Shown: positions 1-63,585, counted from the first letter of the whole stretch. The stretch: DNA of 63,585 nucleotides, filler included, from Octopus bimaculoides (GCF_001194135.2; 8 parts of 7 records of this genome joined end to end with filler, not necessarily neighbours in it); one strand, 5' to 3'. Numbers and translations: made by a program. Notes: generated from the letters alone by a model not told the origin.

Positions 1-211
1 TCCAACCCATGCCAGCATGGAAAGCGGACGTTAAACGATGATGATGATATCCACTGACGTCTTGTGGAAATGTCATAACAATGTTGAATTTTAGAACTCT
101 AGAAAATGGATACAATGAAGCAAGGTCCTTAGAGGGTTTTCCTGTACTTACTATATCTACAAAAACAGCAGCTTCTACCCTTCAGTCGATCTGACGATGT
201 TTATTGTGAAC

Positions 212-491
212 TGTGAGTGGATTTGGTAGACGGAAACTGAAAGAAGCCTGTCGTATATATGCATATATATGTGTGTGTGTGTTTTTGTGTGTCTGCGTTT
301 GTCTCCCCACCATTGCTTGACAACCGATGCTGGTGTGTTTACGTCCCCATAACGTAGCGGTTCGGCAAAAAGAGACCGATAGAATAAGTACTAGGCTTCC
401 AAATAAGTCCTGGGGTCGATTTGCTCGACTAAAGGCGGTGCTCCAGCATGGCCGCAGTCAAATGACTGAGACAAGTAAAAGAGTAAAAGAG
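212..491 (+). mobile_element. SINE family B, 5'-truncated
   Basis: gtgagtggatttggtagacggaaactgaaagaagcc...(TA/TG)n...gactgagacaagtaaaagag, shared with the other copies. Confidence 0.9.
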
Positions 492-913
492 AATATATGT
501 GTGTAACTGTTATTCAGATAGTTGATTGTCATTTTGGAAATTGTAGTAATGTGTGTTTTGGTGAGATGAAGCCACACAGGCAGTCAACCACCCGACTACT
601 GGAATTGTTTATCACAGTAACAATTTATTACCTGTAATGCGTTGCTGTGTTGCCTCAACTGTGACACCAATTCTTACTTCCTTTACTTCACCTTCATCAT
701 CCAAAGACGTTTCTTTATTAATTATGGAATCATTATTGATAAGTTTGGATGTGTTTGTATGGTGTTGACATTGTTATGTCTGAAGAAATTACTACGTTGT
801 TGATGTTCTCTTTTTTGATCTTTCATTACTTTTGTCATGTGTTTATCATCATCATCATCGTTTAACGTCTGCTTTCCATGCTAGCATGGGTTGGACGATT
901 TGACTGAGGACCT

Positions 914-951
<38 letters not shown>

Positions 952-1652
952 AATAAGAGTGAAAAAACTACAGAAGGGTTGTGTTACATGGTTAAAGTAT
1001 ATATTTAAATTATGTCAGAAAAATGTTATAAAATCTTTTTGGTATATAAACATTGTATTTGGAGAAATAACCGGTTTTGTGTTGTCTTTTCAAATTTCTC
1101 TACTTCATGGTAACATGTCTTCACTCCCACATCCAACCACGTGCTTTCACATACCAACTTTCTCACCTATATATATATATATATATATACATAATTATTA
1201 CAATTAAAAGGGTAAAGGATTATCAATTTATTAATTTATTAATAAATTAATAATTAATAATTTTTACCAAGCCCTTCGGTATGTAAGCACCATTATCGGT
1301 GGAGAACTTATTTAAAAGTTCTTATACATTTATAAACAAAATTAAGGGATCAGCAACAGGTTGCTTCACCACATACCGAAGTTCAGAAATAGTAGCTAAA
1401 ATGCTGAAACTTTTTCTTCTTTTCTTCTTTTTTTTCTTCTTTTTTTCTTCTTTTTTCTTCTTGTTTTGCCTATGTGAGTTGCAGGTAATTGCTATCTGTT
1501 GAAGTTTCAGCATTTTAGCTGCTATTTCTGTTTTATTATTGATATTTGTTCCATCATATTTCCTATATTTGATATGAAAATATTATTTTGTTTATCGATA
1601 AGATATGTTTGTATAACCTTGAACTCATCATTATATACTTCCTCATTTGTAG

Positions 1653-1828
1653 TACTCCTTTAAGCTCTCCCTGAAGAAGAAGGATAGGCTATCTAGCAGA
1701 GTGGTTGCTAGTTACCTGTCCGATTTAGGCGCTGACCTTCACCATCCAAATAGAGAGACTGTGACCCCACTGGGTCTCATCAATAACCCAGATCTGATAG
1801 AAAAATTAAAAGCCTTTTTACCACCTCA
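1653..1828 (+). CDS. Exon of an ankyrin-RING-death domain gene (copy A): last ankyrin repeat, MIB1/MIB2-like
   Basis: tttgtag acceptor and gtaagt donor; 176 nt, phase 0 in and 2 out. Encodes YSFKLSLKKKDRLSSRVVASYLSDLGADLHHPNRETVTPLGLINNPDLIEKLKAFLPP, resembling the mind bomb final ankyrin motif (A-x-Y/F-L-x3-GAD...N...PL). A homologous exon of the same length lies at 17575. Confidence 0.8.
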
Positions 1829-1895
1829 GTAAGTATTCCGTGGCAATAAAAAGATAGACAAGTATATTTTTTGTTTTGTATATAATCATTTCTAT

Positions 1896-1956
1896 GTGGA
1901 AGTGCAATGGCCCAGTGGTTAGTGCAGCGGACTCGCGGTCATAGGATCGCGGTTTC
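1896..1956 (+). mobile_element. SINE family A, head fragment
   Basis: Matches the 5' tRNA-like head of the full copies (caatggcccagtggttag...ggatcgcggtttc). Confidence 0.8.
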
Positions 1957-2316
1957 TTTTTGAAATGTTGTGGTAACAACAAACAAGATGAAGATACATA
2001 CCCATCCAATGTAAATAAGATGCAAAAATTCTACCCTCCTCCAGGTTATAACTGCATTCATTAACGTCTGGCGAAAACGAACTTACATCATCTTCGGACT
2101 TCTGTGAATATAAATCCAATGATTGTTGTTATGCTCTTGTTGTTGTTTTTGCAACTGTACTATGGACGCTAATAGGTCTTCCATTATTTAACAAGTTGTA
2201 TCACGAACAAAGTGTTAAATAACCTACGTGAGATTCGAAACCCTCATCGTCAGATGTTGTAACGTAATCTGTTATGTACAATAATTAAGATAATCAGATG
2301 TCAGTAAAAACAATGT

Positions 2317-2685
2317 TGTTGTTGGCACTCCATCGCTTACAACGACAAGGGTTCCAGTTGATCCGATCAACGGAACAGCCTGCTCGTGGAATTAACGTGC
2401 AAGTGGCTGAGCACTCCACAGACACGTTTACCCTTAACGTAGTTCTCGGGGATATTCAGCGTGGCACAGTGTGACAAGGCTGACCCTTTGAATTACAGGT
2501 ACAACAGAAAGAGGAAGTAAGAGTGAGAGAGTACAGCAGGGTTCGCCACCATCCCCTGCCAGAGCCTCGTGGAGCTTTAGGTGTTTTTGCCCAATAAACA
2601 CTCACAACGCCCGGTCTGGGAATCGAATCCACGGTCCTATGACCGCGAATCCGCTGCCCTAACCACTGGGCCATTGCGCCTCCAC
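2317..2685 (-). mobile_element. tRNA-derived SINE family A, full length
   Basis: Reverse complement of the family consensus; 11-bp TSD AAAAACAATGT at 2306-2316 and 2686-2696. Confidence 0.95.
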
Positions 2686-3238
2686 AAAAACAATGTAACA
2701 AACTAACAAATCTCTTCAAGAACTCACCGATCGATGCCGTCCGACTTTACTGTGATCCTTCATTGTGTTCTTCTGTAAGGATTTTGGCTTTTAATATCTC
2801 CTGTGCATGACTAGTTTTTAATTAGCTACAATGGTGGGGGAAGACACATCAGTCAGGCTTTCGAAGGATCAATTTGGTAGTGGGACCATTTCCCACAGCC
2901 CTTCAATCATAAAACTGTTAGGTACCTTTCATCGGTCTGAGATCATCCAGAGTGTTAGTGGTACATTGAAGGCAGATAGAAAAATGACATTTACTGCATT
3001 CAACTCATCAGTTTGAAATGAGCCCTTAGTATACATGAATCCCTAAAAATAATTCTCTCTACATTTTCTTGTTCTCTCTCAATTTTTTGCCTTCATCCAT
3101 TTCTGTCGAAGACCGTAGGCTCGAGTCGTCAAAGACTTTTTCCATTCTTCCCGAGGGTCAAACTAATAAAACAATACACCTGCTAGTGGTTCCCTCACCT
3201 GTCTTTGTCTTCTGTTTTCGGTAAATTTGAACTATATA

Positions 3239-3828
3239 GGCGCAGGAGTGGCTGTGTGGTAAGTAGCTTGCTTACCAACCACATGGTTCCGGGTGCAGTC
3301 CCACTGCGTGGCACCTTGGGCAAGTGTCTTCTACTATAGCCTCGGGCCGACCAAAGCCTTGTGAGTGGATTTGGTAGACGGAAACTGAAAGAAGCCCATC
3401 ATATATATATATATATATATATATANNNNNNNNNNNNNNNNNNNNNNNNNNNNNNNNNNNNNNNNNNNNNNNNNNNNNNNNNNNNNNNNNNNNNNNNNNN
3501 NNNNNNNNNNNNNNNNNNNNNNNNNNNNNNNNNNNNNNNNNNNNNNNNNNNNNNNNNNNNNNNNNNNNNNNNNNNNNNNNNNNNNNNNNNNNNNNNNNNN
3601 NNNNNNNNNNNNNNNNNNNNNNNNNNNNNNNNNNNNNNNNNNNNNNNNNNNNNNNNNNNNNNNNNNNNNNNNNNNNNNNNNNNNNNNNNNNNNNNNNNNN
3701 NNNNNNNNNNNNNNNNNNNNNNNNNNNNNNNNNNNNNNNNNNNNNNNNNNNNNNNNNNNNNNNNNNNNNNNNNNNNNNNNNNNNNNNNNNNNNNNNNNNN
3801 NNNNNNNNNNNTGAAACAAGTAAAAGAG
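3239..3828 (+). mobile_element. SINE family B with an internal gap
   Basis: tRNA-like head ggcgcaggagtggctgtgtggtaag... and the family 3' end after the N run. Confidence 0.9.
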
Positions 3829-3881
3829 TATATATGTGTGAATGTGTAGGAAATATTTGTTACTTTCGTTCATCCCTTTAG

Positions 3882-3940
3882 AATGCCATGGAAATTGTGT
3901 TCTGTCTGTCCATCCACAGAATTTAAAACCAAATGCCAGA
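3882..3940 (+). CDS. Candidate exon of gene A (MPWKLCSVCPSTEFKTKCQ), possibly the end of a first RING
   Basis: cccttta g acceptor with a weak gtataa donor. Phase 2 in and 1 out fits the chain with the neighbouring exons; contains CxxC. Confidence 0.4.
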
Positions 3941-4043
3941 GTATAAATAGATTAAATAGATTAGATACAATAAAATATTTGTTATCTACACATTTAATAA
4001 AGCCTAGATATACAAATGATCTTGTGTTCATATTTTTATTCAG

Positions 4044-4071
4044 AAGAAATGGAGTCTATGCTGGAATTAAA
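4044..4071 (+). CDS. Candidate micro-exon of gene A (KEMESMLELK)
   Basis: Strong tttttattcag acceptor and gtatat donor. Phase 1 in and 2 out; together with 3882-3940 it totals 87 nt, preserving frame into the RING exon. Confidence 0.35.
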
Positions 4072-4386
4072 GTATATTACGGCAATATATGTCGTTGACT
4101 GTGTTTTTTGCGATCTACATACACACAGAACAGTTTTAGTGATGTATCAGAGTGAAGACATACATTTATGTATATGTGTATAAGTTTGTATGTGTGTGTG
4201 TGTGTGTGTGTGTGTGCGCTGCTCATATAATCTGTTTGAATGTAATTGTTAAAAGGAAACCTTCTGATGTATTTGTGCTTGTCATTGAAGTGTCTCATAC
4301 TATTCTGAACTCTAATCACGTACACAATGTAATCTTTATTATAAATGAAAGTTATTGTTGGGATGTGTTTCTATTTTGTTCCGCAG

Positions 4387-4517
4387 ATGTACATATTGTG
4401 AAGCGAATGCCCCTTCAAAATTCGTACCATGTGGACATGCTCTCCTGTGTCATGAATGTTATGTCACTATTGCATGTGAAAAATGCCCCACTTGTCAACA
4501 AGATATACGGGGAAGTG
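4387..4517 (+). CDS. RING finger exon (C3HC4, MIB/IAP-like type)
   Basis: ttccgcag acceptor and gtaaga donor. Encodes CTYCEANAPSKFVPCGHALLCHECYVTIACEKCPTCQQDIRGS with full C-x2-C..PCGH..C-x2-C..CP-x-C spacing; phase 2 in and 1 out. Confidence 0.9.
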
Positions 4518-4788
4518 GTAAGAATACTATTTGATAATCTGTCTGTTTGTCTCATTGACTTTATTGTGTATAATGTATATGGTAATTAATGTACTTCAAT
4601 ATTATTGCCTAGATTCACATCTGCCATAATCTAGCTTATTTGTGATAAAAGAAGTTCATTGTAGTGACACTTTTTAATTACTTGGTCCTAATTAGCATTA
4701 GTGACAAATGCAGTATTGTAGCGGCAATGGAGTGGGATGTGGGTAGGGTTACATGTTCCTTGTAATGTTGTTCTTATAGTAACGATAA

Positions 4789-5178
4789 GTAGAGGTGCAA
4801 TGGCCCAGTGGTTAGGGCAGCAGACTCGCGGTCATAGGATCGTGGTTTCGATTCCCAGACCGGGCGTTGTGAGTGTTTATTGAGCGAAAACACCTAAAAG
4901 TCCACGAGGCTCCGGCAGGGGATGGTGGCGAACCCTGCTGTACTCTTCCACCACAACTTTCTCTCACTCTTACTTCCTGTTTCTGTTGTGCCTGTAATTC
5001 AAAGGGTCAGCCTTGTCACACTCTGTGTCACACTGAATATACCCCGAGAACTACGTTAAGGGTACACGTGTCTGTGGAGTGTTCAGCCACTTGCACGTTA
5101 ATTTCACGAGCAGGCTGTTCCGTTGATCGGATCAACTGGAACCCTCGTCGTCGCAAGCGACAGAGTGCGAACAACAAA
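4789..5178 (+). mobile_element. SINE family A, full length
   Basis: A/B-box-like head and (AAC)n tail; TSD ATAGTAAC(G/A)ATA. Confidence 0.95.
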
Positions 5179-5382
5179 ATAGTAACAATAGCATTAGAAA
5201 AACAGTTTCTCTCAGTGAAACCCTTCTGCAAATGTGTAATTCTGTGTCTTCAAATTTGCTGATAACTGGATTTTCACCCTATTAATCCTACCACATTGAT
5301 AAAAGGGGTATCAAGAGGGTGGGAAACTTTGATACATGTAGAGTTTTGTATTTTTGATACCAGTTCCTTTGTAACATTTCAG

Positions 5383-5421
5383 ATATTTCCAATGCGATAA
5401 TAAGTGTTTGGCAAGTTACAT
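5383..5421 (+). CDS. Possible symmetric micro-exon (DISNAIISVWQVT)
   Basis: atttcag|AT acceptor like the other linker cassettes; 39 nt, phase 1-1; the donor gtagtg is weak. Confidence 0.25.
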
Positions 5422-5857
5422 GTAGTGAATGAAGTTTGTTCAAGTGTAGATCCTTTTAGGACACCGGATATTACTTTCTGTTCCACTTGTAGAACGTCTG
5501 GAAAGAAAGCTGTTTTATTAATAAGCGCTGCTCGGGTTGAAATAGGCCCAAATATTTGCTGAATCAGATGGCATTCTGGTGAACTGTGAGGTCAGCAGTT
5601 AGAATTAAAGCTTACCAGCAGCAACGTTTACCAAGGAGAACAGGTGTTTGTTTATCCTATTTCAAATGAGGTGTCGTGTGTTTGTGGCTATATATTTAAG
5701 GACCAACTAAGTTGGCATTGAGTTGTGACATAGGAACCGGAAGCACAGTGATTACCAGTTGACCATTGGTGCTAATATGGCCCATAATAATGAAATAGAT
5801 TATTATTAAATAATGAAGTTATACTATAAATATAAAACTTGGAAATATTGATTTCAG

Positions 5858-5905
5858 AGCCTGAAATGTTGACAGGGAACGTACCGAAGACATCACAGCA
5901 AGTTG
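5858..5905 (+). CDS. Linker exon of gene A (EPEMLTGNVPKTSQQV)
   Basis: atttcag acceptor and gtgagt donor; 48 nt, phase 1-1, open frame; flanks are homologous to those of the 8378 and 9883 exons. Confidence 0.65.
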
Positions 5906-6795
5906 GTGAGTATCTACATCTTGTTATGTACAATTTCAGATAAATTCATCGGAGTAACATGTCGATGAGCAGTTGTATGTAGTTAATGATATTTGATACA
6001 AGTGTACAGTGTTTTAAGACTGTTATTTACCTGTTTGACCTGTGTAGAAATAATCATCACTCACCTGGAAAGAAATCTGCTTCGTCAAGGAAAATGAATG
6101 ACATTCGTATGTCTTTATTTCACTACCATTTACCTCTAAAATAATAACGATCTATATACTAACAATAATAAAGCAAACGAATCGTCATATTTCGAGAAAC
6201 GAAAATACACCAAGTAGAATGATCAGACCATTATGCAAAAGGTACAAAATTTAAACTTTACTGAATCAGATGATATCCTGCTTAACTGTGATGCGAGAAG
6301 TGAAAATTAAAGATTATCTGCAGCAATGTTTGAGAGAGTAGGGATGATGCGGAGGAGAGAGAGACCCAGGAAGACACTAGAAGAAGTATTGAAGGTCGAT
6401 CTCAAAATGCTGAACCTTACAAAAGAAATAAAAGATGTCCCCACCGTAACTGAATTGAGATCCTAAAATTAAGGTACCATGTAAAAAGGCATTGAAATAG
6501 ATGCGGGTTTTGTGTAAAAAGTAATGGCGCTAGTGACATGTAAAAAGCCTGCAGCATAAAGTGGTTGGAGTAAGGAAGGGTCCCCAGTCACAGAAGAGAC
6601 CCTAGAATCTTGTGTAGCCCCTGGTCTTGCCATTTCCTGGCCATACAACCCTTGACAAAATGGATTACGAAAGTCAAATGTTGGTGATAGTATGAATATT
6701 ACTGAAATTTCAAAACATAATCATCAAGGTTGGCATGATTGGTAATTTGGATAAATTGGCATTTTGGATATTTTCACTGCAATAATGTGTGAATA

Positions 6796-7462
6796 GTGGA
6801 GGCGCAATGGCCCAGTGGTTAGGGCAGTAGACTCGCGGTCATAGGATCGTGGTTTCGATTCCCAGACTGGGCGTTGTGAGTGTTTATTGAGCGAAAACAC
6901 CTAAAGCACCTCGAGGCTCCGGCAGGGGATGGTGGTGAACCCTGCTGTACTCTTCCACCACAACTTTCTCTCACTCTTTCTTCCTGTTTCTGTTGTGCCT
7001 GTATTTCAAAGGGTCAGCCTTGTCACACTCTGTGTCACACTGAATATCCCCGAGAACTACGTTAAGGGTACACGTGTCTGTGGAGTGCTCAGCCACTTGC
7101 ACGTTAATTTCACGAGCAGGCTGNNNNNNNNNNCGATTCCCAGACTGGGCGTTGTGAGTGTTTATTGAGCGAAAACACCTAAAGCACCTCGAGGCTCCGG
7201 CAGGGGATGGTGGTGAACCCTGCTGTACTCTTCCACCACAACTTTCTCTCACTCTTTCTTCCTGTTTCTGTTGTGCCTGTATTTCAAAGGGTCAGCCTTG
7301 TCACACTCTGTGTCACACTGAATATCCCCGAGAACTACGTTAAGGGTACACGTGTCTGTGGAGTGCTCAGCCACTTGCACGTTAATTTCACGAGCAGGCT
7401 GTTCTGTTGATCGGATCAACCGGAACCCTCGATGTCGTAAGCGACGGAGTGCCAACAACAAC
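6796..7462 (+). mobile_element. SINE family A, appearing doubled across a 10-N gap
   Basis: A single TSD AATGTGTGAAT (6784-6794 and 7463-7473) encloses two near-identical partial copies. Confidence 0.9.
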
Positions 7463-8377
7463 AATGTGTGAATGAGAGTGATATGCAGTTAATTAGATTT
7501 TGTGCAAGTGTAAAGTGTTCTAGGACACCTGTTACCATTCTCTGTTCCACTGGATGAATGCAAAGCTCCATCATTAAAGAGGATGAAAGACATTGAAATA
7601 TCTTTAAATATTTTCTGAATCTGATGACATTCTGGTGAACTGTGATGTGGGCAGTTGGAATTAAAAAGTAACAATGGTAACCTTTAAAAATGAGTGTAAG
7701 CATATGCTTATTGTTGCCGGATGGCATCTGTAAAGACATTCGAGCGAGATCGTTGCCAGTGCCGCCGAACTGGCTCCTGTGCAGGTGGCACGTAAAATAC
7801 ACCATTTTGAGCGTGGCCGTTGCCAGTACTGCCTGACTGGCCCTCGTGCCAATGGCACGTAAAAGCACCCACTGCACTCTCAGAGCATGGTGGAAGCTGA
7901 GAGAAATTGCTTTGAGTAACTTATTATCTCCTTGCCACCTCGAGTTGAAATGTTTTAACTTAATTAAATACTTTTATTTTTGAATATGTAATGTTTGTGC
8001 ATTCTTCTCCTTTTATGCAAACTGTCAAATTTATACCAAACATCTTACATAAGAATCGAAAGTCTAAACGAACAAAAAAACACGAAATAGAGTTATCAAG
8101 TGATAATTAAATGAGAAAATTGCACCATTGTTAGATTATGGAGGATGTCTTAATAGAGAGAGAGAGAGTAGGTTTAGGAAAGTTAGTCTATTTTTGTTGA
8201 GGACCTAAATTTGATGCTACTAATGGGACCACGAGGGAAAGCATAAAAATGTTGGTCAAACGAATTCTGCTCACCAGTTGACTATTGATGATAGGAAAGT
8301 CTCACAATAATAAAATATAGATTATTAACAAAGGACACTTTACAGTAATGTGCATAACTTGGACATATTTATTTCAG

Positions 8378-8611
8378 ATGCTCCAACGTTTGGGAAGTTC
8401 ACCAAGTTGTCGCAGCCTAAACCTTCTGCATCACAGCCTGAACCTTCTACATCACAGCATGAACCTTCTACATCACAGCATGAACCTTCTACATCACAGC
8501 ATGAACCTTCTACATCACAGCATGAACCTTCTACATCACAGCCTAAACCTTCTACATCACAGCATGAACCTTCTACATCACAGCCTAAACCTTCCACATC
8601 ACAGCCAGATA
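8378..8611 (+). CDS. Linker exon of gene A with a Ser/Pro/Thr-rich heptapeptide repeat
   Basis: atttcag acceptor and gtgagt donor; 234 nt, phase 1-1. Encodes DAPTFGKFTKLS + 9 x Q(H/P)(E/K)PS(T/A)S + QPD. Confidence 0.75.
8413..8610 (+). repeat. 21-bp coding minisatellite, 9 full units plus a partial
   Basis: Unit CAGCATGAACCTTCTACATCA with the variant CAGCCTAAACC..., read directly. Confidence 0.95.
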
Positions 8612-8865
8612 GTGAGTAAAATATTGCAACACTTTTATTGATTTCCACCTGTTTTATCTTTAGTTCAGATATTTTGTTTGTCAGAATGATTCTGACTGAG
8701 GACAGGTTTGATCCCTAATTTCCATTTGAACAGTTAGCTGTAAAGTAATATCATAAAATATCCACTGAGGTCAGCACTATTGGTATTATGGGTATATTAG
8801 GAAACGCAATGGAGTTAATATTGTCTTTTGCTTCAGGGAACTAAAATATATTATGGTTTTGATGT

Positions 8866-9253
8866 TGTTGTTGGCACTACGTTGCTTACGACGTCGAGTG
8901 TTCCAGTTGATCTGATCAGCGGAACAGCCTGCTCGTGAAATTAACATGCAAGTGGCTGAGCACTCCACAGACACGTGTACCCTTAATGTAGTTCTCGGGG
9001 GATATTCAGCGTGACACAGAGTGTGACAAGGCTGACCCTTTGAATTACAGGCGCAACAGAAACAGGAAGTAAGAGTGAGAGAAAGTTGTGGTGAAAGAGT
9101 ACAGCAGGGTTCGCCACCATCCCCTGCCGGAGCCTCGTGGAGCTTTAGGTGTTTTCACTCAATAAACACTCACAATGCCCAGTCTGGGAATCGAAACCGC
9201 GATCCTATGACCGCAAGTCCGCTGCCCTAACCACTGGGCCATTGCGACTCCAC
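8866..9253 (-). mobile_element. SINE family A, full length
   Basis: TSD GGTTTTGATGT at 8855-8865 and 9254-9264. Confidence 0.95.
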
Positions 9254-9882
9254 GGTTTTGATGTAAATAGGTGAATAAATGTTATTTTTTTGTTTGTTTT
9301 ACATTTTTGTTAATTCATTGATTACTGATAAATTATTGTTGTTATTGCTAAACCAGATGTCTTTTGCAATGTGACAGGCTTACGATATAAAGTGTTCCAA
9401 TTGTGAACACCCTGTCTTTTTTTTCACTGATAATAAATCTATCATTACATCCACTACATAGTGATGATGACATCATGTCTGCTTTTGATGACTTTTTGTG
9501 AGCAACAGGATGAAGACTTGTTTAGCAATGGGATTCAAGAACTGCAACACTGATGGAAGAAGTGTGTGGACCACAGGAAGGACTCTGTGGAAAAATAAAC
9601 TTCATTTGCTCACGTTCCATGAGGGCATCTTTGTCAGCCTATGAACTTTCATATTTAGGATGTCTTAATAAAAAAAGAGATTTAGGAAGGTTAGTCTATT
9701 CTGTGGTGGACCTGAATATTGAGCTTATTGTATGGTACCATTGTAAAACGTATAAGAAATGTTGAGGGGGAAACTGTTGTGGTCACCTTTTGACCATTGA
9801 GGATAGCAATATGCTATAATAATAAAATATAGATTATTGATAAAGATTAAGAAATTTTACTAGAAATTGCAACCCATTTCAG

Positions 9883-9954
9883 ATTCTCAAAAACTGGAGG
9901 AGAGGGATCTCCTGAAGGTGGCACGCCTGTTAGGATGCAATTGGTGGCAAGTGG
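9883..9954 (+). CDS. Death domain, N-terminal exon
   Basis: atttcag acceptor and gtgagt donor; 72 nt, phase 1-1. Encodes SQKLEERDLLKVARLLGCNWWQVG, matching the death-domain helix 1-2 pattern (L..VA..LG..W..VG). Confidence 0.85.
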
Positions 9955-10299
9955 GTGAGTAGAAAATAACAATACTGAATTTTAGCTTCACTTGAACTTT
10001 TGTATGTCAGAAGGACTGAGAACAGATTCCATTCCTAATTTCCATTTTGAAATTTTAACAGTAAAATCATTCTATTGAAGACACTGATGTAATTCAATAA
10101 AATTGAGATTAGCAGGATTGGTAAAATGGATAAATTAGTAAAACACAATAGAGTAAATATAAAAAAAAGAATGGTTGTGGGCAGAAAGAGAATCATTTCC
10201 CCAAACTCGATGCATATCCACAGCCGTGAATTTCTGATGAAGTCAACAATAGGGTTATTGTGTAGGAATCTGATAAGTAATTTCAGTTTAGATCATGAG

Positions 10300-10640
10300 C
10301 GTGGCCGTTGCCAGTACCGCCTGACTGGCCTCCGTAGGATTTTCGAGTGAGATTGTTGCCAGTGCCCCTGGACTGGCTCTTGTGCAGGTGGCACGTAAAA
10401 TACACCATTTTGAGTGTGGCCGTTGCCAGTACCTCCTGACTGGCCTTCATGCTGGTGGCACGTAAAAGCACCCACTACACTCTCTGAGTGGTTGGCGTTA
10501 GGAAGGGCATCCAGCTGTGGAAACTCTGCTAAATCAGATTGGAGCTTGGTGTTGCCATCTGGTTCGCCAGTCCTCAGTCAAATCGTCCAACCCATGCTAG
10601 CATGGAAAGCGGACGTTAAATGACGATGATGACGATGATG
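10300..10640 (+). mobile_element. RTE-type 3' tail element (other copies at 1-47, 855-912 minus, 7745-7885, 11895-12100 minus, 38881-38906)
   Basis: ggcacgtaaaagcaccc...ttggcgttaggaagggcatccagc...catgctagcatggaaagcggacgttaaa followed by a (GAT)n tail. The RTE assignment is inferred from the tail type. Confidence 0.75.
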
Positions 10641-11092
10641 AGGATGATCACCAAACTGGAATGACTTCTTACCACATGTCATATGTCTGAAGATGCTTCA
10701 ATATAAAGATGAAGCTTAATAGAGCATCCTCAGCTGAATCAGTTATTATCGCTGTTCTTTGAGCCAAATATCTGTGTTAATCCGACAGACTTAGGATAAA
10801 AGATGTTCCTAGAGTGACGTCTCTGTCTTTTACTTGGGAGCATAGGACTACATCATTAAACGGTCCTTTTTAACATGATAGGGTGTAGTTTCAGGGACCT
10901 GTGGCCTCCCCACTGTCCAGTGTCCCTCTAGCTGTGGATCATACTTCACTCACATCTAATGTTTAATTGTACGTAGATGAATGGTGTAGATGTTAGCAAG
11001 TTCTGTCTGCTTTTCTTTGACTTCTCTATAAATTGTGGCTTTGATCCAGTGAAAGATATCATCATTATGTGCCATGCATCCAGAGAGATTAA

Positions 11093-11622
11093 CCCTTTCG
11101 TTACTACACTTATTTTGAGATACTCTGTGCTTCTTTCAATTAATTTTAAATATAACAAAGAATTTAGTAAAATAATTTAGTTATCATTCAGCTGGTGTTA
11201 GGAACATAAATTGTGACTAAGGTTTGGTGGAAGATTTTAATTCAAAACTTATGAAAACAAGACATTTGTACTACAGAGCCAGGGGTGGTTTCAGCCGGAT
11301 TGGTATCAAAAGGTTTAATTTGCAGATTTTGTTTCGATTGTTAGAAATAGCAGCCAAATATTGTGCACATTGAAGGCACATTTGACTGAGTGTCTTTAAA
11401 CTTATTTGTTACCATATTTCTGTTGAGATGCTCTGTGTTTCCTTCAATTAATTTTAAATATAACAAATAATTTAGTAAAATAACTTAGTTATCATTCAGC
11501 TGGTGTTAGGAACATAAATTGTGACTAAGGTTTGGTGGAAGATTTTAATTCAAAACTTATGAAAACAAGGGATTTGTACTACAGAGCCAGAGGTGGTTTT
11601 AGCCGGGTTGGTAACGAAAGGG
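11093..11622. mobile_element. piggyBac-type MITE, dimeric
   Basis: TTAA at both ends (11089-11092 and 11623-11626), TIR CCCTTTCGTTAC/GTAACGAAAGGG, and two tandem internal units. Confidence 0.8.
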
Positions 11623-12523
11623 TTAAGCTGGTGTCTTGTGTAATTTGTGTTGTTTACCTAACTACGTTATATTAATTAGTCAGAGAAGGAAAGGTATCGC
11701 ACTCACAAATGACCTATTTCAGGCATTGATCATGTCAAGTCACTTCCTCTCTGCATTGAGAGTACACATTTCTGGTACTATGGACATGCGGTTAGAACTT
11801 TGCAGGAAAGGATATCAAGACAGATTATTCCAGCTTAACTAACTTGCAGGAGATCAATAATGAGATAATCCCAATTGGTTGCATTTGTGAATCGTCGTCG
11901 TCGTTTAATGTCCGCTTTCCATGCTAGCATGGGTTGGACGATTTGACTGAGGACTGGTGAAACCGGATGGCAACACCAGGCTCCAATCTGATTTGGCAGA
12001 GTTTCTACAGCTGGATGCCCTTCCTAACGCCAACCACTCAGAGAGTGTCGTGGGTGCTTTTACGTGTCACCCGCACGAAGGCCAGTCAGGCGGTACTGGC
12101 TACGATGGTTTCTTCCGACACAACCTCATGCGGGAGATGCATGAGAAAACTCTATCCTTAGAACCTTTCCAGGAATACTAAGCAGAGAAAATGCATGGAA
12201 AGATGGACGGATGGATTGATGAAGTGACTTGGCTGTTGATTCTTTAGGTTTTAATACACTTAAGCACTTCTGACATTTGCTTTCCAGAAATTTTCGCAAA
12301 TCCAATTTTCAATTAATTTTGTTCAAAATTCAACCTCTTCGTTATTTGTGCCATCATTCTTAGAAATAGAAGACAATGCCTTATATTTTTCATATTTCTT
12401 CAGTTTTTTGTAGTTTTCTGTTAATATAGTTTCTTTGTTATATTTATAACAACCTACAACACGTAACTCTGATATTATTGTTAATGTTGTTGCAGTTATT
12501 TCTTATTGTTCTATCTTCAACAG

Positions 12524-12741
12524 GTATTTTCTTGGGAATTGAAAGTACCCAACTGGGACATATCCGGTATGACTTTTCTGGTAATGTTCAAGAGCAGAGC
12601 TTCCAGATGCTGCTCTTCTGGTCAACACATTGTGATCCGCAGGAAGTTACAGTGGATACATTGAGGATAGCTCTTGAAGAAGCTGAGTGCCTTACTGCAC
12701 TCAAATGTCTATCGTTACATGTAAAGGGAATTATTGTATAA
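12524..12741 (+). CDS. Death domain, C-terminal (probably terminal) exon
   Basis: ttcaacag acceptor in phase 1. Encodes GIFLGIESTQLGHIRYDFSGNVQEQSFQMLLFWSTHCDPQEVTVDTLRIALEEAECLTALKCLSLHVKGIIV*, with death-domain motifs LGI, MLLxW and TV..L..AL. An AATAAA lies at 13155-13160. Confidence 0.85.
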
Positions 12742-12873
12742 ATGTTGTTTGACCCCAGGTCAACCTTGACCAAGCAATGATCTATGATCAGATGTCTCCC
12801 AGCTGGGACCATCCTGCCTTTATTCTTAATGTAGAAAACCCAAAGCCACATTGTCCCACTTGTCCAACTTTAA

Positions 12874-13093
12874 CCCTTTAGTGCTTAAACCGGTCATATC
12901 TGGCCAAAATATTCTACCTGTTTTATGTTCAAACTAGTCAGATATGGTCATTCATAGCTACCTTATTGTGTCATTTTAAAATTAAACAATCGCATAATTG
13001 AAATCTCAAAGCCATGAAATGATGCAGGATTAATTTTACATGGTGTGAATACATAAGCTTTACATTTGGCAGAATAATCTGAGTGCTAAAGGG
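12874..13093. mobile_element. piggyBac-type MITE
   Basis: TTAA-CCCTTTAG at the left end and CTAAAGGG-TTTA at the right end. Confidence 0.6.
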
Positions 13094-13527
13094 TTTAGGG
13101 TGAGGTGTGAATTTTGGTAAATTTGGTTACTAATTCTAGCAGATCTGTCAACCAAATAAAGACCACTTCACTGGTTTGGCTCTTTTATTAGTAATTAACT
13201 TTTAAAATAAAGATAAACTTTGAAATGTTCAACTGTTGTTGGTGTTGTTGTTTGTCTAATTACCCCCTTAAACACGTCCATTGTTATGTTGACAGTTATA
13301 ATATCCAAAGGGATCAAGTCGATTACATCAACCCCAGTGCGTAACTGGTACATTATTTATCGACCCCGAAAGGATGAACGGCAAAGTCGACCTCGGCGGA
13401 ATTTGAACTCAGAACGTAAAGACAGACGAAATACCGCTAAGCATTTCGCCCGGCACCAAACNNNNNNNNNNCGGCACCTAACGTTTCTGCCATCTCGTTG
13501 CCTTAACCACAAAATATTGACGACGAC

Positions 13528-13560
<33 letters not shown>

Positions 13561-13710
13561 GATGATGATGACGATGATGATGACGTTGATGATGACGATG
13601 ATGATGACGACGATGACGATGACGATGATGATGACGATGATGATGATGATGATGTTGTAACTGAGGAGAGTGAAAGACTGGTAAGAATATCAAGAATTCA
13701 GAAATAAGTT

Positions 13711-14301
13711 ATTGGCACTTCCGTCGCTTACGACGACGAGGGGNNNNNNNNNNNNNNNNNNNNNNNNNNNNNNNNNNNNNNNNNNNNNNNNNNNNNNNNN
13801 NNNNNNNNNNNNNNNNNNNNNNNNNNNNNNNNNNNNNNNNNNNNNNNNNNNNNNNNNNNNNNNNNNNNNNNNNNNNNNNNNNNNNNNNNNNNNNNNNNNN
13901 NNNNNNNNNNNNNNNNNNNNNNNNNNNNNNNNNNNNNNNNNNNNNNNNNNNNNNNNNNNNNNNNNNNNNNNNNNNNNNNNNNNNNNNNNNNNNNNNNNNN
14001 NNNNNNNNNNNNNNNNNNNNNNNNNNNNNNNGTGTACCCTTAACGTAGTTCTTGGGGATATTCAACGTGACACAGTGTGACAGGGCTGACCCTTTGAATT
14101 ACAGGTACAACAGAAAGTAAGGGTGAGAGAAAGTTGTGGTGGAAGAGTACAGCAGGGTTCACCACCATCCCCTACCGGAGCCTCGTGGAACTTTAGGTGT
14201 TTTCGCTCAATAAACACTCACAACGCCCTGTCTGGGAATCGAAACCGCAATTCTATGACCGCGAGTCCGCTGCCCTAACCACTGGGCCATTGCGCCTCCA
14301 C
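13711..14301 (-). mobile_element. SINE family A with an internal gap
   Basis: Both termini match the family consensus. Confidence 0.9.
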
Positions 14302-14463
14302 CAAAAGTAAACATTAGCCGTACAATTTTTCTTTACTAGTTTTGATCTGTTAATCATGTTCACCCTTGTTTAACACCCCTAAAACTTACTATAGTGAGGG
14401 ATAAATGAAGATTAGGCTAAAACAGACATCTTAATATATTTATCATGTCTCTAACACACACAA

Positions 14464-14762
14464 GTGGAGGTTCAATGGCCCAGTGGTTAGGGCAGCGGAC
14501 TCGCGGTCATAGGATCGTGGTTTCGATTTCCAGACCAGGCGTTGTGAGTGTTTATTGAGCGAAAACACCTAAAGCTCCACGAGGCTCCGGCAGGGGATGG
14601 TGGCGAACCCTGCTGTACTCTTCCACCACAACTTTCTCTTACTCTTACTTCCTGTTTCTGTTGTGCCTGTAATTCAAAGGGTCAGCCTTGTCACACTGTG
14701 TCACGCTAAATATCCCCGAGAACTACGTTAAGGGTACACGTGTCTGTGGAGTGTTCAGTCAC
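14464..14762 (+). mobile_element. SINE family A, cut by a gap
   Basis: Head and body match the consensus. Confidence 0.9.
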
Positions 14763-15813
14763 NNNNNNNNNNNNNNNNNNNNNNNNNNNNNNNNNNNNNN
14801 NNNNNNNNNNNNNNNNNNNNNNNNNNNNNNNNNNNNNNNNNNNNNNNNNNNNNNNNNNNNNNNNNNNNNNNNNNNNNNNNNNNNNNNNNNNNNNNNNNNN
14901 NNNNNNNNNNNNNNNNNNNNNNNNNNNNNNNNNNNNNNNNNNNNNNNNNNNNNNNNNNNNNNNNNNNNNNNNNNNNNNNNNNNNNNNNNNNNNNNNNNNN
15001 NNNNNNNNNNNNNNNNNNNNNNNNNNNNNNNNNNNNNNNNNNNNNNNNNNNNNNNNNNNNNNNNNNNNNNNNNNNNNNNNNNNNNNNNNNNNNNNNNNNN
15101 NNNNNNNNNNNNNNNNNNNNNNNNNNNNNNNNNNNNNNNNNNNNNNNNNNNNNNNNNNNNNNNNNNNNNNNNNNNNNNNNNNNNNNNNNNNNNNNNNNNN
15201 NNNNNNNNNNNNNNNNNNNNNNNNNNNNNNNNNNNNNNNNNNNNNNNNNNNNNNNNNNNNNNNNNNNNNNNNNNNNNNNNNNNNNNNNNNNNNNNNNNNN
15301 NNNNNNNNNNNNNNNNNNNNNNNNNNNNNNNNNNNNNNNNNNNNNNNNNNNNNNNNNNNNNNNNNNNNNNNNNNNNNNNNNNNNNNNNNNNNNNNNNNNN
15401 NNNNNNNNNNNNNNNNNNNNNNNNNNNNNNNNNNNNNNNNNNNNNNNNNNNNNNNNNNNNNNNNNNNNNNNNNNNNNNNNNNNNNNNNNNNNNNNNNNNN
15501 NNNNNNNNNNNNNAAATTTTCAAAGATATTGGGGGTGGGTGGAAGTCTTTCCCAAACTCGAGTTATATTATGTAAGCAACGATATTTCATCTCCTTTCAT
15601 CTTCAAAGGTATGGCCTCTTTACCATAAAGAAGGTTACCCATCTTGTATGTTGGCCATACAAACATCCATCAGGGCATGAAAAGAGATTACCTCTTGCAG
15701 AGAGGAGATAATATTCTCAAATAACAATGATACAGTATAGAGGATAGTCTTTATAATGTAGGTGCCATGAAAAATACATCCAGTGGAATTTATGAAGAAT
15801 TATGACTGAAACA

Positions 15814-16178
15814 TGGAGGCGCAATAGCCTAGTGGTTAGGGCAGCGGACTCGTGGTCATAGGATCGCGGTTTTGATTCCCAGACCGGGCGTTGTGAGTTT
15901 AGCTCCACGAGGCTCCGGCAGGGGATGGTGGCGAACCTTGCTCTACTCTTCCACCACAACTTTCTCTCACTCTTTCTTCCTGTTTCTGTTGTGCCTGTAA
16001 TTCAAAGGGTCAGCCTTGTCACACTGTGTCACGCTGAATATCCCCGAGAACTACGTTAAGGGTACACGTGTCTGTGGAGTGCTCAGCCACTTGCACGTTA
16101 ATTTCACGAGCAGGCTGTTCCGTTGATCGGATCAACTGGAACCCTCGACGTCGTAAGCGACGGAGTGCCAACAACAAA
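15814..16178 (+). mobile_element. SINE family A with a small internal deletion
   Basis: TSD ATGACTGAAACA at 15802-15813 and 16179-16190. Confidence 0.95.
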
Positions 16179-16199
16179 ATGACTGAAACACCCCTCTAC

Positions 16200-16740
16200 C
16201 CCACTTCTTCTGGATGTTTATGGGTTCTGTTAGAACACTAAAACATGAGTATGATAAAGAAAGGTCCTTAGCGTGTTTCCATTACTTAAATTTTCTATAT
16301 ACAATCACATTTACATTTCTAGTGATGTCTTGGATCTGTAGTCTTCAAATCAGCTTTCTCCTTTCTGACCTTCAGAAGCCTAATTTCTCAAAATCGGTAT
16401 TTACGCAGTGTTCTACATATCCCAATGCCCCAATAATTACAGGTATACACCTGAACTTGTAATCTGGAAAGACTAGCTGCAGATTTCTCAATAGTTCCAC
16501 GTAGGTATTCTCTGCATCTATGTTAGCATCTGCTCGGCAGCTGATTTCCACATTGTTCAGTTTCTCTTCACTATACCAAACCATTGTGTTTATATTTCAT
16601 TAGGGTTTCCACTGACACATTCTACCGTACTGGTATGAGTGACTATGGCTTCTACCATAATGTAGGGTTAGGGTTAGGGTTTTGTCCTCAGGGTTATCCC
16701 TTCGATAGCTACAACATCATGTCTCACCAGTAGGTAATCT
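16200..16740 (-). mobile_element. Decayed non-LTR retrotransposon, restriction-like endonuclease region (CRE/NeSL/R2-type)
   Basis: Fragments RHDVVA, VEISCRADANI..Y..LLRNLQ and IPVIIGALG on the minus strand, with stops and frameshifts. Confidence 0.75.
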
Positions 16741-17064
16741 GCTATAGGCACAGTATGCAGCTGGATGAAAAATCGACCTCGATGGAATTTGAACTCAGAA
16801 TGTAAAGATGAAATACTGCAGAGACACATGATTTGCCCAGTTTCTTCAGAGACGTCGGGACCGTTTTTATCCTCTCCAGATAAATAACATGGTATTCTAA
16901 CAAAGCATTCAGGTTGAGGTGGATGTATTCAGAATTCAAGTGAGTCTCTTTTTTTTTTCCTTATGATTAAAAGTCTCTCCAGATATGTGTGTTGTAATGT
17001 CTAATTTAATAAGCGATTTTGGGTGCCACCTCACCTACTTATTCGAAGAAATTATGCAATCTGT

Positions 17065-17225
17065 TAGTTCTGATACATTTGTCCTCATCCTAACACAACG
17101 TTTCGGCTGAAGAAATTTCGAGGTATTTTTCGATATTATTATTCAGGTCACTGCCTGGAATTGAACTCAGAATCTTGGGGATAGTAACCCGTACTCTTAA
17201 CCACTACACCATATGCCCATGGGCA
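17065..17225 (-). mobile_element. SINE family H, uninterrupted and internally deleted copy
   Basis: tttgtcctcatc..acacaacgtttcggctg..ttttcgatattattattcaggtcactgcctgg..ttaaccactacaccatatgccc. Confidence 0.75.
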
Positions 17226-17574
17226 ATTATGGAGTGGATTTTAGGGCTTATAAATCTAATATTCTCCTATCCTTCCTTAATACTGGTTCCCATATGCTAT
17301 TCATATCTGCACTCGGTCTGCTTAGGAGGTTGTTGTGTCCTAGCATATGTGCTGCTTCTTTTAGTTTTCGTATTTTCCAGTGGGGTTCTCTGTCTATTGT
17401 TCTAACTTCATCCCACAGGGATATAGAATCGTTTTGGTTTGTTGACATTTGTGATTTTATTATTCCGATATTTGTTCCATTATATTCTTTGTATTTGACA
17501 TGATGTCTTCATTCTGTTTTTTTTTTATATTTGTGTAATATTTTACCCATTGTTTTATATTTCATCTTTTGTAG

Positions 17575-17750
17575 TGCGCTGACAAGCTTGCTTTGCCTAT
17601 GAAAGACAGGTTACGTGGCATTGTAGTTGCTTGTTATCTAGCTCATCAAGGTGCTAACTTTTACTACAAGAACAAAAAGAACCAGATGCCGCTGGACATT
17701 ATTAAGAGTCCAGCTTTAAAAATGATAATAAAGACCCTTTTTCAACCACA
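17575..17750 (+). CDS. Paralogous last-ankyrin exon (copy B)
   Basis: tttgtag acceptor and gtaagt donor; 176 nt and the same phases as 1653-1828. Encodes CADKLALPMKDRLRGIVVACYLAHQGANFYYKNKKNQMPLDIIKSPALKMIIKTLFQP, 22/58 aa identical to copy A; the flanking introns also align. Confidence 0.8.
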
Positions 17751-17768
17751 GTAAGTATTAAGAATTCC

Positions 17769-18151
17769 TTGTTGGCACTCCGTCGCTTACGACGTCAAGG
17801 GCTCCAGTTGATCCGATCAATGGAACAGCCTGCTCATGAAATTAACGTGAAAGTGGCTGAGCACTCCACAGACACGTGTACCCTTAATGTAGTTCTCGGG
17901 GATATTCAGCGTGACACAGTGTGACAAGGCTGACCCTTTGAAATACAGGCACAACAGAAACAGGAAGTAAGAGTGAGAGAAAGTTGTGGTGGAAGAGTAC
18001 AGCAGGGTTCACCACCATCCCTTGCCGGAACCTCGTGGAGCTTCAGGTGTTTTCGTTCAATAAACACTCACAACGCCCGGTCTGGGAATCGAAACCGCGA
18101 TCCTATGACCGCAAGTCCGATGCCCTAACCACTGGGCCATTGAGCCTCCAC
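17769..18151 (-). mobile_element. SINE family A inserted 18 nt into the intron after exon B
   Basis: TSD AAGAATTCC at 17760-17768 and 18152-18160. Confidence 0.95.
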
Positions 18152-18549
18152 AAGAATTCCCTAGCAATGAAGAAATAAGCCAGTACATCTTGTATTTTGC
18201 ATATAATCATGTTCCGATGTTTGTTTGGTTTTAATTTTACCAATACTAAATACTGTCACTCGTGACTTGGCCAAAAACCACGCTGCAATAATAATAAGGA
18301 CAATAAACAGAAAATACAGTCAAGGAATCAAACAAAGAACACATGACTGGTTGTGTTGACAGTTGTGTGGCACTGGTCATGTCCACCTGCGTCTCATAAT
18401 TCCCTATGTTAAAGCACAGTGGCATCCAGAAAAACATGGTACTAAACAATGATGCAAAGAAATGCATCTCGAAATTGTTACTTAGAAGTAAGTGGAATTT
18501 ATCTGCCTACCAATATTATATCATAAAAAATAATCTACAATACACATAC

Positions 18550-18588
<39 letters not shown>

Positions 18589-18688
18589 NNNNNNNNNNNN
18601 NNNNNNNNNNNNNNNNNNNNNNNNNNNNNNNNTTAATTAATTAANNNNNNNNNNNNNNNNNNNNNNNNNNNNNNNNNNNNNNNNNNNN
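18589..18688. other. Artificial scaffold join (also 33183-33282, 42006-42105, 45787-45886, 50642-50741, 58204-58303, 61437-61536)
   Basis: 44 N + TTAATTAATTAA + 44 N = 100 nt, repeated identically seven times. Confidence 0.97.
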
Positions 18689-18820
18689 TATATATGTATA
18701 TATATGTATATATTCAGACACATGTTGATATGCATATATATATATGTATATATATGTATACATGTTTATACACAATTGCTCAGATACGCGCGAACACACC
18801 CCCACACACTCATTCACACA

Positions 18821-18865
<45 letters not shown>

Positions 18866-18953
18866 CCACACACACGCTACCACACACACACTAACACACA
18901 CAAATCATTGTGCATGTTTACGCTCATGCATATATTCTGGGATCCGGATGCTA

Positions 18954-18992
<39 letters not shown>

Positions 18993-19113
18993 TTCCTTTT
19001 CTCTTGCTGTGCATGTATATAAAATATAGATACATGCATATAAATCCATATGCACACATACACACACATGTATGTATGTATGCATATCAGCACACACACA
19101 CAAACGCATACAT

Positions 19114-19160
<47 letters not shown>

Positions 19161-19459
19161 CACAGACACAGACACACACACACACACACACACTTATATA
19201 TATATATAAATATGTATATATACAGATGCACATACACATCGGACAACCCCTCCAGCCGCGCACACGCGCACACGACGGCATGTCTTTCCCCTTCATTAAT
19301 ATTCACGTCCGTTTGTATAAACAAGCATATCAGGCGGTCACTTACAGAATTTCATATTTACAATAAAACCAGCAAGACCACGTGACCACACTGTTAACAA
19401 TTCCCATATTTCACTCGCCGTTTCCTTGTCCGCCTCCATTCTTATCGAACGTGCATTGA

Positions 19460-21030
<1,571 letters not shown>

Positions 21031-22735
21031 TCCACGCAATGGTCGTAGTTGTTGTTATTAGTATTACCATTCTAATGGCTGTAATATCATTAATTTCTAA
21101 ACTATGAAATGGCCACCGAACCATTACGCTTTCTTCGCCAGTTGCTTCTAATGCATCATAAGGAGATTACAAGAGTGGTCCCATTGTTCGCCACACAAGT
21201 GATGTTTGTTAGATATTGAATCTGTTCCCCTCCCCCCCATAAGTCATCTTTCTCATTCATGTTTCGATGTTGGGGGCCACATTCATTCATCGAATCGTTC
21301 TCATTCATCATCGCTGATGAATGGCAAACGAAGGAAATACGTTCGACCGTGTCGATAGAGAACCGGGCGAATAACACAGAAATATATGAACTTTGTACTG
21401 TCAACCATCTGTTACCCTGCCCTCCGCCAACGTGGAAGCATTTTGTTTTTCCGAGTGGAAGCTTAGCGTCCTTCGTGCCATTATATTTGACTCTTCTTTG
21501 GAGAATTAGCCGTGTCAACTTGTTGCTATTGTTGCTGTTGGTTAGACCTAAGTCAGTTCGGACTGAGAAGAGTAGAGTAGACCTACATTCTAAGGCGTCC
21601 CATCCATGGCCATCCTGGTTCTGTTATAAGTACAAGGCATCCACGATTACATCATCGTGGAGTTCAAGAACACAATACAATGCCCGGTCCGGGAATCGAG
21701 CTCACAACTTCATGATTGTGAGCCCGATACTCTGACTACTGAGCCATGCGCCTCCACTAGACATTAGGAAACGTAGTGCTATATACACTATGTTTACACA
21801 ATAGACATGGCGATCACAACTTGGGACGATTTTGATCATAAGTATTGTGAATTTGGGCCGATGAGGGACTAAACAGCAACACTGAGGCAGGCATTAGACA
21901 ACGTAATCCTCAGTACACACTTTTATATATAAAAGACATGCTGTCATAGCTTGAACGACTGTGATAATATATCAGCTCAAACTAAGCTGACCGGGGGTTA
22001 AAATAACAATATTGATGTACACATTCAATAAAATAGCCGTAGATAATTTATGTCTAACGAAAAGAAAACGTAGTCACAGATTGAATATCTGTCACGAGGC
22101 GAGCACAATGGAAGCTGACCTGGGGATTTTACTGTTAACAGCAACTTTAGCCATTCCAGTATCTAATCTAGTTGGTCATTTCGATTGGTGGACACAGTGC
22201 TGAGCATTGTTCTGCGATAACATTTAATCAATTTCGCATTAAAGAATCTTATTAAATTACTTGAAATGGAATGAAACAGTTTTGCCGAAGTATTACTGGG
22301 TGATTATTGTCTCGTGTGAGCAGAAGACAGAGCAATGTTGACTAAGACAAGGTATGTGCATGAGTAGGTGTGTGTGTGTGTGTGTGCGTGTCTGTCTGTG
22401 TGTGTCTGTGTATTTATGTGTATACCTGTGTGATCGTTTGCATATGGATGATATATACATAGGATGTGTGTATGCATAATATAATATAGTATAGATATAT
22501 TACACGTATGTGTATGTGTGAATATGTCTCTGTACATGCTTACACATATATACATACACTCACAACCATAGGTATAATATATATGTATCCTTGTATGTNN
22601 NNNNNNNNNNNNNNNNNNNNNNNNNNNNNNNNNNNNNNNNNNNNNNNNNNNNNNNNNNNNNNNNNNNNNNNNNNNNNNNNNNNNNNNNNNNNNNNNNNNN
22701 NNNNNNNNNNNNNNNNNNNNNNNNNNNNNNNNNNN

Positions 22736-22791
<56 letters not shown>

Positions 22792-23441
22792 TATGTACGT
22801 ATATAGGAAAGTGTGTTTGTACAGGAACACATGTTTAGTATCTAGACGGAGATGAATCTTGGAAACGCAATTTTAGGTTCATATAATCAAGATATTCATT
22901 CGCACAAAGTGCTCAACGACTAAACCACGAAATGGATGTTATGGTTCTGTGTCTATGCTTATTAAACAAACGAGACAAAATGGCGTAGATATTCCGCAAA
23001 AGTATAATATAAAAAAAAACTAACGCAAGTTACTTCTCATGGCGTCGAAATGTCTCAGTGATTTTTCACCTCAACGGACACTGTTGAACTAAAAACAGCC
23101 ACTTAGAAAAACAATGTATACAGTAGTTAATGATATCATGACTAGATGACACATAAACCAGTTAGCAACGAAACTGCCTTGTTTATATATCACCGAGAAA
23201 TGATGTATGTCCTAGAAAGATTGCTAAAAAAATATTCCATCCAGCCATCCATCCATCCATCCATCCATCCAATATAAATGCACATATCTGCATATATCTA
23301 TGAATATAAATACGGTGTACATTTAAACACATAAGAGATGGCCATAATAGGACTATTAACACGCTAGAAGGAGTAGTTAAAATCCAAATCACAATTAGGG
23401 GTAATTTCGAAAGGGAATGAAAAATAAAAACATTTACCATT

Positions 23442-23507
23442 TATTTCCTGGACCATGGTTGCAGGCTCATTGGCTGAAGAGAGCTTGAAACCATGGTCCA
23501 GGAAATA
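23442..23507. repeat. Perfect 19-bp inverted repeat with a 28-nt spacer
   Basis: TATTTCCTGGACCATGGTT ... AACCATGGTCCAGGAAATA. Confidence 0.95.
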
Positions 23508-23510
23508 GAT

Positions 23511-23723
23511 ACTCTTTTACTCTTTTACTTGTTTCACTCATTTGATTGTGGCCATGCTGGAACACTGCCTTTTAGTCGAGCAAATCGACCCCAGAACTTA
23601 TTCTTTGTAAGCCTAGTACTTATTCTATCGGTCTCCTTTGCCGAACCGCTAATTTACGGAGACGTAAACACACCAGCATCGGTTGTCAAACGATGTAGGG
23701 GGGACAAACACAAGCACACAAAT

Positions 23724-23774
<51 letters not shown>

Positions 23775-23932
23775 CGATGAGCTTCTTTCAGTTTCCGTCT
23801 ACCCAATCCACTCACAAGGCTTTGGTCGGCCCAAAGCTATAGTAGAAGACACTTGCCTAAGGTGCCACACAGTGGAACTGAACCCGGAACTATGTGGTTG
23901 GTAAGCAAGCTACTTACCACATAGCCACTCCT
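23511..23932 (-). mobile_element. SINE family B, full length
   Basis: Reverse complement of the 3239 copy with a central TA/CA microsatellite. Confidence 0.9.
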
Positions 23933-24789
23933 AATGTTTTTATATGTATGAATATGTATATATAAATATGTAGTGCTAATGTATGCGCACATACATACAA
24001 GCATGCATGCATCCATCTATCTACCCATACAGGCATACATACATACATACATACATCCATACATACATGCATACATACGCACATGCATGCATACACACAT
24101 ACATATATACGTTCGTACATATATACATATATACATGCTTGCATGCATACATACATACATACATACGTACACACATATATACGTACATACGTACGTACAT
24201 ACATACATGTCTAGTAAATCTGAAAAAGTAAACAGAATAGACGAATGAGACGAGAAATCAAACTAGAAGTATTAATAGAGACAAAAGTATTCGGAAGACA
24301 CAAGAGATCCTAGCATCTGTGATATGCGGCGGAGAGAACTTTTACAATGTATGCGAAGACATGAGCAAAATCATAAATCTTTCATTTGCAGTTATCGGTA
24401 ATTCTAGAAACCATAACATTTTATACTCGGTGAATCATTTATCTTCAGATTCTATACCAATCATCAAATCTCAGTAAAATAATGAAAGAATCACAAATTA
24501 TTCATAGCCAAAGACACACCAAATCTTAAATGACTTTTAACAAAGGTGCAATTCACACTAGCAGAAGAAATATTTCAGGTAACAAAATACGAAGATCTTT
24601 GCTGAGGGACGTCTGAAATAATTGAAGAGGAAAAAAGAAAAGAATGAAAGGCAAAAATCGGAAGGAATTGCTGGATAATGTAAATAAAAATTGCAAAACG
24701 GAAAATCTCAGGTAGGTCAAAGAAACGATTTGTGTATTACAAGTACATAGGTTACAGTGTTATGTATGACATATAGTGAGCGAGAAAGG

Positions 24790-25040
24790 TATTTCGTCGT
24801 ATTTACGCTGAGAGTTCATATTCTGTCGAAGCCTACTTTGCCTTTCATTTACGTTCTGAGTTCAAATTCTGCCGTGGCCGAATTTGCCTTTCATCTTTAA
24901 GGCGCCGAGCTGGCCAATTCGTTAGCACGCCGGGCGAAAGTCTTTGTAGCATTTCGTCGTCTTTACGCTCTGAGTTCAAATTCCGCCGAGGTCGACTTTA
25001 CCTTTCATTCTTTCGGGGTCGATAAATTAAGTACCCAGTT
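24790..25040 (+). mobile_element. SINE family C with tandem partial copies in front (other fragments at about 13325-13455, 16760-16810, 30880-30990, 31130-31220, 39215-39370, 59300-59440)
   Basis: Motif tttacgttctgagttcaaattccgccgaggtcgactttgcctttcatc...tcggggtcgataaattaagtacc. Confidence 0.85.
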
Positions 25041-25066
25041 CGTTATGGTGTTTATGAATATCAACA

Positions 25067-25450
25067 GTGGAGGCGCAATGACCCAGTGGTTAGGGCAGCA
25101 GACTCGTGGTCATAGGGTCGCGGTTTCGATTCCCAGACCGGGCGTTGTCAGTGTTTATTGAGCGAAAACACTTAAAGCTCCACGAGGCTCCGGCAGGGGA
25201 TGGTGGCGAACCCTGCTGTACTCTTTCACCACAACTTTCTCTCACTCTTACTTCCTGTTTCTGTTGTGCCTGTAATTCAAAGGGTCAGCCTTGTTACACT
25301 GTGTCACGTTGAATATACCCGAGAACTACGTTGAAGGTACACGTGTCTGTGGAATGCTCAGCCATTTGCACGTTAATTTCACGAGCAGGCTGTTCCATTG
25401 ATCGGATCAACTGGAACCCTCGTCGTCGTAAGCGACGGAGTGCCAACAAC
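25067..25450 (+). mobile_element. SINE family A, full length
   Basis: TSD GAATATCAACA at 25056-25066 and 25451-25461. Confidence 0.95.
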
Positions 25451-25569
25451 GAATATCAACAACTGTAATGTCATGGCAGCCGTTGCTCCTGCATTTGCCC
25501 TCGGGTCAACGTTTGCATTGTTATTACTTTCCATATAATTTTAAGAATGCAGCGTTTGATTTACTACTG

Positions 25570-25582
25570 TAGTAGCAGCAAC

Positions 25583-25648
<66 letters not shown>

Positions 25649-26223
25649 GGTAGTAGTAGTAGTAGATGTTATCGTTCTTGCTGCTGCTGCTGTTGTTGTT
25701 GTTCCTTTTCTTTTTCTTCTTCTTCCTTTTCGTCGTCGTCTTTGTTGAGGTCGCAATGGTAGTGGTGGTGGTGGTGTCGGTGACAGCGACGGCTGTGCCG
25801 GTATGAATAAGACGCACATAAAGCTATCGCCATATACTGGAGACGTGGGAAGACGTTAACATGGCTCCGGCAGATTGTTTGGTGGTTTAATAGCAACGCA
25901 AGCGACACACTGAACGGTTAATGTTTCAACATGGCCGACAGATATGGTGCTACGAAGGATGGCACAGAGGAAAACATAAACTGGTTAAGAGGAACAGAAG
26001 CAGGAGGAGGAGGAGGAGGTGAATGAGATATATGTATAAACTAGTGATGGCTGTCGTGGTGGTCGTGGTGGGAACAGTGGACAGAAATGGAAGACAGGAA
26101 ATGAAATCGAAAAAGAAAAAAAAAATATTTAGGATGATGACGGTGATTGTGATGATTGTTATGATGGTGATGACGGTGGAGTCGATGGTGGTAGGGTACA
26201 TGATGACGACGGTGATGATGATG

Positions 26224-26255
<32 letters not shown>

Positions 26256-26384
26256 GGTGACGATGATAATGCTGATGCTGATGACGATGGTGACCATAAT
26301 GATGATGGCGATGATGGTTATGATTATAATGAAGATGATGATGGTGATGGCGATGATGATGCTGCTGATGATGATGATGACGAC

Positions 26385-26430
<46 letters not shown>

Positions 26431-26893
26431 ATAGTAGTGTTGGTGAATGTGGTGGTGGTGGTGGTGGTGGTGTTTATAGTGGAGGTCACGATTGAAGTGT
26501 CGATGACAACGATGATGTTGATGACGTTGTTGTTCTTGTTGTTGTTGATGATGATGATGATGATGATGATACTGACGATGATGGAGAGAAGGATGGCTTT
26601 AGTGATGGTTGATGGTGGTGGTGGCGGCGGAGATGGCGCTGCTGCTGCTGCTGCTGCTGCCGCTACTTGGTGATAATGATGCTGATAATAATAACGAAGA
26701 TGATTATCATGATAAGGATTATCATGGTGGTAAAAGCTAATGAAGATGCTTATCACCAAAATGTTGACGATGATGATGATGATGATAGTGGCAGTGATTG
26801 TATTGACGATGTTGATGACGACGACGACGATGATGATGATGATGTAGTTAGTGGTGATGGTAATAGTGATGGCGGCAGCGATGGTGATGGTGG

Positions 26894-26945
<52 letters not shown>

Positions 26946-26970
26946 AGCGATGATAATGATAATGATGATG
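25570..26970. repeat. Compound GAT/GGT/GTA trinucleotide tract
   Basis: Read directly. Confidence 0.9.
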
Positions 26971-28612
26971 ATGCTCAGAACATTGACAATATTTTCCTAA
27001 ACAAGTGATGTATGTGTCAGTATGTGGGATATTTTTTTTATCAAGCAGAAATCCAAATATGTCCGACTGTTAATGTTTGTGTGTGTACATGTGTACACAA
27101 GTATCTGCCTCTCTGTGTGTGTATATATACCTGTATGTATGTGCATGCATGCTTATATGTATACTTAGTGTGTGTATGTGAGTATGTGTTTCGGTTTGCA
27201 CTAGTATTATAACGCGATTTCATATATATATATATACAAGGAAGACGTGTTCTTGTTTGTCTCCTGTCCAAGCTTGATTTACGCGTTCGCCACTACAACC
27301 CCGTTTAGGCTTAGCAGCCCTTCCTGTTTGTTTTCACTGACCTGCTTGTGTTACCTATTTTGACCCTCCGCAAAATCCCAAATTTTATTTAATTTGCTTT
27401 ACGGGAGCAACTGTTTTATCGAAAGAGTATTTGTTGTTAAATGCTCGAAATGCGAGAGTAGAAACACAGCCAACAACTGATGAAGGGTCGTTCTTTATGC
27501 TGTTTGCTTTGTTTTCCATTTGTGTCGTTCATTGTTCGAAGGAATAATTCATGTACTCGTGATTCGTACTTTTTTGTTGTACACGTTTCATGACGTCCTG
27601 TGCCCATATATATATATACGTATAGATGTAAGTGTGTACATATGTGTATGTATATATGCATATATACATATATAATTTATATATATATATAGATATATAT
27701 ATATACACATGTAGAATATAGTGTTCAGTGGTAGAGAAAAAACACTCTGATGTGAGTTAACTCTCCTCTAGGATAGAGTACCAATCTATAGCAAGTAACA
27801 TTGTCTCTGGGATATCAGTTTATCACAAATAAAACTATGCAAACAATCGGATATATTTTATCTACCGCAGCTGAAGGGAATCAGGGAAGGGGCCTGAACG
27901 GAACGTTAGAGATCCTTTATTCTGTTATTAGACATTTTGCTGGTGAAAGAAAATCGCTGCCAGTAGAATTTGAACGGTGAATGGAGAGGGTTGAGGATCT
28001 GCAAAGAGCATGACATTTTCAGGCACTTTACCAAGGAACGGAATAAAATAAAAAATAAAATAGAAATAAGAAAATGGCGTCGGTTTCACCCAATTCCCGC
28101 CAAAGTGGAAATTTAGCGCGCTATGGTTAATTTGTGGTCGACAGGGCATGAAATAGGGACCATGTGAACAAGGAGTTATTATGGGGTGGATTAGAGAATT
28201 GACATGGAGAGATTTGGAGAGGGATTGAGGGTGGGGAAAAGGGTGATGAAGGTGGGGGAAGTGGGGATAGGATAAATAAACAAACCGATAATAATCGAGA
28301 TATATGAACGGGAGCATAATTCTGTGGAAAGAGTGGGAAAGAGCGAGAGAGAAAGAGAAAGAAAAATAATGAGGAAGCTAAAGAAGAAACACACACACAC
28401 ACACACTCACACACACACACTCACACACATGCATTCACACACACGCACACACACACACACACACACTAACACCCATGCACACACACGCGCGCACACAAAC
28501 ACACACATTCACACAAACACACACACATACACTCACACACACACTCACACACACGCACACACAGACACACGTACATACACTCATACGCACACACTCACAC
28601 ACACACACACAC

Positions 28613-28700
<88 letters not shown>

Positions 28701-28805
28701 ATCTACATCGGGGGTTTCTTTTTCTCAGTTTCCATCTATGAAATCCAGTCACAAGGTTTTTTGTCGCCCCGTTGCTATAGTAGAAGTCTGCGTACGTCTA
28801 GACAT

Positions 28806-29181
28806 GCAGCTATATGCATGAGAATACATACAAAAAGCAAAACATACAAGTCTGCATATGCACTGACTCCAAATACTGCACATATACACACATACATGCA
28901 GAAATATCCTGTTGATATTGTTGAAGTTCCAATGAAGGAGCCTCGGATCTAGGTTAGAAACCGGCTCTTTCTCAATTTACAAGAAATCTTGAAATGAGAC
29001 TGAATAATGCAGCTATATGCATGAGAACACATACATAAAACGTACAAATCTGCACATATATAGCTCATACAAACATATATACCCTGTTATTGATGTAGAA
29101 ATTCCCATGTAGGGGCCTTGGAACTAGGTTAGAAACCGGCTCTTTCTCTGTTGGCAAGAAATCTTGAAATAAACTGAATAA
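28806..29181 (+). repeat. Diverged tandem duplication with a unit of about 200 bp
   Basis: gcagctatatgcatgagaa...ggttagaaaccggctctttctc...agaaatcttgaaat...ctgaataatg occurs twice. Confidence 0.85.
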
Positions 29182-29649
29182 TGAGATACATGGATCAGGG
29201 AAAAAACGTATGTATTGTCACAGAGGTCAGCTACTCTGATGACGTGAATATTTGTTTGGAAATGAAAGAGAAAGAAGGTTACTATTGACAACTGCCTCGA
29301 AACTCCAGCATCTATATCCGGATTCAAATCTGCATTTATACCATAATAATTGCTGCACTTAGATTTGGGAGTAATTGCCTAACTGACAGTATGGATAAGC
29401 TTGGATTTTCAGAGAAGAAAAAATCAATGAAATAACTCGGACATTAAAATGCCATTTGTAAGTGGAAGAGTAAAAATATGCATGACTTTTCTCAAGTTTA
29501 AAATGTGATGTTGTTTTCGTTTTCTACGTTCCAACGATAGGGTTTTGTATCATTGTATGAAACCAGTTCCTTCCTCGAAGGAAAGATTTAAATAATTAAA
29601 ACGAGAAGAGAAACGTGATTACTGATTTTAGTTATTCAGATATTACAGA

Positions 29650-29691
29650 ATAACTGAATACGAATGGAGAGATAGATAGATAGATAGATAG

Positions 29692-29780
<89 letters not shown>

Positions 29781-30194
29781 GAGAGAGAGAAATGGAGGAC
29801 AGATTGGAAGATATGAACGAATTCTGAGCTGGAGTTTCAACATAGATGAACGCTTGGAATCTTTAATGAAGTGATGGAGACAAAGCGAAGATGATTGAGA
29901 GAAGAACGATGGTGTGAAGAATCGTGATGGTGATGATGATGGTGATAATGAGGGTGGTAAAGGGAGTGGATGAGAGCAGTGATGACAATGATGATGACGA
30001 TGGTGATAATGATAATTGTAATGGTGGCGGCGGCGGCGGCGGTGGTGGTGGTGGTGATCAAAATGATGACGATTGTCATGGCGATGACGGTGACGATGAC
30101 GACGATGATGATGGTGATGATGATGATGATGATGAAGGTTGCAATGATGGTTACGATAATTTTCAGGTGTAGGCAGAGAGTAATGAAAGCAAGA

Positions 30195-30236
<42 letters not shown>

Positions 30237-30550
30237 GTTTTGATGAGAGCGGTGGTTTCGAAAATTTTGAGGAGGAGGCAGAAGATAGTAAAGACAAAAA
30301 GGATGATGATGATGATGATGAGAATGAGGATGGTTGCTAGGGAATTTTCGGGAGGAGGGACAGGAAAAAGGAGGGAAGGAATGAAGAAGGATGTTGTGCT
30401 TATGATGATGATGTTGATGATGATCTTGCTTAAGATATTTAAGCGGTATAATGATAATAATCATCTAAAGAAGAAGAAGAAGAAGAAGAAGAAGAAGAAG
30501 AAGAAGAAGAAGAAGAAGATGATGATGATGATGATGATGATGATGTTGAT
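29650..30550. repeat. GA, GAT and GAA microsatellite tract
   Basis: Read directly. Confidence 0.9.
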
Positions 30551-32119
30551 GAAGAAGAGACAACAATAATAAAACATGAAGAAAGCAAACAAACAAAAAC
30601 CATCGAATGAGGACATGAAATATTGGAATGAAAGGCTAATGAATATTCTATGTATACAGGCGAGCAACAGATGAGCAGTTCATTTCTCATTAACAGTTTT
30701 CTTAGATTCTTTTAATGTTTCTATTAATGACCGCAAAACCCAATGGGCAGAGACAAACAAAACAAACAAAACAAAACAAACGAAAGAAAAAAAAGCAATT
30801 TACATATCACGTGACGTATTGAATTTATTATAACAATGCCAACGATAATAATTATCATTTCCAATTTAGACCCAAGGCGCCTAAATTCTGAGTAATGCTT
30901 TATCTCACCTTTCCTGAAAAATGAAAAGGCTAAGTTGACGTCACAGGATTTGAACGCAGAACATGACGAACCGAAGAAATACACTGAAGCAGATTTCCAA
31001 TGCTTAAACGATTCTATGGTGATGATGACGATGATGACGATGATGATGATGATGATGACGATGATGACGATGATGATGATGGTGGTGATTTTTTTTTTAT
31101 GAACACAAGGCAAGAAATAGAGGGAAGGTGACCATACTAGGCCGGTACGATATTTTATCAGTCCCGGGGTGGGGAGGGAAATAAAAATCAACCTTGGTGA
31201 GATTTGAACTTAGAACGTAAAATGATTTCATGTGTCTCACGTGACCTCCCCTTGTTCGGAAGGTAGTGGGGGGGGGATGATGTGCAGGAATTTGGGTTGA
31301 TATTTCTGTTATGCCAAGGCTGTATTTAAAAGATGTAATTGGGCCGCGTTTTAAAATAAGTTGTTTTTGTTGTTGCTGCTGCTGTTGTTGTTGTTGTTGT
31401 CATTCAGCCCCTTGTCGGCAATGATTATGCAGACCTATGATGACAAGAGTTCCAGTCGTGACCATCCAGCCCCGTATTCCGTAACCGTATATCTGATTAT
31501 CTTGTCCAATGTATCCTTCGTACGATCTGTTACATTTATGAGCTGTATCTTCTTCAAATCCCACTGTATTTCCTTTTGAAATACGAAGAAGAAGAAGAAG
31601 AAGAAGGTAGAGGAGGAGGAGGAGGAGGAGGAGGAAGATGTTGCTTCTGCTTCCATTATTGCTGTTGTTGTCGTTGTTCATGCCGTTGTTGTTGTAAAAG
31701 AGAATGGATCGGCTGAATGTGAAATTAGCTGACAAGATATTCAGATATACGCTCACTTGTTGGCCAGTTTTTACGAAGCCCAGATCGAGAGCACCCGGCT
31801 TTTTCTTGTGTGTAGGGAACTCCGGACCATATCATCCAATATGTCCAGCAACGATGGGTTATAATTTTGAGGGATTTGGTTGCTATTTCAGTTGGTCGAT
31901 CGACCACATCTCCTTGCTGTGCTTCTCACAGCATTACAGGTGTTGGATCAAAATGAAGGGCCTTGTCTCGAGTACGAGAATAAATTATGAGCGCGACTTT
32001 GTCTCAGCTACGAGTGTGTGTTATAAAATGTAAGTTGTTAGTATAATCTATGAATGTGCGTCGTGAGCGCGAATTTCACTCAGTTATGACTACAAAGTAT
32101 AAACATAGGCGATGTGTGT

Positions 32120-32830
32120 AACCTTCTTCTTCTTCTTCTTCTTCTTCTTCTTCTTCTTCTTCTTCTTCTTCTTCTTCTTCTTCTTCTTCTTCTTCTTCTT
32201 CTTCTTCTTCTTCTTCTTCTTCTTCAACATCATCATCTTTTTCTTCTCCTCTTCCTTATCATCATCATCTCTACCTCTTCCCCTTCTTCTTCTTCTTCTT
32301 CTTCTTCTTCTTCTTCTTCTTCTTCTTCTTCTTCATCATCTTTTTCTTCTCCTCTTCCTTATCATCATCATCTCTACCTCTTCCCCTTCTTCTTCTTCTT
32401 CTTCTTCTTCTTCTTCTTCTTCTTCTTCTTCTTCTTCTTCTTCATCTTTTTCTTCTCCTCTTCCTTATCATCATCATCTCTACCTCTTCTTCTTCTTCTT
32501 CTTCTTCTTCTTCTTCTTCTTCTTCTTCTTCTTCTTCTTCTTCTTCTTCTTCTTCTTCTTCCCCTGCTCCTCCTGCTCCTGCGCCTGCTCCACCTCCCAA
32601 TTCTTGCTGTTGCTCAGTTCGTTGTTGTTGCTTCTGCTTCCATTGTTGCTGTTGTTGTTGTTGTTGTTGTTTTCGTAGCCTTTGTTGTTCAGAGAGAGAG
32701 AGAGAGAGAATGGGTCGCGGCTGAATGTGAAATTAGCTGACAGCGATATAGATATGGTATTGTGCTATGGTATTGATTACTATAAAACACTACAGCAGCA
32801 ACAACAACAACAACAACAACAGCATCAAAG

Positions 32831-32869
<39 letters not shown>

Positions 32870-33060
32870 ACAATACAATAACAGTTGAAGTATGGTAGTA
32901 GTCGTAGTAGTAGTAATAGCAACAGTGTCAGCAAAGCAACAAAACCAACAACATCAAACATAACAACAAAATTATCATCATCAGCAGCAGCAACACCAGC
33001 AGCAGCAGCAGCAGCAATAACAACAACAACAACGACAGCATTATGAGTGTCAACAACGGA
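32120..33060. repeat. CTT/GTT/CAA tract including a triplicated compound unit (catcatctttttcttctcctcttccttatcatcatcatctctacctc + (CTT)n)
   Basis: Read directly. Confidence 0.9.
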
Positions 33061-33487
33061 GCAGCAGCGATAAAATTAGCACAAAATGGATGACAACAAT
33101 GAGGGCAAAAGCAATCACAACACGATTATCGTCATCATCCCCCTCAGCATCATGCTCCTCCTGCCCCTCCACCCGCTCCCCCNNNNNNNNNNNNNNNNNN
33201 NNNNNNNNNNNNNNNNNNNNNNNNNNTTAATTAATTAANNNNNNNNNNNNNNNNNNNNNNNNNNNNNNNNNNNNNNNNNNNNGATGGTAAACTTCCTGGG
33301 AAATAATTCTTGTGACTGAAGCAAAATTTCTCTTTGATGAGCATTTTGTGTTCCTGTTAAACTTGGATTACAAAAGAGTTCGCAGCATCTTCAGATATTG
33401 AAGAAAATAATAAATTTTTGTTAAGATCTACATTTGTGATGTGAAAAGGAAAATAATAAGAAGCGAAATATGTGAGGACAATGTGAA

Positions 33488-34462
33488 ATGCTGACGGAAC
33501 ATATTGAGTTGAATGAGGAGATGCCAAAAGAAAAAGAAAAGAAATCACACCAGTGTGATATCTGTCAAAAGTCGTTTGGTCGAAATCACACCCTCACCAT
33601 TCACAAACGTAGTCACACAGGTGAGAAACGGTTTCACTGTGATGTCTGTGGTAAACCATTCGCTGAGAAGTACCAATTGACTAAACACATACGTGTTCAT
33701 ACAGGAGAGAGACCATACCATTGTGATATCTGCGGTAAATCATTCTCTCAGTCTACTCACGTAACTAAACATAAATTCATTCATACTGGAGAGAAACAAT
33801 TTCACTGTGATATCTGCGGAAAATCGTTCTATCAGATTCACGACTTAACTAAACACAAATACATTCATACTGGAGAAAAGCGATATCAGTGTGATATCTG
33901 TGGTAAATCTTTTACTCGATCAGATCATTTGCTGAAACATAAAAGTGTTCATACTGGAGAGAAACCATATGACTGTGATATCTGTGGTAAACCATTCTCC
34001 CAAAAAGAACAGTTAATTGCACACAAACACATTCATACAGGGGAGAAACCATATCAGTGTGTTGTCTGTGGTAAGGCGTTCTCTAGGTTAGGAGCTTTAA
34101 CTAAACACAAAGGTATTCATACAGGTGAGAGGCCGTTTCATTGTGATGTCTGTGGTAAGTCTTTCCATGATGAAAATGGCTTAGCTAAACACATACGCGT
34201 TCACACAGGGGAGAAGCCATATCAGTGTGATACATGTGGGAAATCGTTCTCACAGAATCCGCATTTAACTGCACACAAGCGTATTCATACTGGGGAGAAA
34301 CCGTATGACTGCGATATCTGTGGTAAACCATTCTCTCGAAAAGAACACTTAACTGCACACAAGCGCATTCATACAGGTGAGAGACCATTTCATTGTGACG
34401 TGTGTGGCAAATCGTTCTCTCAAAAAAACCACTTAAATACACACAAGTACGTTCATAAATGA
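33488..34462 (+). CDS. C2H2 zinc-finger protein, copy 1 (11 tandem fingers, short N-terminus, premature stop)
   Basis: 324-aa ORF with 11 C-x2-C-x12-H-x3-H fingers and TGEK/RP linkers; no KRAB or BTB domain is visible. Confidence 0.9.
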
Positions 34463-34868
34463 GAGAAGTTGCACGAATGTGTTACCTGTGCTAAGTTATT
34501 CTCTCACCAGCGCATTCATACAGGTGAGAGACCATATCTGTGTTTTACCTGTGGTCAGTCATTCCTTAACGGGAGAACCTTAAGTAAACACAGACGTATT
34601 CATACAGGTGAGAGGCCATTTCCTTATGATGTCTGTGGTAAATCATTCCATGATGAAAATGGTTTAACACAGATGTATTCAGACAGGTAAGAGACCATTT
34701 CCTTATGATGTCTGTGGTAAATCATTCCTTGATGAAAGTGGCTTAGCTAAACACATACGTGTTCACACAGGTGAGAAACCATATCATTGTGATACATGTG
34801 GGAAATCGTTCAATCAAATGGCTAATTTAAATAAGTACAAACGTATTCATACCAGAGAAACCACCTGA
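34463..34868 (+). pseudogene. Decayed zinc fingers after the premature stop of copy 1
   Basis: About five further finger units, with a deletion, C>Y and H>Y changes and a frameshift. They end in HTRETT*, the same terminus as copy 2. Confidence 0.8.
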
Positions 34869-35185
34869 GGGATATTTTTGATAAATCATTCTACTGAAAT
34901 AAGGACAAGAAGACATAAAAACATTTATGCTGAAGAGAAACGATGTAATTCTGATAAAGATGGAAAATCTTTCCCTCCAAAGAGACAGGTAACTACACAT
35001 GTATATATTCAGAGAGAAGCAAAATTTCTCTTCGATGAGCATTTTGCGTTCCTGTTAAACTTGGATTACAAAAGAGTTCGCAGCATCTTCAGATATTGAA
35101 GAAAATAATAAATTTTTGTTAAGATCTGCATTTGTGATGTGAAAAGGAAAATAATACAAAATGAAATGTGTGAGGACAATGTGAA

Positions 35186-35993
35186 ATGCTGACGGAATAT
35201 ATTGACTTGAATGAAGAGATGCCAAAAAAAAAGGAAAAGAAATCACACCAGTGTGATATCTGTCAAAAGTCGTTTGGTCGAAATCACACCCTCACCATTC
35301 ACAAACGTAGTCACACAGGTGAGAAACGGTTTCACTGTGATACCTGTAATAAACCATTTGCTGAGAAGCACCAATTGACTAAACACATACGCGTTCATAC
35401 AGGAGAGAGACCATACCATTGTGATATCTGTGGTAAATCATTCTCTCGATCTGATCACTTAACTAAGCACAAACGCATCCATGCAGGGGACAAACGATTT
35501 CACTGTGATGTCTGTGGAAAATCGTTCTATCAGAATCACGACTTAACTAAACACAAATACATTCATACTGGAGAAAAGTGATATCTGTGGTAAATCTTTT
35601 ACTCGATCAGATCATTTGCTGAAACATGAAAATGTTCATACTGGAGAGAAACCATATGACTGTGATATCTGTGGTAAATTATTCTCCCGAAACGAACACT
35701 TAACTGCACACAAACGCATTCATACAGGAGAGAAACCATATCAGTGTCTTATCTGTGGTCAGTCGTTCTCTGAAGGAGGCACCTTAACGAAACACAGGCG
35801 TATTCATACAGGTGAGAGGCCGTTTCATTGTGATGTCTGTGGTAAGTCGTTCCATGATGAAAATGGTTTAACTAAACACATACGTGTTCACACAGGGGAG
35901 AAACCATATCATTGTGATACTTGTGGGAAATCGTTCAGTCAAATGGCTAATTTAAATAAACACAAACATATTCATACCAGAGAAACTACCTGA
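35186..35993 (+). pseudogene. C2H2 zinc-finger gene copy 2, frameshifted (4 fingers, a broken fifth, then 4 more)
   Basis: Paralog of copy 1. An 11-nt deletion (CGATATCAGTG, 33881-33891 in copy 1) gives TGA at 35579-35581; the downstream frame continues to 35993. Confidence 0.85.
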
Positions 35994-36967
35994 GGGATAT
36001 TTTTGATAAATCATTCTACTGAAATAAGGACAAGAAGACATAAAAACATTTATGCTGAAGAGAAACCATGTAATTCTGACAAAAGATGGAAAATCATTCT
36101 CTCCAAAGAGACGGGTGTCCAGAGAGAAGAGCAACTGTATTAATATTGTAAAATTTTTGAGTGAAAGAAATATTTTAATTGCAATAAATGTCTTGACGCA
36201 GCAAAGAAGATTTCACAGTCTCTGTAACATCCTTTTTAACTCTATACATGACTAAAAGCATAGCTACACAAATTCTTGTCTTGCTGTTTTATGCCCAGAA
36301 TCAGTAATATTTTGCAGCCTCTTGTATTTGAATGTGGTGGCATTGTTTTTCAGACAATAGTTCTTTTGTAGTTCTGTGTTGAAGCAAATATTGTGCTGTG
36401 TTTTCTGTTTTGTTCTTCTGAAGAATCTCTGACAAAGGTGATGGCATCTGTCAGCATCTGCCTACCAAAAATGTTGTCATTGCTTTTGTCCCTCATATCG
36501 ATGTTGTCTGAACAGGGGGCACACTGTGCCACGTGTCAGGGGTTAAAGTGGTTGCACAGCAATATGAGATGGGTTTTGCTCAAGAAAATAATGCACCGCC
36601 CAGTCTAGGAATTGAAATCACGATCGCTAGATTACGAGTGTAACACCCTAACCACGAGGACATGCGTCCTCCCCACTACACACAGTACACACGCACACAC
36701 AGACATACACAAACACGCACAGAAACACAAATACACACACACAAGCACACACATGCACAAATACACACACACACACTAACAAATACACAAATACACACAT
36801 ACAATCACACAAGCACACACACAAACACACAAGCACACACATATACACACTAACAAACACAAGCCCGTCTCAGTGGGGAAGAAAGTCATTCGCTGACCGA
36901 GTGACACTGACCGTCCAACCAGCCGACCATCAGACCAACCAACTGGTCTGCCAGCCAACACAGACAG

Positions 36968-37203
36968 GCGGTACTGGTGATCGCGTCAGAGGTCAAATCT
37001 GGTCACACCCCAATGGTTATATCATGGCCGGATGCAATGGAAGATATAGATTACAAGGAGAAGAACTTCAAGCTGGACCTGGTCAGTCTCTACCAGCCCC
37101 TTTGGATGACCGAGGGTCATTATATCTACCATCTACTCAAAGATGACACTGGTCATCTCTGTTGTCAAACTGACCAAAATGGGGAACCCATCTGCTCCCC
37201 CAG
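36968..37203 (+). CDS. Candidate coding exon of an unidentified gene
   Basis: 78 open codons of ordinary composition (AVLVIASEVKSGHTPMVISWPDAMEDIDYKEKNFKLDLVSLYQPLWMTEGHYIYHLLKDDTGHLCCQTDQNGEPICSP) ending in CAG|gtaaaa. The acceptor (acag) is weak and I do not recognise the family. Confidence 0.5.
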
Positions 37204-38294
37204 GTAAAAAAAACAACATCCTTTATTTTATTTCTCCTTGTTTCTTTCTGTGTTCCTTTCAGTTGAAGAGCGTAGGCTCGAAACGTTAAAGACTTTCTCT
37301 ATTCCCGAGCGTTAAACTAATACATCCATTTGTTGTTTACACCACCTGTCTTCGTCTGTTGTTGTTTTTTTCGTAAATTCTCCCATAGTGTGTTTGTGTG
37401 AATGCGTGCGTTCATGTTCGTGTATGCATTCACACATACACGAACATGAACGCACGCATTCACACATACATGAACATGAACGCACGCATTCATGCAAACA
37501 CATGAATAAGCACACACACGTTACTATGACAGAGTTGTCTCCCTTACACCACAAATTTTTCTCTTTCCCCTCAGACGAAATCTGACAAACTCCCAGAATA
37601 TATTCCATGTGTTTTACCTGAAACCGTAAGATCGCCATTTTGGCGATCTTACGATTATTTTTCATTTTTAACCTCGTATATCGTACGCCCTAGGGATTTT
37701 GACCATTAAATTTTGGAGAAAAAATGCAGATTTATACTCAAGGATTTACGGTAGACAGGCAGAAAGATAAATAAATAGATAAATAGATAGATAGATAGAT
37801 AGACAAATAGATGGATAGATAGAGGGAGAGAGAGGGACAGACAGTGGGTGGGGACAAACAGATACAAAGACACACACACACACATATGCGCGAGAGCGCT
37901 TTTTTTTTTTTCCCCCAGCAAAATTGTTTTACACGAATTTGTCTTCGTTTTTGACCTCAGGTCAAACCTTTCTAGTTCAGAAGCCATGGACTGACGATGT
38001 GAACGTTCCCAGTCCCCTCCCCAACCCACTCCCGTTCGCCAGCGCGTGCATTTTTTTCTTTTCGTTCCAATTCTTTCCCAGTTTTTTTCCACGAATTTTT
38101 TTATTTCGCTTTTGAGCTCGGGGTCAAACATTTATAGTTTTAAACCCTTTTTATTGCCTTAAAAAGTTGTTTTGGGGATTATATTTTTTAATGTCAAAGT
38201 TGTGCAACAACTGATGCATTCTGTTGTGCAATTTGTTTGCACGGGAAACCTGCCCTTTGTGGCGAATTTACCGATATTATCTAATGTTATTTAC

Positions 38295-38310
38295 GGCTTT
38301 TCTTCGCCAT
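38295..38310 (-). CDS. Possible first coding micro-exon (ATG GCG AAG AAA AGC C|gtaaat)
   Basis: The minus strand reads AAAAATGGCG (YY1-like, good start context) about 65 nt from the X-box, followed by a GT donor. Confidence 0.3.
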
Positions 38311-38374
38311 TTTTGGTCGTTTTTGAGACTCGGCGTCTCGAAGCCATTCGCAGACGATCTCAGAACGAACGCCG

Positions 38375-38388
38375 GTCTCCATAGCAAC
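38375..38388. promoter_or_regulatory. RFX X-box in a CpG-rich patch
   Basis: GTCTCCATAGCAAC matches the GTHNYY-AT-RRNAAC consensus at all positions. Confidence 0.6.
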
Positions 38389-40118
38389 GTCTCTTGGCGA
38401 CGTTCATTTCCTCCCACTCCCTTCACCACGGCTTCACGAAGGAGGGAAGGAGACAGGGGGGATTTATACTCGAGGATTTAGGGTAACTTGATCAATAAAG
38501 CAATTGAGTTAGCAGAATATTGCAATACTTTGGACTCAGCACAACAGAGAGAGAGAGAGAGAGAGAGANNNNNNNNNNNNNNNNNNNNNNNNNNNNNNNN
38601 NNNNNNNNNNNNNNNNNNNNNNNNNNNNNNNNNNNNNNNNNNNNNNNNNNNNNNNNNNNNNNNNNNNNNNNNNNNNNNNNNNNNNNNNNNNNNNNNNNNN
38701 NNNNNNNNNNNNNNNNNNNNNNNNNNNNNNNNNNNNNNNNNNNNNNNNNNNNNNNNNNNNNNNNNNNNNNNNNNNNNNNNNNNNNNNNNNNNNNNNNNNN
38801 NNNNNNNNNNNNNNNNNNNNNNNNNNNNNNNNNNNNNNNNNNNNNNNNNNNNNNNNNNNNNNNNNNNNNNNNNNNNNNNNAAAGCGGACGTTAAACGACG
38901 ATGATGAAACACACAAACACAAGCACACACAAATACACACACACACAAATACACACATACAAACACACACACACACACACACACACTGCCTTTGAATGAC
39001 AAAACTGGCTTCAAAGTGAACAACATGCATGAAATCTAGTCTCATTGTCTCTGATATTGTTAATATTTCCGGATGAGTGAGTAACATCATTTTTCCTTAT
39101 TCAAACGTTTCTCTTTGTGAAAATAAATCCATAACAACAACAACAACAGCAACAACAACAATCAGGTCTTGACTGTCAGACATCGATACTTCATCGATCC
39201 ATTTCAGGCAGACAGTCTGTCGGGATCGTTAGGATGCTGGTCGAAATGCTTAACGACATTTCGTTGTCTTTACTTTCTGAGATGAAATTCTGCTGAGGTC
39301 GACTTTGCCTTTCGTCTTTTCGGGGTCGATAAATTAAGTACCAGTTGTGTACTGGGGGTTGATGCAATCATCTCACCCACACACCCCAAAATTGCTGGTG
39401 GTGGTGATGATGATGATGATGATGGCGATGGAGGTGGTGGTGGTGGTGGTGATGATAATAGTGGTAGTGGTGGTGGTGATGGTGGCAATGGTTGTGTTGA
39501 GGAGAGGGTGGTGGTAGTGGTGTTAATTGCAGTGACGGTGTTGGCGAGAGGGTGGTAGTGATGGTGGTTGTGATGGTGGTAGTGGTGATGATAGCAATGG
39601 CGGTGGTGTTGGTGGTAGCTGTGGTGGGATTGACGGTGTGGCAGAGATGGTGGCATTAGTGATGTGGTGGTGGTGGTGGTGGTGGTGTCATTTTATTTGC
39701 TGAAAGTGAACAATGTCGGGGACAAAACGACTCAGACGAAGCGAGCTAATCAAATTATTGATTAACCAAACCAATCGACTAATCAAGCAATCGATTGGTT
39801 AATTGGCTTAATAACAAACCAATTGACGGATAACACTAATTTTCGCGCAAGGCCAGCGATTTCGAGGGGAGGGGATAAGCCAATATTATCGACCCTGTCC
39901 CCAATACACAACTGGTATTTTATCTTATCGATCTCTAAAAAGACGAAAGGTAAAAATTGTATGACATTTATTCTATCGTTCTCTCTTGCCAAAACCGCCA
40001 AGTTACGGGGACGTAAACAAACCAGCAGAGGTTGCCGACAATGATGTAGGACAAGCACACACACGTATGTATATATGTATACTTTTAGTCATCTGACTGC
40101 AGCCATGCTGGAGCACTG

Positions 40119-40151
<33 letters not shown>

Positions 40152-40161
40152 NNNNNNNNNN

Positions 40162-40197
<36 letters not shown>

Positions 40198-42346
40198 ACA
40201 ATGAGGATATTCAAAGCTCTTATAAAGATGTTTATCCAACATACACTGGTTTAATATATTAAATTTTGAAGAGATAATCTTTCAATGAATACATTATATA
40301 GAATATCGTAAGATATCAGACATTTTTTATTGAGTTAGAAACCAGAGGAATCTAATGGGTACAAATTAATTTATTAATTAATCAACATGTTAACCAATAA
40401 TTGTTTCATTTCTCAAATAAATAAGATAAAAATTGCAAAACCTATATAAAGATATAATTTTGCATTTTAAATCCCTTATAAGGAAAATCGTCAGGGTTTT
40501 CGGAGAACGATAAGGATTACTTTCGGAATATACATAAACATGTTTACTATGCGTGTATGTATATGTATGTATATATATAATAAAATAAATAATATATAAA
40601 TATATGCATATATATACACACATATATGTACATACCTACATATATATGTATACAGGACATCAAAAAAACATTAAACACAATGAGAAACGTAAACATAAAA
40701 ACGAAAATAAGAAAGCGAACGGTGAGTGCTGGTGAGCCAAGACGATAGAAAAATTATTAGGAACGCTAGGACAACCCATGAGAGGAGAAATGAAAGGGTA
40801 CGTCTTTTCTTTATATATATATATATATATATATATATNNNNNNNNNNNNNNNNNNNNNNNNNNNNNNNNNNNNNNNNNNNNNNNNNNNNNNNNNNNNNN
40901 NNNNNNNNNNNNNNNNNNNNNNNNNNNNNNNNNNNNNNNNNNNNNNNNNNNNNNNNNNNNNNNNNNNNNNNNNNNNNNNNNNNNNNNNNNNNNNNNNNNN
41001 NNNNNNNNNNNNNNNNNNNNNNNNNNNNNNNNNNNNNNNNNNNNNNNNNNNNNNNNNNNNNNNNNNNNNNNNNNNNNNNNNNNNNNNNNNNNNNNNNNNN
41101 NNNNNNNNNNNNNNNNNNNNNNNNNNNNNNNNNNNNNNNNNNNNNNNNNNNNNNNNNNNNNNNNNNNNNNNNNNNNNNNNNNNNNNNNNNNNNNNNNNNN
41201 NNNNNNNNNNNNNNNNNNNNNNNNNNNNNNNNNNNNNNNNNNNNNNATATATATATATATACGACGGGTTTACACACATTTTGCATTGACCATATTTAAC
41301 CGCAAGGCATTGGTTAGCCTGGGGCTATAGGAAAAGGCACTTGCTCTAGCCACCTGTAGCGGGACTGAACTCGAAACCACGTGTTTGAAAAGCAGCCTTC
41401 TAAACTACACAGCGTTGCCATTTCTCGTAAAGCTTCATTAAACATATTATTTCAGTGATCAGATATACATGCTTGATAAAACTTGTCTTTACAGTCTTAC
41501 ATCGATCGGCCTGTGTCTCTACTGTGGAACAGAACATAGCAAGATGCAATTATAAACTAATATATTTGTATTTAGTTAATTAATCAGACATTACAGAATT
41601 TGTTTGAACATGAATCAGTCAATTATCGGTGATGGTTAACGAAAATTTCTCGTAAATAATTGATAAACTCTCACATATATTCACTCACATGCGCGTACAC
41701 CCGACTGACACAAATACACACACATATACTTCTGTACACAAATATGTGTGTGTGTGTATGTGTATATATTTATATATATATACACACATCTCATGTTTCT
41801 CTCTCTTTTTCTTTTTTCTTGGTGATTTCTTCTTTGTGATATAATTCTTGGGAAAGAATATATTTGCGGCTGAAGATAGCTTTATACCATCCTGTCTATC
41901 AATTATACACCAATATAATGATGCAACGAACTATAAAGCTTTAAACACGTGTACCGTGGAATCCTTTGTGTTCTGTTTTTATTTTTACGTTTTTAATTTA
42001 TATATNNNNNNNNNNNNNNNNNNNNNNNNNNNNNNNNNNNNNNNNNNNNTTAATTAATTAANNNNNNNNNNNNNNNNNNNNNNNNNNNNNNNNNNNNNNN
42101 NNNNNAACTATGTGTTGTATAATTTAGAGCTGTCCGTTAAGTTAGACGCGAACAATCTCTGTCTCTAGTTCTTATTGGATAATCATTTTCAGTCCATCAT
42201 TTCAAAGCCTTATATAATTTAAATGATAATTATTCATTTATAATTGGCAAATGTGAATTTCTTCATGCGCAATACCCAATTGAGATCAAACTGGTAATCG
42301 ATTTGGGGTGATCCCTTACATTTTACTGATATATATATATATATAT

Positions 42347-42630
42347 TGTTGGCATCCTTTTGTCTCGGGAGACAATGGAGTTGCGCATCTGCCAGTTTTG
42401 CACAGATTAGATGTAAGAAAATCCTGGGTAGCCCAATCGTCAGGATTCCTCTCTCGACCTTGTTGACGTAGTCCAAAGGAATGCAGAGCATTACGTTTGG
42501 CACTAGCTTGGTTGCAGGAGCTGCCGGAAGGGTGTCGAGTCGAACACTAAACCGCCTTCGGGGCTCCACTCAGGATTTCTTTGAAGTTTGTCTCCTTTCC
42601 GTAACCCTGGGTAGGGGCCCCATACCGGGT
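42347..42630 (+). mobile_element. Probable RTE-clade LINE 5' region fragment
   Basis: GC-rich block (gttggcatcc...gagacaatgg...ttggttgcaggagctgccggaagg) resembling RTE 5' UTRs, recognised from memory only. Confidence 0.35.
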
Positions 42631-42636
42631 ACTGTT

Positions 42637-42820
42637 CTTTTATTTGTTTCAGTCGTTTGACTGCGGCCACGCTGGAGTACCGTCTTTAGTCAAACAAATC
42701 GACCCCAGGCCTTTTCTTTGTAAATCTAGTACTTATTCTATCGGCCTCTTTCGCCGAACTGCTAAGTTACGGGGACGCAAACGCACCAACATCAGTTGTC
42801 AAGCGATGTTGGGGGGACAC
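42637..42820 (-). mobile_element. SINE family B, 3' half
   Basis: tttgactgcggccacgctggag...acttattctatcgg...gctaagttacggggacg. Confidence 0.85.
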
Positions 42821-42858
42821 ATATACATACATACATACATACATACATAAATACATAC

Positions 42859-42903
<45 letters not shown>

Positions 42904-43149
42904 NNNNNNNNNNNNNNNNNNNNNNNNNNNNNNNNNNNNNNNNNNNNNNNNNNNNNNNNNNNNNNNNNNNNNNNNNNNNNNNNNNNNNNNNNNNNNNNNN
43001 NNNNNNNNNNNNNNNNNNNNNNNNNNNNNNNNNNNNNNNNNNNNNNNNNNNNNNNNNNNNNNNNNNNNNNNNNNNNNNNNNNNNNNNNNNNNNNNNNNNN
43101 NNNNNNNNNNNNNNNNNNNNNNNNNNNNNNNNNATATATATATATATAA

Positions 43150-43560
43150 GTCTTTAACGTTTCGAGCCTACGTTCTTCCACAGAAAACAACACAGAAAGA
43201 AACAAGGAGAGGAAATAAAGAATGTGTAGTGGCTAGCGTTCTATCATGGCGAATACTGGACAGAAGGGTCACACAGGAGAGCTAGGAAGAAAGGGAGACA
43301 ATAAAGTAGTGATGATCTCAAAACAAAGGTGCGCGTTCGTGTGTATCTTTTCTGTACTGTTTTGCTAAAGTAGCAAGGTGGAGGATCTGCTCTTCCTTGC
43401 GGCTCCTGCCACGATTCATTTGGTATTTCAGATAAAATATCTGTCCAGAAGCCCTTTGAAGACCTCCACTTCTAAACCTCGCAAATCTCTGAGGTTATAT
43501 CGAAAGAATATTTTAAAAAGTCCCAGTAACAAAGACCTTAGACTTGATGGAAGAAAGTTT
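43150..43560 (-). mobile_element. CR1/L2-like LINE 3' end with its 3' UTR
   Basis: Decayed RT C-terminus (LRDLRGLEVEVFK.LLDR, then LSEIPNE in a shifted frame) followed by a pyrimidine-rich UTR with a hammerhead-like motif. Confidence 0.65.
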
Positions 43561-44339
43561 TTGTGAAGCGATGTTTACTGTTTCTAGGTTTTCAAACACA
43601 TAACTATTCAGCCAAAATATACTTTACTTTCCAAGACTGGTGTGTGTGTGTGTGTGTGTGTTTACGCTAATTGGCAGACTTGTGTTTAAACGGCGTGTAT
43701 AAAGAGGTAAACATCTTAACAGTTGGTAATCCCGGTCAGTGTAAACACTCGTCTGCCTCATCAGTCAGCATTATCATCATCCTCACTCTCATCATCATCA
43801 TCATCAACATCATCATCATCAACATCATCATCACCACTGTCGTCATCATCATCATCATCCTCATCATCATCATCCTCATCATCAATATCACCGTCGTCGT
43901 CACCACCACAACCACCACAACCATCATCATCACTATTATCACTACTACCATCGTCATCCCTCTCCTCCTCCTCCTCCTCCTCCTCGTCACCGCCGTCGTC
44001 GTCGTCATCATCATCATCGCCACAACCGCCATCATTATCATCATCATCACCATCATCATGACGTCCCCATCATCACCATCGCCATCAACAACCCTAAAGC
44101 TACCATCATCACCAGCACCATCAGCATCGACAACGGCCTCTACTTAGTCACTTCATCTGCTAGAAATAACAGTGAAATCTTCTACAAATCCTTCTGTACA
44201 ATCTTAAACAGAGAAAGAAACAATTGGTTAATATAGAGTCGGCTAGTAAAACAGCTGGGGAGGGGGGAATGGCATGGTCGGATTAATTTTGATTACAGGT
44301 TTGTTCTATTAGGGCTGACCAAGGGTTTAATACACTTCT

Positions 44340-44503
44340 ATATTTAAGAGATAAGAAATTATTTACATTATTTACATTTGATGGATATTTGTCCTCATCT
44401 TGTTTGTTGTTAACACAACGTTTCTGTTGATGTACCCTCCAGCCTTTATCAGGTGTCTTGGGGAAATTTCGAACCTGGGCTCTCATTCCTAAGGTATTTT
44501 CGA

Positions 44504-44585
<82 letters not shown>

Positions 44586-45786
44586 TCATGTTTCACTTTT
44601 GCTTTGCATTTGTATTAGTTGGCTCCAAGTCTCACCCAGAGACCTCAAGAGACAACAAGTTAGAAGTTCATGTTGGTGTTATGCTTAGGGTGCCATATAT
44701 TTGGTTTTACACAAAGTATTGTTCTAAAGAATGTCTAAGAAAACATAAGAAAATTATGTGTTTGTTTTAAAATTTGAGATCACATGGAAAGTATTTTACG
44801 TAGGATATGGGTAGTTCCCATGAGCACTATCTTTTGAATTTCTGCCATTTTGGTGTTTCCTGGTATCTGAGCTAGGTAGCAATCAGCCCCTTTTGCTATC
44901 ATTCCTAGGGTACCTATGACAATAGGTATTGTTTTAGTCTTCAGGTCCCACATTTTGCTAATTTCTATTTCAAGATCTTTATACTTGCCCAGTTTTTGGT
45001 AGGTCTTGACAGATACGTTTATATCGATTGGGACAGTCATATCAATGAGGAGGCATGATTTTTGTCTGAAGTCTTTCAGTATGTTGTCTGGCCTATTTGC
45101 ATCTATCTTTCTGTCAGTTTGAATGGTAAAGTTCCAGAGGAGTGCGATGTGATCATTTTCAAGTACTGGGGGTGGTTTGTGTTCCCACCAGTTTTTATCA
45201 TGGGGCAGGTCCAGGTTTTTGCAAATTACCCAGTGAATATATTGTGCAGCTCTATCATGTCTGTTGAGATACTCTGTAGGTGCAAGAAGACTGCACATGG
45301 AGACAACATGATCAATGGTTTCATTTTGTTATTGACACACATGACAGGTTGAGCAGCTGCCGTTCTTTAATATGTTGGCCTGGTAGTTCCTTGCAGGTAG
45401 GCATTGATCTTGGGCTGCTATGATAAACCCTTCTGCTTCTGATTTTAAGTCAGAAACCATTATTCATTGGTGGATAGGGGTTTAGTCAACATCGGCATTA
45501 TTCGCTCTCTTTGGATATTTGCCATTGAGAGGTTTTTCTTGCCATTTATCAGTCAGAATATCTAAGGCAGCAGTTTTAGCGCGGGTTTCCATGCGCTTAG
45601 CTTTTTCTAGTACGTCTAATTCTGGAATTTGTTGTATTCGGAATTCACTTAGATGCATTATTATTATTATGATTCAGGTCACTGCCTGGAATCGAACTCG
45701 GAATCTTGGGGTTAGTAGCCCGCGCTGTTAACCACTACGCCACGGGTATATGGCGTAGTGATTAAGAGCGCGGGCTACTAATCCCA
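44340..45786 (-). mobile_element. tRNA-headed SINE family H with a hammerhead-like tail, interrupted by the R4/Dong element
   Basis: Head at 45657-45786 and tail at 44340-44503; the same two halves are contiguous in the copy at 17065-17225. Confidence 0.75.
44585..45656 (-). mobile_element. 5'-truncated R4/Dong-like non-LTR retrotransposon (RT C-terminus, CCHC, RLE endonuclease, 3' UTR)
   Basis: AAQDQ, C-x2-C...ETIDHVVSMC, RHD..AQYIHW, NRPD..IDM and K..KY.DL..EI..MW...IPIVIG.LG motifs; flanked by AAT runs. Confidence 0.9.
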
Positions 45787-45886
45787 NNNNNNNNNNNNNN
45801 NNNNNNNNNNNNNNNNNNNNNNNNNNNNNNTTAATTAATTAANNNNNNNNNNNNNNNNNNNNNNNNNNNNNNNNNNNNNNNNNNNN

Positions 45887-45923
<37 letters not shown>

Positions 45924-46431
45924 GTGTGTGTTTGTGTGCATATTATTGCATGTGTGTAGGCGGCGTTTCAAGATTTTACGTGAAAGTGCATAGTCATAGT
46001 CACACATCATTCATACACGCACGCACTCACGAACGCACACACACACACACACGCATGTGTGTGTGTGTGTGTGTGTGTATTGTATGTGCTCGTGTGTGTG
46101 CATAAGGGTGTATGGTGTGCGCATGCGTGTGAGTATGTAGACACTGTCACACATTTTAATATAGTAGAGATTAATAGTCTCTCTCTTGTCACTAGACATT
46201 GAAAAAAATATCTCATAAAATCTGTCGACATTGGCCCCAATGTTACTCTTCTTTCCAAGTTTATCAGGCGAGAGGGAAAGAGAAGTACGTTTAAATACAT
46301 TGACAGCACAAATCTCTCACGGGGAAGCGAATGTATGTATGTATGTATGTATGTATGCATGTATGCATGTGTGTATGTATGTATGTGTGTGTACATATAT
46401 GTATGCATATAAATATACATACATACATACG

Positions 46432-46463
<32 letters not shown>

Positions 46464-49042
46464 TATATATANNNNNNNNNNNNNNNNNNNNNNNNNNNNN
46501 NNNNNNNNNNNNNNNNNNNNNNNNNNNNNNNNNNNNNNNNNNNNNNNNNNNNNNNNNNNNNNNNNNNNNNNNNNNNNNNNNNNNNNNNNNNNNNNNNNNN
46601 NNNNNNNNNNNNNNNNNNNNNNNNNNNNNNNNNNNNNNNNNNNNNNNNNNNNNNNNNNNNNNNNNNNNNNNNNNNNNNNNNNNNNNNNNNNNNNNNNNNN
46701 NNNNNNNNNNNNNNNNNNNNNNNNNNNNNNNNNNNNNNNNNNNNNNNNNNNNNNNNNNNNNNNNNNNNNNNNNNNNNNNNNNNNNNNNNNNNNNNNNNNN
46801 NNNNNNNNNNNNNNNNNNNNNNNNNNNNNNNNNNNNNNNNNNNNNNNNNNNNNNNNNNNNNNNNATATAACTAAGTTTTCGCCGTATAATGACTACTGAA
46901 AATAGGGGCAAAGAAAATAGTGTAGGATTTACAAAACTTTCAATCATCATCGCTTCTTGACTTACGCAGAACATACATATAAACATACATACATACATAC
47001 ATACATACATACAAACGGATGTGTTATATTATTATTTCACAGCCATACCAACGATCCAACATACCTACATCATCAGCTGCCCCACGGATATCATTAGTTG
47101 AAGTTGAATATCTTGGTTTAATTTTAGCTACTGTATGATCATAATATGAAGAAAGTAATGAAAAAAGAAGAAAGAAGCAAACGATGCAGACGATGCAGTC
47201 AGTAAAATCAGAAAACTGAGCGCATCATTTCTGTGTGTCAAGTCCTTGAAAAGTCTAATTAGATGCGCAGAGATCTTGAAGTTGACAGCTATGGCCATTG
47301 AGCAATTTGCCGATACTTCGACACGAAAATGGGTAAGTGTTGTAAAAATATACCAAATACGCTACATGACAAACAGCGGGCCTTAAACATTTTAATATGC
47401 CGGCACAGAGGGGCAAGGAGATCAAGCCAAGGTGTTTAGATATGATTACCAAAGACAACAACACTACACTACAGAGTCACAACTCAGCCATATAACACAA
47501 TCCACCAAGCACATACTCCACGCTACTTATGCTAAACTTTTTGTAGGTCAACGCTCACCTTTCACTGAATGGTGTTTTACAAACGCCCTTTCCTCCTGTT
47601 TTGCAAAACAAAAACAAAAAAGAAAAAGAAAAGAAACTGTAGGTTATTTTAATCAGAAGCTAAATTTATGCAGTGGTTTATTAGCCATGTTTTCTTATAA
47701 TATCCCACCCATAATGTGCCTGTCAATAGTTATCTGTGGGGATTAGTGCCCCCTCCATGTACATTTCTTAAGGAAATTACAAAGGGCGAGGACTAACTTA
47801 ATGAAATTATATTGAACCTAAGGGTAAGTTTCCACTCCCAGGGAACACGATATCCTACTTACATTTTAAAACCGATAAAGATTTGTTTTTGAAAATATAC
47901 TTGAAATATAAGTATTGTACATATGTTGTTGTATCACAGAGTGGGGGGGGGGGTCATTATGCTAATAATAAACACATGCACTGCTTCTGTTTCACTTCTT
48001 TATTCTTATTAGCCTATTGGTTAACCCTTTAACCAGTTAATTAATTATTTGATTAATCGTTTGGAGGTCAATTAATCAATCAATCAACTAGGTTTGTCAA
48101 AGTCCTTTCATTGCCATTCACGACCGCATTAATATCATGCCCTCTCTACAAAATAGGAATATTTAAGCATATTATCTCTAAGAAAAATTACTACCTCCCC
48201 ATCTAAAATCCATCACCTCCAATAGCGTCCCCTTGGCATGTTCTAACCACTATTAAGCTCACAAGTCAAGAGGGATCTACTGCCCAATTACAAAATAAAA
48301 ACAGAAAAACACTGCTCCATACAGTCACTGTCCAAAAAAATCCCACACCCCTCACTCTATCAGCATGTTGCACAGCTCTCATTCTAGGCAACTGCCATTC
48401 TGGTAATTCAACCACTTAACTCACACCACCTATACGTTACTTACACTAGACAACCGGCACAGGACACTAAAACACGTAACACAGCACAGTGCACGTACAC
48501 TGCACAACAGACAAACGAAACATAAATAAATAAACAACAACACAAATCTCAAAACAATGTAAAACAAACGCACTTCGACCCATAACCCGTGGCTCACCCC
48601 CACGCACTGTTTTATATAGGAACATAGAGGCGCACCTGGCGATATAATAGACGCTCGCATAAAACTGTTGAAAACGTGATGTAATAATAATCATGATAAA
48701 TAAAAGACAAACAAATTTCATAACCTTCACAGCCCAAGCAAAAACAATACAGGCCATTAAAGAAAAGCTGTTTCTCCTGGGAAACTTTTGATTTCTTTCA
48801 CGCCAAGTGGGAGACTTTTAGAGGTTTGTATCGATTAAAAATATTCGAAAATGATGTGAATCCAAATGTTTTGTTTTTCTCATTTCTTTGCGTTTTTGTG
48901 TTATTATTGTTTTTTTAAATAACTTTTTTGTTTTTTCCAGGGTTGATATCTGAATACCTCTTGCGCCTACTTTACTATAACAAGCACATAGATACGTGTC
49001 GAAAATAAGAATACACTAGATTTTGCTCGCATAATGATGTAC

Positions 49043-49083
<41 letters not shown>

Positions 49084-50448
49084 CACACACACACACATGC
49101 GCGCACGCACACACACATACACACACACACATATATGTAAATATATATATATGTATGCATATAGGTATGTATGTATGCATGCATGTATGTATATGTGTGT
49201 ATCTGTGTGTGCGTGTGTGTGTGCATGTGTGTATAATAAACATAATGTATGTATGTATATAAATCTATACACACACATATACATTCACGTGTGCGTGTAA
49301 GTGTGTGCGTATGACCTGGCCCTGGTGCATATCGGTTCACATGAACAGCTTATTAACATCTCTGTTATTTTATATTTCATAATGAGAACCGGTGAACTTT
49401 TTTTTTGTTACTTTTTATTTGTTTATTTATTTATTTATTTATTTATTTTTGCAGGTCACTGACTTAAGCTCTATACCAAGCTACCACGGTGCGAACAATT
49501 CTCTAACATTTCTCCGTCCACCTAACAATTATCACTACAACACACATATGCATCAATAAAAAAAAATGCACGAACACTTTTGCACACTTTAAAAAGCCTT
49601 ATGGAACAAGTTTCGACAAGTAACAAAATCAGGTCTTTTAGAATTCAACATTACCACAATCGCAAGTACTGACAATGTATCGCATAATCTGCCTCATGCC
49701 TACGAATTTATGAAACTGGAGCTTATTCAGATTTCTAAGGAGTTTTGGTGATTGGGTTTACAGAGAATCCATGATTTTCCGCTGAACTGATACTTGTCAG
49801 TAGTAGGAACTAATACCCAGCTTTCATTATCGTTAATCCTAAGACTCAAAGGCCCAGTTTGACCGGTTTCTATGGTGTATAAGTGGCCGAGATCGTGACA
49901 TTCTCTTTGAATAGAATGCTAGTCCAGAGTGGACTGGAGTGAAGTGTTTTGCTCAAGAACACAACTCACCGCTCGGTCCGAAAACTTAAACCATGATTTT
50001 GCAATCGCGAGTGCAACACCCTAACCCCTACGCCACGCGATTTCACTAACCCCAAGCTTTCGTTGATATTTAATTCTTATTGGAGCAACGCGAAATGAAA
50101 TGCTATATTCAAAGATGCAACACGCCAACCGGTACGAGAATCGAACCCACGATCTAACGATCGTTTACCCAAACCACTTGGTCACGTGTCTTCACATTCC
50201 TCTTTTCAACAAAATAACTATAAGCGCATCTAAAACAACTAACATATTTTCACGAATTTACATAAAAATTATTATCCCCAATAACACACTAGAAATAGCC
50301 GTCCTCATAAAAACCGGGGACAACCTCAAGCACAATACATCAATACCATTCACAACTGTTGTAAAACGCAGTAACAAAACAATTAAGGAAATGAAAATCA
50401 CAATAACTACGACGACGATAACGATGACGACAGCAGCAATAATAATAA

Positions 50449-50571
<123 letters not shown>

Positions 50572-50869
50572 TAATAATAATAATAATGATAATAATAATA
50601 ATAATAATAAAAATAATAATAATAATAATAAAAATAAAAATNNNNNNNNNNNNNNNNNNNNNNNNNNNNNNNNNNNNNNNNNNNNTTAATTAATTAANNN
50701 NNNNNNNNNNNNNNNNNNNNNNNNNNNNNNNNNNNNNNNNNGAATACAAAATTTTTTTTTCTGTTCTATAACACAAAATAGGTAAGTATACGAAGTTTGA
50801 AAGTCTTTCGGTACCAAAAACACTACATAAAACATAAATGAAAACTGGTGCCCCCGTTTTGAACTGGAT

Positions 50870-50914
<45 letters not shown>

Positions 50915-53243
50915 GAACACACACATAAACGTATAGACATATACATCAGCACGCAGTGAGAGACTGTAATGTAAAACGTTTGTAAAAATGAGGTATTTTA
51001 GAAAATGAAGCGTACATAAATATGTATTGATGCTAGTCTGCTTGTGTTTATATAGGTGTTTAACATAATCATAACGTGCATGTGTGTGCGTGAGTGCATG
51101 TGCATGTGATGCATGTGTATGTATTTGTGCGTGTTTTTTTTAGAAAGGATTGAAAATCTTCACAGGAAGTTAAGCGAGTGCATATCCGTTACAGTCAGTA
51201 TTTCAATAAAATATATATTTTGAAATATGTGTTTCCGTATACCTCGAAAAAAATGCTATCCATGTAAAAGGTCACTACACATACAGGTAACAAAAATAAA
51301 AATAGATATTTGCAAATTAATCATTTAAAAGATAAACAGTATATATGTATACGCAGGCGCAGCAAACAACGTGTAGTTTTTTTTTTAATTATAGCATTCA
51401 AAATTCGTACTAATTTTGTTCGGTCTTCTGCTTTCACGTCGTCGCTTTCCCCAGCACTTTACCTATCTTATTTTGCGAAACCCTTAAACTCTTACTTTCC
51501 TTTGATCATTCACGTTGTTCATCTTCCCATTCTTTAACCTTTTCTCTTCCATCCCTCCAACCCTCAGTAGTTCCCACTCTTCCTCGCCGACTCAACTCCA
51601 CTACGTCTTTTCCTCCTTGATATCCTTCCATTCGCCCTATTCTAATTCTTCCTCCTCCCCTTCACAATTTCCCCCTTCTCTTTCTCGCCCTTTTATTTCC
51701 TCTCCTCGCTTCTCCTTCTCATTCTTTATGTCTTGTGAACTTCTTCCTTCTCATCTCCCCCGCCTCTCTTTTTTCCTTGTCCTTTTACTTTTCCTTTTCA
51801 TCCACCTCCTTTTTCTCTTCCTCGTTCCGCGTCATCATCATCACATCTTCTTCTTCTTCTTCTTCTTCTTCTTCTTCTTCTTCTTCTTCTTCTTCTTCTT
51901 CTTCTTCTTCTTCTTCTTCTTCTTCTTCTTCTTCTTCTTCTTCTTCTTCTTCTTCTTCTTCTTCTTCTTCTTCTTCTTCTTCTTCTTCTTCTTCTTCTTC
52001 TTCCGCATTTGTTCAACTACATCAGTACCATCCCACTCAATACGATATTATATATATCTTGCGCAACATGCTAACGAATCTGCCAACTCACCGCCTTGGA
52101 GAATGACGTACCAACAACGGCAGACATTTATCAAGATAAAAATCATTGGTATGTACCTCGGCACCTGAAACGTCAATTTCACCATAGGCTAGGCAGCGTC
52201 GTTGGTTGATAGACTGAAGGTCCTGATGAGTTTAGTGCTGCTAGTTTACCATCAAGGAGGTGTGTACAGGAGAACGAAACAATCCTGCACGAACTCGTTC
52301 AGTCACTTGCTCAAGATGCCACGCAATGGGATTGAACCGGGAGCGATGTGATTGGGAGTCAAACTTCTTACCGCATAGCCACGCCTGCTCCTAGACAGCC
52401 ACACCTGATAGCAATCAGTTTCGTAGCTCACTGTTCAATATTTACAAACGAACTCGTTCAGCAGTCTTTGAGCGTTGGACTTATCAGCTATCAGCTTAAT
52501 TCACCATATGTAATACTCCACCAACTTGTTTTGATCACACATAGAAAGAAGTCATGTTTACGGTGGCTTTGGTAAACGGCCTTCAATGGTGAGCAACATA
52601 GCAAACATTGAAGACAGAATGTAAGGTCTTCAGACCAAGCATTCATCAACTTCAAGTTAAACTTAGGTAGATTTGGGTGGATTGTATGCTACAGTTTTAT
52701 GGTGAATTTATAGAAAATCAGATGAAAAAAGTGACAAAGACCGAGATGAATAGACCTACACAATGTGTTTATAGATCTTGAACATGCCCGGCCGACGATT
52801 ATTTCCCTTGGCAAGCTCTATAATCCTGATACTACACGGTTCCTTGATTTGCTTTATGTGATTGTTCGCCTGCAGGGATAAGATGTTTTCTATCTCAGTT
52901 TATAGCATATTCGTATCTGCTTAACCTTCAGCATTTGAAATTAGTTTTCATAATATCACCTCATTCATTAAACTTATGGGGCGGGGGGGGGGTTGTAGAA
53001 AAAAATCATGGTTATTGCAAATGTTGGAATGGCAGAAGATGAACGTATTTGAATTCACTGTTTTTTTTTTTCAGATTTCAAAATTGCGTATAGAAGAAAT
53101 ATTGAGATAAATAGATATAAATTGTATGTTTCTTTTTACATACTTTCATAAATTTTATTTCATCAAACAATGAATTGAAGAAATTAGTTCTCATTATAAT
53201 TTTCTCAATGTTTACTGCCTTTTGTTGACCTTTTATATATATT

Positions 53244-53702
53244 TTTTACTGGCTTCAGTCTTCAGAATGCGGCCATACTGGGACAAAACTTTGAGAAATG
53301 TTAGCCGAACGAATCGACGCTTGTACATTTTTTAGGAGCTGTACTTATTCTATCGGCCGCTTTTGACAAATCGTTAAGTTACAGGGACACAAACACACCA
53401 ACGCCGGTTATCAAGTGGTGGTGAGGAACAAATAAAAATACATGCACACGCACGCATACAGACACACACACACGGACGCATACACCATACACTCACCCCC
53501 ACCCACACACACACACTCACTCCCTTGCACACAAACACATACGACGTACTACTGTTAGTTTCCGTCTACGAAATCCACTGACAAGTCTTTCGCAGCCCGA
53601 GGCTATAGCAGAAGTCACTTGCCCAAGATGCCACGCAGTGGGATTGAACCGGGATCGATGTGGTTGGAAAGCAAACTTCTTACCGCACAGCCATGCCTGC
53701 TC
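53244..53702 (-). mobile_element. SINE family B, diverged
   Basis: Both halves are recognisable around a CA microsatellite. Confidence 0.85.
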
Positions 53703-53870
53703 CTAGACAGCCACACCTGATAGCAATCAGTTTCGTAGCTCATTGTCCAATATTTACAAACGCAATTTACTGTTAATTTAAGCAACAACTTCATGTAGTC
53801 ACAAGCTGTAAGTGTTAATATTTACCCAATTCTAAATCGACACTAAATATCCTTATTTAGTTTGAAAATT

Positions 53871-53939
53871 AAGCCCATTAATTACTCGATTACAAGCCCA
53901 CTAATTACTCGATTACAAGCCCACTAATTACTCGATTAC
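53871..53939 (+). repeat. 23-bp tandem repeat x3
   Basis: Unit AAGCCCACTAATTACTCGATTAC. Confidence 0.95.
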
Positions 53940-54307
53940 AGTAGATTAGCGTTCTTACCAGATTTCCGTACATATTAATAGGGGCAATAACTAATCTCTC
54001 GCATTCGCCCTCTCCACTGAAGACGTTAGAATAATTTTCTGAGCACACTGAACTTACCATGGAGAAATAAGTGAAGAAATACATCTTACGTAGAGTGGAA
54101 AAGAGGATGGGTTTAGCTCTGCACAAGGTTAATCAACTATCGTCAATCCTTGGACAGCCACAACACTTCAAATGATAGTAGAAACACAAATCGAAACTGA
54201 CCTGAAGCACTAGCAAATATATAGAAGCATATTTATATACATATATCTGCGCGTGTGCACATACATACACACATACACACGCATACTGAGTAATTTATTC
54301 AATCACA

Positions 54308-54365
<58 letters not shown>

Positions 54366-56382
54366 ATATTTATGTATGTGTATATATATACATACACACA
54401 CGCACGCACACACACCTATGTGCGCACCCGCGTAGGTATGTGTGTGTGTGTTTGTATGTACCTGTGTGCTGGTTTTTATGTATGCATGTATATGTGTCTA
54501 TGCATGTGTATATTCATATATGTTGCACACACTTACGTACACACACATGCACAGACTTTTAAATTTGACATAATATAATCATATATGCAATGCAACGTAG
54601 ATGTTCAAACATGCAATCATTTATATACACGCAAAGACATTTCCAATCATTTGCATTTATAAATCCCAGTGCGCTGAGCGAACACACGCACGTACCCCCA
54701 CATACATACACCACACATACACACATGCAAACACTCACGTACACATGCATATTCTCACTTACAACACATATGCATGACGTACGCAGGCACAAACACACAT
54801 TATGTATTATTTCTTATACCTAGAATCCCATTTCGTATTCAAAGAAGATGCATTTGACTTGCATAAAAGATATAGATTACATTTACCGTAATCAAATTTC
54901 AGTTCACTTGAACGTCAAATCAAATAAATATCAGACCTTGGTTATGTAAGGTACGAATGCCATAAAATTCGCCCTTAAGAAAGTATGCAGAATGAATGTC
55001 TACACATTCATCTTGGAAATCGTGTGAATATATTGGGTGTATTTGAGGGAGGTGTGTGAGTGTAACTCAATGGCAAGGATATGGTTTTATTCAAGAGAAA
55101 ATTAAAGATATTAATTGAATGAATGTCAAATCAAATAAGAAGAATTTCCTTCAATTATGTAAGTAACGAACACTATACTTACTCGTTATTAAGACAACGT
55201 GAAGAGAAGAAGTATAAAGATGCATTTTATATATCGTATGAGCATAGTTCCTATAACACAAGACTATCTTAATAGTTTAAATTATCGATAGGATATAATT
55301 TTATTTGAAATAAAAATTGGTATTCGATTGAGTTGAGATTTATACTTCCTTGATAACATCTATTATGAGTCAGAGAGAAAGCTGAGTAATTATTTTGGAG
55401 CCCTATTTAACTGGTAGGTAGAAATGTATATTTTGAAATCATTCAAATCTTTGGTATCCGCTTTAGCGTAAACACACTACCACACAAACTCATACACACA
55501 TAAAACTTGATTAAAAATGCATCCGATGATAGTATAGTTCATAGAAGTATTATATGGTGAAGGAACACTCCTCAATTATATATTTTCCCAACGTATGCAG
55601 CTGTGAATGTCATTTATCAATCGTATTTACTCACAGTTTGACCGATTTCCCCCCCCCCCAAAAAAAAAATTAAATATCTATGTAATGATCAGAATGCTAC
55701 TATCTTTCTTGATTGCTCATATCTCGGTAATCTCGTTATTTTTCTTGATTTGGCGGTCTACTAGCGCAAATTATTCAACGTGTTGGCTGAAGTATATGCA
55801 AAGCTACAAGCTTTATCTAGTTCATTCAGAGTTGCCTCTCTTCGGTACATCTCATCGACAAGAGTCAATAAAATCGAAATATCGATGTTTGAGATTACCG
55901 AGAGATGGCGACACTGAACGAATTGGGTGTTTTCACACCTATTTACCATAAGGGAGATTTTTTCTCCACGGTAACTTCAATTTATTCGCCTTTAGCAGTT
56001 GAAATATGTGACAAACATATTTCAACTAACCTAAATTGTGATTATATATATAACAACTGTCTTGAGAGTCATCACTTCGTTATATATACATACGTATATA
56101 TATATATATATATATATNNNNNNNNNNNNNNNNNNNNNNNNNNNNNNNNNNNNNNNNNNNNNNNNNNNNNNNNNNNNNNNNNNNNNNNNNNNNNNNNNNN
56201 NNNNNNNNNNNNNNNNNNNNNNNNNNNNNNNNNNNNNNNNNNNNNNNNNNNNNNNNNNNNNNNNNNNNNNNNNNNNNNNNNNNNNNNNNNNNNNNNNNNN
56301 NNNNNNNNNNNNNNNNNNNNNNNNNNNNNNNNNNNNNNNNNNNNNNNNNNNNNNNNNNNNNNNNNNNNNNNNNNNNNNNNNN

Positions 56383-56432
<50 letters not shown>

Positions 56433-57148
56433 GCACACATATATATGTATGTATGTATGTATATAATCACACAACCACCAATATACATGTAACCTTGTAC
56501 CACTGATTTGGGTGAAAAAAATTGCAAATATACCAATCTGTGTTTATGAGGAAAATTGCTATACAATAATATACACACATACACACGCACACATACACAC
56601 ACATACAAACACATACGCACATATATGTTTTTGTAAGTATATGTATGTATCCCTGCGTGTGCAGTGTTTGTTCGTGGGTGTGTGCATAGGTGTGTGCATG
56701 TGCGTGTATGTGCATTTCTCTATATTGGAATATACAGTATTTCAAGTCTCCTGCCATCTTATATATATCTCCTATTTTTTACCCAGTGCCTGAAAACATA
56801 TTTAAACTTTCTAGTAATTAGAGTAGCCATCGTGATACTTAAGAGATACTCTGTATTAAAAATGTTTTGTGTTAGTGCTTAATGACAAAGAAAAGGGCTT
56901 CAATAAATGCTAGTTTTCTATTTCCTTTAAGTTTTTCTTCTCCGCCAATTCTCCCAGCTTCATTCTTTTTAGCAAAAGAATTAAAAATGTTTTGTCAATA
57001 TTGATATTTATTAAACACAATCCTTTATTTCATTAAAGTATCTAATGTATAGTGAAATGTAAATGGTTTTGTGAAAGTTTTGTTCTTCTTCATGCCGGCT
57101 TCAACGATCTAATATATTGCACATTTTCCTCAAAATACATGATTTGTT

Positions 57149-57223
57149 AAGGACTGATTTTGTTAGCAAGGACTGATTTTGTTAGCAAGGACTGATTTTG
57201 TTAGCAAGGACTGATTTTGTTAG
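57149..57223 (+). repeat. 19-bp tandem repeat x4
   Basis: Unit AAGGACTGATTTTGTTAGC. Confidence 0.95.
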
Positions 57224-57351
57224 GACGTTTCGTTCCGAGACGCTTGATGTAAACAACAACGAGAACAAAACTGAGAAATGGATAATGGGCGTATATGATA
57301 TATACACCCATTATCCATTGCTTACATCAGGCGTCTCGGATACGAAATGTC
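57224..57351. repeat. Long foldback inverted repeat
   Basis: Outer arms 57224-57254 and 57320-57351, inner arms 57277-57296 and 57300-57319. Confidence 0.9.
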
Positions 57352-57611
57352 GTAAGAAAATCAGTGCTGGCCATATGCTCTATAGAAAATCTGTAGAGGT
57401 AACCATAACAAGTGATGTAATGGCACAGCCAACACAGTAGAACACTGAACTGACTTACAAAATCGTTTGATATACTTTGTAGCATATTATGGTTGCATAA
57501 AAAAAAACCATGTCCTTACAGGTCATAAAAATACATTGATAGGTGATTTCTCTTGTGATGTAAAGGTTTCAGTGACAAACGTTACAAGTGACATGTATGC
57601 GCGGGGGCATC

Positions 57612-57655
<44 letters not shown>

Positions 57656-58079
57656 AAAAAGAAAAGCTCTACATTGTATTTGTCCCATCTTTGTTGAGCC
57701 CTGTGTGGCTAATAAAAGAAATGTATCTATCGATCTATCTATCTGTCTGCCCGCCTGTCTGTCTGTCTACCGGTCTGTCTACCTGTCTGTCTACCTGTCT
57801 GTCTACCTGTCTGTCTACCTGTCTACCTGTCTGTCTACCTGTCTGTCTACCTGTCTGTCTACCTGTCTGTCTACCTGTCTGTATACCTGTCTGTCTGCCT
57901 GTCTGTCTGTGTGTCTGTCTGTGTGTCTGTCTGTCTATCCTTCCCTCCTTCTCTAACTCCTTACCCTCCCTCCATAAGTCCGTCTGCTCATCTAACTGCC
58001 TGTGTGTCAGTTTATCTATCTATCTATCTATCTATGACCAACACTTCAATGCTAAACACGAAGGGTGTGCTGTCAGGGC

Positions 58080-58203
58080 AAGGATGCGTGCTCTGAGGAA
58101 TGAAGGTGTTGGAGCCGCACGAGAGGCCCGGGTGGCGGAGGCGCAGCGGGGTAACAGAGCCACCATCCGGTCTCTGGTAGACGAACAGGGGCGCGAATTG
58201 CTC
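58080..58203 (+). mobile_element. GC-rich LINE ORF2-like fragment (possibly L1/Tx1)
   Basis: MRALRNEGVGAAREARVAEAQRGNRATIRSLVDEQGRELL resembles the post-endonuclease segment; it is cut by a join. Confidence 0.35.
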
Positions 58204-58303
58204 NNNNNNNNNNNNNNNNNNNNNNNNNNNNNNNNNNNNNNNNNNNNTTAATTAATTAANNNNNNNNNNNNNNNNNNNNNNNNNNNNNNNNNNNNNNNNN
58301 NNN

Positions 58304-58448
58304 GGTCCAATCAAGAGTTTTGATGGCACATCTGGTGTATAAGAGAATTTGACATAGCTGCCCTAAACTGCGTCTCATTACGACCCATTGGTTCGTCTGG
58401 TATCGTGGAGAGGAAAGCGTCAAGTTTTGTCTTGAAGACCTCCGCATC
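58304..58448 (-). mobile_element. CR1/L2-like LINE 3' end fragment
   Basis: Minus strand reads DAEVFKTKLDAFLSTIPDEPMGRNETQFRAAMSNSLIHQ. Confidence 0.7.
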
Positions 58449-58469
58449 CATATATATATATATATATAA

Positions 58470-58790
58470 AAAAATATAATTGAGGGATCAGCAAAATATT
58501 TGCTTCACCATATACCGAAGTTCAGAAAAATAGCAGCTAAAAAAGCTGAGAATCTCACAGATAGCATCACTTGTAACTCACAAAAGTAAAAACAAGAAGA
58601 AAAAACAATGAAAAACTAACCAATTCAGATGATTAACAGCAGACGCATTTCAGGATTATGATTAATAATTAACAATTAATAATCAATTTCCTTCACCAGT
58701 ACTGCTTTCATACCGTTGGGCTTGGTAAAAATTATTAATTATTAATTGATTTATTAATTAATAAATTGATAATTCCTTTACCCTTTTAAT
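58470..58790. mobile_element. AT-rich element family F between TA microsatellites; a rearranged copy lies at 1203-1530
   Basis: Blocks agggatcagcaa..gcttcacca.ataccgaagttcag and gggcttggtaaaaattattaat..tttacccttttaatt are shared with 1203-1530. Confidence 0.65.
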
Positions 58791-60297
58791 TTGTATATAT
58801 ATATATATATATATATATACATACAGGATGACCCAAAAGTAGGTTTATATACCAAATCCACTCATAAGGCTTTGGTCGGCCCAAGTCTATAGTAAAAGAC
58901 ACTCGTCCAAGGTGTTACGCAGTGGGACTCAACCCAGGACCATGTGGTTGAGAAGTAAGTTTCTTACCACCAAGCCATGTACACAAAATATTTTAACAAT
59001 TTTTTTATACAATTCCTAATAATATTTAATTATAAAAATATAACAGGATTTTTTTAAACATGGTATGATTATGAGGGTCCACCTGAATAAAATAAGAATC
59101 AAAGGAATTCCTAAGCAAAAAAATGGTTGGGAACCATTGACATAGAATCTCCCTCATTGATTCATCTGATTTACAATTAAGTTAAAAGGAAGGAAGTCTG
59201 AATAGAAAGTTCTGGATCTTATTTTCTTTGTCTCCCCAAAATATATATTCTTTTCTACTCTAGGCGCAAGGCCAGAAATTTTGGTGGGGTGTTCCTGTCG
59301 ATTAGATCAACCCAGTATGCAACTGGTACTTAATTTATCGACTCAGTAAGGATGAAAGGCAAAGTCGACCTCGGCAGAATTTGAACTCAGAACGTAAAGA
59401 CAGATGAAATACTGCTAAGCATTTCGCCCCGTGTGCTAACATTTCTTTTCTACTACTGGTGGTGGTGGTGGTGGTGGTGGTGGTAGCGACGGTGATGATG
59501 ATAACGATGACGATGACAATGACGATGACGACAACGACGATAATGATAATGATGGTGTTACCTGAGGGGAGATTCAGCTGCCGTTTCTAGGTGGTCGAGT
59601 GACTACATACAGACCCTTCTTGTTGGCTCATTTNNNNNNNNNNNNNNNNNNNNNNNNNNNNNNNNNNNNNNNNNNNNNNNNNNNNNNNNNNNNNNNNNNN
59701 NNNNNNNNNNNNNNNNNNNNNNNNNNNNNNNNNNNNNNNNNNNNNNNNNNNNNNNNNNNNNNNNNNNNNNNNNNNNNNNNNNNNNNNNNNNNNNNNNNNN
59801 NNNNNNNNNNNNNNNNNNNNNNNNNNNNNNNNNNNNNNNNNNNNNNNNNNNNNNNNNNNNNNNNNNNNNNNNNNNNNNNNNNNNNNNNNNNNNNNNNNNN
59901 NNNNNNNNNNNNNNNNNNNNNNNNNNNNNNNNNNNNNNNNNNNNNNNNNNNNNNNNNNNNNNNNNNNNNNNNNNNNNNNNNNNNNNNNNNNNNNNNNNNN
60001 NNNNNNNNNNNNNNNNNNNNNNNNNNNNNNNNNNNNNNNNNNNNNNNNNNNNNNNNNNNNNNNNNNNNNNNNNNNNNNNNNNNNNNNNNNNNNNNNNNNN
60101 NNNNNNNNNNNNNNNNNNNNNNNNNNNNNNNNNNNNNNNNNNNNNNNNNNNNNNNNNNNNNNNNNNNNNNNNNNNNNNNNNNNNNNNNNNNNNNNNNNNN
60201 NNNNNNNNNNNNNNNNNNNNNNNNNNNNNNNNNNNNNNNNNNNNNNNNNNNNNNNNNNNNNNNNNNNNNNNNNNNNNNNNNNNNNNNNNNNNNNNNG

Positions 60298-60354
60298 GAT
60301 TTGGCAGACGGAAACTGAAAGGAGCCCATTGTATATATATATATGTGAGTGTGT

Positions 60355-60395
<41 letters not shown>

Positions 60396-60915
60396 TGTTT
60401 GTGAGTGTTTGTGAGTGTTTGTGAGTGCGTGTGAGTGTGTGCATGTGTGTGTGTGAGTGTTTGTGAGTTTGTGTGTGTGTGTGTGTGTGTGCATGTGTGC
60501 ATGTGTGTTTGTGCACGTCTGTGAGTGTTTGCGAGTGTGTGCATGCACATGTGTGTGTGAGAGCGTGCATGTTTGTGTGTGAGTGTGTGAGTGCGTGTGT
60601 GTACGAATGCGTATGAGTGTGTGCATGTGTGAGTGCATGTGTGGGTATGTGTGTGAGTGCATGTGTATGAGTGTGAGTGTGCGTGTGTATGTGTATGTGT
60701 ATGCATGTGTATTGTGTGTGTTTGTTTGTCTTTGTGTCTGTATTTATCCCCCGCCACCACTTCACAACAGGTGTTGGTGTATTTACATCCCCATAACTGA
60801 GCAGTTCAGCAAAAGAAACCGATAGATTAAGTACCAGACTTTAAAAAAAAAAAATTCGGGGATCAATAAATTCAACTAAAAAAATCCTCAAGTCAATGCC
60901 CCAGCATGGCCGTAG
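60298..60915 (+). mobile_element. SINE family B with a greatly expanded internal GT/GTGA microsatellite
   Basis: The 5' motif ggatttggcagacggaaactgaaa and the 3' half flank about 400 nt of GT-rich repeat. Confidence 0.8.
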
Positions 60916-61375
60916 ACTGATGTCTGGAGCAAGTAAAGAATAGACGACAGTAAGGTGAAAGTTCAAAGTAGGCTTTCACCAGGGTCACATCCACTAAACA
61001 TGAGAGGGACAGTAAATACTGAGTGAGAGGAAATATTTAATTTTGGTAACAGGATTGAGTGAAGACACTTTTTACAAAGTGACAGCAGCAGGCAGGGGGA
61101 CTGTGACTAGAAACTGCACGACAGAGAACAGAGTGCAGGATGTAGAGTCACTCACTCTGTTGTGTTACATCATCAACCTTAGGATGTTCACAGCACTATG
61201 AAGTAATTTCAGAAAAGAGAGAGAGAGAAAGAAGGAGGGATGATGTTGACAATGATGACAACGTCAGGAACATCTTTCAGAAAGACTCGTCGTCATCATC
61301 ATCATTGTCATCAGCATCATTGATGTTGTTGTTGTCATCGTTGTCATCATCGTCATCATCATCATTATCATCACA

Positions 61376-61436
<61 letters not shown>

Positions 61437-61569
61437 NNNNNNNNNNNNNNNNNNNNNNNNNNNNNNNNNNNNNNNNNNNNTTAATTAATTAANNNNNNNN
61501 NNNNNNNNNNNNNNNNNNNNNNNNNNNNNNNNNNNNTATATATGTATATATGTATGTATGTATGTGTTT

Positions 61570-61775
61570 GTATGTGTATGTATGTTTGGGTGCCCGTGTT
61601 TGTCCACCCCACCATCGCTTGACAACTGATGATGGTGTGTTTACGTCCCCGTAACATAGCGGTTCGACAAAAGAGGTTAAGTACTAGGCTTACAAAGAAT
61701 AAGTCCTACGCTCGATTTGTTCGAATAAAGGTGGTGCTCCAGCATGGCGCAGTCAAATGACTGAAACAAATAAAA
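61570..61775 (+). mobile_element. SINE family B, 3' half
   Basis: catcgcttgacaac...agtactaggcttacaaag...atgactgaaacaaataaaag. Confidence 0.85.
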
Positions 61776-61892
61776 GAATAATACAATATATCTACATACA
61801 TACAGACACACATAGATACATACGCATATATATGTGTGTATATATATATATATATGTATACATATATATGTATATATATTTATACATACATG

Positions 61893-61948
<56 letters not shown>

Positions 61949-62795
61949 NNNNNNNNNNNNNNNNNNNNNNNNNNNNNNNNNNNNNNNNNNNNNNNNNNNN
62001 NNNNNNNNNNNNNNNNNNNNNNNNNNNNNNNNNNNNNNNNNNNNNNNNNNNNNNNNNNNNNNNNNNNNNNNNNNNNNNNNNNNNNNNNNNNNNNNNNNNN
62101 NNNNNNNNNNNNNNNNNNNNNNNNNNNNNNNNNNNNNNNNNNNNNNNNNNNNNNNNNNNNNNNNNNNNNNNNNNNNNNNNNNNNNNNNNNNNNNNNNNNN
62201 NNNNNNNNNNNNNNNNNNNNNNNNNNNNNNNNNNNNNNNNNNNNNNNNNNNNNNNNNNNNNNNNNNNNNNNNNNNNNNNNNNNNNNNNNNNNNNNNNNNN
62301 NNNNNNNNNNNNNNNNNNNNNNNNNNNNNNNNNNNNNNNNNNNNNNNNNNNNNNNNNNNNNNNNNNNNNNNNNNNNNNNNNNNNNNNNNNNNNNNNNNNN
62401 NNNNNNNNNNNNNNNNNNNNNNNNNNNNNNNNNNNNNNNNNNNNNNNNNNNNNNNNNNNNNNNNNNNNNNNNNNNNNNNNNNNNNNNNNNNNNNNNNNNN
62501 NNNNNNNNNNNNNNNNNNNNNNNNNNNNNNNNNNNNNNNNNNNNNNNNNNNNNNNNNNNNNNNNNNNNNNNNNNNNNNNNNNNNNNNNNNNNNNNNNNNN
62601 NNNNNNNNNNNNNNNNNNNNNNNNNNNNNNNNNNNNNNNNNNNNNNNNNNNNNNNNNNNNNNNNNNNNNNNNNNNNNNNNNNNNNNNNNNNNNNNNNNNN
62701 NNNNNNNNNNNNNNNNNNNNNNNNNNNNNNNNNNNNNNNNNNNNNNNNNNNNNNNNNNNNNNNNNNNNNNNNNNNNNNNNNNNNNNNNNNNNNNN

Positions 62796-62844
<49 letters not shown>

Positions 62845-63365
62845 CATTTCTAATATATAACTTGCTTTGAGGTTTTGCTGTGACAGAGGATAAGAGATTG
62901 GAAGAACAAGTGAGTTGAGTAAGTGTGAACAAGATTGTCAGAATGTGTATGTAGATTATATATTTGAAATTTTATATATTTAATCTTGAATTCGTATTCC
63001 GGATAACTGAGACATCTTGCAGAATGTTAATAATCTCTTTTCGTGCAGAGAAATAAGGGAGGGCTCATCGAGTTAGTGATAATGTATTTTATATATACAG
63101 ACACTTAATATATGTATGTATATGTATACATTTATATAAACAACCGACAACTGATGAAGGGCCCTTTCTCTCTATTTACTTGTCCTTTTTTCCATTTTAT
63201 CTCGTTGTTTACGTATTTAATTTGTTTGTTTGCGTATTTCATGTTATTTACACTGTTGGTGGCGTCCTGTACCCATATATGCATGTATGTATATATATAT
63301 ATATATATATTCATATAAAATATGTAAGTACAACCAAATACAAGCACAAATATAGATCTATTTAT

Positions 63366-63425
<60 letters not shown>

Positions 63426-63585
63426 ATATCTATCTATCTATCTATACACACAACACATACACACACACAAACGCACGCACGCAGACATATATATGTACAG
63501 ATAGATAGTTAAATAGATAGATAGATAGATAGATAGATCTACATTTCTGCTTGTATTTGCTTGTACTTACATATTTTAATATATA

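What the first reader, a model, noticed from the sequence alone, without database searches (positions are those of the whole stretch)
1653..12741. Hidden spliced gene: ankyrin-RING-linker-death domain, a mind-bomb-like C-terminus with an added death domain
Seen: phase-consistent exons with canonical splice sites give last ankyrin repeat (1653), RING (4387), S/P/T-rich linker (5858, 8378) and a death domain split over 9883 and 12524; the ORF track misses most of this. Established: MIB1/MIB2 E3 ligases end in RING domains, and death domains mediate homotypic adaptor contacts in TNFR/Toll/IMD-type signalling. Inference: this is a lineage-specific E3 ligase that couples ubiquitination to death-domain signalling (innate immunity or cell death). 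It is the best candidate for an undescribed system in this window.
Basis: partly seen in the sequence, partly recalled or inferred. Interest (0 to 1): 0.72.

Follow-up and report, generated by a model that had tools for sequence, protein, structure and literature searches.

The report
Octopus ankyrin-RING-death-domain ligase gene
The window holds the 3' two-thirds of a real spliced Octopus bimaculoides gene from an octopus-only family of mind-bomb-derived ubiquitin ligases with a death domain added at the C-terminus; databases already hold automatic models of the family, but I found no paper on it.

Summary
Six exons join in frame into 292 codons plus a stop: 1653-1828, 4387-4517, 5858-5905, 8378-8611, 9883-9954 and 12524-12741. 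All have AG/GT splice sites. They encode a mind-bomb-type last ankyrin repeat, one intact C3HC4_3 RING, a disordered S/P/T/Q-rich linker and a death domain.

The window is the first 18.6 kb of O. bimaculoides scaffold LGKD02103728.1, so the upstream ankyrin exons lie off the scaffold. RefSeq annotates only the last four exons (LOC106878668, 187 aa). Neither assembly gap affects the coding sequence.

The gene belongs to a family of dozens of models found only in three Octopus species. They are auto-named MIB2-like, MIB1-like or ankyrin-3-like. Full-length members are ANK x5-8, RING, a variable linker and a death domain, and they lack the MIB/HERC2-ZZ region of true mind bomb.

The linker exons are diverged tandem duplicates of the exon for death-domain helix 1. 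The same linker-plus-death-domain exon module also ends an octopus adhesion GPCR.

The proposed function is a RING ligase recruited into death-domain assemblies. This is inferred from the architecture only. I rate it a new variant of known kinds, of moderate interest.

The parts
1653..1828 (+). Exon A (176 nt, phase 0 to 2): C-terminal capping ankyrin repeat of the mind-bomb type, YSFKLSLKKKDRLSSRVVASYLSDLGADLHHPNRETVTPLGLINNPDLIEKLKAFLPPQ
   Evidence: Acceptor ttgtag|, donor |gtaagt. 15 Octopus paralogs align here. The family profile's best PDB hit is MIB1 ANK residues 343-382, E=3.2e-12. Pfam Ank itself was not detected on this short piece.
4387..4517 (+). Exon B (131 nt, phase 2 to 1): complete C3HC4_3 RING, C-x2-C-x10-C-x-H-x3-C-x2-C-x8-C-x2-C
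   Evidence: PF13920 scores 30.1-33.0 bits against a cut-off of 27. cIAP1/cIAP2/XIAP RINGs match in the PDB. All eight zinc ligands are present and fall in conserved columns of A1: seven invariant, the last Cys (C95) nearly invariant.
5858..5905 (+). Exon C (48 nt, phase 1 to 1): linker cassette EPEMLTGNVPKTSQQV. The RefSeq model starts at the ATG at 5866.
   Evidence: Its upstream flank and 3' end (CAAGTTG|GTGAGT) are homologous to those of exon E.
8378..8611 (+). Exon D (234 nt, phase 1 to 1): linker cassette holding an in-frame 21-nt minisatellite (8413-8605, 9.2 copies, 94% matches) that encodes (Q-H/P-E/K-P-S-T-S)n
   Evidence: The whole linker is 21% S, 18% P, 13% T and 13% Q. AF2 gives pLDDT about 50 for it.
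9883..9954 (+). Exon E (72 nt, phase 1 to 1): start of the death domain (helix 1 region), NSQKLEERDLLKVARLLGCNWWQVG
   Evidence: It is part of the pLDDT>90 helical bundle.
12524..12741 (+). Exon F (218 nt, phase 1 to stop): rest of the death domain, with stop TAA at 12739-12741
   Evidence: A search of 1.84 billion proteins with this exon gave 43 hits at E<=0.001. In Foldseek, the ankyrin-G, FADD, RAIDD, PIDD and RIPK1 death domains match at TM 0.75-0.84.
5742..5857 (+). Intron flank upstream of exon C, homologous to the flanks of exons D and E (trace of exon duplication)
   Evidence: A3 alignment, 73% mean column identity. nhmmer finds exactly three units in the locus.
8261..8377 (+). Intron flank upstream of exon D, same duplicated unit
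   Evidence: (family D16)
9773..9882 (+). Intron flank upstream of exon E, same duplicated unit. It is also conserved in a paralog (L002) and in an adhesion GPCR gene (L003).
3426..3811 (.). Assembly gap in the intron between exons A and B, abutting an (AT)n tract. It hides no exon.
6856..7401 (.). Assembly artefact in the intron between exons C and D: one SINE copy written twice around the 10-N gap (268 nt, 100% identical)
12981..13211 (+). Candidate polyadenylation signals (ATTAAA at 12981, AATAAA at 13155 and 13206) 240-470 nt after the stop
   Evidence: pattern match only

Best explanation
Positions 1653-12741 (+) are the last six exons of an Octopus bimaculoides gene whose 5' ankyrin-repeat exons lie beyond the start of the scaffold. 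The gene belongs to an Octopus-restricted, tandemly duplicated family derived from the ankyrin-plus-RING half of a mind-bomb-like E3 ligase. That half lost the MIB/HERC2-ZZ substrate-binding region and gained a C-terminal death domain on a flexible linker.

Shown: the exon structure; a RING with all eight zinc ligands; a confidently folded death domain of the DD subfamily proper; a disordered linker; the family membership; and the origin of the linker exons as diverged tandem copies of the exon for death-domain helix 1.

Inferred mechanism: the death domain inserts by homotypic contacts into oligomeric death-domain assemblies (Myddosome-, PIDDosome- or DISC-like, or homo-oligomers of the family). 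The RING, possibly helped by the ankyrin block as a substrate clamp, then ubiquitinates components of that assembly and tunes innate-immune or cell-death signalling. The phase 1-1 linker cassettes allow length isoforms that set the reach between anchor and ligase.
For: - Gene model. RefSeq independently joins exons C to F.
- Domains. AF2 gives pLDDT>90 for the death domain, with the top 25 Foldseek matches (all at probability 1.00) being death domains proper.
- MIB ancestry: the exon-A profile hits the last ANK repeat of MIB1 at E=3e-12.
- Family: 43 clusters at 50% identity and 35 at 90% identity. Every one of the 54 looked up was from an Octopus species.
- Family architecture: Ank x5-8, zf-C3HC4_3 and Death, without MIB_HERC2 or ZZ.
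- Modular layout: in paralog P0077, AF2 gives ANK 84-95, RING 70-77, linker about 30 and death domain 83-92 pLDDT, with pTM 0.51. The modules look like beads on a string.
- Linker: 5-115 aa across members. Isoforms of one locus differ by 17-18 aa steps, and all linker exons are phase 1-1.
- Precedent: vertebrate MIB2 is recruited through its MZM region to oligomeric RIPK1. It ubiquitinates lysines in the RIPK1 death domain and blocks DD-DD assembly (PMC5912950). It also ubiquitinates cFLIP (PMC7815719). The family profile's best solved death-domain match is RIPK1 (E=2e-11).
Against: - No transcript, expression, interaction or activity data were available, so function rests on domain content.
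- The N-terminus of this particular gene is not in the assembly.
- The residue after the last RING cysteine (the 'linchpin' of many RING E3s, from general knowledge) is Gln here, whereas it is Arg in the largest group of aligned paralogs (6 of 13) and in the cIAP1 RING aligned. This copy could therefore be a weak ligase.
- Some paralog models lack a RING cysteine or death-domain helix 1.
- Pairwise dN/dS of 0.3-0.6 on short exons shows only moderate constraint.
- Pfam Death is only just above threshold for this copy, and only when scanned alone.
Confidence: 0.6

Rival explanations
1. The death domain is an intramolecular regulator of the ligase rather than a recruitment module. It would work like the CARD of cIAP1, which holds the RING in an inactive monomeric state until a signal releases it.
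For: A death-fold domain next to the same RING type exists in cIAP1/2 and in oyster BIR-DD-RING IAPs (PMC8917759; that paper cites the cIAP1 CARD autoinhibition study). The RING of this family is most similar to IAP RINGs.
Against: Here the death domain follows the RING on a long disordered linker (94 aa in this gene). AF2 gives no confident inter-domain packing (pTM 0.51-0.53). The domain is a DD proper, not a CARD.
Confidence: 0.15
2. This copy is a decaying or non-functional partial duplicate at a scaffold edge, or a ligase-dead adaptor or decoy that only caps death-domain assemblies.
For: No 5' exons are present in the assembly. RefSeq models only 187 aa. The 90% cluster holding that model has one member, so no second independent protein model was found. 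The linchpin position is Gln. dN/dS is 0.3-0.6. Exon D holds a young minisatellite expansion.
Against: Six exons remain open with canonical splice sites. All eight zinc ligands are present and the death domain is predicted at pLDDT>90. The missing 5' end is explained by the scaffold starting inside the gene.
Confidence: 0.15
3. It is an ordinary MIB1/MIB2 orthologue acting in Notch-ligand endocytosis, as its RefSeq-style name suggests.
For: The ANK region is homologous to MIB1 and the RING type is shared. Database names say 'MIB2-like'.
Against: Full-length paralogs start directly with ankyrin repeats and lack MIB/HERC2, ZZ and REP. They have one RING and end in a death domain. There are many paralogs per genome, in tandem.
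Confidence: 0.03

Closest known systems
Mind bomb E3 ligases MIB1 and MIB2
   Same: The terminal ankyrin repeat is specifically homologous to that of MIB1 (8v0e, E=3e-12). It is followed by a C3HC4_3 RING. Vertebrate MIB2 already acts on death-domain and DED complexes through RIPK1 and cFLIP (PMC5912950, PMC7815719).
   Different: Family members have no MIB/HERC2-ZZ-MIB/HERC2 or REP region. They have one RING instead of two or three. The protein does not end at the RING but continues into a linker and a death domain. It is a multi-copy, Octopus-only family.
cIAP1/cIAP2 (BIR-UBA-CARD-RING) and oyster BIRC11-type IAPs (BIR-DD-RING; PMC8917759)
   Same: The same RING subtype sits in one chain with a death-fold domain. 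These are lineage-specific expansions in molluscs linked to apoptosis and immunity.
   Different: Paralogs have no BIR domain. The domain order is reversed (RING then DD). The death-fold domain is a DD proper rather than a CARD-like domain. Ankyrin repeats replace BIRs as the likely binding module.
Ankyrin-repeat plus death-domain proteins (ankyrins, ANKDD1, DAPK1, NF-kB p100/p105; listed from general knowledge)
   Same: An ANK block lies upstream of a C-terminal death domain. The ankyrin-G death domain is the best structural match (TM 0.84), which explains the RefSeq name 'ankyrin-3-like'.
   Different: None of these carries a RING between the ANK block and the death domain. There are no ZU5-UPA, kinase or Rel-homology regions here.
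Death domains of RIPK1 and PIDD1
   Same: These are the closest solved death domains by sequence: PIDD at E=2e-6 for this gene and RIPK1 at E=2e-11 for the family profile.
   Different: Identity is only 26-28% in the Foldseek structural alignments. The host proteins are unrelated (a kinase and an LRR-ZU5-UPA protein). Partner specificity cannot be read from this.
Octopus adhesion GPCR with a C-terminal death domain (LOC106882527; one such receptor was noted in PMC6408891)
   Same: It ends in the same three-exon module: an S/T/Q-repeat linker exon, the death-domain helix-1 exon and death-domain exon 2. The intron flanks are about 71% identical over 456 nt.
   Different: The host protein is LRR-GPS-7TM, with no ANK or RING.

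Membership tests
Mind bomb (MIB1/MIB2) | N-terminal MIB/HERC2-ZZ-MIB/HERC2 (MZM) and REP substrate-binding region | tested here: not met
   Pfam on full-length paralogs (P0008, P0013, P0028, P0016) finds only Ank, zf-C3HC4_3 and Death. For this locus itself the 5' end lies off the scaffold, so this was tested on the family, not on this copy.
Mind bomb (MIB1/MIB2) | Ankyrin block homologous to the MIB ankyrin block | tested here: met
   The exon-A family profile has its best PDB hit on MIB1 ANK residues 343-382, E=3.2e-12.
Mind bomb (MIB1/MIB2) | Two or three C-terminal C3HC4_3 RINGs, with the protein ending after the last RING | tested here: not met
   There is one RING (exon B), followed by a 94-aa linker and a death domain.
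Death domain, DD subfamily (PF00531) | Profile match above Pfam's gathering score | tested here: met
   24.5 bits against 22.6 for the isolated 96 aa. It was not reported when the 292-aa product with its low-complexity linker was scanned. Paralogs score 42-45 bits.
Death domain, DD subfamily (PF00531) | Compact helical bundle of the death fold, closest to DDs rather than CARD, DED or PYD | tested here: met
   AF2 gives pLDDT>90 over residues 98-182 of P0001. The top 25 Foldseek PDB hits are all death domains at TM 0.64-0.84. CARDs appear only at E>1.
Death domain, DD subfamily (PF00531) | Homotypic oligomerisation with other death domains | not testable with these tools
   This needs pull-down, SEC-MALS or filament assays.
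RING-HC, zf-C3HC4_3 (IAP/MIB type) E3 ligase | Eight zinc ligands in C3HC4 order and a profile match above the gathering score | tested here: met
   The pattern is C-x2-C-x10-C-x-H-x3-C-x2-C-x8-C-x2-C. The score is 30.1-33.0 bits against 27. The ligand columns are conserved in the family alignment: seven invariant, the last Cys nearly invariant.
RING-HC, zf-C3HC4_3 (IAP/MIB type) E3 ligase | E2 binding and ubiquitin-transfer activity | not testable with these tools
   Only an indirect hint is available: the residue after the last Cys is Gln here and Arg in 6 of the 13 aligned family sequences.
IAP/BIRC family (including oyster BIR-DD-RING) | At least one BIR domain | tested here: not met
   No BIR was found in any of eight family members scanned or in the 292 aa encoded here.
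Octopus ANK-RING-DD family (RefSeq 'MIB2-like', 'MIB1-like', 'ankyrin-3-like') | Collinear homology over last ANK, RING and death domain, with the same exon boundaries | tested here: met
   39-51% identity to 12 members over 198 aligned residues. tblastn hits stop at the exon edges. The well-assembled paralog L002 has the same exon series.
Octopus ANK-RING-DD family (RefSeq 'MIB2-like', 'MIB1-like', 'ankyrin-3-like') | N-terminal block of several ankyrin repeats | not testable with these tools
   The scaffold starts 1652 bases upstream of exon A, and no ANK exon lies in positions 1-1652.

The most novel reading that the evidence does not exclude
Octopuses have built a private death-domain signalling network from one mobile three-exon module (repeat linker, DD helix-1 exon, DD exon 2). 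The module was copied onto dozens of mind-bomb-derived RING ligases and onto the cytoplasmic tail of at least one LRR adhesion GPCR. A surface receptor could therefore recruit its own family of E3 ligases directly by DD-DD contacts. Linker length would be diversified by exon duplication, minisatellite growth and cassette splicing.
Probability: 0.2. Interest if true: 0.65.

Novelty: new variant of a known kind. Interest (0 to 1): 0.4.

Why it matters
If it is real and active, this is a lineage-specific way of wiring ubiquitination to death-domain signalling. Vertebrate MIB2 reaches the death-domain protein RIPK1 through its MZM region. The octopus family lacks that region and carries a death domain itself.

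It would add cephalopods to the marine invertebrates with lineage-specific expansions of death-fold immune or apoptosis proteins. One comparative study found very few of a related adaptor class, the TRADD-N domain, in cephalopods (PMC8195603).

It is also a clear case of linker growth by duplication of a domain-encoding exon. The same module appears in an unrelated receptor gene, which looks like DNA-level exon shuffling.

In practical terms, RefSeq LOC106878668 is a truncated model, and the family's 'MIB2-like' names are misleading.

Tried and rejected
- Homologue searches: three calls to the search for homologous proteins failed on time-outs. A word-index search with exons A and B found nothing, which reflects that tool's sensitivity limit, since local tblastn finds paralogs easily.
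- Hidden exon in gap 3426-3811: rejected. Paralogs are continuous across the A-to-B junction, and the well-assembled paralog has no exon there.
- One gene with shared 5' ankyrin exons and alternative 3' cassettes: this idea arose because no ANK exon lies between the stop at 12741 and the second copy's exon at 17575. I do not claim it. In paralog L002 the preceding two-ankyrin exon is a single exon of about 225 nt, 1.2 kb upstream. Such an exon would fit inside the 751-N gap at 14763-15513.
- Dscam-like selector or docking elements: considered because the roughly 115 nt upstream of exons C, D and E are conserved. Rejected, because the homology runs for hundreds of bases on both sides of the exons. 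It is a duplicated segment, not a discrete element.
- More copies of the cassette unit in the introns: none found. nhmmer finds exactly three.
- Other content: no Rfam family and no tRNA in the window, including the SINE copies. Seven other long ORFs have no Pfam match.
- Literature: no paper was found on an ANK-RING-DD family in octopus, and none containing 'MIB2-like'.
- Contig look-up of P0008: not on record.

Full report
SOURCE. An exact protein look-up places the window at bases 1-18588 of Octopus bimaculoides scaffold LGKD02103728.1 (GCA_001194135.2, 88,423 bp). Window and record coordinates are identical (L001 matches the window base for base). The DNA is AT-rich eukaryotic sequence. 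It holds ten matches (nine elements, one of them written twice at a gap) to a SINE-like element of about 395 nt (88-96% identity to the copy at 4760-5200) in both orientations. None of them touches an exon.

OBSERVATION.
- A: 1653-1828
- B: 4387-4517
- C: 5858-5905
- D: 8378-8611
- E: 9883-9954
- F: 12524-12741

Each starts after a pyrimidine-rich tract and AG, and each internal exon is followed by GT(A/G)AG. The phases chain without a break (0>2, 2>1, 1>1, 1>1, 1>1, 1>stop). They give an 879-nt reading frame of 292 codons ending in TAA at 12739-12741.

Pfam calls zf-C3HC4_3 above its cut-off (30.1 and 33.0 bits against 27). It calls Death above its cut-off (24.5 against 22.6) when the C-terminal 96 residues are scanned alone. 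The Death match was not listed when the whole product, with its low-complexity linker, was scanned. Against solved structures, the best death-domain match is PIDD (E=2e-6) and the best RING match is cIAP1 (E=4e-5).

Chance is excluded by independent proteins. A search of 1.84 billion representative proteins with exon F alone found 43 relatives. tblastn of those proteins back onto the window lights up exactly exons A, B, E and F, with the hits ending at the exon edges.

THE GAPS. Gap 3426-3811 sits in the intron between exons A and B, next to an (AT)n tract. Paralogs are continuous across that junction (P0040 residues 231>233, P0023 102>104). In a well-assembled paralogous locus (L002), the equivalent intron is about 1.7 kb with no exon in it.

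Gap 7124-7133 sits in the intron between exons C and D. The 268 bases on either side are identical, and they are overlapping parts of one SINE copy (element positions 29-358 and 90-418). The scaffold therefore carries an unmerged overlap, and the true intron is about 278 bases shorter. Neither gap bears on the reading frame.

WHAT IS ALREADY ANNOTATED. RefSeq XP_014783439.1 is named 'uncharacterized protein LOC106878668', and its UniProt entry A0A0L8G7P4 is 'Death domain-containing protein'. It is exactly the last 187 residues of the joined product, starting at the ATG at 5866 inside exon C. The junctions C-D, D-E and E-F were therefore reached independently by NCBI's pipeline. Exons A and B add 105 residues to that model. 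The model is short because the scaffold begins inside the gene. No ankyrin exon lies in positions 1-1652.

THE FAMILY. The relatives are proteins of O. bimaculoides, O. sinensis and O. vulgaris. Their automatic names include 'E3 ubiquitin-protein ligase MIB2-like', 'MIB1-like', 'ankyrin-3-like' and '26S proteasome non-ATPase regulatory subunit 10-like', and many loci have up to 22 isoforms.

Full-length members (450-563 aa) consist of five to eight ankyrin repeats, one zf-C3HC4_3 RING, a linker and a C-terminal Death domain. They have no MIB/HERC2, ZZ or BIR domain. A profile built from last ANK, RING and death domain found 35 clusters (at 90% identity), all from Octopus. All 20 clusters (at 50% identity) that I looked up from the exhaustive search were Octopus or an unnamed sequencing-run assembly.

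The window's product aligns to twelve members at 39-51% identity. All eight zinc ligands fall in conserved columns, seven invariant and the last Cys nearly invariant.

A profile of the exon-A region has its best solved-structure match on the last ankyrin repeat of human MIB1 (8v0e residues 343-382, E=3.2e-12), ahead of generic ankyrin proteins. The 'mind-bomb-like' ancestry of the ANK-RING half is therefore supported. Membership of MIB1/MIB2 proper is not.

STRUCTURE. AlphaFold2 on the RefSeq fragment gives a disordered linker (pLDDT about 50) and a helical bundle at pLDDT>90. The top 25 Foldseek matches in the PDB are all death domains proper, including ankyrin-G (TM 0.84), FADD, RAIDD, PIDD, RIPK1, TRADD and TNFR1. 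CARDs appear only at E>1.

A 298-residue paralog (P0077) is predicted as an ankyrin stack, a RING, a 30-residue disordered stretch and a death domain, with pTM 0.51. This looks like separate modules on a flexible tether. The family profile's best solved death-domain match is RIPK1 (E=2e-11), and its best RING match is cIAP1/2.

THE LINKER AND ITS ORIGIN. Exons C, D and E are all phase 1-1 and multiples of three. The roughly 115 nt upstream of each are homologous (73% mean column identity). Exon C ends like exon E (CAAGTTG|GTGAGT against CAAGTGG|GTGAGT). A profile of this unit finds exactly three copies in the locus. It also finds the corresponding linker exon and helix-1 exon in paralog L002.

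The linker cassettes are therefore diverged tandem duplicates of the exon that encodes death-domain helix 1. Exon D has in addition grown by a young, in-frame 21-nt minisatellite (9.2 copies, 94% matches) encoding Q-(H/P)-(E/K)-P-S-T-S.

Across the family the RING-to-DD spacing runs from 5 to 115 residues. Isoforms of single loci differ by 17-18 residues, as expected for cassette exons. The homology between units extends for hundreds of bases on both sides of the exons. It is a duplicated segment, not a discrete regulatory element.

MODULE SHARING WITH A RECEPTOR. One hit, LOC106882527, is an LRR-GPS-7TM adhesion GPCR. Its locus (L003) ends in the same series: an S/T/Q-repeat linker exon, a helix-1 exon and DD exon 2. 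The unit profile matches upstream of its helix-1 exon at E=1e-19. The window and the GPCR gene are 70.8% identical over 456 nt spanning that exon and both intron flanks. This points to DNA-level exon shuffling between two gene families. [quoted passage not shown]

SECOND COPY. A paralogous exon A lies at 17575-17751 (+), with AG/GT sites and an open frame. Its RING exon lies near record position 22631. The family is therefore tandemly arranged here. No ankyrin exon is assembled between 12741 and 17575, but a 751-N gap lies where one would be expected.

HOW IT PROBABLY WORKS. This part is inferred, not shown. Death domains act by homotypic assembly, and C3HC4_3 RINGs of the IAP/MIB type recruit E2 enzymes.

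The closest functional precedent is vertebrate MIB2. It binds oligomeric RIPK1 through its MZM region, ubiquitinates lysines in the RIPK1 death domain and thereby blocks DD-DD assembly (PMC5912950). It also ubiquitinates cFLIP (PMC7815719).

The octopus family lacks MZM and carries a death domain instead. The simplest reading is a ligase that docks directly into death-domain assemblies and modifies their components. The ankyrin block could hold substrates, and the variable tether could set the reach.

Several points argue for caution:
- The residue after the last RING cysteine is Gln in this copy and Arg in 6 of the 13 aligned family sequences.
- dN/dS between paralogs is 0.3-0.6 on short exons.
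- No expression or interaction data could be examined.

The rivals are an autoinhibitory role for the death domain (as for the cIAP1 CARD), a ligase-dead decoy or decaying duplicate, and a true MIB orthologue. The architecture contradicts the last of these.

NOVELTY. All three domains and the general logic are known. RING plus death-fold combinations exist in cIAP1/2 and in oyster BIR-DD-RING IAPs (PMC8917759). ANK plus DD combinations exist in ankyrins and NF-kB precursors (general knowledge).

The order ANK-RING-linker-DD, derived from mind bomb and confined to Octopus in my searches, was not found described in any paper I could search. It is, however, present in public automatic annotation. 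I rate it a new variant of a known kind, with moderate interest.

Noticed in passing
window 17575-17751 (+); L001 about 22631-22741: A second, tandem family member lies downstream. It has an intact paralogous last-ankyrin exon (39% identical to exon A in alignment A4) with AG/GT sites, and its RING exon lies about 5 kb further on. No ankyrin exon is assembled between the first gene's stop and this exon, but a 751-N gap (14763-15513) lies where one is expected.
   Followed up: partly
L003 90336-95922 (O. bimaculoides CM046602.1, LOC106882527): An LRR-GPS-7TM adhesion GPCR ends in the same three-exon linker-plus-death-domain module as the window gene. The intron flanks are about 71% identical over 456 nt, which points to exon shuffling between the two families.
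   Followed up: yes
window 6856-7401: The 10-N gap at 7124-7133 is flanked by 268 identical bases that are overlapping parts of one SINE copy. This is an unmerged contig overlap that adds an artificial 278 bp to the intron.
   Followed up: yes
window 1893-1956, 2310-2685, 4760-5200, 6795-7123, 7134-7461, 8862-9253, 14032-14301, 14462-14762, 15816-16180, 17769-18151: A SINE-like element of about 395 nt gives ten matches (nine elements; the pair at 6795-7123 and 7134-7461 is one copy written twice) at 88-96% identity in both orientations, all in introns or intergenic DNA. Three assembly gaps abut copies. There is no tRNA or Rfam match.
   Followed up: partly
window 12783-12857 (+, frame 3): Just after the stop codon, a stretch is 56% identical to the alternative C-terminus of an O. 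sinensis isoform (P0064, ...DQMPSSQDPPDFILSIGNPTSHCPM). That isoform replaces the end of the death domain, so an alternative 3' splice choice may be conserved in the family.
   Followed up: no
window 8413-8605: An in-frame 21-nt minisatellite (9.2 copies, 94% matches) lies inside coding exon D. The closest database relative (the O. vulgaris model, 84% identical in exon F) shows no such repeat, so the repeat is probably young and may vary in length.
   Followed up: partly
window 9652-10159 versus L003; window 8093-8370 versus L003: The intron flanks of the death-domain helix-1 exon are about 70% identical between paralogs on different chromosomes. Synonymous sites of neighbouring exons differ at 42-76% of sites, so the flanks look more conserved than silent sites. 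The estimate rests on short segments and remains unexplained.
   Followed up: partly
window 7739-7885 and 10342-10488; 10421-10564 versus 11961-12104 (inverted); 1-47, 10586-10632; 848-911 and 11891-11954: At least one further interspersed repeat family is present in direct and inverted copies within the introns, and a 222-nt tandem duplication lies at 11097-11626. There are no Pfam matches in their ORFs.
   Followed up: no
window 13528-13654: A (GAT)n-type trinucleotide microsatellite (42 copies, 85% matches) lies in the intergenic region. It produces the long poly-Asp, poly-Met and poly-His ORFs in the ORF list, which are not genes.
   Followed up: no
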